DNA from: a virus | Length of the DNA: 64,000 nucleotides | IMG/VR virus record: IMGVR_UViG_3300032083_003901 | Location: 9,891-73,890 of that record | Strand: one strand, 5' to 3' | Shown: piece after piece, positions 1-64,000 of the stretch | How the letters are laid out: each line of letters begins with the position of its first letter | Position numbering within the stretch: the stretch's first letter is position 1 | The notes under the pieces: generated by a model | What the model was told of the DNA's origin: nothing | Seen by the model: only the letters and a program-made list of their open reading frames with translations | Databases searched by the model: none | Program-made: the position numbers and the translations under genes

Positions 1-327
1 CTGAGTTTCGACTATTCAGAAAGCACTTGGTCCATAGACGAAGGCTCGCGAGCTCCCAAGTCTGTGGCAATTACCATGGCATTTGCACCGATCCACGACT
101 TGCCTGTTGGCCTCGACAGCGACGGTCGAATGAGGGCCATGTCTCACCCAGTCGGCAACTTGGCCAAGAACAGCGCGTCGCAGACCACATTCGGCGACGT
201 TTACGAAACGAACAATGAAGTAAATGATAACAACTACACTGGCAAAGAAGTCGGCATCGTGCCTAAGCTGGCCAAGGCTCGCACCGGTGCTAATAAGACA
301 ACCGGCGTAGGTGGCACTGACTTCTAG
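1..327 (+). CDS. C-terminal part of baseplate/tail-tube-initiator-like protein (5' truncated)
   Basis: Frame 1 is open from base 1 (LSFDYSESTWSIDEGSRAPKSVAITMAFAPIHDLPVGLD); resembles contractile-tail tube-initiator C-termini; lies directly upstream of a LysM baseplate gene. Confidence 0.5.
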   Translation: MSFDYSESTWSIDEGSRAPKSVAITMAFAPIHDLPVGLDSDGRMRAMSHPVGNLAKNSASQTTFGDVYETNNEVNDNNYTGKEVGIVPKLAKARTGANKTTGVGGTDF

Positions 328-347
328 ACCAAAGTCGAGAATTACAG

Positions 348-641
348 ATGGCAATTAGCAGATACGACGAAGACAATTTTGTGCAGGGCGGCAAGCTTTT
401 AGGCACCAATCAAGCCATCGTGCGCTTGCGAGACGCGATCAACAACGGTGCCGTTTCCACATTTGAAACGATCACCACCAATGCCGAGCGCTTGGATATT
501 ATAGCTGGTCGCCAGTACGGCGACGGCCGACTGTGGTGGGTGATTGCAGCGGCTAGCGGAGTTGGTTGGTGGCCACAGGTGCCGGCCGGCACCAGATTGG
601 TTGTGCCTAGTGACATCTCCGAGGTAGAGGCAGCGCTGTGA
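348..641 (+). CDS. LysM/Tail-X-like baseplate wedge protein
   Basis: ERLDIIAGRQYGDGRLWWVIAAASG...GTRLVVP LysM-like pattern (gp53/P2 gpX type). Confidence 0.75.
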   Translation: MAISRYDEDNFVQGGKLLGTNQAIVRLRDAINNGAVSTFETITTNAERLDIIAGRQYGDGRLWWVIAAASGVGWWPQVPAGTRLVVPSDISEVEAAL

Positions 642-3565
642 AGCCAACTGATGCCAGAAGGGCTTACAACGAACTGGCCAAGTATTTTGGCCTGCGTGCT
701 AGAGATGCATTTCTCAATGCTGCAGACGGCAAGAGTGATGGTGGCGCCGGCCCCGGCGACAAAAATCCAAAATCCGAATTCTTGAATGCCATCTTTAGCC
801 AGTCCACGTCTGGGTTTGCAGACAACGCTAAATTATCTGACTTGGCAAAAAATTTAGTTTCTGATGATTTTTGTGCCATCACCCAAGACGGAACGAAATT
901 TGATAAGATCGATTATAAAAAAAAGTCAGACCAGGGCTGGGGTGTTGGAACAGGAAATGTCAAAATAAGCGATTTTGCCGCTATAAACGATGAAGGCAAC
1001 GTAATGGCCCTGCAGATCTTTCCAATCAATGTCGGCTTGGACATTACAGACACTGAAATTACGTCACTGTTTCTCAACTCTCTAAACACGCTGTCCATCT
1101 CTCAGGCTGTTCCGTACATGGATGTGCAACTCATCACAGCAGTCCCAGAAGGAGACGGCAATTTCAAAAGTGCGCCGAAAATGTCACTGGGAAAATTTCT
1201 TGGCGCTGGTGACGAGTCGAATGATGCCATGCTGGGTCGATTCACACAGAACCCAGCAGTCAAGGGAGCCAACGACGCCACGTTAGGCACTGTGGCCGGC
1301 ATGGAAATATTCACCACGCCGCAGACGCTAGTCGACTCCACCAACGTGTCCTATTCCCGGGAAAAGGGCGGACCCATCGATAAGTTCCGACCGTTTATGG
1401 CAATTGAAGGTATCACGATCACCGATTCTTTTTCTGGCGCTGGCACCATTTCTTACAAGTCGGCCGAGATGAACCTGATCCTTTTCGACAAGGGGCGGCT
1501 CAACGAGATCTCCGAGTTCGTGGCCCCAAGAAGAGACCCAAACGTTAAGTTCCAGATCACTTACGGCTGGTCTCACCCTGATGGCGGCAATCTGTCCAGG
1601 CCGGCTGACTCTGACGCGGAAGCCCGGATAGGCACGCTTGTGGATTCCATGAGAGTTTCAGAGCTCTACACGCTGGTCAACAGCAACTACAACATCAATG
1701 CCGATGGTACTGTCAATATCGGCTTGACACTTTCCATGGACGCCACCAATCAAATCAGGTCCAAGACGCTGATGGGTACAGCATTTTCCATTTCATCAAC
1801 CCCGGGTATCGATGTCAATGACCTCAATCGGCAGCTGGAAGACATAAAGAATGCTTTCGCTGATGTGGTCTTTCCTGGCAACGCCAGAATTGACTTACCA
1901 ACTTTTGTGCAGTCTCCTGACATTGGCAGTATCATCAGCATGGATTCAGAAAGTGTTAAAAAACTCAGGCAGTTTGCCAACAGACTTCGACAATCTAAAA
2001 AGCTGCCCGCCAGTGTTCGTAGTGAGGCTGCTACTTTGATGGCCATATTTGGAAAAAGAGGTACAAGAAAAACTCTTGTAAAAGGCCGCGAAGATCAGGC
2101 TACAGGCTTTGTCAATTTTTTGCGAAAAACTGCCGATCCGTATTTGCGATTTGGCAGTTCAAAGTACGGCGTGCAAGAAGCACATTTCAAAGGTGGCAGA
2201 ATAAAAAAACGAGAAGATGAAGCTGGGGAAGCAAAAAAGCAAACGTACGTCTCCTACGGCAAGCTCATGCTAAGCGTTCTGACTCCAGTGTTGTCAGGTC
2301 CGGATACTGATTTGCAATTCTTTTTCTCGTCGTTCAATGCCAACGCTGCAGCAGTTTTCGATTATAACATAGCACAGTTTCCAATAGAACTTAACGATTT
2401 TGAAAAAGAGCTCAAAGAGTTTTTGAAAAAGAGGGCACAGGTCACCATCGATGACTTTGTTAGATTTGTGTCGGAAAAGTTTCTTACTTTTGACGGGGCC
2501 CGGGCGTTTGGTATGTCTAACGTCGTCAAGCCAAACGAGCGAAAGGAGGTAGGCAGTACACAATCAGTCGCATCAAAAGCCACCCGAAGACTGTTCAGCT
2601 CCAAAGACCCTGCTGATGCTCTAAAGCTGCAAAAAATCCAGAGAGACAACTTGCTGGCAATTTATGGCCAGAAAAGAAAGCGACCGCTCTACGTGAAGCC
2701 CCGAGTTAGCATGCGAATTGTCACCAGAAAATCTAGTAGTGACCCAAGTAAAAGCGTGACCCGAGTATACTTTCAGGATCTCACAGCCGGACAACAGACA
2801 ACAACAGCACAGGCCTTGATAGATCTCATGCGTAGTGGTGTCACTGATGAGCCCGACTATTCGTCTACAGTGAAAGATAAAAAAAGAACGCCTAGGCACA
2901 ACGAAGCTTTCAGCGGCAACTTAAAAAAACTTGTGGATCTCAAATATATTGTCAAGGCTTCAGACCAAAATACAAATGATGATGAGAAAGTGAAAGATGC
3001 CATCAAAAAATCGCTGGAAGACAAACTCAAAGGCAATGACAAGGACGCAAGAATAAAGGAAATTCTCGATAGTTTGGACCAAAAATATTTTCTAAATACC
3101 GATGCCCCTAGTTTGAGAAAGTTCTTTTTCGAAAATTCACCTTATCTGCTGCACGGCACAGAAGCATCAGGCATCATTGAAGCATCGATGTCTGCCGAAG
3201 CCGATGATAATCTGACGTCAATCTTTCTGGCACAGAGGTATTCAGGCAAGGGTGACTTGTCAGCTCCACAACAGTCAACGAACCTGCCTTTCATGGTGCA
3301 TCCAGCGACTTTATCGATAACCACGTTCGGCTGTCCCACGCTAAATCTGGCACAAAAGTATTTCGTCGACTATGCTACTAATACCACGCTGGACAACTAT
3401 TACAACGTTGTTTCGGTTAGCCACAAGATTGACGCAACCGGTTACACGACGAGTGCAGAGCTCAAACCTGCCAACGCTTACGGATCCTACGCTAACATCG
3501 AAGATCGCTTGGCTGACATACTGATCTTGGCTTATAAAAGCGAGAAAAAGAAAGCCAAAAAATAG
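638..3565 (+). CDS. Large baseplate hub/tail protein (gp27/gpD-like C-terminus)
   Basis: 975 aa; C-terminal SITTFGCP...YYNVVSVSHKIDATGYTTSAEL is typical of hub proteins; follows the LysM gene. Confidence 0.55.
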   Translation: MKPTDARRAYNELAKYFGLRARDAFLNAADGKSDGGAGPGDKNPKSEFLNAIFSQSTSGFADNAKLSDLAKNLVSDDFCAITQDGTKFDKIDYKKKSDQGWGVGTGNVKISDFAAINDEGNVMALQIFPINVGLDITDTEITSLFLNSLNTLSISQAVPYMDVQLITAVPEGDGNFKSAPKMSLGKFLGAGDESNDAMLGRFTQNPAVKGANDATLGTVAGMEIFTTPQTLVDSTNVSYSREKGGPIDKFRPFMAIEGITITDSFSGAGTISYKSAEMNLILFDKGRLNEISEFVAPRRDPNVKFQITYGWSHPDGGNLSRPADSDAEARIGTLVDSMRVSELYTLVNSNYNINADGTVNIGLTLSMDATNQIRSKTLMGTAFSISSTPGIDVNDLNRQLEDIKNAFADVVFPGNARIDLPTFVQSPDIGSIISMDSESVKKLRQFANRLRQSKKLPASVRSEAATLMAIFGKRGTRKTLVKGREDQATGFVNFLRKTADPYLRFGSSKYGVQEAHFKGGRIKKREDEAGEAKKQTYVSYGKLMLSVLTPVLSGPDTDLQFFFSSFNANAAAVFDYNIAQFPIELNDFEKELKEFLKKRAQVTIDDFVRFVSEKFLTFDGARAFGMSNVVKPNERKEVGSTQSVASKATRRLFSSKDPADALKLQKIQRDNLLAIYGQKRKRPLYVKPRVSMRIVTRKSSSDPSKSVTRVYFQDLTAGQQTTTAQALIDLMRSGVTDEPDYSSTVKDKKRTPRHNEAFSGNLKKLVDLKYIVKASDQNTNDDEKVKDAIKKSLEDKLKGNDKDARIKEILDSLDQKYFLNTDAPSLRKFFFENSPYLLHGTEASGIIEASMSAEADDNLTSIFLAQRYSGKGDLSAPQQSTNLPFMVHPATLSITTFGCPTLNLAQKYFVDYATNTTLDNYYNVVSVSHKIDATGYTTSAELKPANAYGSYANIEDRLADILILAYKSEKKKAKK

Positions 3566-3602
3566 TTTTGAAATATTTTGCCATTTCTAGAATAATGAAT
3601 CC

Positions 3603-4712
3603 ATGCGTGTATTCGAAAGAGTCAAAGGCAGGGACATAGTACTGGCTGACGTTGATGCTGTGGATTCTGGCGTCACTTTGTCTTGGTCGGCTGCAGCTGA
3701 ATTTCTGACTATCGTTACTGGCTTTGAGCAGCCTACCCTACCGGCCGAAATTGAGTCAATGTGCAGTCTACTACAAGCACCGGCTTCTACTTGGCCGCTT
3801 TTGCTGCCCAAACAGAGAAGGCAAGAAATAGTCAACATGCGTCAGAGCCAGTTGGAAAGCACGTTCGAAGACGGTCGCATGTTAGAGTATTTTAATACTT
3901 GGCTGCAGGGTCGTAGATTTTTGGACCGCCTAGGTCGCATGCGCATTGATCTGCCCAAGTTCCAGGAATTCACTGACAGCAAAGCTGCAATAGAGCGTAT
4001 CCACCCTAAAACCGGTGCAACAAACGTCAGATACAACACTGCTGGCTCGACGACTGGCCGGCTAACAATAACAGATGGTCCCAATTTTCTAGTTCTTCCA
4101 AAAGAGACGCGTAGATGCCTTCTAAAGGACTTTTCTGATTCTGCCATATACTCTATTGACTTTACGTCTTTGGAGCCGCGTGTGACATTCTGGCTGTCTT
4201 CTAACGACCTTTCCGAGGAAGATGTTTATGAAGAAGTCATGAACATGTGCGATATCGAAGATCGCGAGACTGCCAAGCTAGCCACGCTGTCAACACTCTA
4301 CGGAGCTGGAGCCCAGAGGTTGGCTACAACAGTCGGTTCTCTGCGTCAAGCCAAACAGATGATGGAACGTGTTTCCCGATATTTCGGAGTACCGGATATT
4401 GAAAATAAGCTAGCTATCCAAGCCGAGAATGGTGGCGTCAAGAATCACTTCGGTCGACCGCTGCATGAAGCCACTAAGAATAAGCGAGTCAGGCTTAACC
4501 ATTACGTTCAGTCAACAGCTGCTGAGCTAGCTGTGTTGATGTTTGCCAAGCTTTGTGCAGAACATCCAGCTGTTAAGCCTTTGCTTGTGATTCACGATGC
4601 CCTAATTGTCGAAGTGCCCAAGTCTGCTGAAGACTACTTTTTTGCAGCGTGCGAAAATATGCGATATGAAGGCTTCTGGTTCCCGACAAAGAGAGAACGT
4701 TTAGATAATTAA
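3603..4712 (+). CDS. Minimal family A DNA polymerase (polymerase domain only)
   Basis: TTGRLT..PNF; motif A DFTSLEPR; motif B RETAKLATLSTLYG; NHYVQSTAAE; motif C IHDAL. Confidence 0.85.
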   Translation: MRVFERVKGRDIVLADVDAVDSGVTLSWSAAAEFLTIVTGFEQPTLPAEIESMCSLLQAPASTWPLLLPKQRRQEIVNMRQSQLESTFEDGRMLEYFNTWLQGRRFLDRLGRMRIDLPKFQEFTDSKAAIERIHPKTGATNVRYNTAGSTTGRLTITDGPNFLVLPKETRRCLLKDFSDSAIYSIDFTSLEPRVTFWLSSNDLSEEDVYEEVMNMCDIEDRETAKLATLSTLYGAGAQRLATTVGSLRQAKQMMERVSRYFGVPDIENKLAIQAENGGVKNHFGRPLHEATKNKRVRLNHYVQSTAAELAVLMFAKLCAEHPAVKPLLVIHDALIVEVPKSAEDYFFAACENMRYEGFWFPTKRERLDN

Positions 4713-4727
4713 GGGCAGCGGGAGAAC

Positions 4728-5318
4728 ATGATGCGTTACTCAAAACTAGACCAGATGATAAAAGAAGCTGCACTCGAACTCTTCGCAGAGCAGCAAAATC
4801 CTGAGAAGCCGAAGGAAGAAAAGAGTGCTTACGAAAAAGCTACTGAAAAGTACGACGAGAAGAAAGCCAAAGAAAAAGAAGCCAAGGAAAAGAAAAAAAC
4901 TAGTTCTAATAACAATAAAATTGTCGTAGAAAAACCAGGTGGCGGCAGATATCTAGAGTTAGTTAGAGCAAAAGAAACTCGAGTAAACAATGACCCAGAG
5001 GGCCTTATGAACGACCTGAAAGTTAGGGCAGCATCTGGTTCTACAGATCTAGAAAAGGCAACTAGCATACTGATGCAAGCCATTCAGAAAAACGATATCA
5101 TGAGAGAAGCATTTGGCATGCCATCTGTAAAAACTGTTGGAGACTCAAAAAGAGTGGAGATTCCAATAAAGTCCAGTGAGATCTCACAGAGAAATGGCAC
5201 CAAATTTCTTTACCTTACTCTGTTAGGCGCTGAAGCAGCAAACCTTCTGTCGATGAAAGATGGCATTAAATTCGTTGCTAGAAATACTGTAGCAGTTCCT
5301 ACAATGGCTGAATTGTAA
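4728..5318 (+). CDS. Hypothetical protein (possible late/virion protein)
   Basis: 196 aa ORF with RBS; N-terminal LDQMIKEAALE; late-motif variant GATAATTA upstream. Confidence 0.6.
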   Translation: MMRYSKLDQMIKEAALELFAEQQNPEKPKEEKSAYEKATEKYDEKKAKEKEAKEKKKTSSNNNKIVVEKPGGGRYLELVRAKETRVNNDPEGLMNDLKVRAASGSTDLEKATSILMQAIQKNDIMREAFGMPSVKTVGDSKRVEIPIKSSEISQRNGTKFLYLTLLGAEAANLLSMKDGIKFVARNTVAVPTMAEL

Positions 5319-5347
5319 ATTTTGCTTTTTTTGTCCATAATAATCAC

Positions 5348-5935
5348 ATGGATACTAACCTAGAAAACATCAAAAATTCTTACGACAAATACATTTCACT
5401 GCTTAAGAAGTTTTTTCCTGACGATGAGTCTCAAGCCGGCATTGATCGGCTAGAAGAAGAGTTGGGAGAACGATTGGCATTGTGCCCTCGCGAGCTAACG
5501 CCGGACAAGGGCGGAACCCCTGGCGGCCTCATTGCTTTTGCGCTAAACACGGCAAAGCATGCAAAAGCATTTGATGCCAAAGTGGATCCTAAGAGCTTGG
5601 CTCGCGTTGCCCTAGTTCACGAGCTGGGACGATTGGGAGATCCGGGAGAAGGCATGGACCTCTTCATTCCAGAGGAGTCAGATTGGCATCGAGAAAAATT
5701 GGGCCGCTACTACAAGTACAACGACAAGTGCCCCAAGATGTCGGTTGCGCACCGAACCCTTTTCTACATTTCTCGTTACAAGCTGGATGTGACCAAAGAC
5801 GAGTGGGTTGCTTTGGCTACCTCTGCAGGCTTTCAGTACGATGAAAATCGATTCTATGCTAACGAGACTTTGCCTTTGGCACAAGCACTTCACACAGCAA
5901 GAACTTTTGCTTTATCTGATCTAAAAGACCAGTAA
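5348..5935 (+). CDS. Degenerate HD-domain-like protein
   Basis: LVHELGRLGD resembles HDLGKxG of phage HD hydrolases but has HE; upstream His missing (GGLIAFALN). Confidence 0.55.
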   Translation: MDTNLENIKNSYDKYISLLKKFFPDDESQAGIDRLEEELGERLALCPRELTPDKGGTPGGLIAFALNTAKHAKAFDAKVDPKSLARVALVHELGRLGDPGEGMDLFIPEESDWHREKLGRYYKYNDKCPKMSVAHRTLFYISRYKLDVTKDEWVALATSAGFQYDENRFYANETLPLAQALHTARTFALSDLKDQ

Positions 5936-5951
5936 GGTCATATTTATAAGC

Positions 5952-6224
5952 ATGAAGAAAAGTCTGTGGCAGTACGTAAACTGGATGCTCAACGAAGGCG
6001 CCGACGAACCCGAAGGCGATCTTTTGACTGAGCCTGATCTTCCGGACGAGGAAGAAGAGGAGCAGGCAGAGCAGAGCGTATCTAGTGCTATAGCAGGAGC
6101 CACAACTCCACTCGGCACAGATGCAACGTATCCAAACGCGCAAGCCGGTCGACGCAAGTCGCCGGCTGAAGCTGCCGGCGACGCTTTTGGTGGTGCGCGA
6201 CCACCCAAAAAAATGCGCAAATAA
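5952..6224 (+). CDS. Hypothetical acidic protein
   Basis: 90 aa ORF, preceded by the ATATTTA motif. Confidence 0.55.
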   Translation: MKKSLWQYVNWMLNEGADEPEGDLLTEPDLPDEEEEEQAEQSVSSAIAGATTPLGTDATYPNAQAGRRKSPAEAAGDAFGGARPPKKMRK

Positions 6225-6335
6225 TTTTGAATATTGAACTTTAATTTTTTAGTATTATACCGCAAGCAAAACAAAGTATGAATTTATAATTTGTGTATTG
6301 CTTTATTGCCAATTTAGACATATGGAGGTTAGAAA

Positions 6336-7121
6336 ATGGCAGTCAATCTAGAAGCACTTCAAAAGAAGCTCAACCAACTTAGCGGCGTAAACACGCGCAA
6401 AAACATTATGTGGCGCCCGCCTGAGGGTGAAGAGACCACAATTCGAATTGTCGCCTTTCCAGACAACGATGGTCAGCCTTTCAAAGAGCGCTACTTTTAC
6501 TACAATATCGGCAATAACCCAGGCCTACTTGCCCCTTACCAGTTTGGCAAGCCTGATCCGTTCCAGGAGCTCATTACTAAGCTTCGCAGCGATGATTCAA
6601 AAGAGTCTTACGAGCTGGCGAAGAAGCTCTATCCTAAGATGCGATCTTATGCAGCAGTTATCGTTCGAGGCGAGGAAGACAAGGGCGTTCGACTCTGGTC
6701 TTTCGGCAAGACCGTTTATCAGGATCTGCTAAAGATCATGCTTGATGCTGACTATGGCGACATTACTGATCTCAACGAGGGCTTTGACATCAAGGTTAGC
6801 TGCACCAAGCAGCCTGGTCGTATGTGGGCTGAGACGTCAGTTCGTCCTCGACCTAAGTCGACTGCACTATCGACCGATAAGAAGCAGATCAAAGAGTGGA
6901 CTAGCAACATTCCTGACCTGGATGAAATGTACACCTGCAAGTCGTATGATGAGCTTGAGAAAATCATCAATACTTGGCTTGAGGATCCAAATGCCGACGA
7001 CGGGTCAACTCGTGGCTTTTCGTCTAACAATACAGAGTCGACTAGCAGCTCTAGTTCCACCAGCAATACGTCAACAATGAAAGACTTGGACGACGCTTTT
7101 GCGGATCTAGAAAATCTCTAA
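6336..7121 (+). CDS. Single-stranded DNA-binding protein, T4 gp32-like
   Basis: WRPPEG..TIRIV, GVRLWSFGKTVYQ, YGDITDLNEGFDI, Ser-rich linker and acidic tail DLDDAFADL; GGAGG RBS. Confidence 0.85.
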   Translation: MAVNLEALQKKLNQLSGVNTRKNIMWRPPEGEETTIRIVAFPDNDGQPFKERYFYYNIGNNPGLLAPYQFGKPDPFQELITKLRSDDSKESYELAKKLYPKMRSYAAVIVRGEEDKGVRLWSFGKTVYQDLLKIMLDADYGDITDLNEGFDIKVSCTKQPGRMWAETSVRPRPKSTALSTDKKQIKEWTSNIPDLDEMYTCKSYDELEKIINTWLEDPNADDGSTRGFSSNNTESTSSSSSTSNTSTMKDLDDAFADLENL

Positions 7122-7143
7122 TTCTCTAAAACTATAGAGAACG

Positions 7144-7184
7144 AACTGGGCGGCATGCAAAAAGTGTGCGGCCCAGTTTTGTTT
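7144..7184 (+). terminator. Putative intrinsic terminator after SSB
   Basis: AACTGGGCGGCATGC-AAAAA-GTGTGCGGCCCAGTT imperfect hairpin followed by TTGTTT. Confidence 0.6.
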
Positions 7185-7226
7185 AATAGCCTTTCTAGTT
7201 CTATAATCACTCAGGAGGTTTGATAG

Positions 7227-8417
7227 ATGGCAAAAAAGAAAAATAACGCAATGGATAGCTTCACAGAAGATCTGATCAAGTCGATCAACAAGGATCACGG
7301 ATCGAAGATCGCCTACAATCTCGAGCACGATGTTTCTCCGACGCACGTCAAGCGCTGGATCAAAACAGGATCAACGCAGCTCGATTATATTATTTCTAAC
7401 CGAAGAGATGGCGGTATGCCAGAAGGTCGAATCGTAGAGATCTTTGGTCCTCCATCTATTGGCAAGTCGCATATCGCAATTCAGATTGCAAAGTCTACGC
7501 AAGATATGGGCGGCATTGTTGTTTACATCGATACGGAGAATGCGACTAGCGTAGAAAACCTTTCTTTACTAGGCGTTGACATTAGTAAAAGATTCGTTTA
7601 TGTCGATACTCATTGTACCGAAGAGGTTTTGGCTATTGCTGAATCGACAATTCTAAAAGCCAAAGCAATGGACAAAGATGTTCCAGTCACGATTATCTGG
7701 GATTCTGTCGCAGCAACTTCTCCTAAAGCAGAGTTGATTGGCGATTACGACAAAGAAACTATCGGCTTGCAAGCTCGAGCAATTTCAAAAGGCATGCGAA
7801 AAATCACAGGCGTGATTGCAAACCAAAATGTTTTGATGATTTGCTTGAATCAGATTCGAACTAAAATTGGAGTCATGTATGGAGATCCTACTACTACACC
7901 CGGCGGTAAGGCAATCCCTTTTCACTCGTCTGTACGAATCAAACTGGGTGCAGGACAACAAATTACCAACAAAGACAAAGAAGTAATTGGAATCAACGTT
8001 TCTGCTAAGACTATCAAGAATAAAGTCTCTGCGCCTTTTAGAACCTGTAATTTCGAGATTCACTTTGGCGTGGGTATCAAAGAGCACGAGCAGTTGTTTG
8101 ACGTTCTTCGAAAGGCTGGCGAAACTACAGTCAACGGCAAAACCATTGCAATCTCAGGCACCGGAGCTTGGAAGACATTGTTGGTCAGCGATGCTGAAAC
8201 TGGAGAGGTCGTTGTAGAGAAGAAGTTCTATAAGGCTGATTTTGATCAAGTCTTGGCAGACCCAGAGTACAAGCAATATCTCGATGATTTGACAGAACAG
8301 GCTTTCGTAAAGAAAATGAAAGATCCTGATGAGATTGACATCGATACTGAATCTTACGAAGAAGTAAGAGCTGTTGCAGATGATATGGAAGAAGCTTTAG
8401 CTGATCTAGACATTTGA
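7227..8417 (+). CDS. recA: RecA/UvsX-family recombinase
   Basis: GRIVEIFGPPSIGKS Walker A; YIDTE; IIWDSVAA; NQIRTKIGVMYGDPTTTPGGKAIPFHSSVRI. Confidence 0.95.
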   Translation: MAKKKNNAMDSFTEDLIKSINKDHGSKIAYNLEHDVSPTHVKRWIKTGSTQLDYIISNRRDGGMPEGRIVEIFGPPSIGKSHIAIQIAKSTQDMGGIVVYIDTENATSVENLSLLGVDISKRFVYVDTHCTEEVLAIAESTILKAKAMDKDVPVTIIWDSVAATSPKAELIGDYDKETIGLQARAISKGMRKITGVIANQNVLMICLNQIRTKIGVMYGDPTTTPGGKAIPFHSSVRIKLGAGQQITNKDKEVIGINVSAKTIKNKVSAPFRTCNFEIHFGVGIKEHEQLFDVLRKAGETTVNGKTIAISGTGAWKTLLVSDAETGEVVVEKKFYKADFDQVLADPEYKQYLDDLTEQAFVKKMKDPDEIDIDTESYEEVRAVADDMEEALADLDI

Positions 8418-8434
8418 TTTCTTGGAGTTTTTGA

Positions 8435-9403
8435 ATGAAAAAGGAGACTGCTATCGATAAGCCAGTTCTTCTTGTTGATGGCCTGAATGTCTTTATGAGA
8501 CATTTTTGCGCAAATCCGTCGATGTCCGAAAATGGAGAACACGTCGGCGGATTTGTAGGCTTCATCAAAGGTCTGGGGTTGCTTTGTGAAAAATTTTCAC
8601 CGCAGCGCATTATTGTAGTCTGGGAATCTGGAGGCAGCAATAGGCGCCGAGCAATCATGGGCTCGTATAAATCTGGCAGACGGCCGGCTGCATTGAATCG
8701 TTACTATGAGAACGATATTCCAGCTACAGCAACCAACCATACGATGCAAGTCAATATGCTAGTCAAAGCTCTTGGTCATCTGCCAGTGACTCAGCTTTAT
8801 GTCAAAAACTGTGAAGCTGATGACATTATTGGTTATTTGGTAAGATACGATATTCTAAAATCTCCTATTATGATCGTGTCTTCTGATAAAGATTTGTATC
8901 AACTAATAGGCGAAAGCGTTCTGCAATATTCGCCTGGTCAAAAGAAAGTAATTGATACTTCGGAAGTCCTGCAAAAATTTGGCATTCACCCAACTAACTT
9001 TGTGACTGCGCGCTGTTTCATAGGAGACTCGAGTGACGACGTGTCAGGAATCAAAGGAGCAGGATTCAAGAATATATCTCGTTGGTTTCCTTTTCTGGCT
9101 GAATCTGATTTCCACTCTTGTCAAGACGTAGTGGAACATGCACGGTTTTTGTCTGTAAAAAACAAAGGCAAGACGATTAAAGCAATTGCCGAAGCCGGCA
9201 CAATGGCTCAGCAAAACTGGCGCCTGATGCACTTAGACACACAAAACTTGGCAGCAGATCAGGTCAAAAAAATTAGCGATCAACTTGAAAATATTGGAAA
9301 TTCCAATAAAATGGCATTGTTGCGCATGATGGCACAGCATGGCATGCAATCATTTGATATTAGTAGACACTTCGTTGCAATTAATTCCGTGAGGTATAGA
9401 TGA
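8435..9403 (+). CDS. 5'-3' exonuclease / flap endonuclease (T4 RNase H-like)
   Basis: LLVDGLN, YKSGR, EADDIIG, SSDKDLYQL, GDSSDDVSGIKGAG. Confidence 0.9.
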   Translation: MKKETAIDKPVLLVDGLNVFMRHFCANPSMSENGEHVGGFVGFIKGLGLLCEKFSPQRIIVVWESGGSNRRRAIMGSYKSGRRPAALNRYYENDIPATATNHTMQVNMLVKALGHLPVTQLYVKNCEADDIIGYLVRYDILKSPIMIVSSDKDLYQLIGESVLQYSPGQKKVIDTSEVLQKFGIHPTNFVTARCFIGDSSDDVSGIKGAGFKNISRWFPFLAESDFHSCQDVVEHARFLSVKNKGKTIKAIAEAGTMAQQNWRLMHLDTQNLAADQVKKISDQLENIGNSNKMALLRMMAQHGMQSFDISRHFVAINSVRYR

Positions 9404-10833
9404 ATATTCAAAACCAATTTTTGAGGCAAATAATCGAAAATTCCAGCGAAGTGCACCACTTTTCTAGATATGGAAAGAGCTTCCAGGAAAAAATCTTTCA
9501 GGGTCTAATTTCTGATAAACAGTGGTCTAGTCAAATGGTAGAGGTCATGCGGCCTAACTTTTTTGATGTAGATTATCTGCAGTTTTTGACAGAGAAGTAC
9601 TTTGCTTACTACGAGAAATATCGTTGCTTTCCGACTCTTGGCTTGTTAGTGCAAGTTATCAAAGAGGAGCTTTCTGATGGCAGTGACGATGTACTTCGAG
9701 ATCAGATCATCGAGTTTCTTTTGCGAGTCAAAGCTAATCCCAATCCGGGAGACATCGGCTACGTCAAAGACAAGACTTTAGATTTCTGTAAGCGCCAAGC
9801 TTTCAAAGGCGCACTCGAGAAATCTGTGGATTTGATTCAAGGCGAAAACTTTGAGCAAGTAATCGACCTAATGAAGAATGCTGTCTCTATCGGCATGCAG
9901 AATTCTAGTGGTCACGATTTCTTCGAGGACATTGAGGCTCGATTCGTCAAGATCAATCGCAATGCTGTGCCAACTGGCTTTGACCGACTAGACAAGAAAG
10001 ACATTTTCAAAGGCGGCTTGGGCCGTGGTGAGATCGGTGTTGTCACAGCAAATACTGGCGTAGGTAAATCACACTGGCTTGTTGCGGTTGGTGCAAACGC
10101 CATGCGTGCCGGCAAAAACGTTCTTCACTACACATTTGAGCTAACTGAGACTGCAGTCGGCATTCGATATGATTCTAACTTGTGTGGCATTCCAAGTAAT
10201 GATGTGCAGGACAGCAAAGATTTAGTCAAAGACGTTTATCAAAATAAAGATTTAGGCCGACTAATCATTAAAGAATATCCGACTGGCTCTGCTAGCGTTG
10301 TTACCCTGAGAAACCACATTGAAAAATTGTCTCTGAAAGGCTTCAAGCCTAACGTCATTATCATTGACTACGCAGATATTATGAAGTCTACTCGCTCTTA
10401 TGATAGCTTGCGACATGAGCTTAAGCTTATTTATGAAGAGTTGAGGAATCTAGCAATGGAGCTGGATATCCCAATTTGGACTGCGTCACAAGCAAATCGT
10501 GACAGCGCACAGTCGGACATTGTTGGTTTGGAGAATATGTCAGAAGCTTACGGAAAGGCGATGGTTGCAGATGTTGTTATTAGTCTATCCAGAAAAGCAG
10601 CTGAAAAATCAACAGGCATCGGCCGACTGTTTATTGCCAAAAATAGAGCTGGCAAAGACGGCATTGTGTTTCCAATCACAATTGACACATCGATGTCAAT
10701 GTTTGGCATTCTTGACGAAACTGCAATGTCTCTAAACGAAGCTACTGAAGCTTCTAACAGCGAGGCAAAAGCTGCGTTGCGTAAAAAGTGGCGCGAAGTA
10801 AAAGCCATGGGAGATGAGGTAGAAGCAGCATGA
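9400..10833 (+). CDS. Replicative DNA helicase, DnaB/gp41 family
   Basis: ANTGVGKS Walker A; IIIDYADIM; IWTASQANR; KNRAG. Confidence 0.92.
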
Positions 10834-11798
10834 CAGAACCAATTTTGCAGTCGAACCCAGATCGGTTCGTAATTTACCCAATTGTTCACGATGATTTGTG
10901 GGCAGAATTTAAGAAACAAGAAGCCTCCTTTTGGACAGCTGAGGAGATTGATCTCGGCGAAGATCTAAAAGACTGGCAAAAACTAAATGACGATGAGCGC
11001 CATTTCATCAAGCATATCTTGGCTTTCTTTGCAGCATCAGATGGCATTGTTAATGAAAACTTGTGCTATCGTTTTGCTAACGAAGTACAGTATCCAGAAG
11101 CTCGAGCAGCATACACTTTTCAGGCTGCAATGGAAACAATTCATAGCGAAACTTATTCTTTGCTAATTGACACTTATGTTTCAGATGCCAATGAGAAGAC
11201 TAAGCTTCTGCGGGCAATTGACACGATTCCTACTGTTGGTAAAAAAGCCGAATGGGCACTGAAGTGGCTTGATTCAGCAGATTCGTTTGCAAAAAGACTG
11301 ATTGCTTTTGCGTGCGTTGAAGGCATCTTTTTTAGTGGTTCTTTTTGTAGTATCTTTTGGCTCAAACATCGCGATAAAGGTTTAAAAGGCCTAACTTTTT
11401 CTAACGAGTTAATTTCTAGAGATGAAGCTGCTCACACTGATTTTGCAATTAAGGTTTACCGAAACCACATTCTCGATAAGCTTTCTACAGAGGAAGTGCA
11501 ACAAATCGTCTGTGAAGCAGTAGACATTGAGAAGAATTTTGTCTGTGAAGCTCTGCCTGTGAGTCTAATTGGCATGAACTCTGACACAATGAGTCGCTAC
11601 ATTGAATTCGTTGCCGACAGACTTTTAACTGATCTTGGTTACGCAAAAGTCTATAATACAAACAACCCATTCCCATGGATGGAAATGCTTGGCCTTGAGG
11701 GAAAAACTAACTTCTTCGAGCGTCGGGTGAGTGAATATGCAAAAGCCGGCGTTAAGTCGGGAGGGTCACAGGAACTAAGTTGGGACGGAGAGTTTTGA
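10830..11798 (+). CDS. nrdB: Ribonucleotide reductase class Ia beta subunit
   Basis: [54 protein letters not shown]. Confidence 0.97.
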
Positions 11799-14167
11799 TG
11801 AGACAGTTCGTTGTCAAAAGCGATGGCAGAAAAGAAGAAATTAAGTTTGACAAAATCACGCAGCGGATCAAAAAGCAGTGCCGAGATCTAAATAAAGACT
11901 ATGTTGTTCCAACAGAGGTTACGCGCCGCGTGGCTGAGTCTGTTGTTGATGGCATTACAACTGCTCAAATTGATGAACTGATAGCCCAAGAAGCCGCCAG
12001 GATGGTAACCGTGCATCCGGATTATTCGGTTCTTGGTGCAAGAATACTGATGTCTCGTTGGCAAAAATCAATTCCAGTATCGTTTTCTGAAAACGTCGAG
12101 AGATTGTACGATTACGTCAATCCGGACACAGGTCTGCACTCACCTCTTGTAAGTCCGGAATTAGTTGAAATTGTTTCTAACAAAAAGAAAGCCGAGCTTA
12201 TCGATAGAGCTATTGTACATGATCGCGATCATGATTTTGACTATTTTGGATTAGCCACTCTGCGCCGCGGCTATCTCAAATCTGTAGGCCAGCATGTCGC
12301 TGAAACGCCGCAGTTTATGTGGATGAGGGTTGCATTGGGCATTCACGGAAGTGATGTTTCGGCAGCTATTCAGTGTTATGACAGCTTGAGCAAAGGCCTT
12401 TACATTCATGCCACGCCTACACTTTTCAACGCTGGAACTCCACGAAGCCAAATGGCAAGCTGTTTCTTGCAGAGTCTTGCTGGAGATTCTATCGAAGGCA
12501 TCTTTGAGACCTACAAGCAGATTGCCAACATCTCAAAGTGGGCTGGAGGCATTGGGCTGCACATTCACAATCTTCGAGCTGCAGGGACCATGATTGCAGG
12601 CACTAATGGCACTTCAGACGGCATCATTCCGATGGTTCGAGTTCTCAACGAGATTGCTCGATATGTCAACCAAGGCGGCAAGCGCAAAGGTGCATTTTCA
12701 GTTTATCTCGAGCCATGGCATGCTGACATCGAAGAGTTTCTCGATTTAAAAAAGAATCACGGCAAAGAAGAGCTCCGCGCGCGTGATTTGTTTTATGCTC
12801 TTTGGACTCCTGATCTTTTCATGCAGCGTGTCAAAAATGACGGCATTTGGTCTCTAATGTGCCCTCATAAGTCTCCTGGCCTTTCAGATGTGTACGGCGA
12901 AGAGTTCGTCAAGCTCTACGAGCAATACGAAGCTGAAGGTCGCTACGTACGTCAGGTCAAAGCTCGAGATCTTTGGGTTAAAGTCGTCACAGCTCAAATT
13001 GAGACTGGGGTGCCATACATTCTGTACAAAGATGCTGCAAATGCAAAATCTAATCAGAAGAACTTAGGAACAATCAAGTCTTCTAATCTTTGCACAGAGA
13101 TCATTGAATACAGCGATCCAAATGAGACTGCTGTTTGCAACTTAGCTTCTATCGCTCTGCCTAGATTCGTCAAAGATGGCAAGTATGACTTTGATGCCTT
13201 GCAGTCGATAGCCTCAGAAGTTACGAAAAACCTCAATCATGTTATCGACAAAGGTTTTTATCCAACAGAACAGACTAATGTTTCTAATCTTAAGCATCGA
13301 CCTATTGGCATCGGCGTCCAAGGTTTGGCAGACACGTTTGCTTTGCTGGGATATAATTTCGAAGATGAAAATGCGCGTGAACTAAATCGGCGTATTTTTG
13401 CAACCATTTACTATGGAGCTCTTGAAGCTTCTTGTGAGTTGGCTCGCCACAATGGGGCCTATGAGAGTTATGAAGGATCCCCATCTTCAGAAGGCATTTT
13501 GCAATTTGACATGTGGGGTGTTGAGCCTCACGATTCTCTAGATTGGAAAACTCTCAAAAAGAAAATTAAGCGCTGGGGTCTGAGAAACAGCCTTTTGTTG
13601 GCGCCAATGCCTACTGCTTCGACATCTCAGATTCTAGGCAACAATGAGTGTTTTGAGCCTTTCACGTCGAACCTCTATGTCCGTCGAGTTCTATCAGGAG
13701 AATTTGTTATTATTAATCGCCACTTGGTGAACGATCTTGTGGATGTAGGGCTTTGGAACGAAGAAATGAAGAATGAGATTGTACGAAATTATGGTTCCGT
13801 GCAATCGATTCCTAGCGTACCGGATGATATCAAGCGTCGTTATCGCACTGTATGGGAAATGTCAATGAAACCGATCATTGACATGGCAGCAGATCGAGGT
13901 GCTTACATTTGCCAGTCTCAGTCAATGAATCTTTTCATTGCTGACCCAACTATTGGTAAAGTAAATGCAATGCATTTTTATGCTTGGGAGTCTGGCTTGA
14001 AAACTGGCATGTACTACCTGCGATCTAAGCCGGCAGCTATGGCAAAGACAATTACTGTCGAATCTAAGACTCAAAGCGAAAACCAGGTCGTTTCTGAGCC
14101 AACGCCGGAAGAAATTATTGCTTGCTCTCTAGAGAATCCGGAAGCATGCGACATGTGTGGTTCTTGA
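11798..14167 (+). CDS. nrdA: Ribonucleotide reductase class Ia alpha subunit with ATP cone
   Basis: N-terminal VVKSDG ATP cone, ATPTLFNAG, SNLCTEI, APMPTASTSQ, C-terminal CxxC; ATG overlaps the nrdB stop. Confidence 0.97.
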   Translation: MRQFVVKSDGRKEEIKFDKITQRIKKQCRDLNKDYVVPTEVTRRVAESVVDGITTAQIDELIAQEAARMVTVHPDYSVLGARILMSRWQKSIPVSFSENVERLYDYVNPDTGLHSPLVSPELVEIVSNKKKAELIDRAIVHDRDHDFDYFGLATLRRGYLKSVGQHVAETPQFMWMRVALGIHGSDVSAAIQCYDSLSKGLYIHATPTLFNAGTPRSQMASCFLQSLAGDSIEGIFETYKQIANISKWAGGIGLHIHNLRAAGTMIAGTNGTSDGIIPMVRVLNEIARYVNQGGKRKGAFSVYLEPWHADIEEFLDLKKNHGKEELRARDLFYALWTPDLFMQRVKNDGIWSLMCPHKSPGLSDVYGEEFVKLYEQYEAEGRYVRQVKARDLWVKVVTAQIETGVPYILYKDAANAKSNQKNLGTIKSSNLCTEIIEYSDPNETAVCNLASIALPRFVKDGKYDFDALQSIASEVTKNLNHVIDKGFYPTEQTNVSNLKHRPIGIGVQGLADTFALLGYNFEDENARELNRRIFATIYYGALEASCELARHNGAYESYEGSPSSEGILQFDMWGVEPHDSLDWKTLKKKIKRWGLRNSLLLAPMPTASTSQILGNNECFEPFTSNLYVRRVLSGEFVIINRHLVNDLVDVGLWNEEMKNEIVRNYGSVQSIPSVPDDIKRRYRTVWEMSMKPIIDMAADRGAYICQSQSMNLFIADPTIGKVNAMHFYAWESGLKTGMYYLRSKPAAMAKTITVESKTQSENQVVSEPTPEEIIACSLENPEACDMCGS

Positions 14168-14496
14168 TGAAACAAATTAGATTAGTTTGGAACAACAAGA
14201 TCAGTGAATATCAAGACGATATTTTGCTGCTCATTAGCGAAGAGACTGGTCTAGAAATAGCTCAATTGCGAAGAAGCCCAGAGTCCAAGCGTCGTAGTCC
14301 AAAAACATGGGCAGATGCATATGCTGATCGATCTTGGCTATTGCGTGCAGTTCACTATGATGACAATGTAATTTCTCAGCACTTAGGTCCCAACTGGGAT
14401 TCAGCTACTTATAATGGATTTCGAACTGTCAGAGAGTTTGAGTCCTGGTTAAAAAATAGGGAGGATAGAGAAAATGTTCGTCAAAAAAACTATTAG
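14167..14496 (+). CDS. Hypothetical protein
   Basis: ORF coupled (TGATG) to nrdA. Confidence 0.5.
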   Translation: MKQIRLVWNNKISEYQDDILLLISEETGLEIAQLRRSPESKRRSPKTWADAYADRSWLLRAVHYDDNVISQHLGPNWDSATYNGFRTVREFESWLKNREDRENVRQKNY

Positions 14497-15076
14497 TAAT
14501 TTATTGAAAGATGCTGAAATAAGAAAAGAGCCTGTTATAATTCGAGTCAACAGTTTCGATGAAGACAGTGCAACTAAGTTTATTAAACAGATTGGAGATG
14601 CTCACAATACCGGTCAGCCTATCATTCCTATTGTGATTGATTCTTATGGGGGTCAAGTCTACTCTCTCATGGCCATGATTTCTGCCATCAAGAATTCTGA
14701 TCTGCCTATTGCAACAATCGTTGAAGGTAAGGCTATGTCTTGTGGTGCTGTGTTGACCACATTCGGCGAAGAGGGTTATCGATTCGCGGATCCCAATTCT
14801 ACCATCATGATCCATGATGTTAGCTCTATGGAGTGGGGCAAGGTTGAAGAGCTTAAGGCTAGCGCTAAAGAAGCCGACCGTCTCAATGAAATCATTTATA
14901 CCATGATGGCACAAAACTGTGGCAAGGCTGATGATTATTTCCTGAAGATTGCCGATAAAAAGAAGCATGCTGACTGGTTTATCGATGGAAAAGAGGCAAA
15001 GAAGCACAACTTAGTAAACCACCTCAGAGTTCCAAAAATGACGCTGAGTGTCGAAGTAAACATAGAGTTCGAATAG
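14474..15076 (+). CDS. clpP: ClpP-family serine protease
   Basis: IDSYGG, GKAMSCG (Ser), IMIHD (His), DWF (Asp). Confidence 0.9.
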   Translation: MFVKKTISNLLKDAEIRKEPVIIRVNSFDEDSATKFIKQIGDAHNTGQPIIPIVIDSYGGQVYSLMAMISAIKNSDLPIATIVEGKAMSCGAVLTTFGEEGYRFADPNSTIMIHDVSSMEWGKVEELKASAKEADRLNEIIYTMMAQNCGKADDYFLKIADKKKHADWFIDGKEAKKHNLVNHLRVPKMTLSVEVNIEFE

Positions 15077-15082
15077 TGCGGG

Positions 15083-15433
15083 GTGTCAATGCACAGAAGA
15101 ATCGAAAAGCCATGGGGTTATGAAGTTATATGGGCTCACACGGAAAGCTATGTAGCAAAAATAATTGCAATAAATGCCGGCCAAAGACTTTCCAAACAGT
15201 ACCATGAAAAAAAGACTGAAACCGTGTATGTTTTAGAAGGCAAACTCATAAATTACGATGAAAATGATGTCGAAATGAGATTTGAACAAGGGCAAAGCTT
15301 TCACGTTGAGCCTGGTCAAATACATCGATTTGGAGCTACGAAATTTGACAATGTCAAAATTATGGAAGTTAGCACCAATCATTTAGACGATGTCGTTAGA
15401 ATTAGTGATGACTACGGAAGAGAAGGAGAATAA
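15083..15433 (+). CDS. Cupin protein (mannose-6-phosphate isomerase type II C-terminal-like)
   Basis: EKPWG, RLSKQYHEKKTE, GQIHRF, DDVVRISDDYGR. Confidence 0.85.
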   Translation: MSMHRRIEKPWGYEVIWAHTESYVAKIIAINAGQRLSKQYHEKKTETVYVLEGKLINYDENDVEMRFEQGQSFHVEPGQIHRFGATKFDNVKIMEVSTNHLDDVVRISDDYGREGE

Positions 15434-15434
15434 G

Positions 15435-16508
15435 ATGCTAGAAAACAAACGCGTTCTTGTCGTTGGTACTGGAACAATTGGCGAGCCCCTAATTGGACTT
15501 TTATGCAGATTGAAAGATGATTTTCAAATTGATGAAGTCATGTTTCACAAGCGAACTCCGTTGCTAGAAGATTCAACTAAAGTTGAGAGCCTGATAAAAG
15601 CCGGAGCTAAGTTGGTTACTGATTCAGACCGAGTTGCCGACTTTAATGAAATGGGTTTTGAAGTGTCCTATATTTGGGAAGACGCTCTAGATCGATCCAA
15701 AGTAGTGATTGACTGCACCCCAGCCGGCTTAGCCAACAAGGAACAGTTCTATAAAAACTATTCTGATAAACTTTTCGTTGCACAAGGTAGCGAAAAAGGC
15801 TTTGGAACTCCTTATGCGCTTGGTCTTACTGACAAAAAAGTGCCGGTAGATGGTAAAGGATATCTGCAAGTCGTGAGCTGCAATACGCACGCAATTGCAC
15901 GTTTGCTGACTGCTGTTACAGAAAATGATGCCCGCGACATCATGGACGGAGACTTTACTTGCATTCGCCGCTCAAATGATGTGAGTCAAGATAAAGGATT
16001 CACACCTTCGACTTCTGTCGGTAAACATGGGGACGCATCTTTTGGAACCCATCACGCAAGAGATGTTAACGATCTTTTTGGATATCCAGGAAAGCTGCCT
16101 ATCTTTTCTAGTGCGCTAAAGACCAACACACAGTACATGCATGCTGTTAGATTTAATATCACTTTGCCAGAGCATGTTAGCCGAGAAGAGGTGATTAAGC
16201 GATTTGAGAAAGACGAATTTGTCTGTACGTCTTACAAAACGTCGGCAAATCAAATATTCTCTTTCGGTAGAGATCACGGCTTTTACGGCAGAATTTATTC
16301 ACAGTCAGTTGTGAGTTTGCCTTCCGTTGAAGTTTTCCATCCCGCTTCCTATACGACCCGGGTCGTTGGAGTCGCTTTCACTCCTCAAGATGGCAATTCC
16401 CTGATGTCTTCAGTTGCTGCTTGTTTGTATGGCATTCACGGCAAACCAGCAGTTGGAGAGACTTCGTATCTTAAGAAACTAAAAGATATGATGGTCAAAA
16501 ACGTGTAA
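15435..16508 (+). CDS. Archaeal-type (type II) glyceraldehyde-3-phosphate dehydrogenase homolog
   Basis: VVGTGTIG Rossmann motif, VIDCTP, VVSCNT (catalytic Cys), RRSND, HHARDV, QYMH. Confidence 0.8.
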   Translation: MLENKRVLVVGTGTIGEPLIGLLCRLKDDFQIDEVMFHKRTPLLEDSTKVESLIKAGAKLVTDSDRVADFNEMGFEVSYIWEDALDRSKVVIDCTPAGLANKEQFYKNYSDKLFVAQGSEKGFGTPYALGLTDKKVPVDGKGYLQVVSCNTHAIARLLTAVTENDARDIMDGDFTCIRRSNDVSQDKGFTPSTSVGKHGDASFGTHHARDVNDLFGYPGKLPIFSSALKTNTQYMHAVRFNITLPEHVSREEVIKRFEKDEFVCTSYKTSANQIFSFGRDHGFYGRIYSQSVVSLPSVEVFHPASYTTRVVGVAFTPQDGNSLMSSVAACLYGIHGKPAVGETSYLKKLKDMMVKNV

Positions 16509-16531
16509 GAAAATACACCACATGTTATAAT
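16503..16531 (+). promoter_or_regulatory. GTGTAA-N17-TATAAT promoter
   Basis: Recurrent motif; upstream of the MBD4-like/topoisomerase genes. Confidence 0.7.
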
Positions 16532-16555
16532 GTCTCTAGATATAGGAGGTATTTC

Positions 16556-16981
16556 ATGTGGTGTCCGCCAAAATCTCCCCACAGTTTATTGCAAGAATCC
16601 TTGTGGCCGGATGAATGGAAGATCTTGATGTCTTGTTTGATGTTAAATCAAACTACGAGAAAACAGGTTGATAAAGTGGTCTGGCAATTTTTTGATAAAT
16701 GGCCAGATCCTCAATCTTTCTTGAAATCAAAACATGAAGATGTTTCTGATCTTCTAAGACCATTAGGGTTCTATAACCGCCGCCCTAAAGCTATGCGCCG
16801 TTTTACAGAAGAATACGTTCAAAAAGAATGGCTCGAGCCTATTGAGCTTCACGGCATTGGCAAATATGCGAATGATGCATGGCGAATTTTCTGCCGCGGA
16901 GATTGGAAAGCAGTAGATCCTCAAGATCACGCTTTGAACAAGTATCACTCTTGGCTTTGGAACAGTAATGGCAAAAACTAA
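16556..16981 (+). CDS. MBD4-like HhH-GPD DNA glycosylase (G:T/G:U mismatch type)
   Basis: WxPPKSP..LLQE, LNQT, LLRPLGFY, PIELHGIGKYANDAWRIFC, PQDHALNKYHSWLW closely match the MBD4 catalytic domain. Confidence 0.9.
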   Translation: MWCPPKSPHSLLQESLWPDEWKILMSCLMLNQTTRKQVDKVVWQFFDKWPDPQSFLKSKHEDVSDLLRPLGFYNRRPKAMRRFTEEYVQKEWLEPIELHGIGKYANDAWRIFCRGDWKAVDPQDHALNKYHSWLWNSNGKN

Positions 16982-18824
16982 GAAAACTATTGAAGAGCGG
17001 TATAAAAAGCTAGATGACATAAGTCATTGTTTAAAACGTCCGGGAATGTACATAGGGTCGACCAAGACTCGAGAAGATGAAATGCATCTTCTGGATGAAG
17101 ATACCGGTAAATTTGTTGTTCAAAACGTCAAGCACAACCCGGGATTTCTCAAGCTCTTTGATGAGATTATTTCCAATGCAGCTGACGAACATCGGCGCCA
17201 TGGTAAACTCAATAGAATCGATGTGACTGCTGACATCGATACTGGCAGAATTACCATTCGAGACAACGGCGGCATACCAGTTGTGAAGCATACTGAGCAC
17301 AACGAATGGGTGCCAGAGATGATTTTTTCTAATCTCAAGGCCGGCTCGAATTTTGACGATTCAGAAGATCGAATTGTTGCAGGCACAAATGGTGTCGGAG
17401 CCACACTTACCAACATTTTCTCAGTTGAGTTTTCGATCAATACTTGTGATGGCAAAAAAGAGTTTTTGCAAGTATTTCGCAATAACATGCGAGACCGCGA
17501 CGAGCCTAAAGTAAAAAGAAAAAAAGGAGCTCAAGGATTTACTGAGATAAGCTATCTGCCTGACTATAGTCAGTTTGGGCTTACCGGATTGGATGCAGAT
17601 CATGTTCAGATGATGCGAAAGCGTTGCATTGATATAACGGCATGCAATCCTATGCTGAAGATCTATTTCAATGGCAAGAGATTCAGCTATCCTTCATTTT
17701 CTGCTTACTGTCGACTTTACGTCGACGATGTTATTTTTGAAGGCTCTGAAAGGTGGCGCATTGCAGTAGGCACATCTAATGGCAGCTTACAACATGCTTC
17801 TTTTGTCAATGGCGTGGCAACTTCTGACGGCGGTACACACGTAGATTATGTGGCAAATCAAATTGTCAATGCCGTGCGAACCAGGCTAAAGAAGAAACAC
17901 AAGATTGATCTGCGGCCATCAGAAATCAAGAATCACATGTTTGTATTTGTGAGTGCTGACATTGTCAATTCTTCGTTTTCATCTCAGACGAAAGAAAAAC
18001 TCATAACTGACGTCAGAGATTTTGGCTCGAAACATGACTTGAGTGATAAGTTTCTGAAATCCGTCTGTGAATCTGAGATGATTCAAAGAATTCTTGATTG
18101 GGCGCAACAGAAGAAAAAAGCAGATGAACGCAAGGCTTTGCGTCAACTCAACAAAAAACTGGACAAAGAAAAAGTCCTGAAGCTCATCGATGCAAAAGGC
18201 AGAAAAAGGGAAAATTGCAGTCTGGCTCTATTCGAGGGTGACTCTGCTTCTAGTGCTTTTAGAAAGTATCGAGACCCAATGACCCAAGGAGCTTTTCCGC
18301 TTCGAGGCAAATTTCTAAACGTTGCAGGCCTAAAGCCTACAAAAGTTGTGCAAAACAAAGAAGTCCAATCTCTATTGAATGCAATTGGTCTGAGGTTGGG
18401 AGAAGAGCCAAAAGATTTGAGATATGGCAAAATCCTAATTTACTCTGACGCAGATCCTGATGGAGATTCCATTGCTGGATTGCTGGTCAACTTCTTTGGT
18501 CGATATTGGCCAGAGCTTCTAGAAGAGAAAATGCTGTATCGAGTCATGACTCCGCTAGTCGTTGCATCCAAGAACAAAGATCGGAAAATGTTCTATACGA
18601 ACGAAGAATTTGAAAAATGGTCAAATTCAAAATCTTCTAAAGGATGGGATGTCTCTTACAAAAAAGGTCTTGCAGCTCTAGAAGATCCGGAATACAAAGA
18701 CATAATCAGAGATCCAAAGATGTTTGCCTTAGTGCCAGGAGACGATTTGGAGCAATCACTAGAAGATTGGTTTGGAAGCAATGCTGACGTTCGTAAGAAA
18801 AAGATGCTAGGAGAGCAAGGATGA
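16968..18824 (+). CDS. Type IIA topoisomerase, ATPase/TOPRIM subunit (T4 gp39+60-like)
   Basis: KRPGMYIG, EIISNAAD, DNGGIP, GTNGVG, EGDSA, PLRGK, DADPDG. Confidence 0.95.
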   Translation: MAKTKKTIEERYKKLDDISHCLKRPGMYIGSTKTREDEMHLLDEDTGKFVVQNVKHNPGFLKLFDEIISNAADEHRRHGKLNRIDVTADIDTGRITIRDNGGIPVVKHTEHNEWVPEMIFSNLKAGSNFDDSEDRIVAGTNGVGATLTNIFSVEFSINTCDGKKEFLQVFRNNMRDRDEPKVKRKKGAQGFTEISYLPDYSQFGLTGLDADHVQMMRKRCIDITACNPMLKIYFNGKRFSYPSFSAYCRLYVDDVIFEGSERWRIAVGTSNGSLQHASFVNGVATSDGGTHVDYVANQIVNAVRTRLKKKHKIDLRPSEIKNHMFVFVSADIVNSSFSSQTKEKLITDVRDFGSKHDLSDKFLKSVCESEMIQRILDWAQQKKKADERKALRQLNKKLDKEKVLKLIDAKGRKRENCSLALFEGDSASSAFRKYRDPMTQGAFPLRGKFLNVAGLKPTKVVQNKEVQSLLNAIGLRLGEEPKDLRYGKILIYSDADPDGDSIAGLLVNFFGRYWPELLEEKMLYRVMTPLVVASKNKDRKMFYTNEEFEKWSNSKSSKGWDVSYKKGLAALEDPEYKDIIRDPKMFALVPGDDLEQSLEDWFGSNADVRKKKMLGEQG

Positions 18825-20170
18825 GCAATATTTCTGAGCGCACAGTAAGCAATTTTTTCGACAACGAACTTCGAAGCTATGCGCTTTATACTGTTGAAAA
18901 TCGTGCTATTCCGTCGTTGATTGATGGATTCAAGCCATCACAAAGAAAAATTGCACATACTGCGAACCAAGTATGGAAGACTGGCAAGGAAAAGCCGATG
19001 AAAGTTTTCCAACTCGGCGGCCTTGCGGCATCAATGACAATGTTTCACCATGGATCTTTAGATGCAACTATCATCGGCATGGCACAAGAATTCAAGAATT
19101 CCATGCCTATCTTTCAAGGGATTGGTCAGTTTGGTTCCCTGAGGTCTCCTGAGGCTGGTGCTCCTCGTTATGTTGGCGTGAAGTTCAACGAAAATTTTCG
19201 GCTGTTGTACAAAGATTTTGATCTAGTTGATGAGCAAGAAGAAGAGGGCGAAAAGATCGAGCCTAAGTTCTTTTTGCCAATTATCCCAACTGTTCTACTC
19301 AACGGAGGCAGCGGGATCGCAGTTGGCTTTGCAACAAACATTCTAAACAGACATCCGGCTGATTTGATAGAAGCATGCCTTTCGGTTCTAAAAGGCAAAA
19401 AGTGTCCGGAAGTCAAGCCATGGATCAATGGATTTAGCGGCAGTTTTTCTAGAGTCCCAGATGCTCCTAAGTCTTGGGTCATCAGCGGCAGCTATAAAGT
19501 CAAAAATACTACAACTGTTGAAATAACAGAAATACCTCCTAGCTATACGTACGAAAAATATGAAGCTCATCTCGAGAGTCTGATTCAAAAAGGAACTCTA
19601 GTTTCTTACGACGATCACTCGGCAGAAACACCTCACTATGTTCTGAAGTTTAGAAGAGCTGTTCTTTCTCAGTTGACGAAAAAAAATAAGCTGCAAACTT
19701 TGTTGAAAATGCAAGAACGCGTTGGAGAAAACTACACAACGCTTGACGAAAACGGTGCTCTGAAGATCTTTGAAGCCCCGGAAGAAATGGTGGAATATTT
19801 TGTCAACTTTAGACTAGAATACTACGGTCTTAGAAAAGAGCGAACAATTCAGAGGTTAGAACGCGATTTGACTATTTCTTCCAATAAAAGAAGATTTATT
19901 GAAGAGATTCTTGCTGGACGACTGAAGATCAACAATCGCCCTAAAAAAGATATTGAAGTTGATCTCGAAAAAATGCAGTTTGACAAAGAAGACAGTAGCT
20001 ACAACTACTTGCTCAATATGGCAATTCACTCTCTCACGAAAGAACGAGCTGAGGAACTTTTTTCTCTGTATCAAAAGAAAGTTGCAGAATTAGAGAAAGC
20101 CAAAAAGACAACTCCGAATCAAATGTACGAAACTGATCTCAAAGTGCTCTTGAAGAGGGTTAGAAATTGA
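18821..20170 (+). CDS. Type IIA topoisomerase, DNA breakage-reunion subunit (T4 gp52-like)
   Basis: RAIPSLIDGFKPSQRK, HHG, GQFGS, APRY (catalytic Tyr), NGGSGIAVGFAT. Confidence 0.95.
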   Translation: MSNISERTVSNFFDNELRSYALYTVENRAIPSLIDGFKPSQRKIAHTANQVWKTGKEKPMKVFQLGGLAASMTMFHHGSLDATIIGMAQEFKNSMPIFQGIGQFGSLRSPEAGAPRYVGVKFNENFRLLYKDFDLVDEQEEEGEKIEPKFFLPIIPTVLLNGGSGIAVGFATNILNRHPADLIEACLSVLKGKKCPEVKPWINGFSGSFSRVPDAPKSWVISGSYKVKNTTTVEITEIPPSYTYEKYEAHLESLIQKGTLVSYDDHSAETPHYVLKFRRAVLSQLTKKNKLQTLLKMQERVGENYTTLDENGALKIFEAPEEMVEYFVNFRLEYYGLRKERTIQRLERDLTISSNKRRFIEEILAGRLKINNRPKKDIEVDLEKMQFDKEDSSYNYLLNMAIHSLTKERAEELFSLYQKKVAELEKAKKTTPNQMYETDLKVLLKRVRN

Positions 20171-20760
20171 AAAAGTATTCTTACAACGATTACCAAGCCA
20201 TTACTCGAGAAACGACTGGCTGCGATGATCTGACAGTTTTAGCTCTAGGCCTAATAGGCGAGACTATTGAATTTTTAGATGCCGTAGATAAAATTTACGA
20301 CGGATCTTCTGGTCTTTGTTTGCTAGATGCAGCAGAGAATGCTTTGAAAGAATCTGGAGACGTACTTTGGTACGCAGCTAGAATTATGGATGTTCTCGAA
20401 ATCAAGTTTGGAGATTGGGAAAGATATTCTGCCGGAACTGCCGATAATTGCTTGGATCCTTGCCACACAAATTTCCATAAGAAGTTCCGCATGGCAAAAA
20501 ACGCCGCAGAAGTCAGCGAGCACATAAAAAAAGTTTTTGGCCATGGCCATGATCTAGACAAGAATCGAGTCTGCAATCACGTTTCTGATATTATTCGAGA
20601 CATTCTTCACATTTTGAAAAACATCTATGGAGATTGCAGTCCAAAAAGAGACAATCCGCTCATGGTTTCAATGTTAGCGAATGTAGAAAAGCTTCGAAAA
20701 AGATATCCTAACGGGTTTGAAATTGAGCGAAGTAAAAATCGTCAGCCTGATGACGTGTAA
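20167..20760 (+). CDS. MazG-like nucleotide pyrophosphohydrolase (internally duplicated)
   Basis: ALGLIGETIE..ESGDVLWY; second unit EVSEHIKKVFGHGHDLD..NVEKLRKRYPNGF. Confidence 0.8.
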   Translation: MKKYSYNDYQAITRETTGCDDLTVLALGLIGETIEFLDAVDKIYDGSSGLCLLDAAENALKESGDVLWYAARIMDVLEIKFGDWERYSAGTADNCLDPCHTNFHKKFRMAKNAAEVSEHIKKVFGHGHDLDKNRVCNHVSDIIRDILHILKNIYGDCSPKRDNPLMVSMLANVEKLRKRYPNGFEIERSKNRQPDDV

Positions 20761-20783
20761 GTTTTCATAAATCTTGATATAAT
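20755..20783 (+). promoter_or_regulatory. GTGTAA-N17-TATAAT promoter
   Basis: Exact motif. Confidence 0.7.
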
Positions 20784-20814
20784 AAACTTCCGATGACGTA
20801 AGGGGTACGTAAAA

Positions 20815-21201
20815 TTGAATAAAGCAAAAGAGTTTTTGAGATCTTGGCTTTCTAAAAGAGAGCCTTTGTTTTTTGAGCACAGTTCGGTAACAAAATTGTT
20901 TTCTAAACTGTACGGTTTTGAAGTCAATGCGATCAACATATGGTTTCTTGTCTTTGGAAAAGCGGAGATTAGTGATTCTACTCGACGGCACGAAAAGACG
21001 CACTACATCCAACAGTGGGAGATGCTGTTTGTTGGCCAGTGGATTGCTTATGCTTACTATTATTTCAAAGGCTGGATCTTGAAAAAAGATCGCAAGCAAG
21101 CCTACCGCGACAATCCTTTCGAGCGCGAGGCTCGAGCTTTTGGCGCCGAAGAAGAGAAGTTTGAAACGCGTCGCTTTTGGAACTGGCGCTTTTACCGATA
21201 G
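20815..21201 (+). CDS. Small zincin-like (HExxH) protein
   Basis: RRHEKTHYIQQ...DNPFEREAR. Confidence 0.6.
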   Translation: MNKAKEFLRSWLSKREPLFFEHSSVTKLFSKLYGFEVNAINIWFLVFGKAEISDSTRRHEKTHYIQQWEMLFVGQWIAYAYYYFKGWILKKDRKQAYRDNPFEREARAFGAEEEKFETRRFWNWRFYR

Positions 21202-21288
21202 CAACAAAGATGGCCATAACGCCACAGAATGAACTTTCTTTTATCTGGCAATACAATACTAATGTTTGACTGAAGCTAGGAGAAAACA

Positions 21289-22089
21289 TTGCCCGAAGGC
21301 GCAGAATGCAGAATCATTAGTGAGGGTTTGGCAAAGAAAGTAGGAACCCGAATTTGCACGAGCATCGTCCCGGTTTCGGGTCGATACACTAAAAATCCTC
21401 TTCCTGGCCTGGAACTTTTCGAGCCAACTCGAGTTGTTGGAGTTGGCGTCAAAGGAAAGTTGATTTTTTGGATTCTTGAAAATGAGACTTTCCTTTTGAA
21501 TACGCTTGGCATGTCAGGCACTTGGACCAAAGATCCGGATCACAGTCACGTTAGAGTTAGATTTGATTTCAGCACTGGAGACCCAGTATTTTTTGTAGAT
21601 GCTAGAAACTTTGGCACGATGAAAGTCATCAAAGGCAAAAAAACTTTTATTGATAAGCTGAATAGTCTAGGTCCTGATTTGTTGAATGAAGACGTGTCAA
21701 ACGAAAGATTCGTTGAAGCTTTGGACAAAAAACCTCATTGGACTGTTGCTAAAGCAATTATGAACCAGTCTGTTGTTTGCGGCGTTGGAAATTACGTCAA
21801 AGCAGAGGCACTCTACAGAGCTGAAATTTCACCTCATAGATTGGTTGGATCTCTTTCGACAGAAGAGCTAAAAGCACTTAACGTGTGCTGCCAGATTGTC
21901 TTGCGTCAAGCTTACAACGGACGCGGAGCGTCAATTCGAACTTATAGAGATTCTGATGGCAATGTTGGAGAAGCGACACTCCAATTTATGGTTTACGGCA
22001 AAAGCCACGATCCAAAAGGAAATGAAGTGGTTCGAGAAAAAACAGACGATGGTAGAACCACACATTGGGTACCTGCTGTTCAAAAATGA
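21289..22089 (+). CDS. Fpg/Nei DNA glycosylase/AP lyase, zincless-finger type
   Basis: N-terminal PEG, KGK, LGMSG, DARNFG, LGPD, GVGNYVKAE; C-terminal GRTTHWVP without zinc-finger cysteines. Confidence 0.92.
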   Translation: MPEGAECRIISEGLAKKVGTRICTSIVPVSGRYTKNPLPGLELFEPTRVVGVGVKGKLIFWILENETFLLNTLGMSGTWTKDPDHSHVRVRFDFSTGDPVFFVDARNFGTMKVIKGKKTFIDKLNSLGPDLLNEDVSNERFVEALDKKPHWTVAKAIMNQSVVCGVGNYVKAEALYRAEISPHRLVGSLSTEELKALNVCCQIVLRQAYNGRGASIRTYRDSDGNVGEATLQFMVYGKSHDPKGNEVVREKTDDGRTTHWVPAVQK

Positions 22090-22144
22090 ACAGTCATCTC
22101 TTGCGAGATAAAATATTATTTGAATTTCAAAAAGGAGTATTATA

Positions 22145-22348
22145 ATGCGTTTGTCTGACAATTCTATTTCACAACTAGTTCGAGTTCTTCAACTTGCAAT
22201 GCTTTCTGGCACAGATATTACCGACAACATGAGAATGATGCGCTTTGTAGCCGAAGACGATCAGATCGATCTAGATCCTGATTATCTAGAAAGCTTCAAT
22301 GCCAACTTGTTGGCAATGGAGCAAGAGCTAGAAAACACTCAGCAGTAG
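22145..22348 (+). CDS. Hypothetical protein
   Basis: 67 aa, AGGAG RBS. Confidence 0.6.
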   Translation: MRLSDNSISQLVRVLQLAMLSGTDITDNMRMMRFVAEDDQIDLDPDYLESFNANLLAMEQELENTQQ

Positions 22349-22350
22349 CC

Positions 22351-22581
22351 ATGGCGCTAAGTCCAGAAGTTGCTGAAATAATTCAAGAAGCAGTCAAAGT
22401 TGGCGGCAAGGCTCTAGAAGGAAAATTGCCGCCTAAACCTTATCTCAAAAAAAGAAACCCATATGCTCACTTATACGAGAGAATCAAAGCTCGCATGGGC
22501 CGTTCTTACAAAGACTGCGAAGACTGGGAAGCAATTGAAATACTCAGGCTCATTGAGTACTATGCAAACAATCCCTGCTGA
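22351..22581 (+). CDS. Hypothetical protein
   Basis: 76 aa, in operon context. Confidence 0.6.
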   Translation: MALSPEVAEIIQEAVKVGGKALEGKLPPKPYLKKRNPYAHLYERIKARMGRSYKDCEDWEAIEILRLIEYYANNPC

Positions 22582-22595
22582 TCTAAGAGGAAAAA

Positions 22596-25500
22596 TTGAA
22601 AAAGCCAAATAAATTTGTCGGTCTTCACTCGCATACCGGAGTCGGCAGTGTCTTCGATGGACTAGGATATCCACAAGAGCACATAGACTTTTGTCTGGAA
22701 AACGGACTCAATGCTTGGGCTCTAACGGAACATGGCAACGCAAACTCTTTTGCGCATGCGTATCTATACAATCAGAAACTCAAGAGTAAAGGCATTGATT
22801 TCAAATTTATTCCTGGTGCTGAGCTTTACGTTCATCCTGACTTAGATGTTTGGCAATATGATTACCAGATCTCCAAAGCAGCGAAAAGCGGAGACAAAGA
22901 TGCAGTGGCAAAACTGCGCGCAGAGCGAGAGAAAATTGCTACCCATATTGACATTACAACTGACGGAGATGATGAGATCACGGACATCCAGGTTTCTTCT
23001 GAGGAAGCTTCGCTAACCGTTGAGAACGAAGAAGAAACTAAGTCTGGCAAGTTTTTCGATCCTGTCAAGCGTCGTCATCATTTGGTAGTGTTGCCAAAAA
23101 CTTCCGTTGGTCTACAAAGGCTTTTTGGCCTTATTAGCCGCGGCTATCTTGAAGGCTTCTATCGCTTTCCTCGAGTTGACTACAAGATGCTTAAAGAAGC
23201 TGCTGAGGGAGGCCATTTGATGGTTTCCAGCGCGTGCTTGGGAGGTCCACTCTCAGCCGAAGTCTTCAAACATCTGCAGCAAGTGGAATTCAATGAGCTA
23301 AACTACAAATTGCTCGACGATCCGTCTCTGGCAAAAAAGGTCATGTTAGGCATTGGCAACACTTACGAGCAATTGGTTGATGCTGTCGGTGCTGAGAATG
23401 TTTTTCTTGAGCTGCAATTCAACAAACTATCAGCCCAGCACTTGGTCAATCGAGCTCTTATGCAGTTCGCTAAACAAGAAAATTTGGGCGACAAGCTAGT
23501 TGTAACATGCGATTCTCACTATGCACGCCCCGAGCATTGGAAAGAGAGGGAGATCTATAAGAAGCTTGGATGGCTTAACCATGGAGACTTCGACCCCTCT
23601 CAGATTCCTCAGTCTCGTGAGGAACTCAAGTGCGAACTCTATCCAAAGAATGCAGATCAAGTCTGGCAATCTTATCTCGAAACAGCAGATGGCATGAGTT
23701 TTTACGATGATGCTCTTGTTTCGGCAGCGATCGAAAGAACGCACGACATTGCCCACGATATGATTGGCGACATTGTTCCTGATACGAGCATGAAGTTGCC
23801 ATCTTACGTGATTCCAAAAGGCACGACAGCTGATCGTGCATTGGTTGACATGTGCAAAAAAGCTTTACTTGAGAAAGGCTTGCATACAAACAAAGAGTAC
23901 GTCGATAGAACTATTCACGAGTTGAAAGTCATCAAAGAGAAGAACTTTTCTGAGTACTTCTTGACAATGAAAAAGATTATCGATGTTGCATGGGAAAGCT
24001 TTATCGTTGGTTGTGGCCGTGGTTCTGGCGCTGGTTCTCTAGTGAATTACCTTCTGGGAATTACCAATGTCGACCCAATTGAGTATGGCTTGTTGTTCGA
24101 GCGTTTCCTAGATCCAATGAGAACAGAGAGTCCGGACATTGATACGGATGTTTCAGATCGTGATGGCTTGATTCACAAGTTGCGTGAAGAATTTGGCGGC
24201 GATAACGTTATTCCAATTTCTAACTACAACACTTTCAAGCTCAAGTCGTTGATCAAAGATGTTTCTCGATTTTATGGCATCCCTTTCCAAGATGTCAATG
24301 CTGCATTGTCCACCTTGGAGAAAGATGTTGCCAATGGCCGAAGATCTTCGGGCGAAGAAGGCGGATTTGACATAACTTTGGACGAGGCACTTCGCTTCTC
24401 TAAGAAGACAGCAACTTTCTTGGAATCACATCCAGAAATTGTTTCGCCGCTCAATGTGCTATTCAAGCAAAATAAGAACTTGGGTCGACATGCCGGCGGT
24501 GTTATCATATCTGAAAACATTGCTGATAGAATGCCTCTTATTCTGGCCAAAGGTGAACCTCAAACCCCTTGGGTGGAAGGCATGACCGCAAAACACTTGG
24601 AGTCTTTTGGCTGGATCAAGTTCGATCTTTTGGGTCTTGAGACTCTTCGAATGATCCAGAAGACTATTGAGCTGATTCTCAAAAAGGAAGGCAATCCCAA
24701 TCCTACTTTTGCTGAAGTAAAGCAGTGGTACTTGGAACACATGGATCCAAAGGTCATGGATCTAAAAGATCAAAAGGTGTACGAGCACGTTTATCATGCT
24801 GGTCGTTGGGCTGGAGTTTTTCAGTGTACGCAAGCTGGAGCTCAAAAGCTTTTCAAGCGAGCAAAGCCAGAATCAATCATGGACTTGGCTACCTTGACTT
24901 CAATCTATCGCCCGGGTCCTTTGAGCGCTAAAGTTGATAACATCTATGTTCGAGCAAAGAAAAATCCGGAATCTGTGGATTATGGTCATCCTCTAATCAG
25001 ACAAGTTCTAGAGCCTTCATATGGCTGCATTGTCTTTCAAGAGCAAGCCATGGCACTGTGTCACGTTGTTGCAGGTATTCCTAAAATCGAGCTCAACAAA
25101 ATCCGTAAGATGATGAAACCTGGCGGATCGAGTGGCGATAACGTAGAAAAAGCGAAAGCCCTTCGAGATCGTTTCATTACCGGTGCAATCAATAACGGTG
25201 TGAAAAAGTCTGTAGCGGAAGATCTTTACGAAAAAATCTTGTTCTTTGCTGGATATGGATTCAATGCTTCTCACGCAGTTTGTTATGCAATCAATTCATA
25301 CTACTGCGCCTGGTTGCTGACTTACTACAAAACTGAGTGGCTCACTGCATATCTCGAGGCTTCATCTAGCAAGCCAGAAAAGTTGGCAAAAGCTCTATCT
25401 GAAGTCAAAGGATTGGGATACAAGATTTCGCGTGCTGATGTAAACTATTCAGAAAGAGAGTGGACTTGCATCAATGGCGATACATTTGTTCCTTCATTCG

Positions 25501-26186
25501 CTTCTTGCAAGGGTCTCGGTGATGCAGCAATTGACGAGATCATGATTAGTCGACCTTACGGCAAGTTGGAAGATGTCTTTTGGAATGAAGATGGAACTTG
25601 GAAGCCATCAAAGCTCAACAAAACTGGCATATCTGCTTTGATCAAACTTCGAGCATTTGAATCAGTGAACTGGCGATCTAAATTTGAAAACTATCGACAG
25701 TTTCACGATGTAGTTCTAGACAACTGGAATGAGATCAAGAAGTCTCTAAAGAAAGATCCCGATAGAGGCAGAAACCGGTTTAATGAATTGGCTCTAGAGA
25801 CAGAAGGCACTCCGGACTGGAGTCTGTCAGAAGTCATCAGCAATAGCATGAGCTTGTTAGGAACTGTGAATCTAGAGAGCTTGATGCCTGAAGATTTGCA
25901 AGAAAACTTGGCAGCTAGAAACATTCGCTGCATTGATGATTTTGACAGAGAAGAGATTTATTGGGGTTTGCTGGTAAAAGCAGATAAGAAGATGACTAAG
26001 AAAAAGAAGCCTTACTTGTTGTTGCACTTGATGGGCAAAAGTGGTTCTAGAGAGCGAGTTTTCTGCTGGAATAGTCCAGCTGATGCTTCTCTAAAACCTA
26101 ACTCTTTGGTAGCCCTTCAGCTATCAAAAACTGACTTTGGTTTTTCTACAAGATGGCGAAAAATTGTTGAACTAAGATCTAAGTGA
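22596..26186 (+). CDS. dnaE: DNA polymerase III alpha subunit (family C)
   Basis: PHP motifs HSHT, TEHG, DSHY; GRGSGAGSLV; PDIDTD; GRHAGG; KFDLLGL; YGFNASHA. Confidence 0.95.
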   Translation: MKKPNKFVGLHSHTGVGSVFDGLGYPQEHIDFCLENGLNAWALTEHGNANSFAHAYLYNQKLKSKGIDFKFIPGAELYVHPDLDVWQYDYQISKAAKSGDKDAVAKLRAEREKIATHIDITTDGDDEITDIQVSSEEASLTVENEEETKSGKFFDPVKRRHHLVVLPKTSVGLQRLFGLISRGYLEGFYRFPRVDYKMLKEAAEGGHLMVSSACLGGPLSAEVFKHLQQVEFNELNYKLLDDPSLAKKVMLGIGNTYEQLVDAVGAENVFLELQFNKLSAQHLVNRALMQFAKQENLGDKLVVTCDSHYARPEHWKEREIYKKLGWLNHGDFDPSQIPQSREELKCELYPKNADQVWQSYLETADGMSFYDDALVSAAIERTHDIAHDMIGDIVPDTSMKLPSYVIPKGTTADRALVDMCKKALLEKGLHTNKEYVDRTIHELKVIKEKNFSEYFLTMKKIIDVAWESFIVGCGRGSGAGSLVNYLLGITNVDPIEYGLLFERFLDPMRTESPDIDTDVSDRDGLIHKLREEFGGDNVIPISNYNTFKLKSLIKDVSRFYGIPFQDVNAALSTLEKDVANGRRSSGEEGGFDITLDEALRFSKKTATFLESHPEIVSPLNVLFKQNKNLGRHAGGVIISENIADRMPLILAKGEPQTPWVEGMTAKHLESFGWIKFDLLGLETLRMIQKTIELILKKEGNPNPTFAEVKQWYLEHMDPKVMDLKDQKVYEHVYHAGRWAGVFQCTQAGAQKLFKRAKPESIMDLATLTSIYRPGPLSAKVDNIYVRAKKNPESVDYGHPLIRQVLEPSYGCIVFQEQAMALCHVVAGIPKIELNKIRKMMKPGGSSGDNVEKAKALRDRFITGAINNGVKKSVAEDLYEKILFFAGYGFNASHAVCYAINSYYCAWLLTYYKTEWLTAYLEASSSKPEKLAKALSEVKGLGYKISRADVNYSEREWTCINGDTFVPSFASCKGLGDAAIDEIMISRPYGKLEDVFWNEDGTWKPSKLNKTGISALIKLRAFESVNWRSKFENYRQFHDVVLDNWNEIKKSLKKDPDRGRNRFNELALETEGTPDWSLSEVISNSMSLLGTVNLESLMPEDLQENLAARNIRCIDDFDREEIYWGLLVKADKKMTKKKKPYLLLHLMGKSGSRERVFCWNSPADASLKPNSLVALQLSKTDFGFSTRWRKIVELRSK

Positions 26187-26195
26187 GTTTATAAT
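26167..26195 (+). promoter_or_regulatory. Sigma70-like promoter TTGAAC-N17-TATAAT for the modification operon
   Basis: Canonical spacing; implies the true start of the next gene is downstream of 26194 (26203 or 26218). Confidence 0.55.
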
Positions 26196-26202
26196 GTACA
26201 GC

Positions 26203-27042
26203 ATGGAATTCAACCAAATGAAATTTGATAGTCTAAACGATTTATTTCTCAACCTCTTGGGTCAAGTCTGGAATAACGGAAGTGAAGTCAACTCAAGAGG
26301 CTCTAAGCAGAAAGAGTTACTATTTCAATCTTTTACTTTGACTAATCCTACTGCTTTAGACATTACTTCTGATGCACGCAAATTTTCGAAAGACTACGCT
26401 GTCTCTGAGTGGATGTGGTATCTTTCTACAAATCGCTCCGCTAAAAACATTGGTAAGTTGGCTAAAATCTGGTCTAGGATTGCCGATGAAAATGGCGAAG
26501 TAGAATCCAACTATGGTTCTTATTTTTGGCCACAGTGGAAATGGGTTATCAATGAGTTGGTATCTGACAACGATACTCGGCGTGCGACCATGGTTGTCAA
26601 CCAACCTCATCACAAAGAAGCAAATGTAAACGACTACCCTTGCACTCAATATGTGCAGTTTCTTATTCGAGACAAGAAGCTGCACATGGGTGTGAACATG
26701 AGATCAAACGATATTATCTTTGGTCTTTGCAATGATGTGTTCACTTTCTGCTTGTTCCAGCAGATGATGCTGAATGAGCTTAGGTTGCGTGGACTAGACG
26801 TTGAATTGGGAGAATACTATCATCATGCCGGCAGTTTGCATCTATACGAAATGCATTTTTCTAAAGCGCAACAAATTTTGAAAGAAGATGTAAGCCAAAA
26901 TTCGGCACAGACTTTTGAACTAAGAGGTGATTTTTGTTGGCCAGATTATCAAAACTTAAAGGCAGCTTTTCCGATGAAGGATACGAGCAAGAAGGAGCTG
27001 CAGGAACTAGCGAAACTAGCAGCGGAGGAGCTTTTTGTATGA
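26203..27042 (+). CDS. Thymidylate-synthase-superfamily enzyme, probable dCMP hydroxymethylase
   Basis: SEWMWY (Glu), SNYG, DTRRA, DYPCT (Cys), MRSNDIIFGLCND with Asp at the base-specificity position as in T4 gp42, GSLHLYE. Confidence 0.75.
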   Translation: MEFNQMKFDSLNDLFLNLLGQVWNNGSEVNSRGSKQKELLFQSFTLTNPTALDITSDARKFSKDYAVSEWMWYLSTNRSAKNIGKLAKIWSRIADENGEVESNYGSYFWPQWKWVINELVSDNDTRRATMVVNQPHHKEANVNDYPCTQYVQFLIRDKKLHMGVNMRSNDIIFGLCNDVFTFCLFQQMMLNELRLRGLDVELGEYYHHAGSLHLYEMHFSKAQQILKEDVSQNSAQTFELRGDFCWPDYQNLKAAFPMKDTSKKELQELAKLAAEELFV

Positions 27043-27317
27043 ACATTCTAGAGCAAGCAAACGAGATCGTGAACAAGAGATCTGAAGAGAAAGAGCGCAT
27101 GTATGGACCTTTCTCTGAAGGCATGCGCCGAGCAGCTTTGATTGCAACAGGCATGACTGGCAAAGAGTTTGAGGCTGAAGACATGTACGCTGCTCTAGTG
27201 GCTTTGAAACTATCCAGGCACTCTTACAACTACAAGCAAGACAATTTGCTTGATGCTTGTGCTTACCTAGGAGCTCTTGATAATTTCATCGTTGAAAAGG
27301 GAGAAGAAAACAAATGA
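27039..27317 (+). CDS. DUF6378-like all-alpha protein (possible nucleotide pyrophosphatase fold)
   Basis: ILEQANEIV..R.RMYG, LKLSR, DNLLDACAY. Confidence 0.65.
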   Translation: MNILEQANEIVNKRSEEKERMYGPFSEGMRRAALIATGMTGKEFEAEDMYAALVALKLSRHSYNYKQDNLLDACAYLGALDNFIVEKGEENK

Positions 27318-27757
27318 AAATCTGTAAAGTTAGAGATGTAAAGACCCCAACTAGAGGAACGGAAGGCAGTGCAGGTTTGGATTTCTATGTTCCTAATGAT
27401 CTAGGACATGAAGAAATTGTCATTGGACCCGGATCAGCAGCGTTCATTCCTTCGGGCATCAAAGCAGATGTTCCGGCTGGGCATGCTCTGATTGCTTTCA
27501 ATAAATCTGGCGTTGCTCTAAAGAAACAATTGTCTGTGGGCGCGTGTGTTGTCGATGAAGACTACCAAGGCGAAATCCATTTGCATGTGTACAATTTTGG
27601 AAATGAAGAAACTTTGGTGAAGCCAGGCGAAAAACTGCTGCAAATGGTGCTACTGCCCGTAAATTATGCTAGCGTTGAAGTTGTTGAAGAAGATCAGCTT
27701 TTTGGCGAGACGACAGAACGAGGCGATGGAGGCTTTGGTTCCACAGGAGTTTTTTGA
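27314..27757 (+). CDS. dut: Trimeric dUTPase
   Basis: SAGLD, KSG, VDEDYQGE, RGDGGFGSTG. Confidence 0.92.
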   Translation: MKICKVRDVKTPTRGTEGSAGLDFYVPNDLGHEEIVIGPGSAAFIPSGIKADVPAGHALIAFNKSGVALKKQLSVGACVVDEDYQGEIHLHVYNFGNEETLVKPGEKLLQMVLLPVNYASVEVVEEDQLFGETTERGDGGFGSTGVF

Positions 27758-27759
27758 TT

Positions 27760-28764
27760 ATGAGTGCAATTGTTAGTCCGATTACTAATCATGCAAATAG
27801 GCTAGCTAGCCACAGAACTGGTTGGGCCAGAATGTGGTCAGCATGCTTAGATAGTGAGTTGCTGTATAACCAAGATTGGTCAAACGAGAGCACGGTTTAT
27901 TTTGAACACGGAATGGAGTTCAAAGAAAATTCCAAAGGTGTCAATGTATTTCTAAAAGATCCTAAATCTTGGGACAAACTGGCAGAAAAAGCCAGGATGA
28001 TTGAAAACTTTACTGGTGAACTTTATTCTCTAGACATTGATTGCCCGGATTATGGAGCTAGGCTGAAGTCTAGGGTTCGTGAGCATTCTACGCAAGCATA
28101 CAAGAGTTTAGATTTCGATAAAATTTCAGAAGTATGCAGCAAAGCAAAAACTTTAAAGCAAGAAGATCTACAAAAGATCGGAATTGTTTTTGGAGACTCG
28201 CATGCGCTGAGTGCTTGGAGAACTGATGCCCATCTTTCCAGAAATGATGGTCAAACTCTAAATGGTGCTCTAAATAAAGGTTTCAATACTTGGACTGAAA
28301 AATTCAATCCTAAAGAAAGAAACTTGCAATTTTTAAGAACTTATCTTGGAAATATCGATATTAGACACCATCTTTGTCGGCTAGCCACAACTCCAGAAGA
28401 GCAAAAGAAGCTTACGCTGGACCTCGCTGAAAGATACATTGAAGAGTTGAAGAATTGGCAGCAGGAAAATAAAGTTCCAACAATTGAAGTTGTAGCTAGC
28501 TTGCCAATTGAGAATGTATCTAGAAAATTGCCAAAAACCGGTTACTTCAAAGGGCAGCCTTATTGGGGAACTTGGGAAGAAAGAAACAATGTTCATCTTT
28601 GGTTCAATGAAGCGCTGATGAATGCATGCAGTAAAAACGAATTTTCTTTCATAGAATGGCCTGATAATTTTATCAACGGGACAGGCGAATTAGATTTTCG
28701 TTTTATGGAAAAACCTAGATCAGTCCATATTTCCCCAGAACACTACATGTGGAAGGTAAAATGA
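27760..28764 (+). CDS. SGNH/GDSL-like domain protein in the modification cluster
   Basis: VFGDSH (Ser), GQT (Gly), GNID (Asn), SVH (His) blocks in the C-terminal half. Confidence 0.55.
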   Translation: MSAIVSPITNHANRLASHRTGWARMWSACLDSELLYNQDWSNESTVYFEHGMEFKENSKGVNVFLKDPKSWDKLAEKARMIENFTGELYSLDIDCPDYGARLKSRVREHSTQAYKSLDFDKISEVCSKAKTLKQEDLQKIGIVFGDSHALSAWRTDAHLSRNDGQTLNGALNKGFNTWTEKFNPKERNLQFLRTYLGNIDIRHHLCRLATTPEEQKKLTLDLAERYIEELKNWQQENKVPTIEVVASLPIENVSRKLPKTGYFKGQPYWGTWEERNNVHLWFNEALMNACSKNEFSFIEWPDNFINGTGELDFRFMEKPRSVHISPEHYMWKVK

Positions 28765-29810
28765 GAGACAAAGTCAATTTTACAGAGTATTTCAATGATT
28801 TTCTTCTATACGCTGCCATGGCAAAAGAAGTTCAAAACAAATGCAACTTAGGTGGAGAACCTTATGTCGGTTCTTGCGGTGACGACCTCATTGAAAATGT
28901 AACCATTTATGACACTGTTGAAAGGAAGCACGCAGGTTTCCAAAACATGATTCAAGATCTTTGGTTTGCAGATCAGGCTCCAAAATACTACAAATGGAAT
29001 GAAGACCACAAAAAAAGAAATAAAAGCTACAGAGGGCTTCATGAAGTTTGGACCAGAAGAGAGTGGTTGTTTGTATTTCTGACGCATAGAATTACTGGAT
29101 CTGGTGCTTCTTTTGAGGTGGATCACGGCTATCGCAATACGATTCTGCCTGAATTGGCAAAGCTTGAAAAAGTCGAGGACATGGTAGAATGGATCAGAAA
29201 CTATGATGGTGTCATGTATACTAGCATAGGAAACCAGATTCCAGCGTTTCCAAAACCTCGAGATCAATACAAGACTGGTGGCAAAGTATATTTTGGCGAA
29301 TATGCCCTCCAGTTAGTTGACGATGTCTGGCACTTTGTCGATTCAATTAATAACACGGGCAGAAAAGCTCTGATTAGAGAAATTGTGGACTTCATGTGTC
29401 AGTGGAATCGAGAGAGAGGCATGAAAGCTTTTCATTTCCAATATACGGCAACCGCTGCAGATCTGGCTGATTACTATATCGACATCGTTGATGAAGGCAG
29501 CCACATGTATTACGGTAAAAATGCACAAGAAGCCATGGATCTCTTTGCTACGAAGTCTGGTAGGATCAATAAGGCTCAGTTCTATGACGTTGTCATGGAA
29601 GAAGCTAAGACACATACTGGTGGATTTCCAAAAGATCTAGAAGACGTAATGTGCGATTACATTCGATATGTCGAAAATTACATACCCGACAATCGAGAAA
29701 AGACTTACGCACATTTAGATAGAAAGAAAATTTGGAACAATTCAATTATTGAAAATCATCCTAAAGGTCGTCAAAAATGGATGGTAGGCACTAACGAGTG
29801 GAAGTGGTAA
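28761..29810 (+). CDS. Amino acid:DNA transferase-like (aGPT-Pplase family) protein
   Basis: IYDTVER, HRITGSG, ADLADY, C-terminal DLEDVMCDYIRY resembling the ExxxCE/DxxKY motif; adjacent to a PLP enzyme. Confidence 0.6.
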   Translation: MRDKVNFTEYFNDFLLYAAMAKEVQNKCNLGGEPYVGSCGDDLIENVTIYDTVERKHAGFQNMIQDLWFADQAPKYYKWNEDHKKRNKSYRGLHEVWTRREWLFVFLTHRITGSGASFEVDHGYRNTILPELAKLEKVEDMVEWIRNYDGVMYTSIGNQIPAFPKPRDQYKTGGKVYFGEYALQLVDDVWHFVDSINNTGRKALIREIVDFMCQWNRERGMKAFHFQYTATAADLADYYIDIVDEGSHMYYGKNAQEAMDLFATKSGRINKAQFYDVVMEEAKTHTGGFPKDLEDVMCDYIRYVENYIPDNREKTYAHLDRKKIWNNSIIENHPKGRQKWMVGTNEWKW

Positions 29811-30692
29811 ATGGCACACAACAATCACGTATTAGATGGAATCAACAAAGATCTTCAGTTACGAACTCGCGATGAGTGGCTGGCAATGACAGAAAACTGG
29901 GAAGATCCCTATGGATTGCCAATTGTAACTGAGCATGAAGGCGTAAAAATCGTCAGAGACGACCACATGGTTGGATCTAAATGCAGGTTTGCTGATCTGT
30001 TGATGTCCAATGTGAAGCAAGATACGATCGTCTATGTTCAACCTAGATTTGGCTTAGCTGGACCTTCAATTTTGGAAGTTGCTAAGCGTTACGATAAGCG
30101 AGTCGTGCTCTTTATGCCTTCATCTAAAAAAATATCACACCACCAAGCTGTTTGCATTGAAAGAGGTGCTGAGCCTAAATTTATGAGAATTGCTGCCATG
30201 CCGAATCTCAATTCAGTTGCCAAAAGATGGGCAGAAGAAAATGATGCTTGTTTTGTTCCTCTCGGTCTAAGGCATGAGCTGGTAACAGCATGCGCAATAA
30301 GGGTTGTTGAAAACTTGAGAGAAGTTCATGGAGATCCGGGTCATGTTTGGTTTGCAATTTCTACTGGAGTTTTAGGTAGAGCCCTTCAGATCGGATGGAA
30401 CAATTCAGAGCACCACGCAGTTGCAGTCTCTAGAAACTTGAAATCTGGCGAACTTGGTGGAGCTTCAGTAGATTCAGACTCTTTGGCTTTTACCAAAAAT
30501 GAGCGGAAAGAAAACTTGCCTCCTTTTCCAACTGTTTACAATTACGATGCCAAAGTTTGGAAGTATATTCCGAAGAATCGCCCTAGTGAAAATCATTGGA
30601 TGTGGAATGTAGGCAAAGAGCCAATTTTGGAAGATAAGACTATTTTCGATAGAATTGATAGCTACCGTGACTGGGGTGAAGTTAGGTTTTAG
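29811..30692 (+). CDS. PLP-dependent fold-type II enzyme (phage hypermodification decarboxylase-like)
   Basis: VRDDHMVGSKCR (Schiff-base Lys), AISTGVL phosphate loop, YDAKVW, WNVG. Confidence 0.75.
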   Translation: MAHNNHVLDGINKDLQLRTRDEWLAMTENWEDPYGLPIVTEHEGVKIVRDDHMVGSKCRFADLLMSNVKQDTIVYVQPRFGLAGPSILEVAKRYDKRVVLFMPSSKKISHHQAVCIERGAEPKFMRIAAMPNLNSVAKRWAEENDACFVPLGLRHELVTACAIRVVENLREVHGDPGHVWFAISTGVLGRALQIGWNNSEHHAVAVSRNLKSGELGGASVDSDSLAFTKNERKENLPPFPTVYNYDAKVWKYIPKNRPSENHWMWNVGKEPILEDKTIFDRIDSYRDWGEVRF

Positions 30693-30711
30693 CTCTGAGA
30701 AAAAGGTAAAA

Positions 30712-31737
30712 ATGAAAGCATTGGTAACCGGAGGCTGCGGCTTTATTGGGTCGCATCTTGTAAAAAAACTAATAGAAACTGGAGCAGAGGTAACTGTTGT
30801 AGATGATCTCTCGTCAGGCAACTTGAGTAATTTGTCTGACAAAGGTCTGAATTTTAGACCTGTGATTCCAAGCTTAATGCATCAGCTTTACGCAAAAGCT
30901 TCTTTTAGCCCGGGAGACGTTGTTGTAGCTACATGCGATTTTGTGGATCCGCAATTTTTGAAATATTTTGTTGATGGCAATTACACGCATGTTTTTCATC
31001 TGGCGGCAAATCCTCGAGTAGAGTATAGCGTTCAATACCCAGCCGTTTCTACCGAGATCAATCTCATGAAGACAGTTGAGCTGCTTTCGGCTTGTCGACA
31101 GGCAAATATTGAAAAGTTCGTATTTGCGTCTTCATCAGCAGTATTTGGAGACGTCTGGTCTGATTCAGAATCTTCGTATGATGAAGACGATGCCAGATGT
31201 CCACAGAGCCCATACGGACTGCAGAAGTATTGTTGTGAACTGTTCATGGAGCAGTTTAGCAATCTTTACGGCCTTGAAACAGTTGCGCTCCGTCTTTTTA
31301 ACGTCTATGGACCAGGCTGTTATGGCGATAGTCCTTATTCTACTGCTGTAGCTGCATGGTGCGATAAGATTTCAAAGAGAGAAGCGTTGAGGCTTGATGG
31401 AGACGGTACGCAAACTAGGGATATGGTTTACGTCGAAGATGTGGCCAATGCCTTTGTAGTTGTTGCAATTGAGAAAGCCAGAATTCAGGAAGGCAAGAAG
31501 TTTAATGTCTTCTGTGTTGGTACTGGGAATTCAATTTCAAATAATCAGATTTTGGAAATGTTAGCAACTGAAGTTGGTGGTTTTGTAATTGTCAACGCCC
31601 CTCCGAGGACGGGAGATGCTAAGCATACTCGAGCATCCATAGATAGAATAACGCAAAAAACTACTTGGCGACCAAATACCGATTTCAAGAGCGGATTAAG
31701 AGAAACACTTAGATGGTGGGAGATAATTGATGCCTAA
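30712..31737 (+). CDS. NAD-dependent nucleotide-sugar epimerase/dehydratase
   Basis: TGGCGFIG, HLAA, ASSSAVFG, YGLQK, RLFNVYGP, RDMVYVEDVA. Confidence 0.92.
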   Translation: MKALVTGGCGFIGSHLVKKLIETGAEVTVVDDLSSGNLSNLSDKGLNFRPVIPSLMHQLYAKASFSPGDVVVATCDFVDPQFLKYFVDGNYTHVFHLAANPRVEYSVQYPAVSTEINLMKTVELLSACRQANIEKFVFASSSAVFGDVWSDSESSYDEDDARCPQSPYGLQKYCCELFMEQFSNLYGLETVALRLFNVYGPGCYGDSPYSTAVAAWCDKISKREALRLDGDGTQTRDMVYVEDVANAFVVVAIEKARIQEGKKFNVFCVGTGNSISNNQILEMLATEVGGFVIVNAPPRTGDAKHTRASIDRITQKTTWRPNTDFKSGLRETLRWWEIIDA

Positions 31738-32278
31738 TAATCCTGAATTTGTGATTTATACTGGCCCTATGTTTGGTGGCAAGACTTCTAGAATGTTAGC
31801 TGCCTTAGATAGAGCAAAATATCAATCTAAGAACATTGCTGCATTCAAACCTAAAATGGATCATCGATATGCAGATGAAAGCATCGTGACCCATACTGGT
31901 CATTCATGCGAAGCAATATGCATTTCTGATGGCAGTGAAATATTTGACTATGCAAAGAAAGCAGATATCATTGCTGTTGATGAAGCTTTCATGATTGATG
32001 GAATAGCAAATGCCTTAGTTCAGTTGTTTCGAAATGGAAAGACTATTTATGTTTCAACGATTCAACTGTCTGCCCATGGTCTCTTTTTTGATGAAGTGCA
32101 ATCCATGATACCGTGGGCAACAAAAGTTGAAGTTTGTCCTGCAGTGTGTTCGCAGTGTGAAAATGATGCTTTTTACACGGTGGCTAAGGTTTCTGGTCTA
32201 AGCCATATTGAGGTTGGAGGGGCTGAAACATACGAGCCTCGGTGTCACGAGCACACGCCATTTCTTAAGACAGAGTAA
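31730..32278 (+). CDS. tdk: Thymidine kinase
   Basis: GPMFGGKT, VDEAF, CSQC, VGGAETYEPRC. Confidence 0.9.
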   Translation: MPNNPEFVIYTGPMFGGKTSRMLAALDRAKYQSKNIAAFKPKMDHRYADESIVTHTGHSCEAICISDGSEIFDYAKKADIIAVDEAFMIDGIANALVQLFRNGKTIYVSTIQLSAHGLFFDEVQSMIPWATKVEVCPAVCSQCENDAFYTVAKVSGLSHIEVGGAETYEPRCHEHTPFLKTE

Positions 32279-32281
32279 AAC

Positions 32282-33136
32282 ATGAAGTTTGATCCGGCAA
32301 AAATTGACTGCGTCATATACCATGCAAACTGCAGCGATGGATTCGGTGCTGCTTGGTCTGCTTGGAAGTTACTAGGCAACAAGGCTGAATATTATGCAGC
32401 CACGCATGGCGATCCGCCGCCTGATGTATCAGGCAAACATGTTGCTATTCTAGATTTTTCGTATTCTAGAGAAGTAGTCTTGGATATGATAGAAAAAGCA
32501 GCTAGCTTAGTGATTATCGATCACCACAAATCTGCAATGGTTGCTTTGCATGATATCCCCAATGCTTATTTTGACATGAATCACAGTGGAGCTATGTTAG
32601 CCTGGAATCACTTCCATCCAGGCAAAGAACCGCCTAGATTCATCAAATACATTGAGGATCGCGATCTGTGGAAATGGGAGCAGCCTTACTCAAAGGAGTT
32701 TTCTGCAGCATTCGATATGGTTCCTTTTGATTTCGAAGCTTTTACTGAATTTGAAGACGATTCTGCATTTGATGATGCTTGCAAGCGAGGGTCTTACATT
32801 CTGGCTTATTCGAAGACTGTTGTCAAAAAAGTATCTGATCAAGCCACCATGAGAACTTGGCAAGGCAAGAAAATTTACATTGTCAATTCTTCGCACTGGA
32901 TGAGCGAAATTGGTGCTAGATTATCGCCAGATTGTGATTTTGTGATAATTTGGTACTTCGATCACGATAGAAGAGAAACTAGAGTTTCTTTGCGTTCTTT
33001 TCATGACGAGGTTGATGTTAGTGAGATTGCAAAACAGTTCGGCGGCGGCGGGCACAAAAAAGCAGCTGGCTTTAGCCTAACTGCTGAACACGATATTGAC
33101 ATAATCTTTGCAAACGAGGATGAAAGTGCACAATAG
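32282..33136 (+). CDS. DHH/DHHA1 phosphoesterase
   Basis: YHANCSDG, LDFS, IDHH, DRDLW, SLRS, GGGGHKKAAG. Confidence 0.9.
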   Translation: MKFDPAKIDCVIYHANCSDGFGAAWSAWKLLGNKAEYYAATHGDPPPDVSGKHVAILDFSYSREVVLDMIEKAASLVIIDHHKSAMVALHDIPNAYFDMNHSGAMLAWNHFHPGKEPPRFIKYIEDRDLWKWEQPYSKEFSAAFDMVPFDFEAFTEFEDDSAFDDACKRGSYILAYSKTVVKKVSDQATMRTWQGKKIYIVNSSHWMSEIGARLSPDCDFVIIWYFDHDRRETRVSLRSFHDEVDVSEIAKQFGGGGHKKAAGFSLTAEHDIDIIFANEDESAQ

Positions 33137-33554
33137 ACCTTCGTGGGATCATATCTGGATGAAATTTGCAAAATCAATCTCTGAAAGAAGCATTGATCCT
33201 AGGTTTAAAGTTGGCGCTGTTGTGGTCTCAAAAGACAACACGCAAGTTTTGGCAATGGGCTACAATGGCGATCAAGCTGGTGGCAGTAACGAGGTTGAAT
33301 CTCTGGAGCCGGGGCAGAGCGGTTGCATCCACGCTGAAATTAATGCCTTGATCAAGTTAGATTACAACAATCCCAAGCCTAAAAAGATGTACGTCACCCT
33401 GTCTCCTTGCAAGATGTGTGCAAAAGCCATAGTCAATTCCGGCATTGAAGAGATCATCTATCTCGAGGAGTATAGAGACAAAACAGGCGTTGAAATTTTA
33501 GGAAAAGCTGATCGTGAAGTGCGACAGCACGCAGAGGTGCCAATTTCTAGCTAA
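33120..33554 (+). CDS. dCMP deaminase
   Basis: RPSWD, VGAVVV, GYNG, HAEINA, SPCKMC. Confidence 0.92.
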   Translation: MKVHNRPSWDHIWMKFAKSISERSIDPRFKVGAVVVSKDNTQVLAMGYNGDQAGGSNEVESLEPGQSGCIHAEINALIKLDYNNPKPKKMYVTLSPCKMCAKAIVNSGIEEIIYLEEYRDKTGVEILGKADREVRQHAEVPISS

Positions 33555-33578
33555 TTTTTTTCTGTTATCTAAATTTTT

Positions 33579-33588
33579 GTGATATTTA
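33579..33588 (+). promoter_or_regulatory. Putative late promoter GTGATATTTA
   Basis: One of six exact copies located just upstream of genes. Confidence 0.7.
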
Positions 33589-33610
33589 GTGTAGAGTTTT
33601 AGGAGTTATT

Positions 33611-34984
33611 ATGAGCCAGAATTTAGATGAGCAGTTCTATCGAATATTGCAGAAATGCGCAACGCATCCAGAATTTGCTAATGCATCGTTAGAAGAAGGC
33701 TCAATCAAACACTTGATTGTAGAAGAGATTGACAAGGCTGATATTGAATCTGTTAAAAAAGTAGCTGATACTGCCAAAAACTCCTTGAAAAAGCTAAGAT
33801 CTTATATGGATCAGCTGCAGTTACAAACTGAACTCCAACCTTTGTACGATTACACAACGGCTTTAGAGGGAGCACTCGATAAAACTTCAAAAGAACTAGC
33901 AAATGTCAGTTTTGATTCGGGCGTTCTGTCTGGGTTCTTTGGCAAAAAGCTAACACTGCCACAAATTACGTCAGCTGCTATTAAGCTAAACACTAAGGCC
34001 GTCGATTTTGGCAGGGGTTTTCTAAACTCCATGGAAAAAATCAGAAAAGACCTAGCGCCAATCCTGAAAGATGCAGATCCGGAGCAAACCCTGGCTGACG
34101 CAGTTGGCGCAGATCCGACAGTCGATTTGAAAAAAGTTTCTAAGGGCCTTGAAGACGAGCTTACAAAAAGCTTTGGCGGAACTCTGTTCAAAAAGGTCAA
34201 GGGATTTTTTTCACAAGCCCTAACGGGAAAAGAAGCAAAGATCATGTCTTCTGATCCTATGCTAAATGCTGATATGAAAGCATTGGCAAAAACTACGGCC
34301 GATGCATTGGTCAATGCCAAGATTGAAAATCTTTTAGGAAATGCTCCACCAAAACCGCCGCCTGAAGAAACAATTACCGATCTTGAAGATGAAATGAAAG
34401 ATGTTGCATCTGACGACGATGCCAAAGCCCCGGAAGCAGAAAAATCTGAGAGCGAACCTGAAGCAGCGGCAACTGAAGAGGAAGCAGCAGAATCTCAGAA
34501 AGAAGCTGGAAGTGAATTGGAAAATGCTGTGAAAGATGCTGTATCTGATTCGGAGTCTCCCAAAGATGCAGCTTTTGATGCGCTGACAAACTGGGTCAAC
34601 AGCCTGTCTCCAACTAGTCAAAAATCACTTCAAACTAAAAACAGAATCGGCGACCTTAAAGACATGATCGGCATGGCATTAGACGATTCAGCTAAGGCAA
34701 TCGAGGGTGAAGTTTCTGCAGCAATTCAAGCTTGGAGAGATGACCACGAAGAGACTTTGATCAGATCAAAAAGATTTGCCAAGAATAATTTTGACTCTTT
34801 AGAAAAATTGATTCCTCAGCTAGCAAGTGTAATGATGAAAAAAGCGGCAGAATCTAGAAAAGATCTGAGTCGATCACACGTTAGACGTTTCGTGTTCTCA
34901 TATTTGGATCGCTACGTGCAAAATCGACTCGATGAGCAAAACATGAGCCGTTGGCAAAGAATGGCAGGACTACTAAATGACTGA
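33611..34984 (+). CDS. Hypothetical acidic protein (probable virion/internal)
   Basis: 457 aa; AGGAG RBS; follows the late motif. Confidence 0.65.
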   Translation: MSQNLDEQFYRILQKCATHPEFANASLEEGSIKHLIVEEIDKADIESVKKVADTAKNSLKKLRSYMDQLQLQTELQPLYDYTTALEGALDKTSKELANVSFDSGVLSGFFGKKLTLPQITSAAIKLNTKAVDFGRGFLNSMEKIRKDLAPILKDADPEQTLADAVGADPTVDLKKVSKGLEDELTKSFGGTLFKKVKGFFSQALTGKEAKIMSSDPMLNADMKALAKTTADALVNAKIENLLGNAPPKPPPEETITDLEDEMKDVASDDDAKAPEAEKSESEPEAAATEEEAAESQKEAGSELENAVKDAVSDSESPKDAAFDALTNWVNSLSPTSQKSLQTKNRIGDLKDMIGMALDDSAKAIEGEVSAAIQAWRDDHEETLIRSKRFAKNNFDSLEKLIPQLASVMMKKAAESRKDLSRSHVRRFVFSYLDRYVQNRLDEQNMSRWQRMAGLLND

Positions 34985-35324
34985 AACTGATATCAAAGAC
35001 AAACGTGGAAATATCATCATTTCTCCCGGACTAAAGGTGAGACACAAAGATTCCCAGTACGAGTACACTGTTGACCAGGTGCTGCAGGAGCCTGACGGAA
35101 AAGTCACGGTCATGCTTGCTTCTCCCGAAGAGCCTAGGTTTGATCCGGCTGCCGAGGATGGAGTCTTGTCAGATCGCAAAAAGAAAAGCAGCGTTCTATA
35201 CGAAGCTGATCCTGTTTCTAGCCTAGACGACTTGTTTTACCTGCCAGCCGAAGACGACGAACAGGAAGACGACTTGCTAGCGGTGCCAGCCGATGAATTT
35301 GAAAAGGAGTACGAGGTCAAATGA
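34977..35324 (+). CDS. Hypothetical protein
   Basis: 115 aa coupled ORF. Confidence 0.6.
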   Translation: MTETDIKDKRGNIIISPGLKVRHKDSQYEYTVDQVLQEPDGKVTVMLASPEEPRFDPAAEDGVLSDRKKKSSVLYEADPVSSLDDLFYLPAEDDEQEDDLLAVPADEFEKEYEVK

Positions 35325-36007
35325 GAGATAACTTAAAAAATGAAGTGCTTGAAGCAATCGACAGCGTGCTTCCTAAGAAGCAGAGAATCAATGAGGCTTA
35401 CGTTGTCGAGCCAAAAAAATTCACGCTTAGTACGGAAAAATTGAGTCCCAAAGTCAAAGCGGCTCGAATCAAGCACTTTGAGGACACAGTTGCCACTTTG
35501 AACAAGATTAGCGCTGAACTCGAAGGAGCCAACCCGGAAAATGCAAATAAAGTCGGCAGCTCATTCAGAAATCAAAAGATTGCTGAGGCTTATGCAATCA
35601 ACGATGCGTTTTTGCAAGGACAGTTTTTAGACAATATCAGCGATCTCAATAGCCAAATCAACATGGACATGCTTTGCTACATGCGTCTGAATAGAGATTT
35701 TGGCACGTTTGATGATTGGCAAAAAGATTTCATAGGCTGTGCAAAAAGTGCGCGCGATGGCTACGCAGTCACTGCTTACAGCATTTATCTAAAACGATAC
35801 ATTAACTTGGTTGTCGATACGGCCGATGCTGGCGTACCTTTTTCGGCAGTGCCTGTTATTGTTTTAGACGTCAGTGAAGGCTGTTATTACCGAGATTACG
35901 TCGACAATTTAGAAGGTTACGTTGTCAACATGATGCGCGAGTTCAACTGGAATGTCATTGAAAAACGCTTTAAAAAGTGCGAGAAAATTGCGAGGATCTC
36001 AGAATGA
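35321..36007 (+). CDS. Fe/Mn superoxide dismutase-fold protein with degenerate metal ligands
   Basis: RDFGTFDDWQKDF..PVIVLDVSEGCYYRDY..FNWNVIEKRF matches the SOD C-domain; DVWEH changed to DVSEG. Confidence 0.75.
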   Translation: MRDNLKNEVLEAIDSVLPKKQRINEAYVVEPKKFTLSTEKLSPKVKAARIKHFEDTVATLNKISAELEGANPENANKVGSSFRNQKIAEAYAINDAFLQGQFLDNISDLNSQINMDMLCYMRLNRDFGTFDDWQKDFIGCAKSARDGYAVTAYSIYLKRYINLVVDTADAGVPFSAVPVIVLDVSEGCYYRDYVDNLEGYVVNMMREFNWNVIEKRFKKCEKIARISE

Positions 36008-36603
36008 AAAACCGTGTTAGATACTCTTTGAAAGAAACTTCGTACCGTCATCTCTTTGAGCAAGAAGAGGAAGAAGCAGCTGCTGGTGAAGACGCAGCTG
36101 AAGAAGAAATTTTTGGCGATGAAGAAGATGCTGAGGAAGCTGAAGGCGAAGGTGAGGCCGAAGACGAAACTGAGGCTGAGCAAGAAGAAGAAAAGATCGA
36201 AGTAAGCTCAGCAGAACAGTACGAGCTTAGCGACTCCATAGATCAAGAGCTTGAAGCTCTTCTAATTGATTTTGAAGAAGAAGCCAGAAAATCAGCCGTT
36301 GTAAACGAACCAGAAGAACTGGCAGAGAATAGGAGACTTCACGAAGCCGCAGCGGAAGACATTGACCTGAGAAGCTTCGCAGCTGACGTTGCTCGCTTGG
36401 TTAAAAACTATCAAAACTTGATCGATTGGGAGTCTGTGATCCTAAACAAAACTGAGTCTTTCATCAACAATCACTACGGTGAGGACACTGTCCGTGTTCT
36501 ATTTGACATATTAGATGAAGAGTATGGAATCGCAAGAGAAGCCAAAGAAGAAATCCCAGAAGCGCCGATCGCGGTCGGAGCAAGAGGTGAAGGCGGAGGC
36601 TAG
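36004..36603 (+). CDS. Hypothetical highly acidic protein
   Basis: Glu-rich ORF with LFEQ and LAE motifs. Confidence 0.6.
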   Translation: MKNRVRYSLKETSYRHLFEQEEEEAAAGEDAAEEEIFGDEEDAEEAEGEGEAEDETEAEQEEEKIEVSSAEQYELSDSIDQELEALLIDFEEEARKSAVVNEPEELAENRRLHEAAAEDIDLRSFAADVARLVKNYQNLIDWESVILNKTESFINNHYGEDTVRVLFDILDEEYGIAREAKEEIPEAPIAVGARGEGGG

Positions 36604-36886
36604 AGTCAAAGCTCTCCTTAACGCCAATCGTAAAAAATCAGTCCACATTTCTCTTTTTGCTAAAACGCACGTTGATTTTAAAAAAGCTGTTGTTGACAAA
36701 GGCCTTTCTATGCAAGAAGTATTCGAGCACTTTGCTGCCCTTTTTGCAGAAGGCCACCCAGCTATTTCTAAAATCATCGATGATTACTGCGTGGCAAAAA
36801 GAGAGAACTTAGTCAAACAATTAGAAGAAAAGTACACCGAGAATCTTTACGATGCAATCGGTGAAGACAATCCGTTCGGAGATTAA
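36587..36886 (+). CDS. Ribbon-helix-helix-like DNA-binding protein (start uncertain)
   Basis: KKSVHISL..THVDFK..GLSMQEVFEHF strand-helix-helix pattern. Confidence 0.45.
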   Translation: MKAEARVKALLNANRKKSVHISLFAKTHVDFKKAVVDKGLSMQEVFEHFAALFAEGHPAISKIIDDYCVAKRENLVKQLEEKYTENLYDAIGEDNPFGD

Positions 36887-36887
36887 C

Positions 36888-37283
36888 ATGATAGTTTTTT
36901 GGGAAAAATTAAAGAGTGCTGTGAAAAAATATTGGCAGCTCTTTCTAGGCTTGGGTGCAGGACTCTTGCTGGCTGTGAGCATATGGTGGCGCGCCAGGTC
37001 TCAAAAAGATGTTTTGAACAATACTATAAAAGCACACAATGATATACTGAAAGCTGAAGAGCAGTTTCAAGACAAAGTTCGAGATGTGGAAGAGACGGCT
37101 GCCAAAGACCATAACGATAGAGTGGAAGACGTTAAAGAAGACCTGGAAACCAAAGAGGAAGAAATTCAAAAAGAATTTGAAGATCGGGTCGAAGATAACA
37201 AGAATGTTGACAATGAAGAACTGGCCAGAAGGCTTGCAGCTCGATTCGGTGCTTTTGCTGTAAACACTAAAAAGGAAGATTGA
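36888..37283 (+). CDS. Membrane-anchored coiled-coil protein (i-spanin-like)
   Basis: N-terminal TM (WQLFLGLGAGLLLAVSIWW) followed by a charged coiled coil. Confidence 0.45.
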   Translation: MIVFWEKLKSAVKKYWQLFLGLGAGLLLAVSIWWRARSQKDVLNNTIKAHNDILKAEEQFQDKVRDVEETAAKDHNDRVEDVKEDLETKEEEIQKEFEDRVEDNKNVDNEELARRLAARFGAFAVNTKKED

Positions 37284-37759
37284 TGAGAAATTTTGTTGTC
37301 ATTCTTACGCTGCTTTGTTTTGCAACAACTACAGTGCCTGCCATTTCATGGGCCGAGCCTCCGCGAGCATTTACCTACGATGCTGTGTCCCCACTAGATA
37401 AGGGCGATCGCGCCCCTTTTCAAGGCATCTTATTCAGCAAAGACTTAGCTGCGAAAATTGAAGCTGAGAGAAAGACGCTGATTACCCTCAAGCTGGCAGA
37501 AGCTAAAACGTCAGCTGCAGTGGAAATTGCACGCAGTGAAATGCAACTCAAACTAGATATTGCTAACGGCAAATATGCAGCCCTGCAAGAGAAGCACAAG
37601 AAGATTGTCGAAATCAACAAGGAACAAATCGATTTCTTGCGCAAGAACTACAGGCCAACTCCATGGTATGAGCATCCTGGATTCGTGGTTTCCATGGGTT
37701 TGTTGGCCGGCATCGGCTTGACAATTGGCGCAGCTCACATCGTAAAAACGATTAAGTAA
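37280..37759 (+). CDS. Signal-peptide protein with C-terminal TM (possible spanin partner)
   Basis: N-terminal hydrophobic leader, coiled coil, PWYEHPGFVVSMGLLAGIGLTIG. Confidence 0.45.
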   Translation: MMRNFVVILTLLCFATTTVPAISWAEPPRAFTYDAVSPLDKGDRAPFQGILFSKDLAAKIEAERKTLITLKLAEAKTSAAVEIARSEMQLKLDIANGKYAALQEKHKKIVEINKEQIDFLRKNYRPTPWYEHPGFVVSMGLLAGIGLTIGAAHIVKTIK

Positions 37760-37773
37760 CAATATTTATTGAC

Positions 37774-38904
37774 ATGAAGAAATCGAAACGATTGGTAGAG
37801 TCTAGCGCAGGTGGCCATATAGACGTAGCTTATGGAATTTACGATAGGCCCGGACCAGACATAACAAACGAAGTTTTGCCAGAATTTGATCCAATTGTTC
37901 CGAAAGAACAAGTGTCGACGCAACTTTCTACAGATCGTCCGCCAGTTGATGATCCAGAATATGTGCCCACTAGTCAGAGATCTTTTGAAATAGCAATGTC
38001 CACTTTGGCCTCTTACGTGCCAGAAGATCAAATTGAGAAACTTTATACATTAGTTCGTGACAAAATTGAATCAATGGTCGACGACGAAATGCTAAAATCT
38101 AGATACGCAGGAGCAGAAGTAATGGAATCAGTTAAAAAAAGAATCAGAAAAATGGTTTTAGAGCAGTTTAGAGATGAAGATCTAAAGCAAATGCAAGCTG
38201 ACTTTGAAGAGGAATTTGGTGACGGGGAAGAAGCCATGGCTGAACCGCCTGCTGCTGGAGAAGCTTCATTAGAGCAAATTGCTGCTGCAACTGGATTTGC
38301 AGGTCCATCAGGTGTCAAAAATTTCCTCTACCGTTTGCTTTCCAGAATGGCTAGGTTTGAAAGTGTTCCTGCTGACGAAGTTGATGCATTGATTGATTTT
38401 GCAGCTGGCGAATATGTTGACGTTCTCCAGCAAGCAGACTTAATTGATGAAGAAGATGCAGAATACATGGTGAAAAACAAGGATCACGTTACAGAGCTGC
38501 CTTCCTTCAGGTTTTTTGTCGCTAAAGCAATTGCCGAACCAGCCTTGAAAGAGCTGGAAAGATCTGGCAGAAAGAAAGCGACTGATTTTCTGAATAGATT
38601 GAAAATTTCTGATCGCACAATTAATACGTTGCTAAACCAACTTACCGGCAAAGTGCCTAGAAATGACGATCTAGTAGCTTCTAGAATTGATGATGACGTT
38701 GCAAAAGGAACTCTTACAGCTGCAGCCGGTGAAGATGCTAAGGAAAAAATTGCTTCAGGGTTTGAGGCAATGAAAAAGCTAGTCATGACTGGCGATGATT
38801 TTGTAGAGACGGCGCTGCAGAAATATTCAAAGCTTTCAAAAGCAAAATTAGTTGACATTGTCAAAAAAGCTGCTGCTGACCCATATGTTGCTGAGAAGAT
38901 GTAA
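37774..38904 (+). CDS. Hypothetical protein with HTH-like segment
   Basis: ATATTTA upstream; SLEQIAAATGFAGPSGVKNFL. Confidence 0.6.
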   Translation: MKKSKRLVESSAGGHIDVAYGIYDRPGPDITNEVLPEFDPIVPKEQVSTQLSTDRPPVDDPEYVPTSQRSFEIAMSTLASYVPEDQIEKLYTLVRDKIESMVDDEMLKSRYAGAEVMESVKKRIRKMVLEQFRDEDLKQMQADFEEEFGDGEEAMAEPPAAGEASLEQIAAATGFAGPSGVKNFLYRLLSRMARFESVPADEVDALIDFAAGEYVDVLQQADLIDEEDAEYMVKNKDHVTELPSFRFFVAKAIAEPALKELERSGRKKATDFLNRLKISDRTINTLLNQLTGKVPRNDDLVASRIDDDVAKGTLTAAAGEDAKEKIASGFEAMKKLVMTGDDFVETALQKYSKLSKAKLVDIVKKAAADPYVAEKM

Positions 38905-39296
38905 TGAATGTATCGCATGTAATGGAAAGCTATTTTCGGGAGCAAAAGCAACTGAAAAAAGTCGATCCTATTAGCAGGGCTGGGATTCTCAAAGAAAACC
39001 TTCCTGGAAGCGTGCCTATAGTTGTACCGAGCGAAAAAACTTGGGAACTTCTAGAAGACCCTGAGGCCCTACAAAGACTGTTTAAATTTGACAATGCGGT
39101 ATCATTAATTTACTTTCTAGAGGACGTGATTCAATTACAACAAGAAATGTCTCACCACGGCAGAATACTCATAGACAATTTACAAGTTTTGATTCAGATC
39201 AATACTAAGGTAATGGATCGAGTGACTGACTTAGATGTCGAATGGACTCGAAAGGTTGATGAGATCTACAATGAGACAAAATCCGTCAGAGTCTAG
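38904..39296 (+). CDS. Pterin-4a-carbinolamine dehydratase-fold protein, degenerate
   Basis: W..L.R.FKF...HHGRI...INTK..VTDLD..KVDEIY follows the PCD pattern, with HHP changed to HHG and TH to TK. Confidence 0.65.
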   Translation: MNVSHVMESYFREQKQLKKVDPISRAGILKENLPGSVPIVVPSEKTWELLEDPEALQRLFKFDNAVSLIYFLEDVIQLQQEMSHHGRILIDNLQVLIQINTKVMDRVTDLDVEWTRKVDEIYNETKSVRV

Positions 39297-39621
39297 TAGT
39301 TTTTTTGTAAGTGATTCAATTAAAGATCTGATAGATAGTAGCTCTTTAGAAGCAAAACCTAGTTCTCATCAACCAGAAATGCAAGATGAGATAATTTTGC
39401 AAATTCAAGGCATTTCTGATTCTCGATATCAACTAGCCGGATGGACTGATTCTTTTTTTATTGTCGAATCTCCCAAAAATCACTTGAACAGATTTGTAAA
39501 TCCAATTTCAAAACCAATATTAGCAACTTTTTTCGAAAGACAATACGATATTACACACACGCATGCCCACAAGAAAGATGGCATTTGGTACGTAACATTG
39601 TTCTTTCAATGTGATATTTAG
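39271..39621 (+). CDS. Hypothetical protein
   Basis: ORF fills the gap between neighbours. Confidence 0.4.
   Translation: MRQNPSESSSFFVSDSIKDLIDSSSLEAKPSSHQPEMQDEIILQIQGISDSRYQLAGWTDSFFIVESPKNHLNRFVNPISKPILATFFERQYDITHTHAHKKDGIWYVTLFFQCDI
39611..39620 (+). promoter_or_regulatory. Putative late promoter GTGATATTTA
   Basis: Exact copy 5 nt before ATG 39626. Confidence 0.7.
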
Positions 39622-39625
39622 TGAC

Positions 39626-39832
39626 ATGCAAGATCAAAACCAAAATCAACAAAATCAAGATACAACTGAAAATTACTTTGATAAGTTTGTGCAAGATCTA
39701 GCTCATAGAGAAGATCAGCACAGACAACATCAGCACGATCTTCAACGAGCTCATGACATGTGGGAAAAGCGACAAGAGCTTGACCGTAAATACAAAGAGC
39801 ATACTCAGCAACGAATTAGGTACGACAGATGA
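39626..39832 (+). CDS. Hypothetical Gln/His-rich protein
   Basis: ORF after the late motif. Confidence 0.55.
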   Translation: MQDQNQNQQNQDTTENYFDKFVQDLAHREDQHRQHQHDLQRAHDMWEKRQELDRKYKEHTQQRIRYDR

Positions 39833-40452
39833 AATTCTTTGATGAACTCGACAATATTATTACCATTGCAATCAATGAAGTGATGGATGATGAGCGCCAG
39901 CGTCAGCAGCGTCAATCTAAAGCAATTGATAAGCTTAATCTACGAGCTGGAGATGGCAATATTGAAGAGGTTGAGGAAGCCGAAGAAGAAGAAAAGGACG
40001 ACGAAGAGCCCAAGAAACTGAAAGGAAAACCTAGCAAAGAAAAGCCTGAAGATCAGCCAGAAGAAGCAGATCAGGACGAAGATGCAGAAACTCCCGGAAC
40101 TGCGACTTCCAAAAAGCTAAAAGATGTTTCGAAAAAACAAATCAAAGCTCCAAGTTTTAAGTCCATTGCAAATAACATCAACCTACTGCGCGGCGGAAAG
40201 TCAATCAAAGACCCAGAGGTGAGAAAAAACCTGCAAGACTATGTTGACAAACTATCAGTTGAAGAGCGCCGCCAAGTCCTTGTTTACCTAAATAGCTTGG
40301 CTCAAGTTATGGCAGGAGTCAAATCTGGAGAAGCAGCTTCCGATCCTGATCAAGCAGAAAGAGAAGTCAAGGCAAAGCCGCAAGCTGAACCTAAAAAAGC
40401 AAAAGCAAAATCTGCTCCTAAGTCTCGAGTTATTGTTGTTGGTGAAGAATGA
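39829..40452 (+). CDS. Hypothetical protein
   Basis: 207 aa, charged; INLLRGGKSIKD. Confidence 0.65.
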   Translation: MKFFDELDNIITIAINEVMDDERQRQQRQSKAIDKLNLRAGDGNIEEVEEAEEEEKDDEEPKKLKGKPSKEKPEDQPEEADQDEDAETPGTATSKKLKDVSKKQIKAPSFKSIANNINLLRGGKSIKDPEVRKNLQDYVDKLSVEERRQVLVYLNSLAQVMAGVKSGEAASDPDQAEREVKAKPQAEPKKAKAKSAPKSRVIVVGEE

Positions 40453-40802
40453 TAGATTCTGCGCCGTGTAACATTGATCTGATCATGCTGGTTGAAGCAA
40501 GCAAGCGTGGTCAGCACTTGACAATGACCGGAGATTTCGTGAACTGTAACAGTTACGAATGCGCAGAAGATCTAAGAAATAGAATTCATGATGCAGTGCA
40601 TACTCGTGACCTTTCTAGCACTAGGTCTGATGAACGCACCTATTACAACGGAGTCCTCAGGGTTCTTAGGCGCCGATTGAGAGAAGTAGAAAAAGAGCTA
40701 AGAAAAAAAGAAGAGAATTTGAACGAATCCAAGAGCCAAAGAAAAAGGCTGACTGGCATGTCAAATTCCTCTCGGATGCTCAAGATGGCTGGCAAATTCT
40801 AG
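40449..40802 (+). CDS. Hypothetical protein
   Basis: 117 aa coupled ORF. Confidence 0.6.
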   Translation: MIDSAPCNIDLIMLVEASKRGQHLTMTGDFVNCNSYECAEDLRNRIHDAVHTRDLSSTRSDERTYYNGVLRVLRRRLREVEKELRKKEENLNESKSQRKRLTGMSNSSRMLKMAGKF

Positions 40803-40811
40803 GAGAACAAA

Positions 40812-42122
40812 GTGAAAAACAAAAAGATTGAACAGCAAATTCGCTACCTAGAAAGCAAGAGAAAGTTCGAAAAGCTCCTGCGTGAAAACAAGGCTTTACA
40901 CGAATGGGATGACCCTTACGGTCCGGATTCGGGGCTGTTTTCTGCAATTGGCAAAGCCTTCGGTGACATCTTCAAGAGCCTGAAACTAACTGCCATGGAC
41001 ATATCGAACGAGTTCAGGTGGCTCGGCCAGCAGTTTCTGTACAGAAAGAACCCGGAAAAGTTGGAAAAAGCCAGATCCGACTACAAACGAAAGTACGACA
41101 AGCTGCTCAAAGAGTGGGAGCCAATCGTCAAAGACAGCATGGATGCCATTAAAAACGCAGATCCTTTCATGACAATCGCTTTGGCACCTAACCTCTTTCT
41201 GGCGACGAAAGGCATTCAGGCCGGTGTCGCAGCTGGCAAAAATGCCGCAGAGATTATTGCCGCTGAGGACTGGGAGTCGATCCGAGCAAAGATGAACAAG
41301 TTCCAGACAGGCACACCAGAAAATCCGCAAGCCGGAACAGAGTTAGGTATGGGTGCCCTTTACGATGAAATGCGCAAACAGGGAAATTTGCTCATGAGGT
41401 TGACTAATCTGTTTTCAGGCACATCGGCATCCAAAGCTCCAGCTGCCAAGGGATCCAAAGGAACCAAAAACGAGTCTCGCTTACTGGAACAAGCCGATGA
41501 CAGAATTACAGATCCGAATGAATGGCTAGATACTTTCTTCAAGTTGACAGGCATCGATCAAGAATTTGATGCAGCAGCTTCAGAAATGTTGGCAGACAAA
41601 ATTGTCCTGATGCAAGAAATAATACCAACCATTGAAGCATCCAACGCCGTAATCAAGCTAGTCTCGACTGCAAACTTAGAAGAATTTGCAAAGATAACAC
41701 AGGAAATCGCTAGAGATTCAGCGCTTTCATCTGATGCTATCGGAGGCATGAAAAGCGTCATGGCAGATATCCAGGAGCAGAGTCGAAAACTGGCCTCATC
41801 GGAAGAGTTCAGAAATCAGCTCGCGAATGTTGAAAACAAAGCAATTGAGCAGATGACAGACGATGAAGTAATGAAGGCTGCGTCAGCCATAGTTTTCAAA
41901 CAGGCAAAGACCAAGTTTGACCAGCAATACATCTCAGATCTGAAAGCTTTTGATGACATTATCCAGGGTTCTAGAAAAGATCTTGAGACCGATAATCAGA
42001 CCCTTTCTTTGGTAAAGAAGAGAAAAGATTTGCCAGAATCTTCTGAGTTTTTGAAAGTTTACGATCAATACGACAAGCTGTATAAAGAGTTCAAGAATTT
42101 GAAACAACGCTTGCGCGTATAG
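40812..42122 (+). CDS. Hypothetical protein (probable virion/internal)
   Basis: 436 aa; AGGAG RBS; LES/LRE/LLE motifs. Confidence 0.65.
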   Translation: MKNKKIEQQIRYLESKRKFEKLLRENKALHEWDDPYGPDSGLFSAIGKAFGDIFKSLKLTAMDISNEFRWLGQQFLYRKNPEKLEKARSDYKRKYDKLLKEWEPIVKDSMDAIKNADPFMTIALAPNLFLATKGIQAGVAAGKNAAEIIAAEDWESIRAKMNKFQTGTPENPQAGTELGMGALYDEMRKQGNLLMRLTNLFSGTSASKAPAAKGSKGTKNESRLLEQADDRITDPNEWLDTFFKLTGIDQEFDAAASEMLADKIVLMQEIIPTIEASNAVIKLVSTANLEEFAKITQEIARDSALSSDAIGGMKSVMADIQEQSRKLASSEEFRNQLANVENKAIEQMTDDEVMKAASAIVFKQAKTKFDQQYISDLKAFDDIIQGSRKDLETDNQTLSLVKKRKDLPESSEFLKVYDQYDKLYKEFKNLKQRLRV

Positions 42123-42129
42123 AGGTCGT

Positions 42130-42474
42130 ATGAAAAACAACTGGGTTCCTGAGATTTATTACGAAGAGGCCGATGAAAACGGCCTAACCAGCCACATTCC
42201 TTTCATTGCTGTCCCAGATGAAGAAGAAATGCCAAAATTTCTTTTCGTCTTTGAGTCTCGTGAAACTGGAGAGTTCGAGCCTGGTCCGGACGGTGAAGAT
42301 CTGCCAGTGACACAAATGGATCTTCATCAGTATGCTGACATGTCAGTTCTTAAAGAAGGATTAGATCCTCAAAGTTTCGATCAAGTAAGAGCAGTTTTGG
42401 GCTTGCAGCCACTATCAGAAGCTGCAGCAGCTGGCAGCCGCATTACCGAAAGAGTTCGGGCCTCACTTTCGTAG
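42130..42474 (+). CDS. Hypothetical protein
   Basis: 114 aa, GAGG RBS. Confidence 0.65.
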   Translation: MKNNWVPEIYYEEADENGLTSHIPFIAVPDEEEMPKFLFVFESRETGEFEPGPDGEDLPVTQMDLHQYADMSVLKEGLDPQSFDQVRAVLGLQPLSEAAAAGSRITERVRASLS

Positions 42475-42478
42475 TTTT

Positions 42479-42507
42479 GTGTAAAGAAATCTAATACGTG
42501 TTATAAT
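42479..42507 (+). promoter_or_regulatory. GTGTAA-N17-TATAAT promoter
   Basis: Exact motif upstream of the nuclease gene. Confidence 0.7.
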
Positions 42508-42535
42508 GATCTCATAGTTCTGCTAGGAGGTCTCT

Positions 42536-43201
42536 ATGAGCTACATTTCTCGTAACGCTGTCCATTCTGCTTTGGCAAGTATGAAGCAATTCCATCAGGA
42601 TTTGCAAACGCTGCATAGAAATTATGGACTGTGCATGCTTGATAATACCGGGCGACGAAACATTCTTATGTCGTCCGCACAAGAAGAGTTCTTTGCTCAA
42701 GAGCTATCAAAATCTTACACCGGTGTCAGCAACAATGGCAAAACCGGCGAGCCTGACATTCTCATTGGCGAGCTCGATAAAGAGCTCGAGTGCAAAATTA
42801 CAACGCCTACCCCTACAGGCGGAATAAACCTACAAACAGATTATGCCACTTTGGCCAAAAAAGGTGAACTTGATTACCTTTACGTTGTGGCTGACAGGGA
42901 ATTTGAAAAATTCGTTGTGCTTCACTATATTGGTCTTACGAAAGATGACTTTGCAGTACCAAGCGAGTCATCTAGGGGTAAGGCTAAATTGACTAAACAT
43001 ATTGCTGAATCAAAGTGTAAAGTCTTGTGGGGTAACGTGCGTAGCAAGAATGAAATTGAGCTAGCCAAACTTCAAAAGAAACTGTCGGAATGCAGTGATC
43101 GTGCTGTTAAAGGCAAACAGAAAATCATGCGTTCAATTGATTACTGGCAGAAACAACCAACTAACTTTGTTTATGATTTCGAGGAATTGAATCGTGTATA
43201 A
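42536..43201 (+). CDS. PD-(D/E)xK nuclease (restriction-endonuclease-like)
   Basis: QEEFFA..GEPDILIGELDKELECKIT; AGGAGG RBS. Confidence 0.65.
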   Translation: MSYISRNAVHSALASMKQFHQDLQTLHRNYGLCMLDNTGRRNILMSSAQEEFFAQELSKSYTGVSNNGKTGEPDILIGELDKELECKITTPTPTGGINLQTDYATLAKKGELDYLYVVADREFEKFVVLHYIGLTKDDFAVPSESSRGKAKLTKHIAESKCKVLWGNVRSKNEIELAKLQKKLSECSDRAVKGKQKIMRSIDYWQKQPTNFVYDFEELNRV

Positions 43202-43691
43202 GATCGGACAAGTCCTTTACATCATCTCTAGCAGCACAAAAGCGATTGAGCCTGTTCAGGTTCATTCTAAGCAGACGCTAGAATCATGGGAAGGAACAAC
43301 AGTTCAGCACATGTGTTCCACTGTGGATGAAAAAATAATATCTCTAGAAGACCATGGCAAAAAAGGCTTAATAGCTGGGTCATTCGAGACGGTCGAAGAA
43401 GCCCAAGCACATTTGCTAAAATTGGCTGCCAATATGGTTGCCAGCTTAGCTGTAAAAGCTAGGGAGCAAGCTCGAGCTTTTGAGAAGCCAGTTAGCGAGG
43501 ATCAAGAGCTTCCAGTGCCAGAAGAAGAGCCAGAGCAGAATAAAGAGCCGGCAGAGCAAAGTTTTCCAGAGCCTGCTCCTGAGCAACCTCCTGTCTCTCA
43601 ATCGCGCCCAAGGACTCCTCGCGGTGTGCAGATGATAACTTTGCCTGATGGAACTCGTGCTCGAGTTCATCTACCAGCGGATATGCAATGA
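43194..43691 (+). CDS. Hypothetical protein
   Basis: 165 aa with a Pro/Glu-rich linker. Confidence 0.6.
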   Translation: MYKIGQVLYIISSSTKAIEPVQVHSKQTLESWEGTTVQHMCSTVDEKIISLEDHGKKGLIAGSFETVEEAQAHLLKLAANMVASLAVKAREQARAFEKPVSEDQELPVPEEEPEQNKEPAEQSFPEPAPEQPPVSQSRPRTPRGVQMITLPDGTRARVHLPADMQ

Positions 43692-44506
43692 AAAATGTAC
43701 TAATCATTGACACGATGAACTTGATGCACCGAGCCCGATACGGTTTTGGTGATGGTCCGCATAAAGTATTCTTTAATTTCTTTCGAATGCTCAAAGGAGA
43801 ATTGAAGAACCACGATCCGAATCTCGTGTACATCGTTGATGAAGGCCACGCGTCAATTTCGAAAGAATTGTCAGCTGATTATAAGGCCAATCGTCAAAAG
43901 ACAGATGATCCAGAATTTTGGCGAGAAAAGTCTGAAATCTTGCACACAATTATCAATCAGTCTGGATTTGTTTATATTCGGCACCCAGAGCGCGAGTGCG
44001 ATGATGTCATTGGTCATTTAGCAACTGTTGCTCATAAAGATGATATCGTGACAATCGTTTCGACAGATAGCGATTTTATTCAGCTGATTTCTGACAGAGT
44101 TAGACTTTGGCATCCAAAGAAAAAGAAGTATCTCGATCCTTGGCATTGCGACTACTTGACGTGGAAAGCTCTAAAGGGCGATCCAACTGACAATGTCTCT
44201 GGAGTTTCCGGTATCGGTGCCAAGCGAGCAGACGCTTTGACGCAGAATCCAGATGAGCTACTAAAATTTTTGAATGAAGGTGAAAAATCTGCTGAACGAC
44301 GACAACAATTCAAGACATCTTACGAATTGATCAAACTAAAAAGTGTTCCCTTAGAGGGTTTACAGGTAGCTCAATCCGATTTTATTGAAAATCAGATGTT
44401 TGAAGAGTTTCAAAAACGCAACTGTAAGTCTATAATTGGAAAGGCTTGGCCAAAGTGGATTGAAGCTTTCAATAAGGCTGGAGGAAAAAGTGATTTTAAA
44501 TACTAA
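43688..44506 (+). CDS. Second 5'-3' exonuclease/flap endonuclease
   Basis: IIDTMN, YKANR, ECDDVIG, STDSDFIQL, GDPTDNVSGVSGIG. Confidence 0.9.
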   Translation: MKNVLIIDTMNLMHRARYGFGDGPHKVFFNFFRMLKGELKNHDPNLVYIVDEGHASISKELSADYKANRQKTDDPEFWREKSEILHTIINQSGFVYIRHPERECDDVIGHLATVAHKDDIVTIVSTDSDFIQLISDRVRLWHPKKKKYLDPWHCDYLTWKALKGDPTDNVSGVSGIGAKRADALTQNPDELLKFLNEGEKSAERRQQFKTSYELIKLKSVPLEGLQVAQSDFIENQMFEEFQKRNCKSIIGKAWPKWIEAFNKAGGKSDFKY

Positions 44507-44690
44507 GCAAATGCTACAAGCAGATCAGATTTCGCAACTAAGACAACAGGGCGTCATCAATGAAAGAGAATACGCTTACATTGCTGGTGATCTTCTAGTA
44601 GCAGAAAATGTAACCACGTCTGAAAGGAGAGTTATCGGCAACGCTCGAGAAGTCCTTACAGAAGGTACAAGGCAGGTGCTACGAGGATGA
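44490..44690 (+). CDS. Hypothetical small protein
   Basis: GTG start with GGAGG; coupled to GroEL. Confidence 0.55.
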   Translation: MILNTKQMLQADQISQLRQQGVINEREYAYIAGDLLVAENVTTSERRVIGNAREVLTEGTRQVLRG

Positions 44691-46306
44691 GCACAACCAT
44701 GGAGTTCGGGTCGGAAGCTCGAGCAAAATTGATAGCTGGTGTAGACAAGCTGGCCGCTGCGGTAAAAGTGACTCTTGGCCCAATGGGCAAAACAGTTGCG
44801 ATTAGTCGTGATGGCGAAGTTCCACATTTGACTAAGGACGGTGTCACAGTTGCCAGCGCTGTATTTTTGAGCGATCAATATGAGAATATTGGCGCCTCTT
44901 TGGTTCGTGAGGCAGCTCAGAGATCTGCAGCTGTTGCTGGTGATGGCACTACTACATCAACAGTCTTGGCGCATGAGATTATCAAGAATGGTGAAAAGGT
45001 AATCTCTGCCGGCCATAATGTTGTTGATGTTATTGCCGGCATGCGAGATGCTGCCGAGAAAGTAGTCAATGTTCTAAATAAAACACGCGTTGAAATCGAT
45101 TCTGATACGCTAGTTGATGTTGCTACCATTTCAGCCAACGGAGACAGGGAACTCGGAGAAATAATCAGCAATGCAATTAACCGAGTTGGTCCGGATGGTG
45201 CAGTCTCAGTTCAGGATGCCAAAGGATACGATACAACTCTAACAGTTGTAGACGGAACTTATATCGATCGTGGATATGAGTCGCCTTATTTCGTTACTGA
45301 CACTGCAAAGCAAGTAGCAGAACTCGAGTCTCCGGAAGTGCTCATCATCAACGACGAACTGTCTGCTGTTGCTCCTTTGGTTCCAGTTTTGGAGCATATT
45401 GCAGCTACCGGCGGAAGCCTTTTGATTGTATGCAATGCTGTAGGCGGCGAAGCTCTCCAAGCCCTTGTTTTGAACAGAGTGAAAGCAGGACTTAAGGTTT
45501 GCGTCATTAGGTCACCTGAGTTTGCAGGAGCACGAGTCACTGCGTTGCAAGACCTAGCTTGCCTTGTTGGTGCGCAAGTTGTTACCAATGCGCGAGAACC
45601 TCTGAAGCGCGAAGAATTAGAAAACATCTTGGGCAAAGTGAAAAAAGCAACTGTCACAAACAAGACAACTTTGCTTTTTGGCACCAAACAAACCGAAGAT
45701 GCAAAAGAAAGGCTGCAATCGGCACGCGATGTTTTGGATGATCCAGCGGCATCGGTTGATGATAAGAAAATTGCTGAAAGGCGCATGAAAAGGCTGAGCG
45801 ACGGCATTGCTGTCATTCAAGTCGGAGGCGCTACAGAAGGCGAGATGATTGAGCGCCGAGACCGTGTTGATGATGCATTGCACGCCGCCAGAGCGGCCCT
45901 GAAGGAAGGTGTTCAGCCTGGAGGTGGTGTAGCATTAGCCAGAGCAAAGAAAGCCATTAGGCGCAATTTTCTAGGCAAAAAGTATGAAACCTACGGCGTC
46001 GGTGCATTAGCATTCTTAGACGCCCTAGATGCTCCACTCAGGCAAATCGCTGAGAATTGTGGAGTTTCACCAGACCTTGTTGTTCAAAAGATCAATAGAA
46101 TTTCTACTGATCACGGCTATGATGGCAAGAACGACAAGTACGGAAACATGTTTGAATTGGGAATCCTCGATCCGCACGCAGTCGTGGTTTCTGCAGTAGA
46201 ACATAGTTTGTCAGTTTCGTGTAATTTGTTGTCCATTGGGTGTATAATAGCAGAGGAAGACGGCAATAGTGCCGGTTCTGATGTTGCCTATTTCGATGAT
46301 GTCTAA
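44687..46306 (+). CDS. groEL: GroEL-like chaperonin
   Basis: VKVTLGP, TKDGVTVA, AGDGTTT, ISANGD, RVDDAL.A.RAA..EG..PGGG. Confidence 0.95.
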   Translation: MSTTMEFGSEARAKLIAGVDKLAAAVKVTLGPMGKTVAISRDGEVPHLTKDGVTVASAVFLSDQYENIGASLVREAAQRSAAVAGDGTTTSTVLAHEIIKNGEKVISAGHNVVDVIAGMRDAAEKVVNVLNKTRVEIDSDTLVDVATISANGDRELGEIISNAINRVGPDGAVSVQDAKGYDTTLTVVDGTYIDRGYESPYFVTDTAKQVAELESPEVLIINDELSAVAPLVPVLEHIAATGGSLLIVCNAVGGEALQALVLNRVKAGLKVCVIRSPEFAGARVTALQDLACLVGAQVVTNAREPLKREELENILGKVKKATVTNKTTLLFGTKQTEDAKERLQSARDVLDDPAASVDDKKIAERRMKRLSDGIAVIQVGGATEGEMIERRDRVDDALHAARAALKEGVQPGGGVALARAKKAIRRNFLGKKYETYGVGALAFLDALDAPLRQIAENCGVSPDLVVQKINRISTDHGYDGKNDKYGNMFELGILDPHAVVVSAVEHSLSVSCNLLSIGCIIAEEDGNSAGSDVAYFDDV

Positions 46307-46319
46307 GGAGAATATAAAG

Positions 46320-46511
46320 ATGGCATACACTGTACCTAAGTTTGGTTACGAAGAGATTGTGGCAATGACTGATGATGAGCTTTTTGATAACGTAAAGCGA
46401 CTCAAGCGAATCATCACAAAACGCAAAAAAGCAAACCAGCCTACAGAGGAAGCTGAAGTTGAGATTTGCTATTTGCAGGCGGAGGCTCAGAATCGAGGAC
46501 ACAGAGTATAA
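46320..46511 (+). CDS. Hypothetical small protein
   Basis: AAGGAG RBS; EVEICYLQ. Confidence 0.55.
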   Translation: MAYTVPKFGYEEIVAMTDDELFDNVKRLKRIITKRKKANQPTEEAEVEICYLQAEAQNRGHRV

Positions 46512-46551
46512 CTTATTTTTTGTGCAACGCTGAGCTCAATTAGGAGACAAT

Positions 46552-47259
46552 ATGAAAGCAATGAATTCAATTTTTGATGTAGCCGGCAAAACACCGCTAC
46601 TAACTGCAGAAGAAGAAGTAGCACTTTCGAAGCGCATTGAGGCAGGAGATTCTGCCGCAAGAGACAAGATGATTCAAGCGAATCTTCGGTTGGCGCTCAG
46701 CGTTGTCAAGAAATACTCCAAGAGAGGCGTAGACTTAGAAGACCTTTTTCAAGAATCAGTGATTGGTCTTGCACATGCAGTCGATCGTTTTGATTGGAAG
46801 AAAGGTTTTAAGTTTTCCACTTATGCTTACTGGTGGATCCAGCAGTCAGTGCGCCAGTACTTGGCATCCAATACCGGTCCAATCAATCTACCATCTAACA
46901 CTTTTTCTAAGCTCTACAAGATTTCTGAGTTTGAAAAAGAGTATCAAAAAGAGTTTGGTAAAAAGCCGTCTGATGCAGAAGTTGCCGACATGTTCGGAAC
47001 CACTTCAGCAACTCTTCGTTCTCTGAAGCAGTCGGCGGCTCGAACTCTTTCGCTCGATGCTCCGGCTTATCGGTCGGAAGATTCAGGATCTCGAGCAACG
47101 TTGGCCGATGTCATTCCTAGCAATGCAATGTCCGTCGAAGAGAGCATCGATAATCAGCGTTTGCAGGCTAAGATCAATGAAGTCCTATCTTCTCTCACTG
47201 AGAGGGAGAAGACAATCATCAAGATGCGTTTTGGAATTGAAGACCAGGAGGATAAATAA
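46552..47259 (+). CDS. Sigma70-family (RpoD/RpoS-like) factor lacking region 4.2
   Basis: LLTAEEE, ANLRL, DLFQE, GFKFSTYAYWWI, LSLDAP, LTEREK.II.MRFG and then a stop after IEDQEDK. Confidence 0.9.
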   Translation: MKAMNSIFDVAGKTPLLTAEEEVALSKRIEAGDSAARDKMIQANLRLALSVVKKYSKRGVDLEDLFQESVIGLAHAVDRFDWKKGFKFSTYAYWWIQQSVRQYLASNTGPINLPSNTFSKLYKISEFEKEYQKEFGKKPSDAEVADMFGTTSATLRSLKQSAARTLSLDAPAYRSEDSGSRATLADVIPSNAMSVEESIDNQRLQAKINEVLSSLTEREKTIIKMRFGIEDQEDK

Positions 47260-47260
47260 T

Positions 47261-47542
47261 ATGGCAATGCCCAAAGGAAAAAAGTTTGACAATGGCTACT
47301 GTTCCATTTCCGATATTCCTAATGCAAAAAACTATCGTCAGATCTCTGTCGAATGTAAGCACCGTGGAATGAAGATTGGACCTTCGAACGTTCGTAACGT
47401 TCTTTTGTCTGCAATGCACAAGATTGCTAAGCCTATCTGTGAAGAAAGGGGCATGAGTTTAAAAGAAGAAGACGTGATGAGAATTGCAAAGAATCCGCAA
47501 TTCCAGTTGAGCGTTGCTTCGCTAATCAAGGAGATTGACTAA
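47261..47542 (+). CDS. Small HTH protein resembling sigma region 4.2
   Basis: AGGAGG RBS; NYRQISVEC..GMKIGPSNVRNVLLSAMHKI parallels TLEEIG..GVSRERVRQIE..ALRKL. Confidence 0.55.
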   Translation: MAMPKGKKFDNGYCSISDIPNAKNYRQISVECKHRGMKIGPSNVRNVLLSAMHKIAKPICEERGMSLKEEDVMRIAKNPQFQLSVASLIKEID

Positions 47543-47910
47543 TGGCAACATGGGATTTTATTTCAAAACGCCGACGAATTCGTTTGGCAAATTTTGTTGA
47601 GGGTGCAAATACCCTAGAAGAGGCACTGGCTATTTTTCATCGAAAAAAAGTGAGTCCTCCAACTGACGGTACACTTGAGGCTCTTTTTGAGACAGCAGTT
47701 GCTGAAGAACGGCTGGAGGAGCTCGAAGAGCAGCCAACAGTAGAACTGGTGCAAGATGAAACTGTAGAATCTGAAGATGTACCAGAGCTAACTGCTAAGA
47801 AGCAAACTGGATTTTCTAATTCCAAAAAGGGAAATAGCAAAAAGAAGAAAAAGTATGCTTCTAAAAAGACGAGCACTACAAATGAATCTGAATCAGAGAA
47901 CGACGTCTGA
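47542..47910 (+). CDS. Hypothetical protein
   Basis: AAGGAG RBS; basic C-terminus. Confidence 0.6.
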   Translation: MATWDFISKRRRIRLANFVEGANTLEEALAIFHRKKVSPPTDGTLEALFETAVAEERLEELEEQPTVELVQDETVESEDVPELTAKKQTGFSNSKKGNSKKKKKYASKKTSTTNESESENDV

Positions 47911-48094
47911 AACTGGTTCGCTTGTCATTTTGAGGCAGGGCATTTACAACTCTGGAATTGTAGGTGGAAAGCGAATTAGGATTCGAGAAAAAACCCCGGG
48001 ACTGGTTACCGATCGCTTTGGCGAGCAAGTGTTGGTCTCAATTAACGAAGGATGCACTGTTTTAGTGCACGTAAATGCCTGTGAAGAAGTTTAG
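47882..48094 (+). CDS. Hypothetical small protein
   Basis: Short ORF in tandem array. Confidence 0.35.
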   Translation: MNLNQRTTSETGSLVILRQGIYNSGIVGGKRIRIREKTPGLVTDRFGEQVLVSINEGCTVLVHVNACEEV

Positions 48095-48257
48095 CAAAAT
48101 TTTAGAAATTGTGTGCGCTGCAGCAATTGCTTTGAACACTGTTATGATTTTGCATAATATTATCTACGAGAATCACTCAGCAGCAGTGATTAATTTTTTT
48201 AGTGGTATTTTACTAATTTTCGCTTATGAAAATAGGAGAAACAAGAATGACAAATAA
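48075..48257 (+). CDS. Small two-TM membrane protein
   Basis: Two hydrophobic stretches. Confidence 0.45.
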   Translation: MPVKKFSKILEIVCAAAIALNTVMILHNIIYENHSAAVINFFSGILLIFAYENRRNKNDK

Positions 48258-48492
48258 CGACGTTAAAGAACTTTTTGAGCGATACATGAACATTGAGGGC
48301 GAGATCAAGATGCTTCAAGAAGATAAGAAGCAAGTGCTTTCTGAGTTCAAGGATCGCGTTGAGCCGAAGGTTTTTAAAGCCGCTCTTTCTGCCGTTCGAA
48401 CAAAGTCGAAGCTCAAGGCTCATGAGGCCAATGAGTACGATCAAGTTTTTATGTTGCTGGAGAGCGAAATTTGTATTGACCATATTTCTTAG
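48247..48492 (+). CDS. GapR/DUF2312- or T4 DsbA-like DNA-binding protein
   Basis: LFERYMNIEGEIKMLQEDKKQVLSEFK..VEPKVFKAAL; AGGAG RBS. Confidence 0.55.
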   Translation: MTNNDVKELFERYMNIEGEIKMLQEDKKQVLSEFKDRVEPKVFKAALSAVRTKSKLKAHEANEYDQVFMLLESEICIDHIS

Positions 48493-48496
48493 CGGC

Positions 48497-48526
48497 GTGT
48501 AATTTTGTGGTCAGCTGTGGTATAAT
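48497..48526 (+). promoter_or_regulatory. GTGTAA-N18-TATAAT promoter
   Basis: Motif with an 18-nt spacer. Confidence 0.65.
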
Positions 48527-48543
48527 AACTTTCGGAGGTAAAC

Positions 48544-49173
48544 ATGTACTGTCAACATTGCGATTCTGAAATAACTACAGCTGACCACGGGATCGGTAAA
48601 ATCAACGAATGTCGCGACTGCGCTCAGGATGTAGAGCGCTATGTCGGACACATGATCTGGGATCACAAGACTGCGCCAGTCATAGAGATTCATGCCGGCA
48701 AAGATTCCCTCAATGCTCTCAAGGATGGCCGATATAATCGAGGCCTCAAACTAGTTCGTGAAGTTAAAGAACGTTCCCGCCGACGAGAAGGCGACTGTGA
48801 TGGCACCAGTGTTTCACTCAAGCCGTTTCGTCGTAAGACAATGTCTCTCAGCAAGCCCAAGACTGCTAACAGGGCAAGTTACACTAAAGTCGAAATGAGA
48901 AGCGGCAAAGGCAGAACGTTTACATCGTTTCCAGTCAAACTAGTAGAAGCAGCTAGATCCAGCAATTTTGAGCCTAGCACCATGTCTGAAGAAAGACTTA
49001 TGGTCTTACTTGGTTGTGCAAAACTGCCTGCTCGAGCCTTGCAGTCCTCTAGGATCAATGTTTGGCGAGATGAAAAAGGTTTTTATGTTCAACATAAAGA
49101 AAAACCTACCGACTCTGGCTTAGATCAAGAAACTTTGAGATCTTTGAGCTATCGAGCAGCAAATTACCGTTGA
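48544..49173 (+). CDS. Hypothetical protein with N-terminal CxxC..CxxC zinc ribbon
   Basis: CQHC, CRDC; GGAGG RBS. Confidence 0.6.
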   Translation: MYCQHCDSEITTADHGIGKINECRDCAQDVERYVGHMIWDHKTAPVIEIHAGKDSLNALKDGRYNRGLKLVREVKERSRRREGDCDGTSVSLKPFRRKTMSLSKPKTANRASYTKVEMRSGKGRTFTSFPVKLVEAARSSNFEPSTMSEERLMVLLGCAKLPARALQSSRINVWRDEKGFYVQHKEKPTDSGLDQETLRSLSYRAANYR

Positions 49174-49175
49174 AT

Positions 49176-49185
49176 GTGATATTTA
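49176..49185 (+). promoter_or_regulatory. Putative late promoter GTGATATTTA
   Basis: Exact copy. Confidence 0.7.
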
Positions 49186-49205
49186 GAGTCACAGACGAGG
49201 TAATC

Positions 49206-49799
49206 ATGCGCAAAAACTCACGAAAGCTTCTCAGAGAAGCTAAACAAGATTTAGATCTAGCTGTTGTTAAAGCACTCTGCAGTGCTCCTCTTCGGCCAGT
49301 TGAACTTGACGAACTCTTAGCTGTATCGGAAAGCGATCTCATGAGAGATCATGATTGTGATCTGTACATGGCAGAAAAAGTCAAGCAACACGCCAAAAGA
49401 GAACAGTATCGCCTTCGAGCTCAGGATCTTTACACTCCTGCTGAAGATACTGAAGAGCTCTATCCCCAAAAGCCTTACACTCGAACTTCACCCATGAACG
49501 AAAATGCCGGCGAGGGCAGAATGCTTGACTACGGCCATGTAGTGAGTGATTCTCGAGAAGGTAAGATGGCAAAAAAGGCGCTGCGTAACATTGCGGTCGA
49601 CGCTTACCGATTGCATCAGCTGCTAAACGACGAAGACGACCTGCCGCAGTGGTGCCACTACAAAATTGCTCAGTCTGATGCAATGATGAATTCTGTGCGT
49701 GAATACCTCGAGTACAAACTCGAGCGTCAGGGTGAAGACACGCCCGGCGAGCTTGAGGTCTTTGTGGGCAATGAGCCCGAGGAGGGTTTCAATGTCTAA
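49206..49799 (+). CDS. Conserved phage hypothetical protein
   Basis: EGKMAK...LPQWCHYKIAQ....SVREYL domain, familiar from large myophage proteins. Confidence 0.6.
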   Translation: MRKNSRKLLREAKQDLDLAVVKALCSAPLRPVELDELLAVSESDLMRDHDCDLYMAEKVKQHAKREQYRLRAQDLYTPAEDTEELYPQKPYTRTSPMNENAGEGRMLDYGHVVSDSREGKMAKKALRNIAVDAYRLHQLLNDEDDLPQWCHYKIAQSDAMMNSVREYLEYKLERQGEDTPGELEVFVGNEPEEGFNV

Positions 49800-50358
49800 T
49801 CAAATCAATGAATGTCCAGCTAGCGAAGCAGCAGAGGCACAGTTCGTAGCAAAAGCCCTAGGAGGCCTACAGCAAGACGGCGGGAAGGAACTTCTAGTCA
49901 CACGCCTGAGCCAATACCTCGGCATGCTCAGGGCAATGCACCTTTGGTTCCACGGAGCTCATCACGTAACTCGCGGTGCTGCCTTTGGTGGAGACCACGT
50001 TGACGTCTTCGGACGCATCTACGAAGCCATTCAGGCAGAGATGGACGGAGCTGTTGAAAAAGCAGTTGGCGTCACCGGCGATGAGGGCATTGCTTGTCCT
50101 ATGCACATTACACAGTTAGCTCTGCAAGCGATGAGCAACTATCCATCACCACCTGCTATTTCTTCATTGGCCATGGCTGCTGTCGGCCTCGAGATGGAAA
50201 AGCACTACATTGAAATGGTGACACAGATGTTTGAAGAGCTCGAAGGTCACGGCGCACTTTCCCTAGGCCTCAATGACTTCTTGGCAGCGTCGGCCAATGC
50301 ACATGAGACGCACGTTTACCTTCTACAACAAAGAGTCAAGACCGAGTTGGAGAACTAA
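49792..50358 (+). CDS. Ferritin/Dps-like protein
   Basis: HGAHHVTRG..F.GDH..F..IYE....D..VEK; HETHVYLL. Confidence 0.7.
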   Translation: MSNQINECPASEAAEAQFVAKALGGLQQDGGKELLVTRLSQYLGMLRAMHLWFHGAHHVTRGAAFGGDHVDVFGRIYEAIQAEMDGAVEKAVGVTGDEGIACPMHITQLALQAMSNYPSPPAISSLAMAAVGLEMEKHYIEMVTQMFEELEGHGALSLGLNDFLAASANAHETHVYLLQQRVKTELEN

Positions 50359-51240
50359 ATGAAAATCACGAAGCGTCAGCCAAGAAGAATCATTAGGGAA
50401 AATAGATCCCAAGAGATATTGAAATTAATATATGACAGAATTTCAGATGTTGGTTTTGGCGACGAAGATGAAGAAGATTTCGAATCTGTTAAAATTGAAC
50501 TAGAAGAAGATGGTCTAGCCACGCAAGAAGAACTAGATCAACTCACCTTTGATCAATGGAAAGAGCTTAAAGAATCGAAGACAATGAAAATCACAGAAAG
50601 CAAACTGAGACAAATTGTTCGAGAAGCTCTTCTTATTGAGCGCAGAGAGATGCTCGATCTTGTCACGAGCCCATACGAGGATTTGACAGACATCAACGTT
50701 TTAGCAAACTATGCGCTTAATAACGATATGCAGGGTGCTCTCAAAGATCCAGTGCTCCGAAGCTATATCGAAAAAAATCAAGCGCAGACTTTAGTTGATA
50801 ATTCTTACGAGTATCTAAAGTATGTGGGCGACACAAATCAGGGATTTCTTCCAGCTCCCGCGGGATGGAACCTGGATAAAGTGTACGACTTTGTTGAGAA
50901 GTTTGAAAACGAAGCTTTCAAATCATTCAGCCGACAAAAAGGCCAATCACATGATGCTCTCCCAGCAAAGAAAGAAAGAGAGATAATTGGAAAAGCGCTT
51001 ACAATGTCTTACGTGATGCCTGATGACATTAAGCAAATCGAATTCCAGATACGCAGATCGGGTGGAAAACCTACTAACATCAATATCGAAAATCCCACCA
51101 TGATGTCAAACATCACTGCACGAGAAGTGGAAAGACAGGGCCTAACATTGGACGACATTGCTAGGGTTCTACGGGATGGTGGTGCAAAAGAAAGCAAGAA
51201 AAGACCAGCGCGAGATTATACACCTCCAGCTTACGATTAA
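50359..51240 (+). CDS. Hypothetical protein with two KIT-tag motifs
   Basis: MKITKRQPRRIIRE at the N-terminus and MKITESKLRQIVRE at 50584. Confidence 0.7.
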   Translation: MKITKRQPRRIIRENRSQEILKLIYDRISDVGFGDEDEEDFESVKIELEEDGLATQEELDQLTFDQWKELKESKTMKITESKLRQIVREALLIERREMLDLVTSPYEDLTDINVLANYALNNDMQGALKDPVLRSYIEKNQAQTLVDNSYEYLKYVGDTNQGFLPAPAGWNLDKVYDFVEKFENEAFKSFSRQKGQSHDALPAKKEREIIGKALTMSYVMPDDIKQIEFQIRRSGGKPTNINIENPTMMSNITAREVERQGLTLDDIARVLRDGGAKESKKRPARDYTPPAYD

Positions 51241-51251
51241 GGATTTAAGAA

Positions 51252-51977
51252 ATGAAAATCACAAAGCGACAATTAAGAAGAATTATCAAAGAAGAAAAAG
51301 CCGTGCTGGAACAGTCGTGGCGCCAGAATCCTGCAAAGATCCGTCTCGAACGCCGCAAAAGAGACCGACAGAGAATGATTGACACAATGACCTTCGAACA
51401 ACTAAAAAGAAGAGCATTTGATTCGGCCCTAGGCATTCAGGGAAGGCTCAACACAGGTCAGTATGAATACGAAGACATTTGGGAAGCCGAGATCCCTATG
51501 CTAGCTGATTATATCGATGCTGCAAAAATAAAGGCAGCTGAAGAGGGTGTTACTTATGATGACATACCAGAAGTCCGACACAATGGTGGCCTTATAGATT
51601 TCAGTCGCTATTCTTTGGGATTGCCTGCTTCAATGAAGGAGAGCAAGATGAGAATCACAAAGCGACAACTCAGAAGAATCATCAAAGAAGAACTGCATCG
51701 CTTAAACGAGTCTGCCGCCAATAGCCGCATGGCACAGAGGCTTCGCGACTTTAAAGAAAGCGGATACACCGAAGAAGAAGCTGCTCGAGAAGTCTACGAA
51801 GACTATGACACCATTGAGTTCCTGCGTAAAATAGCGGCGGAAACCAAGGGTACGGATCCGGACTTCTCTTCCTACGTTTACGAAGTCGCTTACCAAGCCG
51901 ACGAAATCCGTAGCGACGGCAGCACGATGTTCGATGAGCCCGACCGCTACGGTGGCAGCCGATACAGTCGCTACTAG
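51252..51977 (+). CDS. Hypothetical protein with two KIT-tag motifs
   Basis: MKITKRQLRRIIKEE at the N-terminus and MRITKRQLRRIIKEE at 51648. Confidence 0.7.
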   Translation: MKITKRQLRRIIKEEKAVLEQSWRQNPAKIRLERRKRDRQRMIDTMTFEQLKRRAFDSALGIQGRLNTGQYEYEDIWEAEIPMLADYIDAAKIKAAEEGVTYDDIPEVRHNGGLIDFSRYSLGLPASMKESKMRITKRQLRRIIKEELHRLNESAANSRMAQRLRDFKESGYTEEEAAREVYEDYDTIEFLRKIAAETKGTDPDFSSYVYEVAYQADEIRSDGSTMFDEPDRYGGSRYSRY

Positions 51978-51994
51978 GAATGAGTGGAGGTACC

Positions 51995-52483
51995 GTGAAA
52001 ATCACCAGAAAGCAGCTCAGAAGAATTATCAAAGAGGCCATTGACGTAGTCAATGCCGAGACTGGCGAGGTCCTAGAACTAGGCGACGCAGCTGGTACCA
52101 ATCCGCCAGAAGCTGCGTGGCCTGATCTCAAACGTCGACTGGGATTGCAGCCAGAATCTGAGGGGTCGGATTACGCTGAGCTAAGCGGCGAAGACTTCAT
52201 GAGGCTGAGCGATGAGACCGAGGGCAAGAGACGCTCGCGCCATTACAGAGCTGAAGAAAAAAGACTAGACCCAGAAATGTTGCTGAATCGATTGAGCGAT
52301 TGGGCACGAGATGCAGCCGATGACTGGATGGCCGACAACCCCGGACAAGACATCGGTGACGTTGCTTATGACCTAGCCACGGGCGCCGAGTTCGCTTTCA
52401 AGCCTGACGAGTGGCGGACCATGTCATACGAGTTTGACACCGATCGTGACTTTCACGATTTCATCGTGAACTCCATGGTGTAA
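51995..52483 (+). CDS. Hypothetical protein with KIT-tag motif
   Basis: GTG start after GGAGG: (M)KITRKQLRRIIKEA. Confidence 0.7.
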   Translation: MKITRKQLRRIIKEAIDVVNAETGEVLELGDAAGTNPPEAAWPDLKRRLGLQPESEGSDYAELSGEDFMRLSDETEGKRRSRHYRAEEKRLDPEMLLNRLSDWARDAADDWMADNPGQDIGDVAYDLATGAEFAFKPDEWRTMSYEFDTDRDFHDFIVNSMV

Positions 52484-52610
52484 TAAAACACAATCCCCAA
52501 AGAGTCCATGCTAAAAGTTTTTGCAATTTATTTGTTAGGCGTTGCTGTCGGCATAATAATCGACAACATATTTTGGTACGGCGTAGCCCAACTCAGAAAG
52601 AACGAAGATT

Positions 52611-52868
52611 CTACTTGAATATTGACTCTTTTGCAGTTCTAAAAAGTCTAGGCAGGAAAGATTTCTTAAGACTAAGAAGTCTTTCGAATTTGGCTCGAGA
52701 GCGATGTTCAACGTATAAGGTAGTTGGCTTCTTGATCTCGCCATCAATCAGTTGATCGCTGAAGTCGTAGAACTTGGCTTTTGCCGGCGGAGCGGCATTG
52801 GCTGCTGATGCAACACTTAGAGAAGCAAGAATTAGCAGCGCAGCGATCGCAATTTTCAACTTTTTCAT
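52611..52868 (-). CDS. Secreted CglF/GltF-like (adventurous gliding motility) protein
   Basis: Signal peptide, then YDFSDQLIDGEIKKPTTLYVEHR..F..L...KSF, matching the DFxDxxIxGExxKPxxxYVxxR pattern. Confidence 0.6.
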   Translation of the reverse strand: MKKLKIAIAALLILASLSVASAANAAPPAKAKFYDFSDQLIDGEIKKPTTLYVEHRSRAKFERLLSLKKSFLPRLFRTAKESIFK

Positions 52869-53560
52869 TATTTCTTTTTCTTGGCTTTTGACTTCTTGAC
52901 GACTGCCCAAGGCTTCGAAGGCGTTGCTGCATTGACACGGGCCATTGCCCACTGGTGTTGAGTCATTCCCTTTCGAGAGCCGGAAGAAGCCCAAGCGGCC
53001 AGACCTTTTTTGTATTCAGCTTCCACGGATCCGGGAGTGAATCCTCTTTCTTCCGCTTTCTTTCGAAGGGTTGCCTTTGTCTTTTTGCTCAACTCCTCTT
53101 GCAGGATTTCACTGATCATTTCACGCAGATCGCTTTCGGTCATTCTTTTGTAAGACTCTTTCTTGGTGTCTTTGCGCGGCTTGTTTTTCCAGCCTTTTTT
53201 CTGCCGTTCTTGCTTTTCCATTCTTTCGCGGCGACGATAGGCTCTTGCAATTCTTTCGGGATCGCCACTGGCTAGGTCGGCTTTTGTTGCGTCTAGTTGC
53301 TTGTCTCTCTTTGAGCCTTGAGGGGCTCCGTACTGTCTGAGATGCGGTTTGTCCGACTCGTCCATGCTATCTGCTTCGTCGACAATTTTTTTAGCCTTTT
53401 CCTTGGACATTTTCACTGGATATTCTTTGTCGCCAATCTTTACTGACTTCTTGCCGTCCATTGCTGCTTGTGCAATCTTATAACTGAATTCGTTTTCAGC
53501 CAACTCTTCTTCCTGTAGCACTTCGTTCAACAATTGCTTGACTATGTCTTTTATATCCAT
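52868..53560 (-). CDS. Conserved viral hypothetical protein (DUF5824-like C-terminus)
   Basis: LRKKAEE.G......YKKGLAAW..G.R.G.TQHQWAMARVN; TESDLREMISE tag variant. Confidence 0.6.
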   Translation of the reverse strand: MDIKDIVKQLLNEVLQEEELAENEFSYKIAQAAMDGKKSVKIGDKEYPVKMSKEKAKKIVDEADSMDESDKPHLRQYGAPQGSKRDKQLDATKADLASGDPERIARAYRRRERMEKQERQKKGWKNKPRKDTKKESYKRMTESDLREMISEILQEELSKKTKATLRKKAEERGFTPGSVEAEYKKGLAAWASSGSRKGMTQHQWAMARVNAATPSKPWAVVKKSKAKKKK

Positions 53561-53577
53561 GACGGATTTCTCCTCTT

Positions 53578-53606
53578 GTGTAATGTTTCATTAAGTATGT
53601 TATAAT
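53578..53606 (+). promoter_or_regulatory. GTGTAA-N17-TATAAT promoter for uvsE, overlapping a divergent ATACTTA late-like motif
   Basis: Exact motif; the minus strand reads ATACTTAA at 53591-53598. Confidence 0.65.
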
Positions 53607-53633
53607 GGTACAGAATTCAAGCTTGGAGCCAAA

Positions 53634-54575
53634 ATGTCAAACAATCGATTCGGTTACTGTTGCATCAACCTCACACTGCAAAAATCAGAAAAGATCATGA
53701 CTAACCGCACGATGCGACGTAAGACATTTGATTTGAAGGGCCTAGGTTACACATCACAACTGGCTTTCGATAACACCAGGGACCTCATACGCATCTTAGA
53801 ATGGAATGCTGAGCATGGCTTCGAAGTGTTTCGCATGACATCCACTCTCTTTCCTTGGGCCAGCGAGTACGAGATGGACGACTTGCCAGACATTGAAGCA
53901 ATTCGAGAAAACATGCGCAAAGCTGGCGAATTGGCCCGCAGCACTGGACAAAGGTTATCTTTCCATCCCGGGCCTTTCAATTGCCTAGCTTCTCCTAAAG
54001 AAAACGTGGTGCTCAACTGCATCAAAGACCTCAGCATCCATGGCGAACAGATGGACATGTTTGGCATGCCACGAGACCACAATGCTAAGATCAACATTCA
54101 CATTGGCGCCGCTTATGGCGATCGAGAGGCAGCGCTGGACACGTGGTGCCGCAATTTTGAGCGCTTGCCCGAAAGCGTGCGAAGTCGGCTGACGGTCGAG
54201 AATGACGATCGTAAAAATTTGTATTCTACCAAAATGCTGTACGAGTCAGTTTACAAGCGCCTAGGCGTTCCTATCGTTTTTGACTCGCATCACTTTCAGT
54301 GCGGACCACAGGACTCTTCCTACGAGGAGGCGTTCCTAATGGCTTACGAAACCTGGCCTAACGGCATTCGTCCCGTGTGTCACCATTCAAACAGCAAAAA
54401 ATTTCACGAAGATCCGACGTGTCGCAACCCAGCTGCGCACTCAGATTACTACTACGAGCCATTTGACTCTTGCGGCAAATCAGTCGACGTTGCGATGGAA
54501 GCCAAAGCCAAAGAGTTAGCTGTATTTGACTACCTTCAAAAATTTGAGCCCGCTGAGGAAAAACAGGCTGCGTAG
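53634..54575 (+). CDS. uvsE: UV damage endonuclease UvsE/UVDE
   Basis: GYCCIN, FRMTS, RLSFHPGPF, INIHIG, RLTVENDD, VFDSHH, AHSDY, MEAKAKE. Confidence 0.95.
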   Translation: MSNNRFGYCCINLTLQKSEKIMTNRTMRRKTFDLKGLGYTSQLAFDNTRDLIRILEWNAEHGFEVFRMTSTLFPWASEYEMDDLPDIEAIRENMRKAGELARSTGQRLSFHPGPFNCLASPKENVVLNCIKDLSIHGEQMDMFGMPRDHNAKINIHIGAAYGDREAALDTWCRNFERLPESVRSRLTVENDDRKNLYSTKMLYESVYKRLGVPIVFDSHHFQCGPQDSSYEEAFLMAYETWPNGIRPVCHHSNSKKFHEDPTCRNPAAHSDYYYEPFDSCGKSVDVAMEAKAKELAVFDYLQKFEPAEEKQAA

Positions 54576-54586
54576 TTGCTTTTGGC

Positions 54587-54596
54587 GTGATATTTA
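54587..54596 (+). promoter_or_regulatory. Putative late promoter GTGATATTTA
   Basis: Exact copy. Confidence 0.7.
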
Positions 54597-54625
54597 ATCG
54601 CACAAAGCAAACCCAAGGAGCCACA

Positions 54626-54898
54626 ATGCCCTCTATAACTGAATCGCAGCTTCGTGCAATGGTCCGCAACGAGCTCAAACAGAGAATGCTCACCGAGCAA
54701 GTCAAGTCTAAGACAGATCTAAAACAGCACTTTCTCAGCACGTTGGATAAGATTGGCGAAGACGTTGACACAGTTGAGATTCAAGCTCTAGCTCAAATTT
54801 TAGACAAGGCAGTCGAAATTGCCGCAACAAAAAACCTTAAGACCCTGGCACCAAAAGTCATTGCTGCAATGGGACAAAAAGCCGGACTAAAACAGTAA
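54626..54898 (+). CDS. Hypothetical protein with tag variant ITESQLRAMVRNE
   Basis: AAGGAG RBS. Confidence 0.65.
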   Translation: MPSITESQLRAMVRNELKQRMLTEQVKSKTDLKQHFLSTLDKIGEDVDTVEIQALAQILDKAVEIAATKNLKTLAPKVIAAMGQKAGLKQ

Positions 54899-54903
54899 AA
54901 TAA

Positions 54904-55677
54904 ATGCTAACAGAATCACAGATCAGAGCGAGAATTCGCACGCAGATGAGAACTGCGCTACTAACCAGCGATGTTGCTAAGCTCAGAGAACAAAGAGAAA
55001 AAGAAGCTGTTGAAAAAATTGCTTCTAACTTGAAGGCTCTAGCAGCAGCTTTGGATAGCGAAGTTGAAAATCTGGAGTCGATGACTTTTGAAGAGTTCGA
55101 AAATGATCAAACGATTGAAGAGTCTGTTGATCACAATCGATTGAACGAAAGTATGCTAGTGACTCTTTACGGTGCGGTTATATCCGCATCTGGCATCGCT
55201 AAGATTCTAGGTTATATGGCCAAAGGTATTGCAAAAGTTTTAAACAGACTAGGCCTGGATAATATAGACCCAGAAAAAGAAGGCAAGACATTTTTCGAGA
55301 TTAGCGAGTACATTCACCATCTTTACTTGGGCGCTCTGAAAAAACTTGCTGCTAAAATGGGAATTCCGGAAAACAAACGAAGCTTGGCTGCAAACGTCAT
55401 GTTTGGTGTTTTGCTTGGTGCTGCTATGTCCTTTACTGGCATGGAACTCTATTCTGCAATCAAAGGTGGCAAGTTAGCTTTATCCTTGGGTGAAGGTGGC
55501 ATGGCCGGAATCAAGATTGGCGAAGGCGCTGAGACCGGTGCTAACATATGGACTTTAGTTCAAGAAGCCTTTTCTTCAGTGCCTGAATTGGCAGGCACAA
55601 TTGTTGATACGGCTGAAACTACTGAAGAAGTTTTGGATGCGATTGATGCAGTTGCTAACATGTCGAGTGCGTCATGA
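54904..55677 (+). CDS. Hypothetical protein with hydrophobic helices and tag variant LTESQIRARIR
   Basis: 257 aa; Gly/Ala-rich hydrophobic segments. Confidence 0.65.
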   Translation: MLTESQIRARIRTQMRTALLTSDVAKLREQREKEAVEKIASNLKALAAALDSEVENLESMTFEEFENDQTIEESVDHNRLNESMLVTLYGAVISASGIAKILGYMAKGIAKVLNRLGLDNIDPEKEGKTFFEISEYIHHLYLGALKKLAAKMGIPENKRSLAANVMFGVLLGAAMSFTGMELYSAIKGGKLALSLGEGGMAGIKIGEGAETGANIWTLVQEAFSSVPELAGTIVDTAETTEEVLDAIDAVANMSSAS

Positions 55678-56189
55678 TTCGCAAAGTATTTAGCCACCTC
55701 TTTGAGCAAGTTGAAGAGGCAGATTTTGTAGATTCTACTGCGATACTGCGGCGCCTGTCCGATGAAGGCGTTGGTGAGCCTGCTGGGAAAGCCAATTTTG
55801 AACAAACGGACATGGGTTTGATAATCCGCTTGAAAGCAGAAGGATTAGAGCCAGGCGAGCACGGAGTCCATATTCACGAAAATCCGAATGTAGGCCCGGG
55901 AGAAAAAGACGGCAAAATGCAAGCAGGTATTGCAGCCGGCGGCCATTACGACCCAGAAGGCACAGGTAAACACTTGGGCCCTTATGGTTCAGGACACCTA
56001 GGCGATCTTCCTAGAGCATACGCTTTAGAAGATGGCACATTAGATGCTATTCTCCTTGCGCCCAGGCTGTCTCTGAAAGATGTTCGCAATCGATCGATTA
56101 TCATCCATGCCGGCGGTGACAACTATTCTGATAAGCCAGAACCCATGGGTGGCGGCGGATCAAGGATTCTAGGCGGAGTAATAGAATGA
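55674..56189 (+). CDS. sodC: Cu/Zn superoxide dismutase
   Basis: HGVHIHE, GGHYDP, HLGP, HLGDL, IIHAGGDN, GGGGSR; no signal peptide. Confidence 0.93.
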   Translation: MIRKVFSHLFEQVEEADFVDSTAILRRLSDEGVGEPAGKANFEQTDMGLIIRLKAEGLEPGEHGVHIHENPNVGPGEKDGKMQAGIAAGGHYDPEGTGKHLGPYGSGHLGDLPRAYALEDGTLDAILLAPRLSLKDVRNRSIIIHAGGDNYSDKPEPMGGGGSRILGGVIE

Positions 56190-57730
56190 AAAAGAAATAT
56201 TCTGGTTCTCAACCTGATCAGCAATATGTGCCAGCGACTTCATCAAATTTGTTTCTCGACCGCGAAGGCCACGAGAACGAGTGGGAGCCAGAGTACTTGC
56301 GAAAGATTAGTGACTACTACAAAAACATGGGATTGATTGAAGAGCAAACGTTGCCCATTCCCAGAGATCTTTATGGCGGCCTGGAAGATGTAATTGAGAA
56401 GTCAGGCTTTCACTTAGAAGACAACGAGTATGCTGACTTTTACAGAAATCTCGAGCAGACTGATGCAGCCCGCACGCTGAACAGGGCGCTCAACAATTAT
56501 TTTAAAGAGCTTAACATACCGATCAAGTTCGCTGTCATTAGCATCGATGAATTTTCTTCTCCCAAATTGCAGGACAATGATAACCCTAATCGCTTTGTAG
56601 TGAGCGCCGGCGCCGGCCAAAACTCTAGAGGCAAAGGCGTTGTCGATCTCTATGCTGTGGTGTCAGTTGAAGACTTCGATAGTTCATTGGTTGATCCCAA
56701 AGTGGTGGCCAAAGAAGTGGCAACCGTCATTCGCCATGAAATGGTTCACGATCGTCAATACGATTCTCTGGCTAAAGACATGGGAATATCCAGGAAGGCA
56801 GCCAAGAAGAAGTTTGAGGAGTGGGGGCTGATTCCGCCTGAAGGCGCGCCAAGAAAAGACTATCTCAAGTCGCACATTGAGATCGATGCTTTCGGTCACG
56901 AGTTTGCAGACAGACTAGCACAGAAATTCGGTTTAGAAAAAGCTGAGCTCATGGTTGCAACTGCAGATGTCGCAGATCTCGAGAAGTTAGCTAATGACCT
57001 TGATGCTGAGATGAGCGACAATTTCGTTGAGTATTACAAGGACCATCCGAAAGAAAAGTTTACCAATCGATTGCAGAAGAAGATTCGCAAGTACTTAAAG
57101 CTCTTCAGGTCTGAGGGGATTTATGAGTCGAAATTTGAAAGGAAAGAAACCATGAAAATTACAAAGAATCAACTTAGAAGAATCATTAAAGAAGCAATGG
57201 ACTACGATCCACTTGGAGATGCCGGTGTTCCTCATGTCGGTGCTGGTCCCAAGTATGCCTTGGCCTTTGTCGATGCCTCGTACGGTGACCGAAGAATGGA
57301 ACTAGTCGTCAGAGAAGAGGATGCTGAACTGGCTCGCAAGGTAATGAAAAAGATGCGAAAGCAAGGCCAGGTATCAGGTGTGCAACCGACTCGACAAAAG
57401 TTTGACCCACGTGATGTCACTACCAAAGAAGACCTGATGCGAATGCTGAGCGAAGCTGCTACAATGCCCAGTCGAAGCCGCATGAAAGAACTCAAGGATG
57501 CTGCATGGGCAAAAGTAAGCGAGCGAGTTGCCTTTCTTCCATACGACGTGAGATCAGTCAGAATCGTACCGCACCAGAACCTGAGTGACAATGAACGCGT
57601 GGAGCCCGAGTTCGAGGACCAGATGATGATGCGAGTCTACGTCAAGGATCGAAACGGAAGAAATCCAGTCTTCGATGTGGTCATGAATCTAGCAAGCGGA
57701 CGTGCCGAAGGCATTTCAAAAGTAAAATAA
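56186..57730 (+). CDS. Multi-module protein: zincin-like HEMVH domain plus an internal KIT-tagged module
   Basis: IRHEMVHDRQ..EIDAFG; ESKFERKETMKITKNQLRRIIKEA. Confidence 0.7.
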   Translation: MKKKYSGSQPDQQYVPATSSNLFLDREGHENEWEPEYLRKISDYYKNMGLIEEQTLPIPRDLYGGLEDVIEKSGFHLEDNEYADFYRNLEQTDAARTLNRALNNYFKELNIPIKFAVISIDEFSSPKLQDNDNPNRFVVSAGAGQNSRGKGVVDLYAVVSVEDFDSSLVDPKVVAKEVATVIRHEMVHDRQYDSLAKDMGISRKAAKKKFEEWGLIPPEGAPRKDYLKSHIEIDAFGHEFADRLAQKFGLEKAELMVATADVADLEKLANDLDAEMSDNFVEYYKDHPKEKFTNRLQKKIRKYLKLFRSEGIYESKFERKETMKITKNQLRRIIKEAMDYDPLGDAGVPHVGAGPKYALAFVDASYGDRRMELVVREEDAELARKVMKKMRKQGQVSGVQPTRQKFDPRDVTTKEDLMRMLSEAATMPSRSRMKELKDAAWAKVSERVAFLPYDVRSVRIVPHQNLSDNERVEPEFEDQMMMRVYVKDRNGRNPVFDVVMNLASGRAEGISKVK

Positions 57731-57777
57731 AACTATACTCTGTTTTACTTCTTTGTTGGCAAACAAATAATCAAAGA

Positions 57778-58035
57778 ATGGATTCGTATACAGATAGAAT
57801 CGAACGTTTGAGAGAAGAAAATGGATCTGGCGATGTCAATAGAATTGCAGATGCCATGGACGATGCACTTGAACTTTTAGATGAATTGGTCGACGAACTT
57901 GAATCAACTTGGCAAATGCTGGACGAGTTGAAAGCATCTGAAGTTTCAAATCACAAAGAAGCTCAGATGGAAACTATTGACAAAGTGCTCTTGCGCACCA
58001 AGAGCAAACTAATGACGAAAGTAGGTAAAGCATGA
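57778..58035 (+). CDS. Hypothetical coiled-coil protein
   Basis: 85 aa. Confidence 0.55.
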   Translation: MDSYTDRIERLREENGSGDVNRIADAMDDALELLDELVDELESTWQMLDELKASEVSNHKEAQMETIDKVLLRTKSKLMTKVGKA

Positions 58036-58241
58036 GACAAGTTAGAGTTGGCGACAAGGTCAGAGCGTTTTTAGATCCAAACATTGCAGGCGAAGTCGCG
58101 GAAATTTTTTACAAGCAGTCGGCTGGCGTCATGTTGATGGTCGGCGGCGTTCCTCCTGTAGAAGCATATGCTAAAGTCCTATTGTCCAACGGGCAGGTTG
58201 CAATTGTAAGAACTACTGAGCTCTCTATTGTCGATCGATAG
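58032..58241 (+). CDS. Hypothetical SH3/KOW-like small protein
   Basis: VRVGDKVRA beta-rich pattern. Confidence 0.5.
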   Translation: MRQVRVGDKVRAFLDPNIAGEVAEIFYKQSAGVMLMVGGVPPVEAYAKVLLSNGQVAIVRTTELSIVDR

Positions 58242-58552
58242 TGTGGCACATTTACGTTGTTGAATGCTGCGACGGTTCTCTTTATTGCGGCATTTCAAAA
58301 GATGTGCAGTCCCGCGTGCAAAAACACAATTCAGGCAAGGGCGCAAAGTATACTAGGTCTAGACTACCTGTCAAGCTAGTTGCTTCTGCGCCTGTTAGTG
58401 AAAGCAAATCGCTGGCACTAAAAGCTGAGTATCGATTTAAAAAGTTGCACAAAAGTAAAAAAATAGTTTATATTCGTGCGGGGTTTGAGAATTTCTTATC
58501 TCAAAATGCTGTAATGGACGCTCATGATCCAGGTATAAACAGCGGCGCATAA
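58241..58552 (+). CDS. GIY-YIG nuclease (UPF0213-like)
   Basis: IYVVECCDGSLYCGIS..R..HNSGKGAKYTR.R.P, ALKAEY. Confidence 0.88.
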   Translation: MWHIYVVECCDGSLYCGISKDVQSRVQKHNSGKGAKYTRSRLPVKLVASAPVSESKSLALKAEYRFKKLHKSKKIVYIRAGFENFLSQNAVMDAHDPGINSGA

Positions 58553-58792
58553 AACAAGGGCAAATTGCGTGCCAGCACTCTTTCCTAGGCGTTTGAGCAG
58601 AACTAAGCCTAATATAACCAAAACCATCTTGCAAAGGTAGAATAAACTTGGATGAATCTCTAGTAGGTAGTCCATGAGGGGATTTTGTTCTGTTGCGAGC
58701 TTGTTTCCCACGCTATAGTGCGTCAGCACTGCATCGATCAGATTCAGCACGAAAATATAGAAGAACAGGAAGTTTGCCTTGATGGCGTTCAT
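58496..58792 (-). CDS. DUF5658-like membrane protein
   Basis: LNLIDAVLT...EQNPLM, three hydrophobic segments. Confidence 0.65.
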   Translation of the reverse strand: MNAIKANFLFFYIFVLNLIDAVLTHYSVGNKLATEQNPLMDYLLEIHPSLFYLCKMVLVILGLVLLKRLGKSAGTQFALVLCAAVYTWIMSVHYSILR

Positions 58793-58796
58793 GCCA

Positions 58797-59141
58797 TTAA
58801 GTATTTTTCCAAAAAATCTGAATCGCCATAATGACAAAAGATAAAAATATGCATGTCATAGTTTTTGGATTGAACGGGGACTCATTGAGATAAAAGTATG
58901 TCATGACAGGAAAGACAAAGTACGATGCTCCAAATGCCAACAGTCTAACAGTCCAAAGGCTTTGAAATTGGGCATGTCCTAATTTTGTCACGTAAAAAAC
59001 CAATATGTTTGCAGGTATACCAATGATTACAGCCCACAGCAAAGCGTAAGTCTGATTTTTTATGATAAGTTGAAGATTTGACGCGTACCATATGGTTGTG
59101 TGCATCATGATTAACAGACAAGAGAGTATAAAGAGTTGCAT
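58797..59141 (-). CDS. Four-TM small membrane protein (DMT/SMR-like)
   Basis: Four hydrophobic helices, YLNES..K. Confidence 0.55.
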   Translation of the reverse strand: MQLFILSCLLIMMHTTIWYASNLQLIIKNQTYALLWAVIIGIPANILVFYVTKLGHAQFQSLWTVRLLAFGASYFVFPVMTYFYLNESPFNPKTMTCIFLSFVIMAIQIFWKNT

Positions 59142-59202
59142 GCTTGGTGCCTTGAAAAACTTGTAGCAAAGTGATAGTATATCAACGAAGCTAATTAATC
59201 AC

Positions 59203-59685
59203 GTGGAAGAAGAAGTGCTTGAAACAAAACCGCTAGTAAAAGTGCTCAGCACTGGGTACGAAACACTGTACCATGCTTCTTGGCAGGATGCACTAAAGGA
59301 TGTGTACACCGGTCGATTAGAAGTCGTTGAAACGCATCCGACTATTCGAATTGGAACCGTCGACGGCCTCGAGCCTTTTCCAATTACGGTGCGCTTCAGG
59401 CAAGGTGTTTTTCTTGGTAAAATCAAGATCCCACCGAAGACCAGGCGGCCTAATAGAAAAAATATTTTTATTCGTGACGAAGCGAGATGCCAGTACTGCC
59501 TTAAAGACCTCGATTTCTATGACTCTACCATTGACCACGTGTTGCCAAAATCCAGAGGGGGCGCAGATGCCTGGTCCAACTTAGTGCTTTGCTGTGGGCC
59601 ATGTAACATCAAAAAAGGAAGCCGCACTCCTAGCGAAGCAGGAATGACACTCTTGCGCAAAGAAGGTTATACTGCCCCGAGGTGA
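59203..59685 (+). CDS. HNH endonuclease (McrA-like)
   Basis: RDEARCQYC, TIDHVLPKSRGG..WSNLVLCCGPCNIKKG. Confidence 0.9.
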   Translation: MEEEVLETKPLVKVLSTGYETLYHASWQDALKDVYTGRLEVVETHPTIRIGTVDGLEPFPITVRFRQGVFLGKIKIPPKTRRPNRKNIFIRDEARCQYCLKDLDFYDSTIDHVLPKSRGGADAWSNLVLCCGPCNIKKGSRTPSEAGMTLLRKEGYTAPR

Positions 59686-59691
59686 TATTTA
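59682..59691 (+). promoter_or_regulatory. Putative late promoter GTGATATTTA
   Basis: Exact copy. Confidence 0.7.
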
Positions 59692-59711
59692 GTCTCCATG
59701 GAGGTGGTCAA

Positions 59712-60356
59712 ATGAGTATCAGTAATGATTCATATGACAGGATTCTAACGCTCGGTCGTGAGCTCTATGACGTAGAAGTTTCATTCAAAAACGAGAGCAA
59801 GCTTATGCGTCTACTTTCTTGGTTGTTGTTCTTCAATAAGAAGTTCATGACCAACTACATTACCGTGATCGGAAAGACAGTTTACTTTCCTTCGCGCGAG
59901 TGGCTCGAAAAGAACAGAGAGTCTGCAGCGCGAATAATGTGTCACGAGATGGTTCACATCGGTGATGAAAAAATGGTAGGGTCTGCAGTCTTCAGACTCA
60001 GCTATCTCTTTCCGCAGTGCATGTCGATCTTTGCACTAATGGGCTTTTTCGTCGGCCCTATCGCTCTAATCTTCCTGCTTTTCTTGCTTCCCCTGCCGGC
60101 GCCTTTCAGGGCCTTCTGGGAACTTAGGGGCTACGCGATGACAGACGCAGTGTTGTTCAAAAAGTACAACCAGTTTGCAGACGACGACTTTCTCACCAAA
60201 CAATTCACCACATCGAAGTACTATTTCATGTGGCCCATGAAGAAGACTCTATGGACTGAAATCGAGAAAAATCGCGAGAGAATTAAGTCCGGAGAGATCC
60301 ACAAAAAAATAATTCATTCAAAGCGCATTTTATCAGCAATCTCAGAAAAAAGCTGA
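59712..60356 (+). CDS. Membrane-associated zincin-like protein
   Basis: CHEMVHI, TM stretch, WELRGY; GGAGG RBS. Confidence 0.6.
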   Translation: MSISNDSYDRILTLGRELYDVEVSFKNESKLMRLLSWLLFFNKKFMTNYITVIGKTVYFPSREWLEKNRESAARIMCHEMVHIGDEKMVGSAVFRLSYLFPQCMSIFALMGFFVGPIALIFLLFLLPLPAPFRAFWELRGYAMTDAVLFKKYNQFADDDFLTKQFTTSKYYFMWPMKKTLWTEIEKNRERIKSGEIHKKIIHSKRILSAISEKS

Positions 60357-60552
60357 CGGGGGCTCTATAGTTATAAACAAGGGAGCGGCGATGGAAATAG
60401 TTGGCGAAATCTTGTTTTGGTCTATATTCTCAACAAGTGCAATTTTAGTAGTTTTTCCCTCGTTTTGCTCATCGCTTTTTTTCAAATGGCTAGATCGTGT
60501 GATCGAAAAATCAGAAGGTGACGCTACGTCTGACTGGTAGGCATTCAACCGT

Positions 60553-61107
60553 TTGAGAGGGGCCGTGAGCCACTACGGGAGATCGTTGGGTGAAGAGGCG
60601 CTAAACGCATGCACGCATATTCCTGTCGCGGTGTACGCCGGACATGGATTGCTGTTAGGGCACCGCTGTCAAGTTTTTCTGCTCTTTTCGCTTCTTACAT
60701 TCGGTTTTTCTTTCCTGTATCACATTAGCACGAACATTAAAGCAAAGTCTTTCTTCCGTCGCTTAGACATTGCTTCAATTTTTTGGCTTATACCGGCATC
60801 GGTTTACGACTTTCTTCCCATTTATATTGGAGCCAGCCTGCTGCTTTTGTGTTGCGTCCTTTCTTTGCCGGTAATTTTCCAATCCACGCCATCGCGATTT
60901 ACAGACACGGCCTTGATTATCTTATCGGCCGCGGCCTTGATGGCAGCATTCGCGTTTTCAGAAGTTTGGATGCCAATTGCTTTTGGTCTTTTGTTTTATT
61001 CTTGCGGTCTATTTTTCTACTTTAGCAGTGCTAAGTGGTCACACACGTTTTGGCACTTATTCGTTGTTGCTGGTTGGTTCGTTCATTTTTGGGTGCATGT
61101 AAAATGA
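60553..61107 (+). CDS. Hemolysin III/PAQR-family membrane protein
   Basis: EEALNACTH, SFLYH, RRLDIASIF, HTFWHLFVVAG. Confidence 0.8.
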   Translation: MRGAVSHYGRSLGEEALNACTHIPVAVYAGHGLLLGHRCQVFLLFSLLTFGFSFLYHISTNIKAKSFFRRLDIASIFWLIPASVYDFLPIYIGASLLLLCCVLSLPVIFQSTPSRFTDTALIILSAAALMAAFAFSEVWMPIAFGLLFYSCGLFFYFSSAKWSHTFWHLFVVAGWFVHFWVHVK

Positions 61108-61298
61108 GCAATGTCAAAGAAACAAAGGACTATTTTTCGAAAGGAGACTTCGTGACTCATTCGAAAATCGGCTCGCAGGTCGGCGTCATAGTTGAATTTG
61201 TCAGCACGCGAGCCGGGCAATGCGCTTGGGTTGACTACGGAGATTTCAAAAGACTTGAGTTCGTCAAGGATATTTTGCCGATTAGAAGAGATATTTAG
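61104..61298 (+). CDS. Hypothetical small protein
   Basis: FSKGDFVTH SH3-like; coupled start. Confidence 0.4.
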   Translation: MSNVKETKDYFSKGDFVTHSKIGSQVGVIVEFVSTRAGQCAWVDYGDFKRLEFVKDILPIRRDI

Positions 61299-61319
61299 CA
61301 CCGTGACGGAGGATTGTAG

Positions 61320-61667
61320 ATGCAAGCATTAGGAAACTGCTATGAGGCCGCAGCTCAATTTGTCATGGACAAATGCATGTTTGGTGGCGACTGCCCCTAC
61401 ACCATAGTTCACGCCGAAGTGGCCGGGCAAGGACAGTTAGAAGGCACCAACTTTGGACACGCTTATGTGGTTGATGAAAACTCAGGCAACGTAATCGATC
61501 GGTCTAATGGTCGCAATGTTGTCATGCCACGTGCCATTTATGAGGCGATAGGTGCCATTAAACAGATAGGAAACTATCACGAATATACTTGGAAAGTGGC
61601 AAGGCTAAAGATGGTTGAGCATGAGCACTACGGACCTTGGGACCTTGAAACGAGCACAGGGCTTTGA
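61320..61667 (+). CDS. Putative papain/transglutaminase-like Cys-His-Asp protein
   Basis: GNCYEAA..GHAYV..VID; GAGATATTTA upstream. Confidence 0.5.
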   Translation: MQALGNCYEAAAQFVMDKCMFGGDCPYTIVHAEVAGQGQLEGTNFGHAYVVDENSGNVIDRSNGRNVVMPRAIYEAIGAIKQIGNYHEYTWKVARLKMVEHEHYGPWDLETSTGL

Positions 61668-61668
61668 A

Positions 61669-62307
61669 ATGAGAAAAGAACCACAAATATTTACCAGACT
61701 TCAGAAGCAAGATCAACCGATAGATCTAGAGACCCTTAGCGATCTTGAAGCTGAGGTGCAACTAGAGTCTCGCCAACGCATCAAAAAAATCGTCGAGAGC
61801 GTGATGTCAGAGGCGCCCGAAGTTGAAGACGTCGGCTATTCTCCCTTGGAGTATTTCGGCATTCAGAGTCCTTCGCACGGTAAAAAAAGACTGATCATTG
61901 TTGACAAAGATGAGCCTGACGCAAAGGAAGGCGAACGATATTATAAAACCTTGACGAAATATCGACTTAGGACGAAGGGCGGAAGGCGAATGCTTAAAAA
62001 GCCCGTTTTGGATGAAGTGATTCCAGGTGCTCCGCCACACACAGTCGGGTTTATCGATTACCACATCGACATGAAACACGATAACGGCGATCCGAAAGGC
62101 GTCTACCTGGACTATCTTCATGTCCGAGGAGATCAGCGAGGCAAAGGCCACGCTCGTCTTTTGGCCCAAGAGATCGTGAATCGACACCCGACGATTGAAT
62201 ATCTGGATTTTGGCAAAATGATGGCACCAGAAATTGGTCACCTCATGAGATGGTTCAAAGACAAATACAAAGGAAAGATCGATGTCATCGGCAGAATCTG
62301 GTACTAG
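61669..62307 (+). CDS. GNAT-family acetyltransferase domain protein
   Basis: YLDYLHVRGDQRGKGHARLL acetyl-CoA motif; N-terminal LESRQRIKKIVES. Confidence 0.65.
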   Translation: MRKEPQIFTRLQKQDQPIDLETLSDLEAEVQLESRQRIKKIVESVMSEAPEVEDVGYSPLEYFGIQSPSHGKKRLIIVDKDEPDAKEGERYYKTLTKYRLRTKGGRRMLKKPVLDEVIPGAPPHTVGFIDYHIDMKHDNGDPKGVYLDYLHVRGDQRGKGHARLLAQEIVNRHPTIEYLDFGKMMAPEIGHLMRWFKDKYKGKIDVIGRIWY

Positions 62308-63529
62308 ACAAATAGAGATCGGCGGCTACCCCTTTTCGGTTGAAGTTGCCGAGACGCCTGAGCAAAAAGCCCGCGGCATGATGCACAGAAAGTACATGCC
62401 GAACGGCACTGGAATGCTATTTAAGATGGGAGGTGGACCTGCTCGTTTTCACATGAAAAACACCCACATCCCCCTGGACATCCTTTACCTTGATGCCAGT
62501 GGAGTCATAATTAAAAAGGACGGGATGCGTCCGCACGTCGGAAAAAGTCACTGCGATGGTGACGTTCACCACGTGATCGAGCTCCCAGCAAACACTTGCG
62601 ACGAACTGGCCATCAAGGTGGGTGACCAATTGAACTTGAACGAATCAAGCAGAATGCTCAAAGAAGATTACGAAGACATTGTGAAAGTTGGTGTTCGATT
62701 GCGCGTCAATCTAAGGCGCAGAAATCTCATGGACATCTTGACCGACATTCGGGGACTTCCAAACGTTATCACTGTTTCCCAAGAGGGACAGCTTCAAACA
62801 GCACCCGAAGGGAAAAATATGGCAAACGTTTCCATTGGCTTCAACGACGATGCAAGGTTTGATGTGCCGGACATGGAATCAGGTTTGCTTAAGATCGACG
62901 GCGTCGATATGGTTATGGTTAGATCCTACAACGATCAGAAATACGATCCCAAGGCTCTTTACGGCTCGAAAAATGAAAGTGTATTGAGAGACATTGTCCG
63001 TGAGTCTCTGCGCAACTCGTGGGAAAATCCGCAAAAGATAAGTGACATTGTCTATCGTCCATGGTCTAAAAAGTTCTACGAGCAAGTCAGGCAGATCAAG
63101 CAAAGAGTGCACGAAAACGCAAGTGACCTGGATTGGTTCGAGCGCGAAATGCTATCTACAGACATCGGAGAGTTTGGCCTTTACGAAGGCAGCCGAGTCC
63201 CTCTGGACATTCCGATTCCAGCAGAGTTGGTAGAAGCAGAGTACCAAGGCAAAAAAGTTGAGCTCGATAAACCAAAGCGCGGCGGCACTGCAAAATTCTA
63301 CGTTTATGTTCGAGACCCTAAGACGAAGAACGTTAAAAAAGTGCCTTTTGGTGCAGAAGGCATGTCAGTGGGAATTGAAGATCCAGAGAGAGTCAAGTCT
63401 TTTGTCGCTCGTCACAAATGCAAAAGCAAAGAAAAGGAAGACAAAACCAAGCCAGGATATTGGTCTTGTCGTCTTCCGAGATATTGGAAGTCTCTCGGTT
63501 TGAAAAAGACTTCTAAGCAGTGGTGGTAA
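62282..63529 (+). CDS. Multi-domain protein: DUF192 + unknown + conserved myophage C-terminal domain
   Basis: VEVAETPE..RGMM.R..GMLF..FHMKNT.IPLDI; modules separated by LNES/NES/LVE; KFYVYV..SFVARHKC..GYWSCR. Confidence 0.75.
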   Translation: MSSAESGTRQIEIGGYPFSVEVAETPEQKARGMMHRKYMPNGTGMLFKMGGGPARFHMKNTHIPLDILYLDASGVIIKKDGMRPHVGKSHCDGDVHHVIELPANTCDELAIKVGDQLNLNESSRMLKEDYEDIVKVGVRLRVNLRRRNLMDILTDIRGLPNVITVSQEGQLQTAPEGKNMANVSIGFNDDARFDVPDMESGLLKIDGVDMVMVRSYNDQKYDPKALYGSKNESVLRDIVRESLRNSWENPQKISDIVYRPWSKKFYEQVRQIKQRVHENASDLDWFEREMLSTDIGEFGLYEGSRVPLDIPIPAELVEAEYQGKKVELDKPKRGGTAKFYVYVRDPKTKNVKKVPFGAEGMSVGIEDPERVKSFVARHKCKSKEKEDKTKPGYWSCRLPRYWKSLGLKKTSKQWW

Positions 63530-63804
63530 TGAGGGATTTGCCCTTCACAGAAGAGACCCTCGGACAAAATGAATTTCTAAGACACTTTAGAGCAGCTGAT
63601 GCTGAGGAGATGGTATGGCACCAGGATCCTGAAGATCGCATCGTGAAGCTGGTCGAAGGTTCTGGGTGGATGCTGCAGTTAGATGATCAGCTGCCAGTTG
63701 CCATTATGGAAAATGCTTTTTATTTTATTCCCGAGCTTTGCTGGCACCGACTGATAGCAATGCCAGGTTGCACGGATTTGAAACTTATCATCAAAAAACG
63801 TTAG
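63520..63804 (+). CDS. Conserved phage cupin-like protein
   Basis: EMVWHQDPEDR, WMLQLD, WHRLI. Confidence 0.6.
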   Translation: MVVMRDLPFTEETLGQNEFLRHFRAADAEEMVWHQDPEDRIVKLVEGSGWMLQLDDQLPVAIMENAFYFIPELCWHRLIAMPGCTDLKLIIKKR

Positions 63805-63825
63805 TCCTTCTTCGAAATTATCAGT

Positions 63826-63835
63826 GTGATATTTA
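63826..63835 (+). promoter_or_regulatory. Putative late promoter GTGATATTTA
   Basis: Exact copy upstream of the sheath-like gene. Confidence 0.75.
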
Positions 63836-63854
63836 ATGCACAGAAGGATTTTCA

Positions 63855-64000
63855 ATGCCACAGAACGAACCATTCAATTTGCCTAGCGTTCTTGCGAACA
63901 GTTTGGCATCAGAAGCAACGACGTTTATCCAGCAGCCTGGTGGTGCAATTCCACCAGCAGCTATAGCTGGTACAGCTCAGGCCGGCCCGGCATTCGTCCC
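63855..64000 (+). CDS. Tail sheath-like protein, N-terminus (3' truncated)
   Basis: MPQNEP...PAAIAGTAQAGPAFVP matches the sheath N-terminal GxAxxGPAFVP motif. Confidence 0.65.
   Translation, partial: MPQNEPFNLPSVLANSLASEATTFIQQPGGAIPPAAIAGTAQAGPAFV

What the first reader, a model, noticed from the sequence alone, without database searches (positions are those of the whole stretch)
26167..33554. Candidate cytosine amino-acid hypermodification operon (dCMP-type TS + AA:DNA transferase + PLP enzyme + SGNH)
Seen: a promoter-led, tightly coupled run of TS homolog, DUF6378-like, dUTPase, SGNH-like, aGPT-Pplase-like, PLP enzyme, NDP-sugar epimerase, TK, DHH and dCMP deaminase. Known: in phages ViI and M6, an amino acid:DNA transferase plus a PLP decarboxylase hypermodify thymidine via 5hmdU, after activation by a 5hmdU DNA kinase. 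Known: the residue after RSxDxxxGxxx is Asn in dUMP enzymes (E. coli ThyA N177) and Asp in T4 dCMP hydroxymethylase. Here it is Asp (RSNDIIFGLCND vs T4 RSNDVVFGFRND). No 5hmdU-kinase-like gene is visible in the cluster, and an SGNH-fold protein sits next to the transferase. Inference: the amino-acid-transfer/decarboxylation chemistry may act on hydroxymethylcytosine, possibly with a non-kinase activation or tailoring step, giving an undescribed base.
Basis: partly seen in the sequence, partly recalled or inferred. Interest (0 to 1): 0.9.

Follow-up and report, generated by a model that had tools for sequence, protein, structure and literature searches.

The report
Kinase-free hydroxymethylcytosine hypermodification gene cluster
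A large uncultured marine phage carries a tight gene cluster, repeated in hundreds of other viral contigs, that most likely makes hydroxymethylcytosine and then decorates it in DNA. It uses relatives of the thymine-hypermodifying enzymes, with an esterase-fold enzyme where those pathways have a DNA kinase, and no paper I could search describes such a route.

Summary
The ten-gene run is real and tightly coupled. The claimed promoter is not supported.

- **TS homologue:** it matches T4 dCMP hydroxymethylase at the published diagnostic residues (ThyA numbering D177, D143, D169 kept). It is therefore predicted to make 5hm-dCMP, not dTMP, 5hm-dUMP or 5ho-dCMP.
- **27760-28764:** an SGNH-fold enzyme with the GDSH motif and a conserved His.
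- **28761-29810:** a helical protein of the HhH-GPD/aGPT-Pplase superfamily. Its best solved match is PaMx11 gp46 (Z 9.8). It shares the E-x-x-x-C motif. By sequence it bridges to the helical domain of 5-hmdU DNA kinase (PF18723), not to the amino acid:DNA transferase family (PF18724).
- **29811-30692:** a homologue of M6 gp52, the PLP decarboxylase that acts on amino-acid-modified DNA.

The SGNH and helical proteins are fused in eight natural protein clusters. The SGNH, helical and PLP genes lie together in 46 of 78 related viral loci, 36 of them with an Asp-type TS. A 99%-complete relative has no 5-hmdU-kinase homologue.

Best reading (0.55): post-replicative, kinase-free hypermodification of 5hmC. 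The chemistry is inferred only.

One complete relative has all the module genes but no TS homologue, which I cannot explain. The scan has noted the same module on other genomes. Novelty: new variant of a known kind.

The parts
26194..27042 (+). Thymidylate-synthase homologue, predicted 5-hydroxymethyl-dCMP synthase (T4 gp42-like active site)
   Evidence: PF00303 scores 80 bits. The best solved relative is T4 dCMP hydroxymethylase at E 1e-24, against ThyA at about 1e-12. In ThyA numbering it has D143, C146, D169 and D177, identical to T4 gp42.
27039..27317 (+). DUF6378 protein (92 aa), function unknown, translationally coupled (ATGA) to the TS gene
   Evidence: PF19905 E 5e-10. A GGAGGAG Shine-Dalgarno sequence precedes ATG 27039. 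Homologues occur in L003, L008 and L047 beside the module.
27314..27757 (+). dUTPase
   Evidence: PF00692 E 1e-23; TIGR00576 scores 106 bits.
27760..28764 (+). SGNH-fold enzyme (ORF4) with an extra N-terminal domain of about 135 aa; it sits where the thymine pathways have a DNA kinase
   Evidence: The AF2 model has pLDDT 92. Foldseek probability is 1.0 to sialate O-acetylesterase and PAF acetylhydrolase. VIA Z is 14.7, and the hits include the PatB/OatA O-acetyltransferases. G147-D148-S149-H150, N200 and H325 are invariant in 34 relatives. It is fused to the next protein in 8 natural clusters.
28761..29810 (+). Helical HhH-GPD / aGPT-Pplase-superfamily protein (ORF5) with a conserved LE298-D-V-M-C302 motif
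   Evidence: The AF2 model has pLDDT 93. VIA top hit is PaMx11 gp46 (8z2m), Z 9.8 over 208 residues, followed by Qng1 at 9.1 and AGOG at 8.3. The E-x-x-x-C motif is shared with gp46, M6 gp51 and the HMUDK_hel proteins. The family profile finds a HMUDK_hel-type protein at E 6.5e-9. The nearest Atlas clusters carry PF18723.
29811..30692 (+). Fold-type-II PLP enzyme (ORF6), homologue of the M6 gp52 DNA-conjugate decarboxylase
   Evidence: phrog_7093 E 1e-35, and M6 gp52 is the archetype of that PHROG. hhalign against gp52 gives probability 92%, E 7e-7, with K57 aligned to gp52 K36. 27 of 32 relatives hit PALP.
30712..31737 (+). NAD-dependent NDP-sugar epimerase/dehydratase; lineage-specific insertion, not part of the conserved module
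   Evidence: PF01370 E 2e-52. GalE-like at E 5e-48 but below the equivalog cut-off. Absent from all 80 related loci.
31730..32278 (+). Thymidine kinase
   Evidence: PF00265 E 2e-29. Also present in L003.
32282..33136 (+). DHH/DHHA1 phosphoesterase
   Evidence: phrog_4771 E 1e-78; DHHA1 E 3e-8.
33120..33554 (+). dCMP deaminase
   Evidence: PF00383 E 2e-23. A dCMP deaminase lies beside the TS homologue in many related loci.
16556..16981 (+). Small HhH-GPD glycosylase-like protein, 10 kb upstream; a possible associate of the module
   Evidence: PF00730 E 2e-8. Its homologues (cluster c11) lie directly upstream of the ORF5 homologue in 23 'type B' loci.

Best explanation
The cluster is a cytosine hypermodification pathway.

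**Step 1 (read from sequence signature).** The TS homologue converts dCMP to 5-hydroxymethyl-dCMP, as T4 gp42 does. The neighbouring dUTPase, dCMP deaminase and thymidine kinase balance the nucleotide pools.

**Step 2 (inferred).** 5hmC is built into phage DNA in place of C.

**Step 3 (inferred from fold, gene fusions and analogy).** The SGNH enzyme and the helical aGPT-Pplase-like protein work as one two-part enzyme. This is the counterpart of 5-hmdU DNA kinase, which is a P-loop kinase plus a HMUDK_hel domain. The helical part binds DNA and flips out the 5hmC. The SGNH part uses Ser149 and His325 to esterify the 5-CH2OH group, instead of phosphorylating it.

**Step 4 (inferred).** Cys302 of the helical protein sits in the same E-x-x-x-C motif as the proposed nucleophile Cys247 of PaMx11 gp46. 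It attacks C6, the ester leaves, and an amino acid adds to the exocyclic methylene.

**Step 5 (inferred from homology to M6 gp52).** The PLP enzyme, through Lys57, decarboxylates or otherwise trims the attached amino acid. This leaves an amine-bearing side chain on C5, for example an aminoethoxymethyl- or aminoethyl-type cytosine.

The result would be DNA resistant to host nucleases.
For: **TS homologue**
- The active site matches T4 gp42 at the ThyA positions 58, 80, 94, 143, 146, 147, 166-169, 173 and 177. D177 marks a dCMP substrate, D143 a hydroxymethyl product, and D169 not N excludes 5ho-dCMP synthase (criteria from PMC13326640).
- T4 dCMP hydroxymethylase is the best solved relative.

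**Conserved linkage**
- Of 78 IMG/VR loci with an ORF5 homologue, 46 also hold ORF4 and ORF6, and 36 of these also hold a TS homologue. Gene order varies.
- All 30 linked TS homologues have D143, D169 and D177, although they fall in at least three separate TS lineages.

**Homology to the thymine pathway**
- ORF6 matches phrog_7093, the family of M6 gp52, at E 1e-35. hhalign gives probability 92%, and the Schiff-base lysine aligns. gp52 is a proven decarboxylase on DNA (PMC8989533).
- ORF5's top solved structural match is PaMx11 gp46, Z 9.8.
- The E-x-x-x-C motif is conserved in ORF5 relatives: E in 30 of 30, C in 29 of 30. Cys247 is the proposed C6 nucleophile in gp46 (PMC11472151).
- The ORF5 family profile hits a HMUDK_hel-type protein at E 6.5e-9 across 1.8 billion representatives. 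The nearest Atlas clusters carry PF18723.

**ORF4-ORF5 link**
- Eight representative proteins of 560-790 aa are SGNH-ORF5 fusions that keep both GDSH and the LEDxxC motif.
- The two genes overlap by ATGA in the window.
- SGNH catalytic residues are invariant. The fold hits include O-acetyltransferases.

**No kinase**
- PF18748, PF18723 and PF18724 are absent from the record. PF18748 is absent from a 99%-complete relative, which also has ThyX for dTMP.

**Cultured phages**
- Aeromonas phages 44RR, 31 and 25 have gene 42 but no glucosyltransferase (PMC2993671). They encode an ORF4-like domain fused to a helical domain with a weak HMUDK_hel hit.
Against: - No experiment supports any step. Nothing shows that the DNA is modified or that these proteins act on DNA rather than on nucleotides.
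- A 100%-complete relative (G005, 174 kb) has ORF4, ORF5, ORF6 and the ORF5 paralogue C1, but no TS, ThyX, TET/JBP or C5-methyltransferase homologue. In that lineage the source of a hydroxymethyl group is unknown, or the target is different.
- ORF5 matches neither Pfam ADDT nor HMUDK_hel directly, even at E 10. Its structural score to gp46 (9.8) is tied with Qng1 (9.1), an enzyme that acts on a mononucleotide, and is close to the scores for DNA glycosylases.
- Many relatives have a second paralogue (C1) that this window lacks. The transferase step may need C1.
- SGNH enzymes are usually hydrolases, and no acyl donor is evident.
- In the ML tree the window's TS lies outside the gp42 clade, on long branches.
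- The record covers only about 20% of the genome. A kinase or glycosyltransferase could lie elsewhere.
Confidence: 0.55

Rival explanations
1. The SGNH-helical pair itself installs the final or penultimate group as an ester on 5hmC, for example an O-acetyl or other O-acyl 5hmC. No amino-acid substitution step follows. The PLP enzyme either trims that acyl group or supplies the donor.
For: - SGNH-fold hits include true O-acetyltransferases: PatB, OatA and a perhydrolytic acyltransferase.
- By sequence ORF5 is nearer to the kinase-partner helical domain (PF18723) than to the transferase family PF18724.
- Aeromonas T4-like phages have the SGNH-helical fusion and gene 42 but no ORF6 homologue, so the pair can stand alone.
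- The window lacks the paralogue C1, which could be the real transferase.
Against: - ORF5 keeps the E-x-x-x-C motif whose Cys is the proposed C6 nucleophile of the transferase gp46.
- ORF6 is homologous to an enzyme that needs a free alpha-amino acid attached to the base.
- ORF6 accompanies ORF4 and ORF5 in 46 of 78 loci.
Confidence: 0.17
2. The module acts before replication on free nucleotides (5hm-dCMP or 5hm-dCTP), not on DNA.
For: - ORF5's fold score to Qng1/DUF2419, which hydrolyses a nucleoside monophosphate, is tied with its score to gp46 (Z 9.1 against 9.8).
- The known 5hmC carbamoyltransferase also accepts 5hm-dCTP (PMC8670742).
- The cluster sits among nucleotide-metabolism genes.
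Against: - The nearest characterised relatives, gp46, HMUDK_hel partners and M6 gp52, all act on DNA.
- ORF6-like domains are fused to, or sit beside, DNA methylase and ParB genes in cultured phages.
- ORF4 has many invariant Arg and His residues, which would suit a polyanionic substrate.
Confidence: 0.1
3. The final target is thymine. The adjacent dCMP deaminase converts 5hm-dCMP to 5hm-dUMP, and the module then hypermodifies 5hmU as in M6 or ViI.
For: - A dCMP deaminase lies directly beside the TS homologue in many loci.
- All characterised relatives of ORF5 and ORF6 work on 5hmU-derived bases.
Against: - Phages that use 5hmU encode Asn-type dUMP hydroxymethylases (SP8, SH-Ab 15599, PaMx11), and none is linked to this module.
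- A 99%-complete relative keeps ThyX for normal dTMP.
- TS + PRA-PH dCTPase + dCMP deaminase is the usual set in phages with modified cytosine (PMC8670742).
- The residue after the motif Glu is Asp in ORF5 and C1, but Thr or His in the thymine enzymes.
Confidence: 0.07
4. The phage makes plain 5hmC, or nothing unusual. ORF4-ORF6 serve another purpose, such as DNA repair, anti-defence or metabolism.
For: - A complete relative carries ORF4, ORF5, ORF6 and C1 without any TS, TET or C5-methyltransferase homologue.
- ORF5 homologues often sit beside HhH-GPD or UDG-family glycosylase-like genes.
Against: - The module is linked to Asp-type TS homologues from several TS lineages in 36 loci.
- There is specific homology to two enzymes of a proven DNA hypermodification pathway.
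Confidence: 0.1

Closest known systems
Thymidine hypermodification pathways of phages M6, PaMx11, ViI, PhiW-14 and SP10 (dUMP hydroxymethylase, 5-hmdU DNA kinase, aGPT-Pplase/amino acid:DNA transferase, PLP decarboxylase; PMC8989533, PMC5889632)
   Same: - A TS-family hydroxymethylase is clustered with an aGPT-Pplase-superfamily helical protein and a gp52-type fold-II PLP enzyme.
- The E-x-x-x-C motif and the Schiff-base lysine are conserved.
   Different: - The TS has Asp at the N177 site, so its predicted substrate is dCMP, not dUMP.
- There is no P-loop 5-hmdU kinase. An SGNH-fold enzyme takes its place and is fused to the helical domain in some relatives.
- The helical protein is in neither Pfam family, PF18723 or PF18724.
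- There is no radical-SAM, flavin or acetyltransferase partner.
5-hmdU DNA kinase (P-loop kinase PF18748 + helical domain PF18723, e.g. PaMx11 gp49/gp50, M6 gp54/gp55)
   Same: - A two-part arrangement: a group-transfer enzyme plus an aGPT-Pplase-type helical protein, either as neighbouring genes or fused.
- The ORF5 family profile reaches a HMUDK_hel-type protein at E 6.5e-9.
   Different: - The catalytic partner is an SGNH Ser-His enzyme, not an ATP-dependent kinase. The activating group, if any, would be an ester and not a phosphate.
- The predicted base is 5hmC.
T4 gp42 dCMP hydroxymethylase with alpha/beta-glucosyltransferases (glucosyl-5hmC)
   Same: The TS active-site signature is the same. 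The logic is the same: a pre-replicative 5hm-dCMP pool followed by tailoring of the hydroxymethyl group.
   Different: - No glycosyltransferase is present.
- The tailoring enzymes are of the amino-acid-transfer type.
- The window's TS lies outside the gp42 clade.
5hmC carbamoyltransferase / 5-carbamoyloxymethylcytosine (MetaGPA, PMC8670742)
   Same: A non-sugar derivatisation of 5hmC found in environmental phages. It is clustered with an Asp-type TS, a dCMP deaminase and a PRA-PH dCTPase.
   Different: The enzyme families are entirely different: a TobZ-type carbamoyltransferase, against an SGNH enzyme, a helical protein and a PLP enzyme.
RB69/DLP3 5-hydroxycytosine synthase and arabinosylation (PMC13326640)
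   Same: A TS homologue with Asp at the N177 site and an acidic residue at the L143 site starts a cytosine hypermodification.
   Different: Those enzymes have D169N and use a flavin. The window's TS keeps D169, E58, W80 and G173, as T4 gp42 does. No arabinose genes are present.

Membership tests
T4 gp42-type 5hm-dCMP synthase (thymidylate synthase superfamily, PF00303) | PF00303 match above the gathering score and the catalytic Cys (ThyA C146) | tested here: met
   80 bits against a cut-off of 24.3. C146 is present.
T4 gp42-type 5hm-dCMP synthase (thymidylate synthase superfamily, PF00303) | Asp at ThyA N177 (dCMP specificity), acidic residue at L143 (hydroxymethyl product), Asp kept at D169 (not a 5ho-dCMP synthase) | tested here: met
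   D177, D143 and D169 are present, identical to T4 gp42. RB69 gp48 has N169, and the dUMP hydroxymethylases have N177 (criteria).
T4 gp42-type 5hm-dCMP synthase (thymidylate synthase superfamily, PF00303) | Placement inside the gp42 clade in a tree | tested here: not met
   The window and L008 fall outside the 28-row gp42 clade (support 97/96). The branches are long and the root is at midpoint only.
T4 gp42-type 5hm-dCMP synthase (thymidylate synthase superfamily, PF00303) | Enzymatic formation of 5hm-dCMP from dCMP and methylene-THF | not testable with these tools
   Needs an enzyme assay.
Amino acid:DNA transferase (ADDT, PF18724, aGPT-Pplase clade 2) | Match to the Pfam model | tested here: not met
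   The window protein gives no hit at E up to 10, and 30 relatives give none at E up to 1. PaMx11 gp46, run as a control, hits at E 2e-27.
Amino acid:DNA transferase (ADDT, PF18724, aGPT-Pplase clade 2) | Two-helix-bundle fold of gp46/PUGT and the E-T-x-x-C active-site motif | tested here: met
   8z2m is the top hit, Z 9.8, rmsd 4.1 over 208 residues. The motif reads LE298-D-V-M-C302, with E conserved in 30 of 30 and C in 29 of 30 relatives. The equivalence of C302 to C247 rests on motif and position, not on a superposition.
Amino acid:DNA transferase (ADDT, PF18724, aGPT-Pplase clade 2) | Transfer of an amino acid to an activated 5-hydroxymethylpyrimidine in DNA | not testable with these tools
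   Needs biochemistry.
5-hmdU DNA kinase helical domain (HMUDK_hel, PF18723, aGPT-Pplase clade 1) | Match to the Pfam model or demonstrable sequence homology | tested here: inconclusive
   - There is no direct Pfam hit.
- The ORF5 family profile finds P0504 at E 6.5e-9. PaMx11 gp50 and M6 gp55 hit that same protein at about 1e-6.
- In the nearest Atlas clusters, 13-36% of members carry PF18723.
5-hmdU DNA kinase helical domain (HMUDK_hel, PF18723, aGPT-Pplase clade 1) | Paired or fused with a P-loop 5-hmdU kinase (PF18748) | tested here: not met
   PF18748 is absent from the record and from a 99%-complete relative. The partner is an SGNH enzyme instead.
SGNH/GDSL hydrolase superfamily | SGNH fold with block I Gly-Asp-Ser, an oxyanion Asn and the block V His | tested here: met
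   Foldseek probability 1.0 and VIA Z 14.7. G147-D148-S149, N200 and H325 are invariant. The block V Asp is not conserved, and no Pfam GDSL model matches.
M6 gp52 / ViI gp226-type PLP-dependent decarboxylase of DNA-linked amino acids (phrog_7093; fold type II) | Sequence homology to gp52, with the Schiff-base lysine | tested here: met
   - phrog_7093 matches at E 1e-35. gp52 itself matches the same PHROG at E 2e-159.
- hhalign gives probability 92%, and K57 aligns with K36.
- For PALP, the window protein scores only E 0.011, but 27 of 32 relatives hit, the best at 3e-9.
M6 gp52 / ViI gp226-type PLP-dependent decarboxylase of DNA-linked amino acids (phrog_7093; fold type II) | PLP binding and decarboxylation of a base-linked amino acid | not testable with these tools
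   Needs spectroscopy and an assay.

The most novel reading that the evidence does not exclude
Many marine and freshwater phages replace cytosine by a still undescribed, amine-bearing C5 derivative made from 5hmC without any DNA kinase. These include jumbo phages like this one, T4-like phages, and in a reduced form the cultured Aeromonas phages 44RR, 31 and 25. In this route an SGNH-fold enzyme joined to an aGPT-Pplase-type base-flipping protein esterifies the hydroxymethyl group. A gp52-like PLP enzyme then finishes the side chain.
Probability: 0.4. Interest if true: 0.85.

Novelty: new variant of a known kind. Interest (0 to 1): 0.78.

Why it matters
All known amino-acid or polyamine hypermodifications of phage DNA are on thymine and start with a DNA kinase. 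Known 5hmC derivatives are sugars or a carbamoyl group. This module would carry the amino-acid chemistry over to cytosine and replace phosphorylation by a different activation.

The module is common:
- more than 566 IMG/VR loci hold an ORF5 homologue;
- more than 1400 relatives of the PLP enzyme were found;
- near-identical DNA occurs in seawater runs from more than ten studies.

A new base made this way would matter in three ways. It would affect how environmental phage DNA is cut, sequenced and detected. It would bear on phage-host defence. It could also supply new DNA-modifying enzymes as tools.

Cultured Aeromonas phages that carry the SGNH-helical fusion make the question directly testable.

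Tried and rejected
**Searches that found nothing**
- Megablast of the cluster against 50,697 phage records: no match.
- tblastn of ORF5 against the same records: no match.
- Profile searches of the ORF4, ORF5 and ORF6 families against PDB sequences: no hits.
- Foldseek of ORF5 against PDB: nothing below E 0.001, although gp46 was rank 1 at E 0.41.
- hhalign of the ORF5 family against single sequences of gp46, gp51, gp50, gp55 and the 44RR ORF233c C-terminus: not significant.
- DUF6378 against PDB: nothing.
- The 229-aa gene between ORF4 and ORF6 in G005: no family found.
- Literature searches for SGNH + hydroxymethylcytosine, or for DNA transferase + hydroxymethylcytosine + decarboxylase: only the thymidine papers came back.

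- Complex prediction for ORF4 + ORF5: no verdict, score 0.00. It is not used either way.
- Iyer et al. 2013, the original aGPT-Pplase paper, is not held.
- The sequencing runs are kept as contigs and cannot show modification, so no reads were laid.

**Ideas considered and rejected**
- The TS is a dUMP enzyme: it has D177.
- The TS is a 5ho-dCMP synthase: D169 is kept.
- The TS is a dCMP methylase: it has D143, where Mallos has N and ThyA has L.
- ORF4 or ORF5 are glucosyltransferases of T4 beta-GT size: the folds are SGNH and HhH-GPD-like.
- There is a promoter at 26167-26195: the -10 box overlaps the start codon, and such hits are at chance level.
- The epimerase belongs to the module: it is absent from all relatives.

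Full report
**Setting.** The window is bases 9891-73890 of a 73,890-nt IMG/VR virus record that CheckV rates 20% complete, so it is a fragment of a very large phage. Near-identical DNA occurs in seawater, marine and salt-marsh runs from more than ten studies between 2014 and 2025. All genes around the finding lie on the + strand and belong to a replication and nucleotide-metabolism block: RecA, 5'-3' exonuclease, DnaB, both RNR subunits, ClpP, a small HhH-GPD protein, topoisomerase II, a MazG-like protein, Fpg and a DnaE-type Pol III alpha.

**Observation.** After correcting start codons they are:
- TS homologue, 26194-27042
- DUF6378, 27039-27317
- dUTPase, 27314-27757
- ORF4, 27760-28764
- ORF5, 28761-29810
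- ORF6, 29811-30692
- epimerase, 30712-31737
- TK, 31730-32278
- DHH phosphoesterase, 32282-33136
- dCMP deaminase, 33120-33554

The junctions are ATGA overlaps, abutting codons or short gaps, so the run is translationally coupled.

The promoter is not supported. Its -10 hexamer lies on the TS start codon. The TS gene begins 8 nt after the polymerase stop. Promoter-like hits number 29, against 22.8 +/- 4.9 in shuffles.

**The TS homologue.** Its best solved relative is T4 dCMP hydroxymethylase (E 1e-24), followed by the CMP hydroxymethylase MilA and only then ThyA. I aligned it with:
- E. coli ThyA;
- T4 gp42;
- RB69 gp48, a 5-hydroxy-dCMP synthase;
- three dUMP hydroxymethylases;
- a Xanthomonas phage TS.

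I then read the residues that Lee et al. 2026 use as diagnostics. N177D marks a dCMP substrate, L143D/E a hydroxymethyl product, and D169N a 5-hydroxy product. The window protein has D177, D143 and D169. It equals T4 gp42 at every listed active-site position except 82. It is therefore predicted to make 5hm-dCMP. In an ML tree it lies outside the gp42 clade, on long branches. The call thus rests on the active site, not on clade membership.

**ORF4.** There is no Pfam or NCBIfam hit. A confident model (pLDDT 92) has an SGNH fold in its C-terminal 200 residues. Foldseek gives probability 1.0 to sialate O-acetylesterase and PAF acetylhydrolase. VIA gives Z 14.7, and the hits include the O-acetyltransferases PatB and OatA. 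G147-D148-S149-H150, N200 and H325 are invariant among 34 relatives, as are several Arg residues. It looks like an active Ser-His enzyme.

**ORF5.**
- *Sequence families.* There is no family hit even at E 10.
- *Fold.* The model (pLDDT 93) is all-helical. The top 18 VIA hits are all of the HhH-GPD type: PaMx11 gp46, the 5-phosphomethyl-dU glycinyltransferase, at Z 9.8; Qng1 at 9.1; and archaeal and bacterial 8-oxoG glycosylases at about 8.
- *Motif.* The family shares a C-terminal motif E-x-x-x-C-x-aromatic with both known aGPT-Pplase clades. gp46 and M6 gp51 read ET[IV]LCKW. gp50 and gp55 read EHTLCEF. ORF5 reads E298-D-V-M-C302-DY, with E conserved in 30 of 30 and C in 29 of 30 relatives. 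In gp46, C247 is the proposed C6 nucleophile, and E243 and T244 hold the metal at thymine O4.
- *Bridge to PF18723.* A profile of the ORF5 family, run against 1.8 billion representatives, finds a 283-aa protein with the motif ENCLCEF at E 6.5e-9. PaMx11 gp50 and M6 gp55 (HMUDK_hel) hit that same protein at about 1e-6. The nearest Atlas clusters carry PF18723 in 13-36% of members.

ORF5 is therefore a new branch of the aGPT-Pplase superfamily. By sequence it is nearer to the helical domain of 5-hmdU DNA kinase than to the amino acid:DNA transferases.

**ORF6.** It matches phrog_7093 at E 1e-35. M6 gp52, the experimentally proven PLP decarboxylase that converts C-alpha-glycinylthymine in DNA to 5-aminoethyl-dU, is the archetype of that PHROG. 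Profile comparison gives probability 92% and aligns the invariant K57 with gp52 K36. 27 of 32 relatives hit PALP. In cultured phages, ORF6-like domains occur inside a 'DNA modification methylase' (Erythrobacter phage R6L gp1) or after two ParB genes (Microcystis phage Mae-JY30). Both settings fit a DNA substrate.

**Linkage.**
- *Co-occurrence.* A scan of IMG/VR found at least 566 loci that encode an ORF5 relative. Of 78 loci analysed, 46 hold ORF4 and ORF6 next to ORF5 in varying order, and 36 of these also hold a TS homologue. All 30 distinct linked TS homologues have D143, D169 and D177, yet they fall in at least three TS lineages.
- *Host phages.* Most of these loci are from T4-like phages: they have a gp45 clamp and a PRA-PH dCTPase, and many have a small UDG-family gene.
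- *Fusions.* Eight representative proteins of 560-790 aa are ORF4-ORF5 fusions that keep both GDSH and LEDxxC. The two proteins therefore very probably act as one enzyme.
- *No kinase.* A 99%-complete relative (167 kb) has one Asp-type TS plus ThyX, and no 5-hmdU kinase or TET homologue.
- *Cultured phages.* Aeromonas phages 44RR, 31 and 25 were long noted to have genes 42 and 56 but no glucosyltransferase. They encode a 795-aa protein with an ORF4-like N-terminal half and a C-terminal half that weakly hits HMUDK_hel.

**Complications.**
- 55 loci have a second helical gene, C1, a distant paralogue of ORF5 with the same motif. The window lacks it.
- 23 'type B' loci have only an HhH-GPD glycosylase-like gene, ORF5 and C1 together.
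- The one complete type B genome has ORF4 and ORF6 elsewhere but no TS, ThyX, TET or C5-methyltransferase homologue. I cannot explain this.
- The epimerase is unique to this phage.

**Reading.** The simplest account is a 5hmC counterpart of the thymidine hypermodification pathways. An SGNH enzyme joined to an aGPT-Pplase-type helical protein takes the place of the DNA kinase, and a gp52-like PLP enzyme finishes an amino-acid-derived side chain. The TS call and the homologies come from tool results. DNA as the substrate, ester activation, Cys302 catalysis and decarboxylation are all inferences by analogy.

The rival readings are direct O-acylation as the end product, action on free nucleotides, a detour to 5hmU through the deaminase, or an unrelated function. 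No paper I could search describes this module. Earlier notes of this scan on five other genomes reached the same reading.

Noticed in passing
window 16556-16981: A small HhH-GPD glycosylase-like gene (PF00730 E 2e-8). Its homologues sit directly upstream of the ORF5 homologue in 23 related 'type B' loci, which suggests a functional tie to the module.
   Followed up: partly
G005 = IMGVR_UViG_3300032320_001447 (L063, L102, L107): A 100%-complete 174-kb relative has ORF5 + C1 at one site. At another site it has a GroEL-like gene, ORF4, an unknown 229-aa gene and ORF6. It has no TS, ThyX, TET/JBP or C5-methyltransferase homologue, so the source of its substrate is unknown.
   Followed up: partly
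L010 3035-4027, L016 11097-12134 and 53 other loci: A second helical gene of about 333 aa (C1) lies next to ORF5. It is a distant paralogue with the motif N[LI]EDK[LT]C. It is absent from the window and may be the true transferase in those phages.
   Followed up: partly
L010 5971-7170; G001 123066-123965 (L098): A C5-cytosine DNA methyltransferase gene lies directly after the SGNH gene in some T4-like relatives. That is odd for genomes expected to replace C by 5hmC.
   Followed up: no
L088 (Erythrobacter phage vB_EliS_R6L gp1) and L089 5986-6696 (Microcystis phage Mae-JY30): ORF6-like PLP-type domains occur inside a large 'DNA modification methylase', or right after two ParB/sulfiredoxin genes. 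This is a different, uncharacterised DNA-modification context for this enzyme family.
   Followed up: no
window 30712-31737: A GalE-like NDP-sugar epimerase/dehydratase is inserted between the PLP gene and TK. It occurs only in this phage and in none of the 80 related loci. Its role is unknown: a sugar step, or an auxiliary metabolic gene.
   Followed up: partly
L012 9594-10010 and 31 other loci: A small (about 140 aa) UDG-superfamily gene overlaps the start of the ORF5 homologue in many T4-like relatives.
   Followed up: no
window 33555-33610: This is the first real intergenic gap after the run: 56 nt, T-rich, then TAGGAG and ATG 33611. The coupled block appears to end here.
   Followed up: no

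Follow-up and report, generated by a model that had tools for sequence, protein, structure and literature searches.

The capsid targeting sequence (CTS) on the internal proteins of bacteriophage T4 was reportedly described by Mullaney and Black in 1996. This 10-residue sequence is sufficient for packaging, and T-even phages' internal proteins are diverse outside it (PMC9026906, PMC3012670). N-termini of this kind are seen in T4 IPII and IPIII (MKTYQEFIAE|A, from NC_000866), in gp24 (MAKINELLRE|S) and in Alt (MELITELFDE|D). Proteases of the gp21 family cleave after Glu (PMC5694885), and they do so as well in the jumbo phages phiKZ, 201phi2-1 and SPN3US, where many head proteins are processed and where the SPN3US paralogues gp53 and gp54 have an identical 15-residue N-terminus with a cleavage motif (PMC5694885, PMC7411985). 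Here we examine a 64,000-nucleotide stretch of the viral record IMGVR_UViG_3300032083_003901 (the window), in which a short basic peptide recurs on unrelated proteins, and compare it with these systems.

Tag copies in the window

The tag is a 14-residue basic amphipathic peptide, M-K-I-T-K-R-Q-L-R-R-I-I-K-E, with a helical hydrophobic moment of 1.72, compared with 0.93 in shuffles. The original prediction had placed near-identical copies at 50359, 50584, 51252, 51648, 51995 and 57152, and all six were confirmed by regular expression and HMM. With a relaxed leader HMM, scores were 32.5 bits at 51648, 32.3 at 51252, 30.8 at 57152, 28.7 at 51995, 21.3 at 50359 (which carries L8P), 14.8 at 50584, and 8.2 at a looser copy at 54626, while noise, defined by the top chance match in the six frames of the window, reached about 5 bits.

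A promoter-like 10-mer, GTGATATTTA (49176..49185, plus strand), heads an operon (49203-52483) that includes three leader ORFs. ORF 50359-51240 has the leader MKITKRQPRRIIRE at its N-terminus (50359..50400, plus strand), with a start that follows GGAG directly after the previous stop. Its leader is followed by a 61-aa acidic module and by a fused junction, L-K-E|SKT, with the leader variant MKITESKLRQIVRE from 50584 (50566..50625, plus strand); this variant heads a 218-aa module, orthologous to a separate gene (53599-54252) that begins MKITKCQLRNIIRE in the related genome G001. ORF 51252-51977 begins with the canonical leader MKITKRQLRRIIKE (51252..51293, plus strand). Its first module, conserved across 23 database homologues, is predicted by AF2 to be a helical bundle (pLDDT 85-91) in which the leader begins helix 5-24. 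The fused junction of this ORF, M-K-E|SK (residues 130-134, predicted to be disordered), and the internal leader MRITKRQLRRIIKE, which starts at 51648 and has its own AAGGAG ribosome binding site (RBS), lie at 51633..51689 on the plus strand, and the module behind them varies from member to member among the homologues. In ORF 51980-52483, orthologous to G001 51760-52281 (40% identity), the leader VKITRKQLRRIIKE (51995..52036, plus strand) lies near a start that is either GTG at 51995 or ATG at 51980, the latter adding MSGGT, and is followed by an acidic 150-aa body with a pI of 4.2.

A second copy of GTGATATTTA (54587..54596, plus strand) heads the operon 54626-57730. Within ORF 56186-57730, the internal leader MKITKNQLRRIIKE (57152..57193, plus strand), preceded by the RBS-like run AAAGGAAAG, heads a basic module of 192 aa, fused downstream of an HExxH domain, and the junction, R-K-E|T, is without a hydrophobic P3 residue. 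The HExxH part matches a separate G001 gene (282952-283782) and had no match in Pfam; it was rejected as cargo of this leader because it sits upstream of it. None of the cargoes could be assigned to a Pfam family.

Looser variants had also been proposed. A "TES" type with the common core [ILVMF]-T-E-[ST]-x-[LIM]-[RK] is shared by the copies at 50584, 54626 and 54904 and by a minus-strand copy at 53143, and these variants are real, since the window contains five instances of the core where 0.23 would be expected, and 300 shuffles gave a maximum of 2. The 90-aa ORF at 54626..54898 (plus strand), beginning MPSITESQLRAMVRNE, probably starts with a divergent leader of this type. The start of the 257-aa ORF at 54904..55677 (plus strand), MLTESQIRARIR, is possibly another, with no Glu at its end and no HMM support. 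An internal variant, M-TESDLREMISE at ∼53143, lies in a minus-strand ORF (52868..53560) that matches DUF5824 in Pfam, and reached no more than 2.5 bits with the canonical HMM. Two other proposed variants were indistinguishable from chance: NESVLRDIVRE, from the DUF192 gene, gave 3.7 bits, and LESRQRIKKIVES, from the GNAT-like gene, had no HMM match. The tagged bodies are mutually unrelated, as had been claimed, but tagging of the GNAT and DUF192 proteins is unsupported and the zincin (HExxH) domain lies on the wrong side of its leader.

Position and boundary of the tag

Fewer than 30 open codons were found upstream of 246 of 286 copies (86%), indicating that these are true N-termini, and 97% of copies start with ATG or GTG and show a Shine-Dalgarno-like peak. 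Most copies are separate genes, with only about 7-9% fused. In 30 aligned leaders, M1, I3, T4, Q7, L8, I11, I12 and E14 were at least 90% conserved, and conservation ended exactly at E14, within I-[KR]-E, with unconserved residues beyond it; at this end, position 12 (I, V or L) and position 14 (E) were each at least 90% conserved. Among 288 copies, first and second codon positions were nearly fixed while third positions had 1.0-1.8 bits of entropy, with six codons used for Leu8, six for Arg6, and two or three each for Ile, Gln and Lys. These synonymous differences between copies indicate that the peptide, not the DNA, is what is conserved.

Internal copies had been described as following an ES dipeptide and beginning with Met. 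A G-rich peak at -12 to -8 nt was equally present where the upstream frame of a copy is closed, so that ES before Met is mostly a Shine-Dalgarno sequence read in frame. Nevertheless, hydrophobic-x-Glu is truly enriched at translated junctions, of which 59 of 115 (51%) had it 2-4 residues ahead of the internal Met, compared with 7 of 119 untranslated controls (6%), making it about eight times commoner (Fisher p = 2e-15). When junctions were counted by independent upstream-module clusters, the values were 13/36 and 4/133 (p = 3e-7). About half of the fused junctions, including the one at 57152, are without hydrophobic-x-Glu, and the fused forms retain an internal RBS and start codon.

Distribution and head genes of relatives

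The tag characterizes a clade of uncultured marine phages of ∼290 kb. A motif HMM scan of the window and its relatives, which the original prediction had proposed as a check, recovered the copies in the window and 31 in the complete relative G001, where they head tandem, mutually unrelated small ORFs. In public data, 6,764 protein clusters bear the tag; no match to it was found among Pfam families, PHROG families, cultured phages or searchable papers. The 200.5-257.8 kb region of G001 and the window are colinear, with amino-acid identities of 23-75%. Tagged bodies are small and fast-evolving, and in G001 they are mostly acidic (pI below 6 in 26 of 32, median 4.3). Related genomes have different bodies, which are shuffled as cassettes, with exchange seemingly at the tag.

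Head genes were examined in the same clade. Among 16 tag-bearing records that are 100 kb or longer, 15 encode the gp21-type S77 protease (PF03420), and the gp23 capsid protein (PF07068) was present in all nine records tested. The window's own 74-kb record, estimated to be 20% complete, contains no head genes, and its colinearity with G001 suggests that this phage likely has both head genes and protease. At the capsid maturation site, T4 gp23 FLTE|AEIGG aligns to VLRE|ANSISTGGG in G001, and L-[RK]-E is kept in nine genomes. At, or just past, the position adjoining the protease gene is a conserved head-module protein of ∼140 aa, whose N-terminus reads MAK[IV][ST][KR]xxLKx[IL][IV]KE (MAKITKRMLKGIVKE in the genome G010) and matched the tag HMM in register in 9 of 9 genomes, at 6.4-16.8 bits, while none of 2,862 control segments reached 10 bits. 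This protein has consecutive hydrophobic-x-E sites (KE|CLVE|ILAE) and is mostly disordered in a predicted model. A likeness by eye between the tag and the N-termini of capsid and scaffold proteins was unsupported by HMM.

The 10-mer GTGATATTTA occurs in the window six times on the forward strand and never on the reverse, always ∼20-35 nt upstream of an RBS and ATG, and contains ATATTTA. This shorter motif lies 18-45 nt before portal, scaffold, sheath and baseplate genes in G001 (13 sites, compared with 2 for the control). The main array of tagged genes in G001 (47.6-57 kb) is set amid early-type, sigma-70-like promoters and not among the structural genes, and ATATTTA at the canonical distance is absent from it. 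In another relative, G015, the terminator of the capsid gene is followed by three leader genes, with no room for a promoter between. As signs of late expression together with the head genes, these observations are indirect and point in both directions.

Discussion

Two elements of the proposal as first made gain support from the sequences, namely a modular tag at the N-terminus of unrelated cargo and Glu-specific processing, through the I-[KR]-E boundary, the gp21-type protease, the conserved L-[RK]-E, the fused junctions and the tag-like N-terminus of the head-module protein; the GNAT and DUF192 cargoes are unsupported, and the ES dipeptide is largely an RBS read in frame. The reading that we favor, by a little better than even chances, is that the tag is an expanded, T4-like capsid-targeting propeptide that is also used in multi-cargo polyproteins. 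The tag would dock diverse small cargo proteins on the scaffolding core of the prohead, after which the gp21-type protease of the head would strip off the tag with a cut behind Glu14 (I-[KR]-E|). In fused cassettes, this protease would be able to separate the modules at a second hydrophobic-x-Glu just ahead of the internal tag, while the internal ATG and RBS possibly yield an additional, separate short product. Shuffling of the cargo genes, cassette by cassette, takes place at the conserved tag in this reading. The tag itself, its N-terminal position, boundary and spread, the protease and capsid genes of relatives and the Glu-site statistics are observed; we infer that the cargo is docked, cleaved, packaged and delivered along with the DNA. 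A fuller version, which we hold to be plausible but somewhat short of an even chance, is that this clade has a recombination-shuffled library in which one basic 14-residue tag would bring dozens of cargoes per genome to the prohead, the head protease would free them, including from polyproteins with paired Glu sites, and, together with the DNA, they would reach the host as a first-strike set of proteins directed against it.

Several observations count against the propeptide reading. The tag is without similarity to the T4 CTS and is strongly basic, the bodies are mostly acidic, and there are at least 30 cargoes per genome. The main array of G001 has an early-type setting, and about half of the fused junctions are without hydrophobic-x-Glu. 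In addition, the record containing the window has no head genes, so that its link to the protease is through relatedness only, and no cultured relative has the tag.

Alternatively, the tag would be a shared docking or oligomerization helix with no role in the virion, binding a common hub (a protein of host or phage, a nucleic acid or a membrane) or bundling the many small acidic proteins into hetero-oligomers for host takeover or anti-defense in the infected cell. The peptide is indeed a basic amphipathic sequence at a predicted helix start, the small, acidic, fast-evolving bodies resemble many early phage accessory proteins, no Pfam families are found among the cargoes, and the main G001 array lies under sigma-70-like promoters away from the structural genes. 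We nevertheless consider this explanation rather unlikely, although the strongest of the alternatives, because it leaves unexplained why conservation stops exactly at I-x-E, why hydrophobic-x-Glu is enriched at translated junctions, why a head protein adjoining the protease has a tag-like N-terminus, and why nearly all of the large tag-bearing contigs examined have a gp21-type protease. That head protein could itself be taken to suggest that the tag marks core or scaffold-like structural proteins, built into the prohead and then degraded and expelled in the manner of T4 gp22, gp67 and gp68, rather than cargo delivered to the host. The conserved head-module proteins with tag-like N-termini, the serial hydrophobic-x-E sites and mostly disordered model of the 140-aa protein, and the acidity of T4 core proteins (gp67 has a poly-Asp/Glu tail), which most tagged bodies share, are consistent with such a role. 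We judge it improbable, since unrelated, genome-variable, cassette-shuffled bodies suit accessory cargo better than structural parts, and the first module of ORF 51252-51977 is a confidently folded helical domain in its model.

It might also be supposed that the conserved stretch is a nucleic-acid element, either for translation initiation (a downstream box) or for recombination, and that the peptide is a by-product. The coding sequence of the tag is very A-rich and always preceded by an RBS, cassette exchange seems to happen there, and adjacent Glu codons have opposite preferences (GAA 277 and GAG 11 at Glu14; GAG 147 and GAA 46 at the next Glu). However, third codon positions vary freely next to nearly invariant first and second positions, and internal copies that have lost Met still preserve the peptide, making this explanation very improbable.

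If the propeptide reading is true, the proteins that abundant, unculturable ocean phages package and inject could be listed from sequence alone, as thousands of small proteins without assigned function that likely include anti-defense factors, and in jumbo phages the T4 capsid-targeting principle would prove to be scaled up ∼tenfold and widened to polyproteins. For loading proteins into phage capsids, a packaging tag that is short, portable and removable by a protease is also of practical interest.

Comparison with known systems

The closest parallel is the CTS of T4 IPI, IPII and IPIII and the 10-residue propeptides of Alt and gp24. Like the tag, these are short N-terminal sequences on unrelated proteins, with hydrophobic-x-Glu, the gp21 protease site, at their end; T4 and the tag-bearing clade both encode a protease of the gp21 family and a capsid protein of the gp23 family, and in both a conserved tag is found on polymorphic cargo genes. 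In contrast, MKTYQEFIAE and MKITKRQLRRIIKE have no sequence similarity, with M-K and the terminal Glu alone in common, and judged on this comparison the tag is an analogue of the T4 CTS, not a homologue. The tag has 14 residues and is strongly basic, whereas the CTS has 10; a genome here can have as many as 31 tagged genes or more, compared with a handful in T4; the tagged bodies are mostly acidic, while mature T4 IPII and IPIII have a pI of ∼9.6; and the replication genes of the clade are not T4-like, since the polymerase is of the DnaE type. To our knowledge, fused proteins with several tags have no T4 counterpart, and no known case comes anywhere near 30 or more cargoes per genome.

Compared with phages of the phiKZ/SPN3US type, the clade has T4-type head genes. 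The proteases of phiKZ, 201phi2-1 and SPN3US prefer A/S/G-x-E, whereas in the clade, as in T4, P3 is one of I, L, V and M, at the tag end, the junctions and the capsid protein site. Propeptides in these phages are mostly longer than 100 residues, with no universal tag, and a propeptide of their type was rejected for the tag on the basis of both the P3 residue and the 14-residue length. Finally, the fused forms resemble viral polyproteins that a virus-encoded protease cuts, in having several modules per reading frame joined by short linkers that bear a protease motif. They differ in that most copies of the tag are separate genes, that the fused ones keep an RBS and start codon, and that processing here would occur inside the prohead.

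A repeated N-terminal tag on unrelated modules

Regular-expression matching together with two profile HMMs confirmed the 14-residue basic amphipathic tag at 50359, 51252, 51648, 51995 and 57152 with scores of 21-32 bits, and the copy at 50584 scored 14.8 bits with the profile HMM, compared with ∼5 bits for the top chance match of the leader HMM in the six frames of the window. All six near-identical copies of the original prediction were therefore recovered, while the looser variants proposed with them held only in part. The window has five matches to the sub-variant core [ILVMF]-T-E-[ST]-x-[LIM]-[RK] (0.23 expected; maximum of two in 300 shuffles), among them those at 50584, 54626, 54904 and, on the minus strand, ∼53143, whereas the copies proposed in the DUF192 and GNAT-like genes scored no better than noise with the HMM. 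The sequence KITESELRQIIKEE represents the same TES-type sub-variant, common among database copies of the tag.

Among 288 distinct copies, taken from the window, its complete relative G001 and 66 IMG/VR loci, codon entropy was 1.0-1.8 bits at third positions and first and second positions were almost fixed, indicating that selection acts on the peptide. Because of this synonymous variation, we rejected the reading of the conserved stretch as an RNA- or DNA-level element. The adjacent Glu codons at leader positions 14 and 15 (e.g., window 51291-51296) display opposite preferences over the 288 copies (277 GAA and 11 GAG at Glu14; 147 GAG and 46 GAA at the next position), which may reflect a nucleotide-level constraint on top of that on the peptide.

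The tag is in essence N-terminal: fewer than 30 open codons lie upstream in 86% of 286 copies, and only 7-9% are truly internal. Aligning 30 leaders showed conservation of 90% or more at M1, I3, T4, Q7, L8, I11, I12 and E14, and no conservation beyond E14. The modules behind the tag, with a median of 101 residues, are mostly acidic (median pI 4.3) and share no relationship with each other, in agreement with the proposal of one tag on unrelated cargo. Within the family of ORF 51252-51977, module 1 is conserved and the module after the internal tag varies from member to member, indicating that cassettes are exchanged at the tag. In an AlphaFold2 model of this ORF (pLDDT 75), the tag starts a helix, module 1 forms a helical bundle, and the junction (residues 130-134) is predicted to be disordered.

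Distribution of the tag

The source record, of which the window covers bases 9891-73890, is 73,890 bp long and 20% complete (CheckV). Genes in the window include those for a DnaE-type polymerase, DnaB, RecA, ribonucleotide reductase, a type II topoisomerase and GroEL, and no structural genes were found in it. The window shares its gene order with G001 (293,409 bp, with terminal repeats) over 200.5-257.8 kb of the latter, at 23-75% amino-acid identity. In G001, 31 tag copies score 15 bits or more; all are on the same strand, grouped into one array spanning 47.6-57 kb, another spanning 284.5-286.5 kb and a pair near 267 kb. With up to three mismatches allowed, a DNA-pattern scan of four large relatives (G001-G004) detected 12-27 copies per genome, and none with the reversed control pattern. 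Among 1.84 billion proteins, a profile of 30 leaders found the tag in 6,764 cluster representatives at E ≤ 0.001, 241 of them at 1e-10 or better, and each of the best 150 listed contains two to four copies.

No cultured phage matched a tagged ORF or the 22-residue tag in a tblastn search of 50,697 phage records, and megablast of window 49-58 kb gave no match. Pfam and PHROGs contained no family for the tag or cargo of the window's tagged ORFs and ten G001 cargo proteins, a literature search did not find the tag strings, and ESM Atlas returned just unnamed viral clusters or low scores for the 218-aa cargo module and a 140-aa head protein. The aquatic 'moraphages' described in 2025, in a report that does not mention the leader (PMC12619734), may be the same lineage as the tag-bearing phages or a neighbouring one.

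Glutamate sites at fused junctions

Internal tags had been described as following an ES dipeptide and beginning with Met. Between -12 and -8 nt, a peak rich in G and poor in C is alike in copies with and without an in-frame upstream stop, as is start-codon usage, so that E, G and R at positions -4/-5 are largely the ribosome-binding site (RBS) read in frame, and the internal copies look like fused genes retaining their own start. However, the RBS alone is insufficient to account for hydrophobic-x-Glu at truly translated junctions, where it is found 2-4 residues before Met in 47 of 89 cases in one data set, 8 of 25 in a second, and 59 of 115 in a less redundant set. The rates were 4/133 and 7/119 in controls, which were conceptual translations upstream of N-terminal copies and carry the same RBS constraint. 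The enrichment (p = 2e-15 overall) gave p = 3e-7 once collapsed to 36 independent upstream-module clusters. In the window, the residues before the internal tag are L-K-E/SKT-M at 50584, M-K-E/SK-M at 51648 and R-K-E/T-M at 57152.

The head module of related phages

Of 16 tag-bearing records that are 100 kb or longer, 15 encode a gp21-type protease (PF03420; 171474-172085 in G001), and a gp23-type capsid protein (PF07068) is encoded in 9/9 records tested. The T4 gp23 maturation site FLTE/AEIGG aligns with VLRE/ANSISTGGG of G001, L-[RK]-E is kept at this site in nine genomes, and mature gp23 PDB chains have 456 residues, consistent with a cut at residues 65/66. The nine head modules share the gene order portal, ∼283 aa, protease, usually a small beta-rich protein, ∼140 aa, ∼92 aa, two more proteins, an acidic gp22-like scaffold, and the capsid protein; for the G001 head-module proteins, Pfam and PHROGs gave no family besides the protease. 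The N-terminus of the 140-aa protein, MAK[IV][ST][KR]xxLKx[IL][IV]KE, fits the leader HMM in register, at 6.4-16.8 bits in 9/9 genomes, and none of 2,862 control segments reached 10 bits. The likeness of the ∼92-aa protein (...KLTPALLKKLVLEEKAKL...), with scores of -1.8 to 12 bits, is only suggestive. In the related record G015, the capsid gene terminator is followed directly by three leader genes.

By-eye likenesses of the tag to KFTLNQLTEGIRQ at the capsid N-terminus and to VTPRIRSLIEQ in the scaffold protein were dropped because they had no HMM support. The G001 gp22-like scaffold and a 40-residue leader, co-folded from alignments of 9 and 30 rows, respectively, scored 0.00 in an uncontrolled run, which is evidence neither way. 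The gp23-type major capsid genes are tandem in G001 (176269-178167 and 178261-180150) and in the related genome G005 (L100; 8611-10521 and 10583-12466), and single in the other seven genomes; the first 122 residues of the G001 copies are identical and the middle parts divergent.

Promoters and neighbouring genes

Two promoter-like classes occur in the window. The sigma-70-like GTGTAA-N17/18-TATAAT, with a perfect TATAAT, lies at 16503, 20755, 42479, 46219, 48497 and 53578, all on the plus strand, with a variant at 5313. Its -35 hexamer is unusual, one site lies in front of the sigma-factor gene and another in front of the UvdE gene, and its G001 counterpart, TCTGTAAA ... TGGTATAAT, is in non-structural regions. 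The other class, the 10-mer GTGATATTTA, has six exact forward matches and no reverse match (33579, 39611, 49176, 54587, 59682 and 63826), each followed after ∼20-35 nt by an RBS and ATG, and stands at the head of both leader operons.

The exact 10-mer is not conserved in five relatives, and its ATATTTA core is the sole part linked to structural genes. The core lies 18-45 nt upstream of 13 G001 genes, versus 2 for the control, and 11 of the 13 fall within the structural region at 60-200 kb, among them the portal, scaffold and tail-sheath genes and a baseplate wedge gene, which suggests that GTGATATTTA is a late-type promoter, one that the phage's own sigma factor may read. One G001 site heads the region before array 2, but the main array has no ATATTTA at the usual distance, so the timing evidence is mixed. 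The T4 late promoter TATAAATA is not enriched in G001 (8 forward, 8 reverse) or the window (0 forward, 1 reverse).

A Cu/Zn superoxide dismutase (PF00080, 1e-27; 55674-56189), whose 37-residue N-terminal extension contains L-F-E and Q-V-E, is in the same operon as tagged genes, and a UvdE UV-damage endonuclease (PF03851, 7e-54) is upstream of it at 53634-54575. Genes downstream of the leader operons encode a GIY-YIG nuclease domain (58241-58552), an HNH endonuclease (59203-59685) and a haemolysin-III-related membrane protein (60553-61107). The DUF192 protein follows the leader array in both genomes (window 62282-63529; G001 286576 onward). A helix after its domain is conserved (ESVLRDIVRESL; in G001, ESILRKSIRLLLRES), and its C-terminal part matches phrog_7595.

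Comparison with T4 internal proteins

On balance, we lean towards the tag being a capsid-targeting propeptide of the T4 kind, present in far more copies and also used in fused proteins with several cargoes, from which we infer that tagged proteins would be docked, cleaved, packaged and delivered. The main alternative, a helix through which proteins acting inside the cell would dock or oligomerise in common, appears rather unlikely to us, as it leaves unexplained both the Glu-site statistics at the junctions and the tag-like protein of the head module.

The propeptide reading has its precedent in T4, where the 10-residue capsid targeting sequence (CTS) alone loads foreign proteins into the head, and its processing is governed by residues 8 and 10; with Asp as the final CTS residue, targeting persists but processing is blocked (PMC9026906). 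Proteases of the gp21 family cleave after Glu (PMC5694885), and the propeptides read from NC_000866 are MKTYQEFIAE/A (IPII, IPIII), MAKINELLRE/S (gp24), MELITELFDE/D (Alt) and MLKEQLIAE/A (gp22). Apart from the CTS, the internal proteins of T-even phages are diverse (PMC3012670). On the propeptide reading, the tag is an analogue and not a homologue of the T4 CTS.
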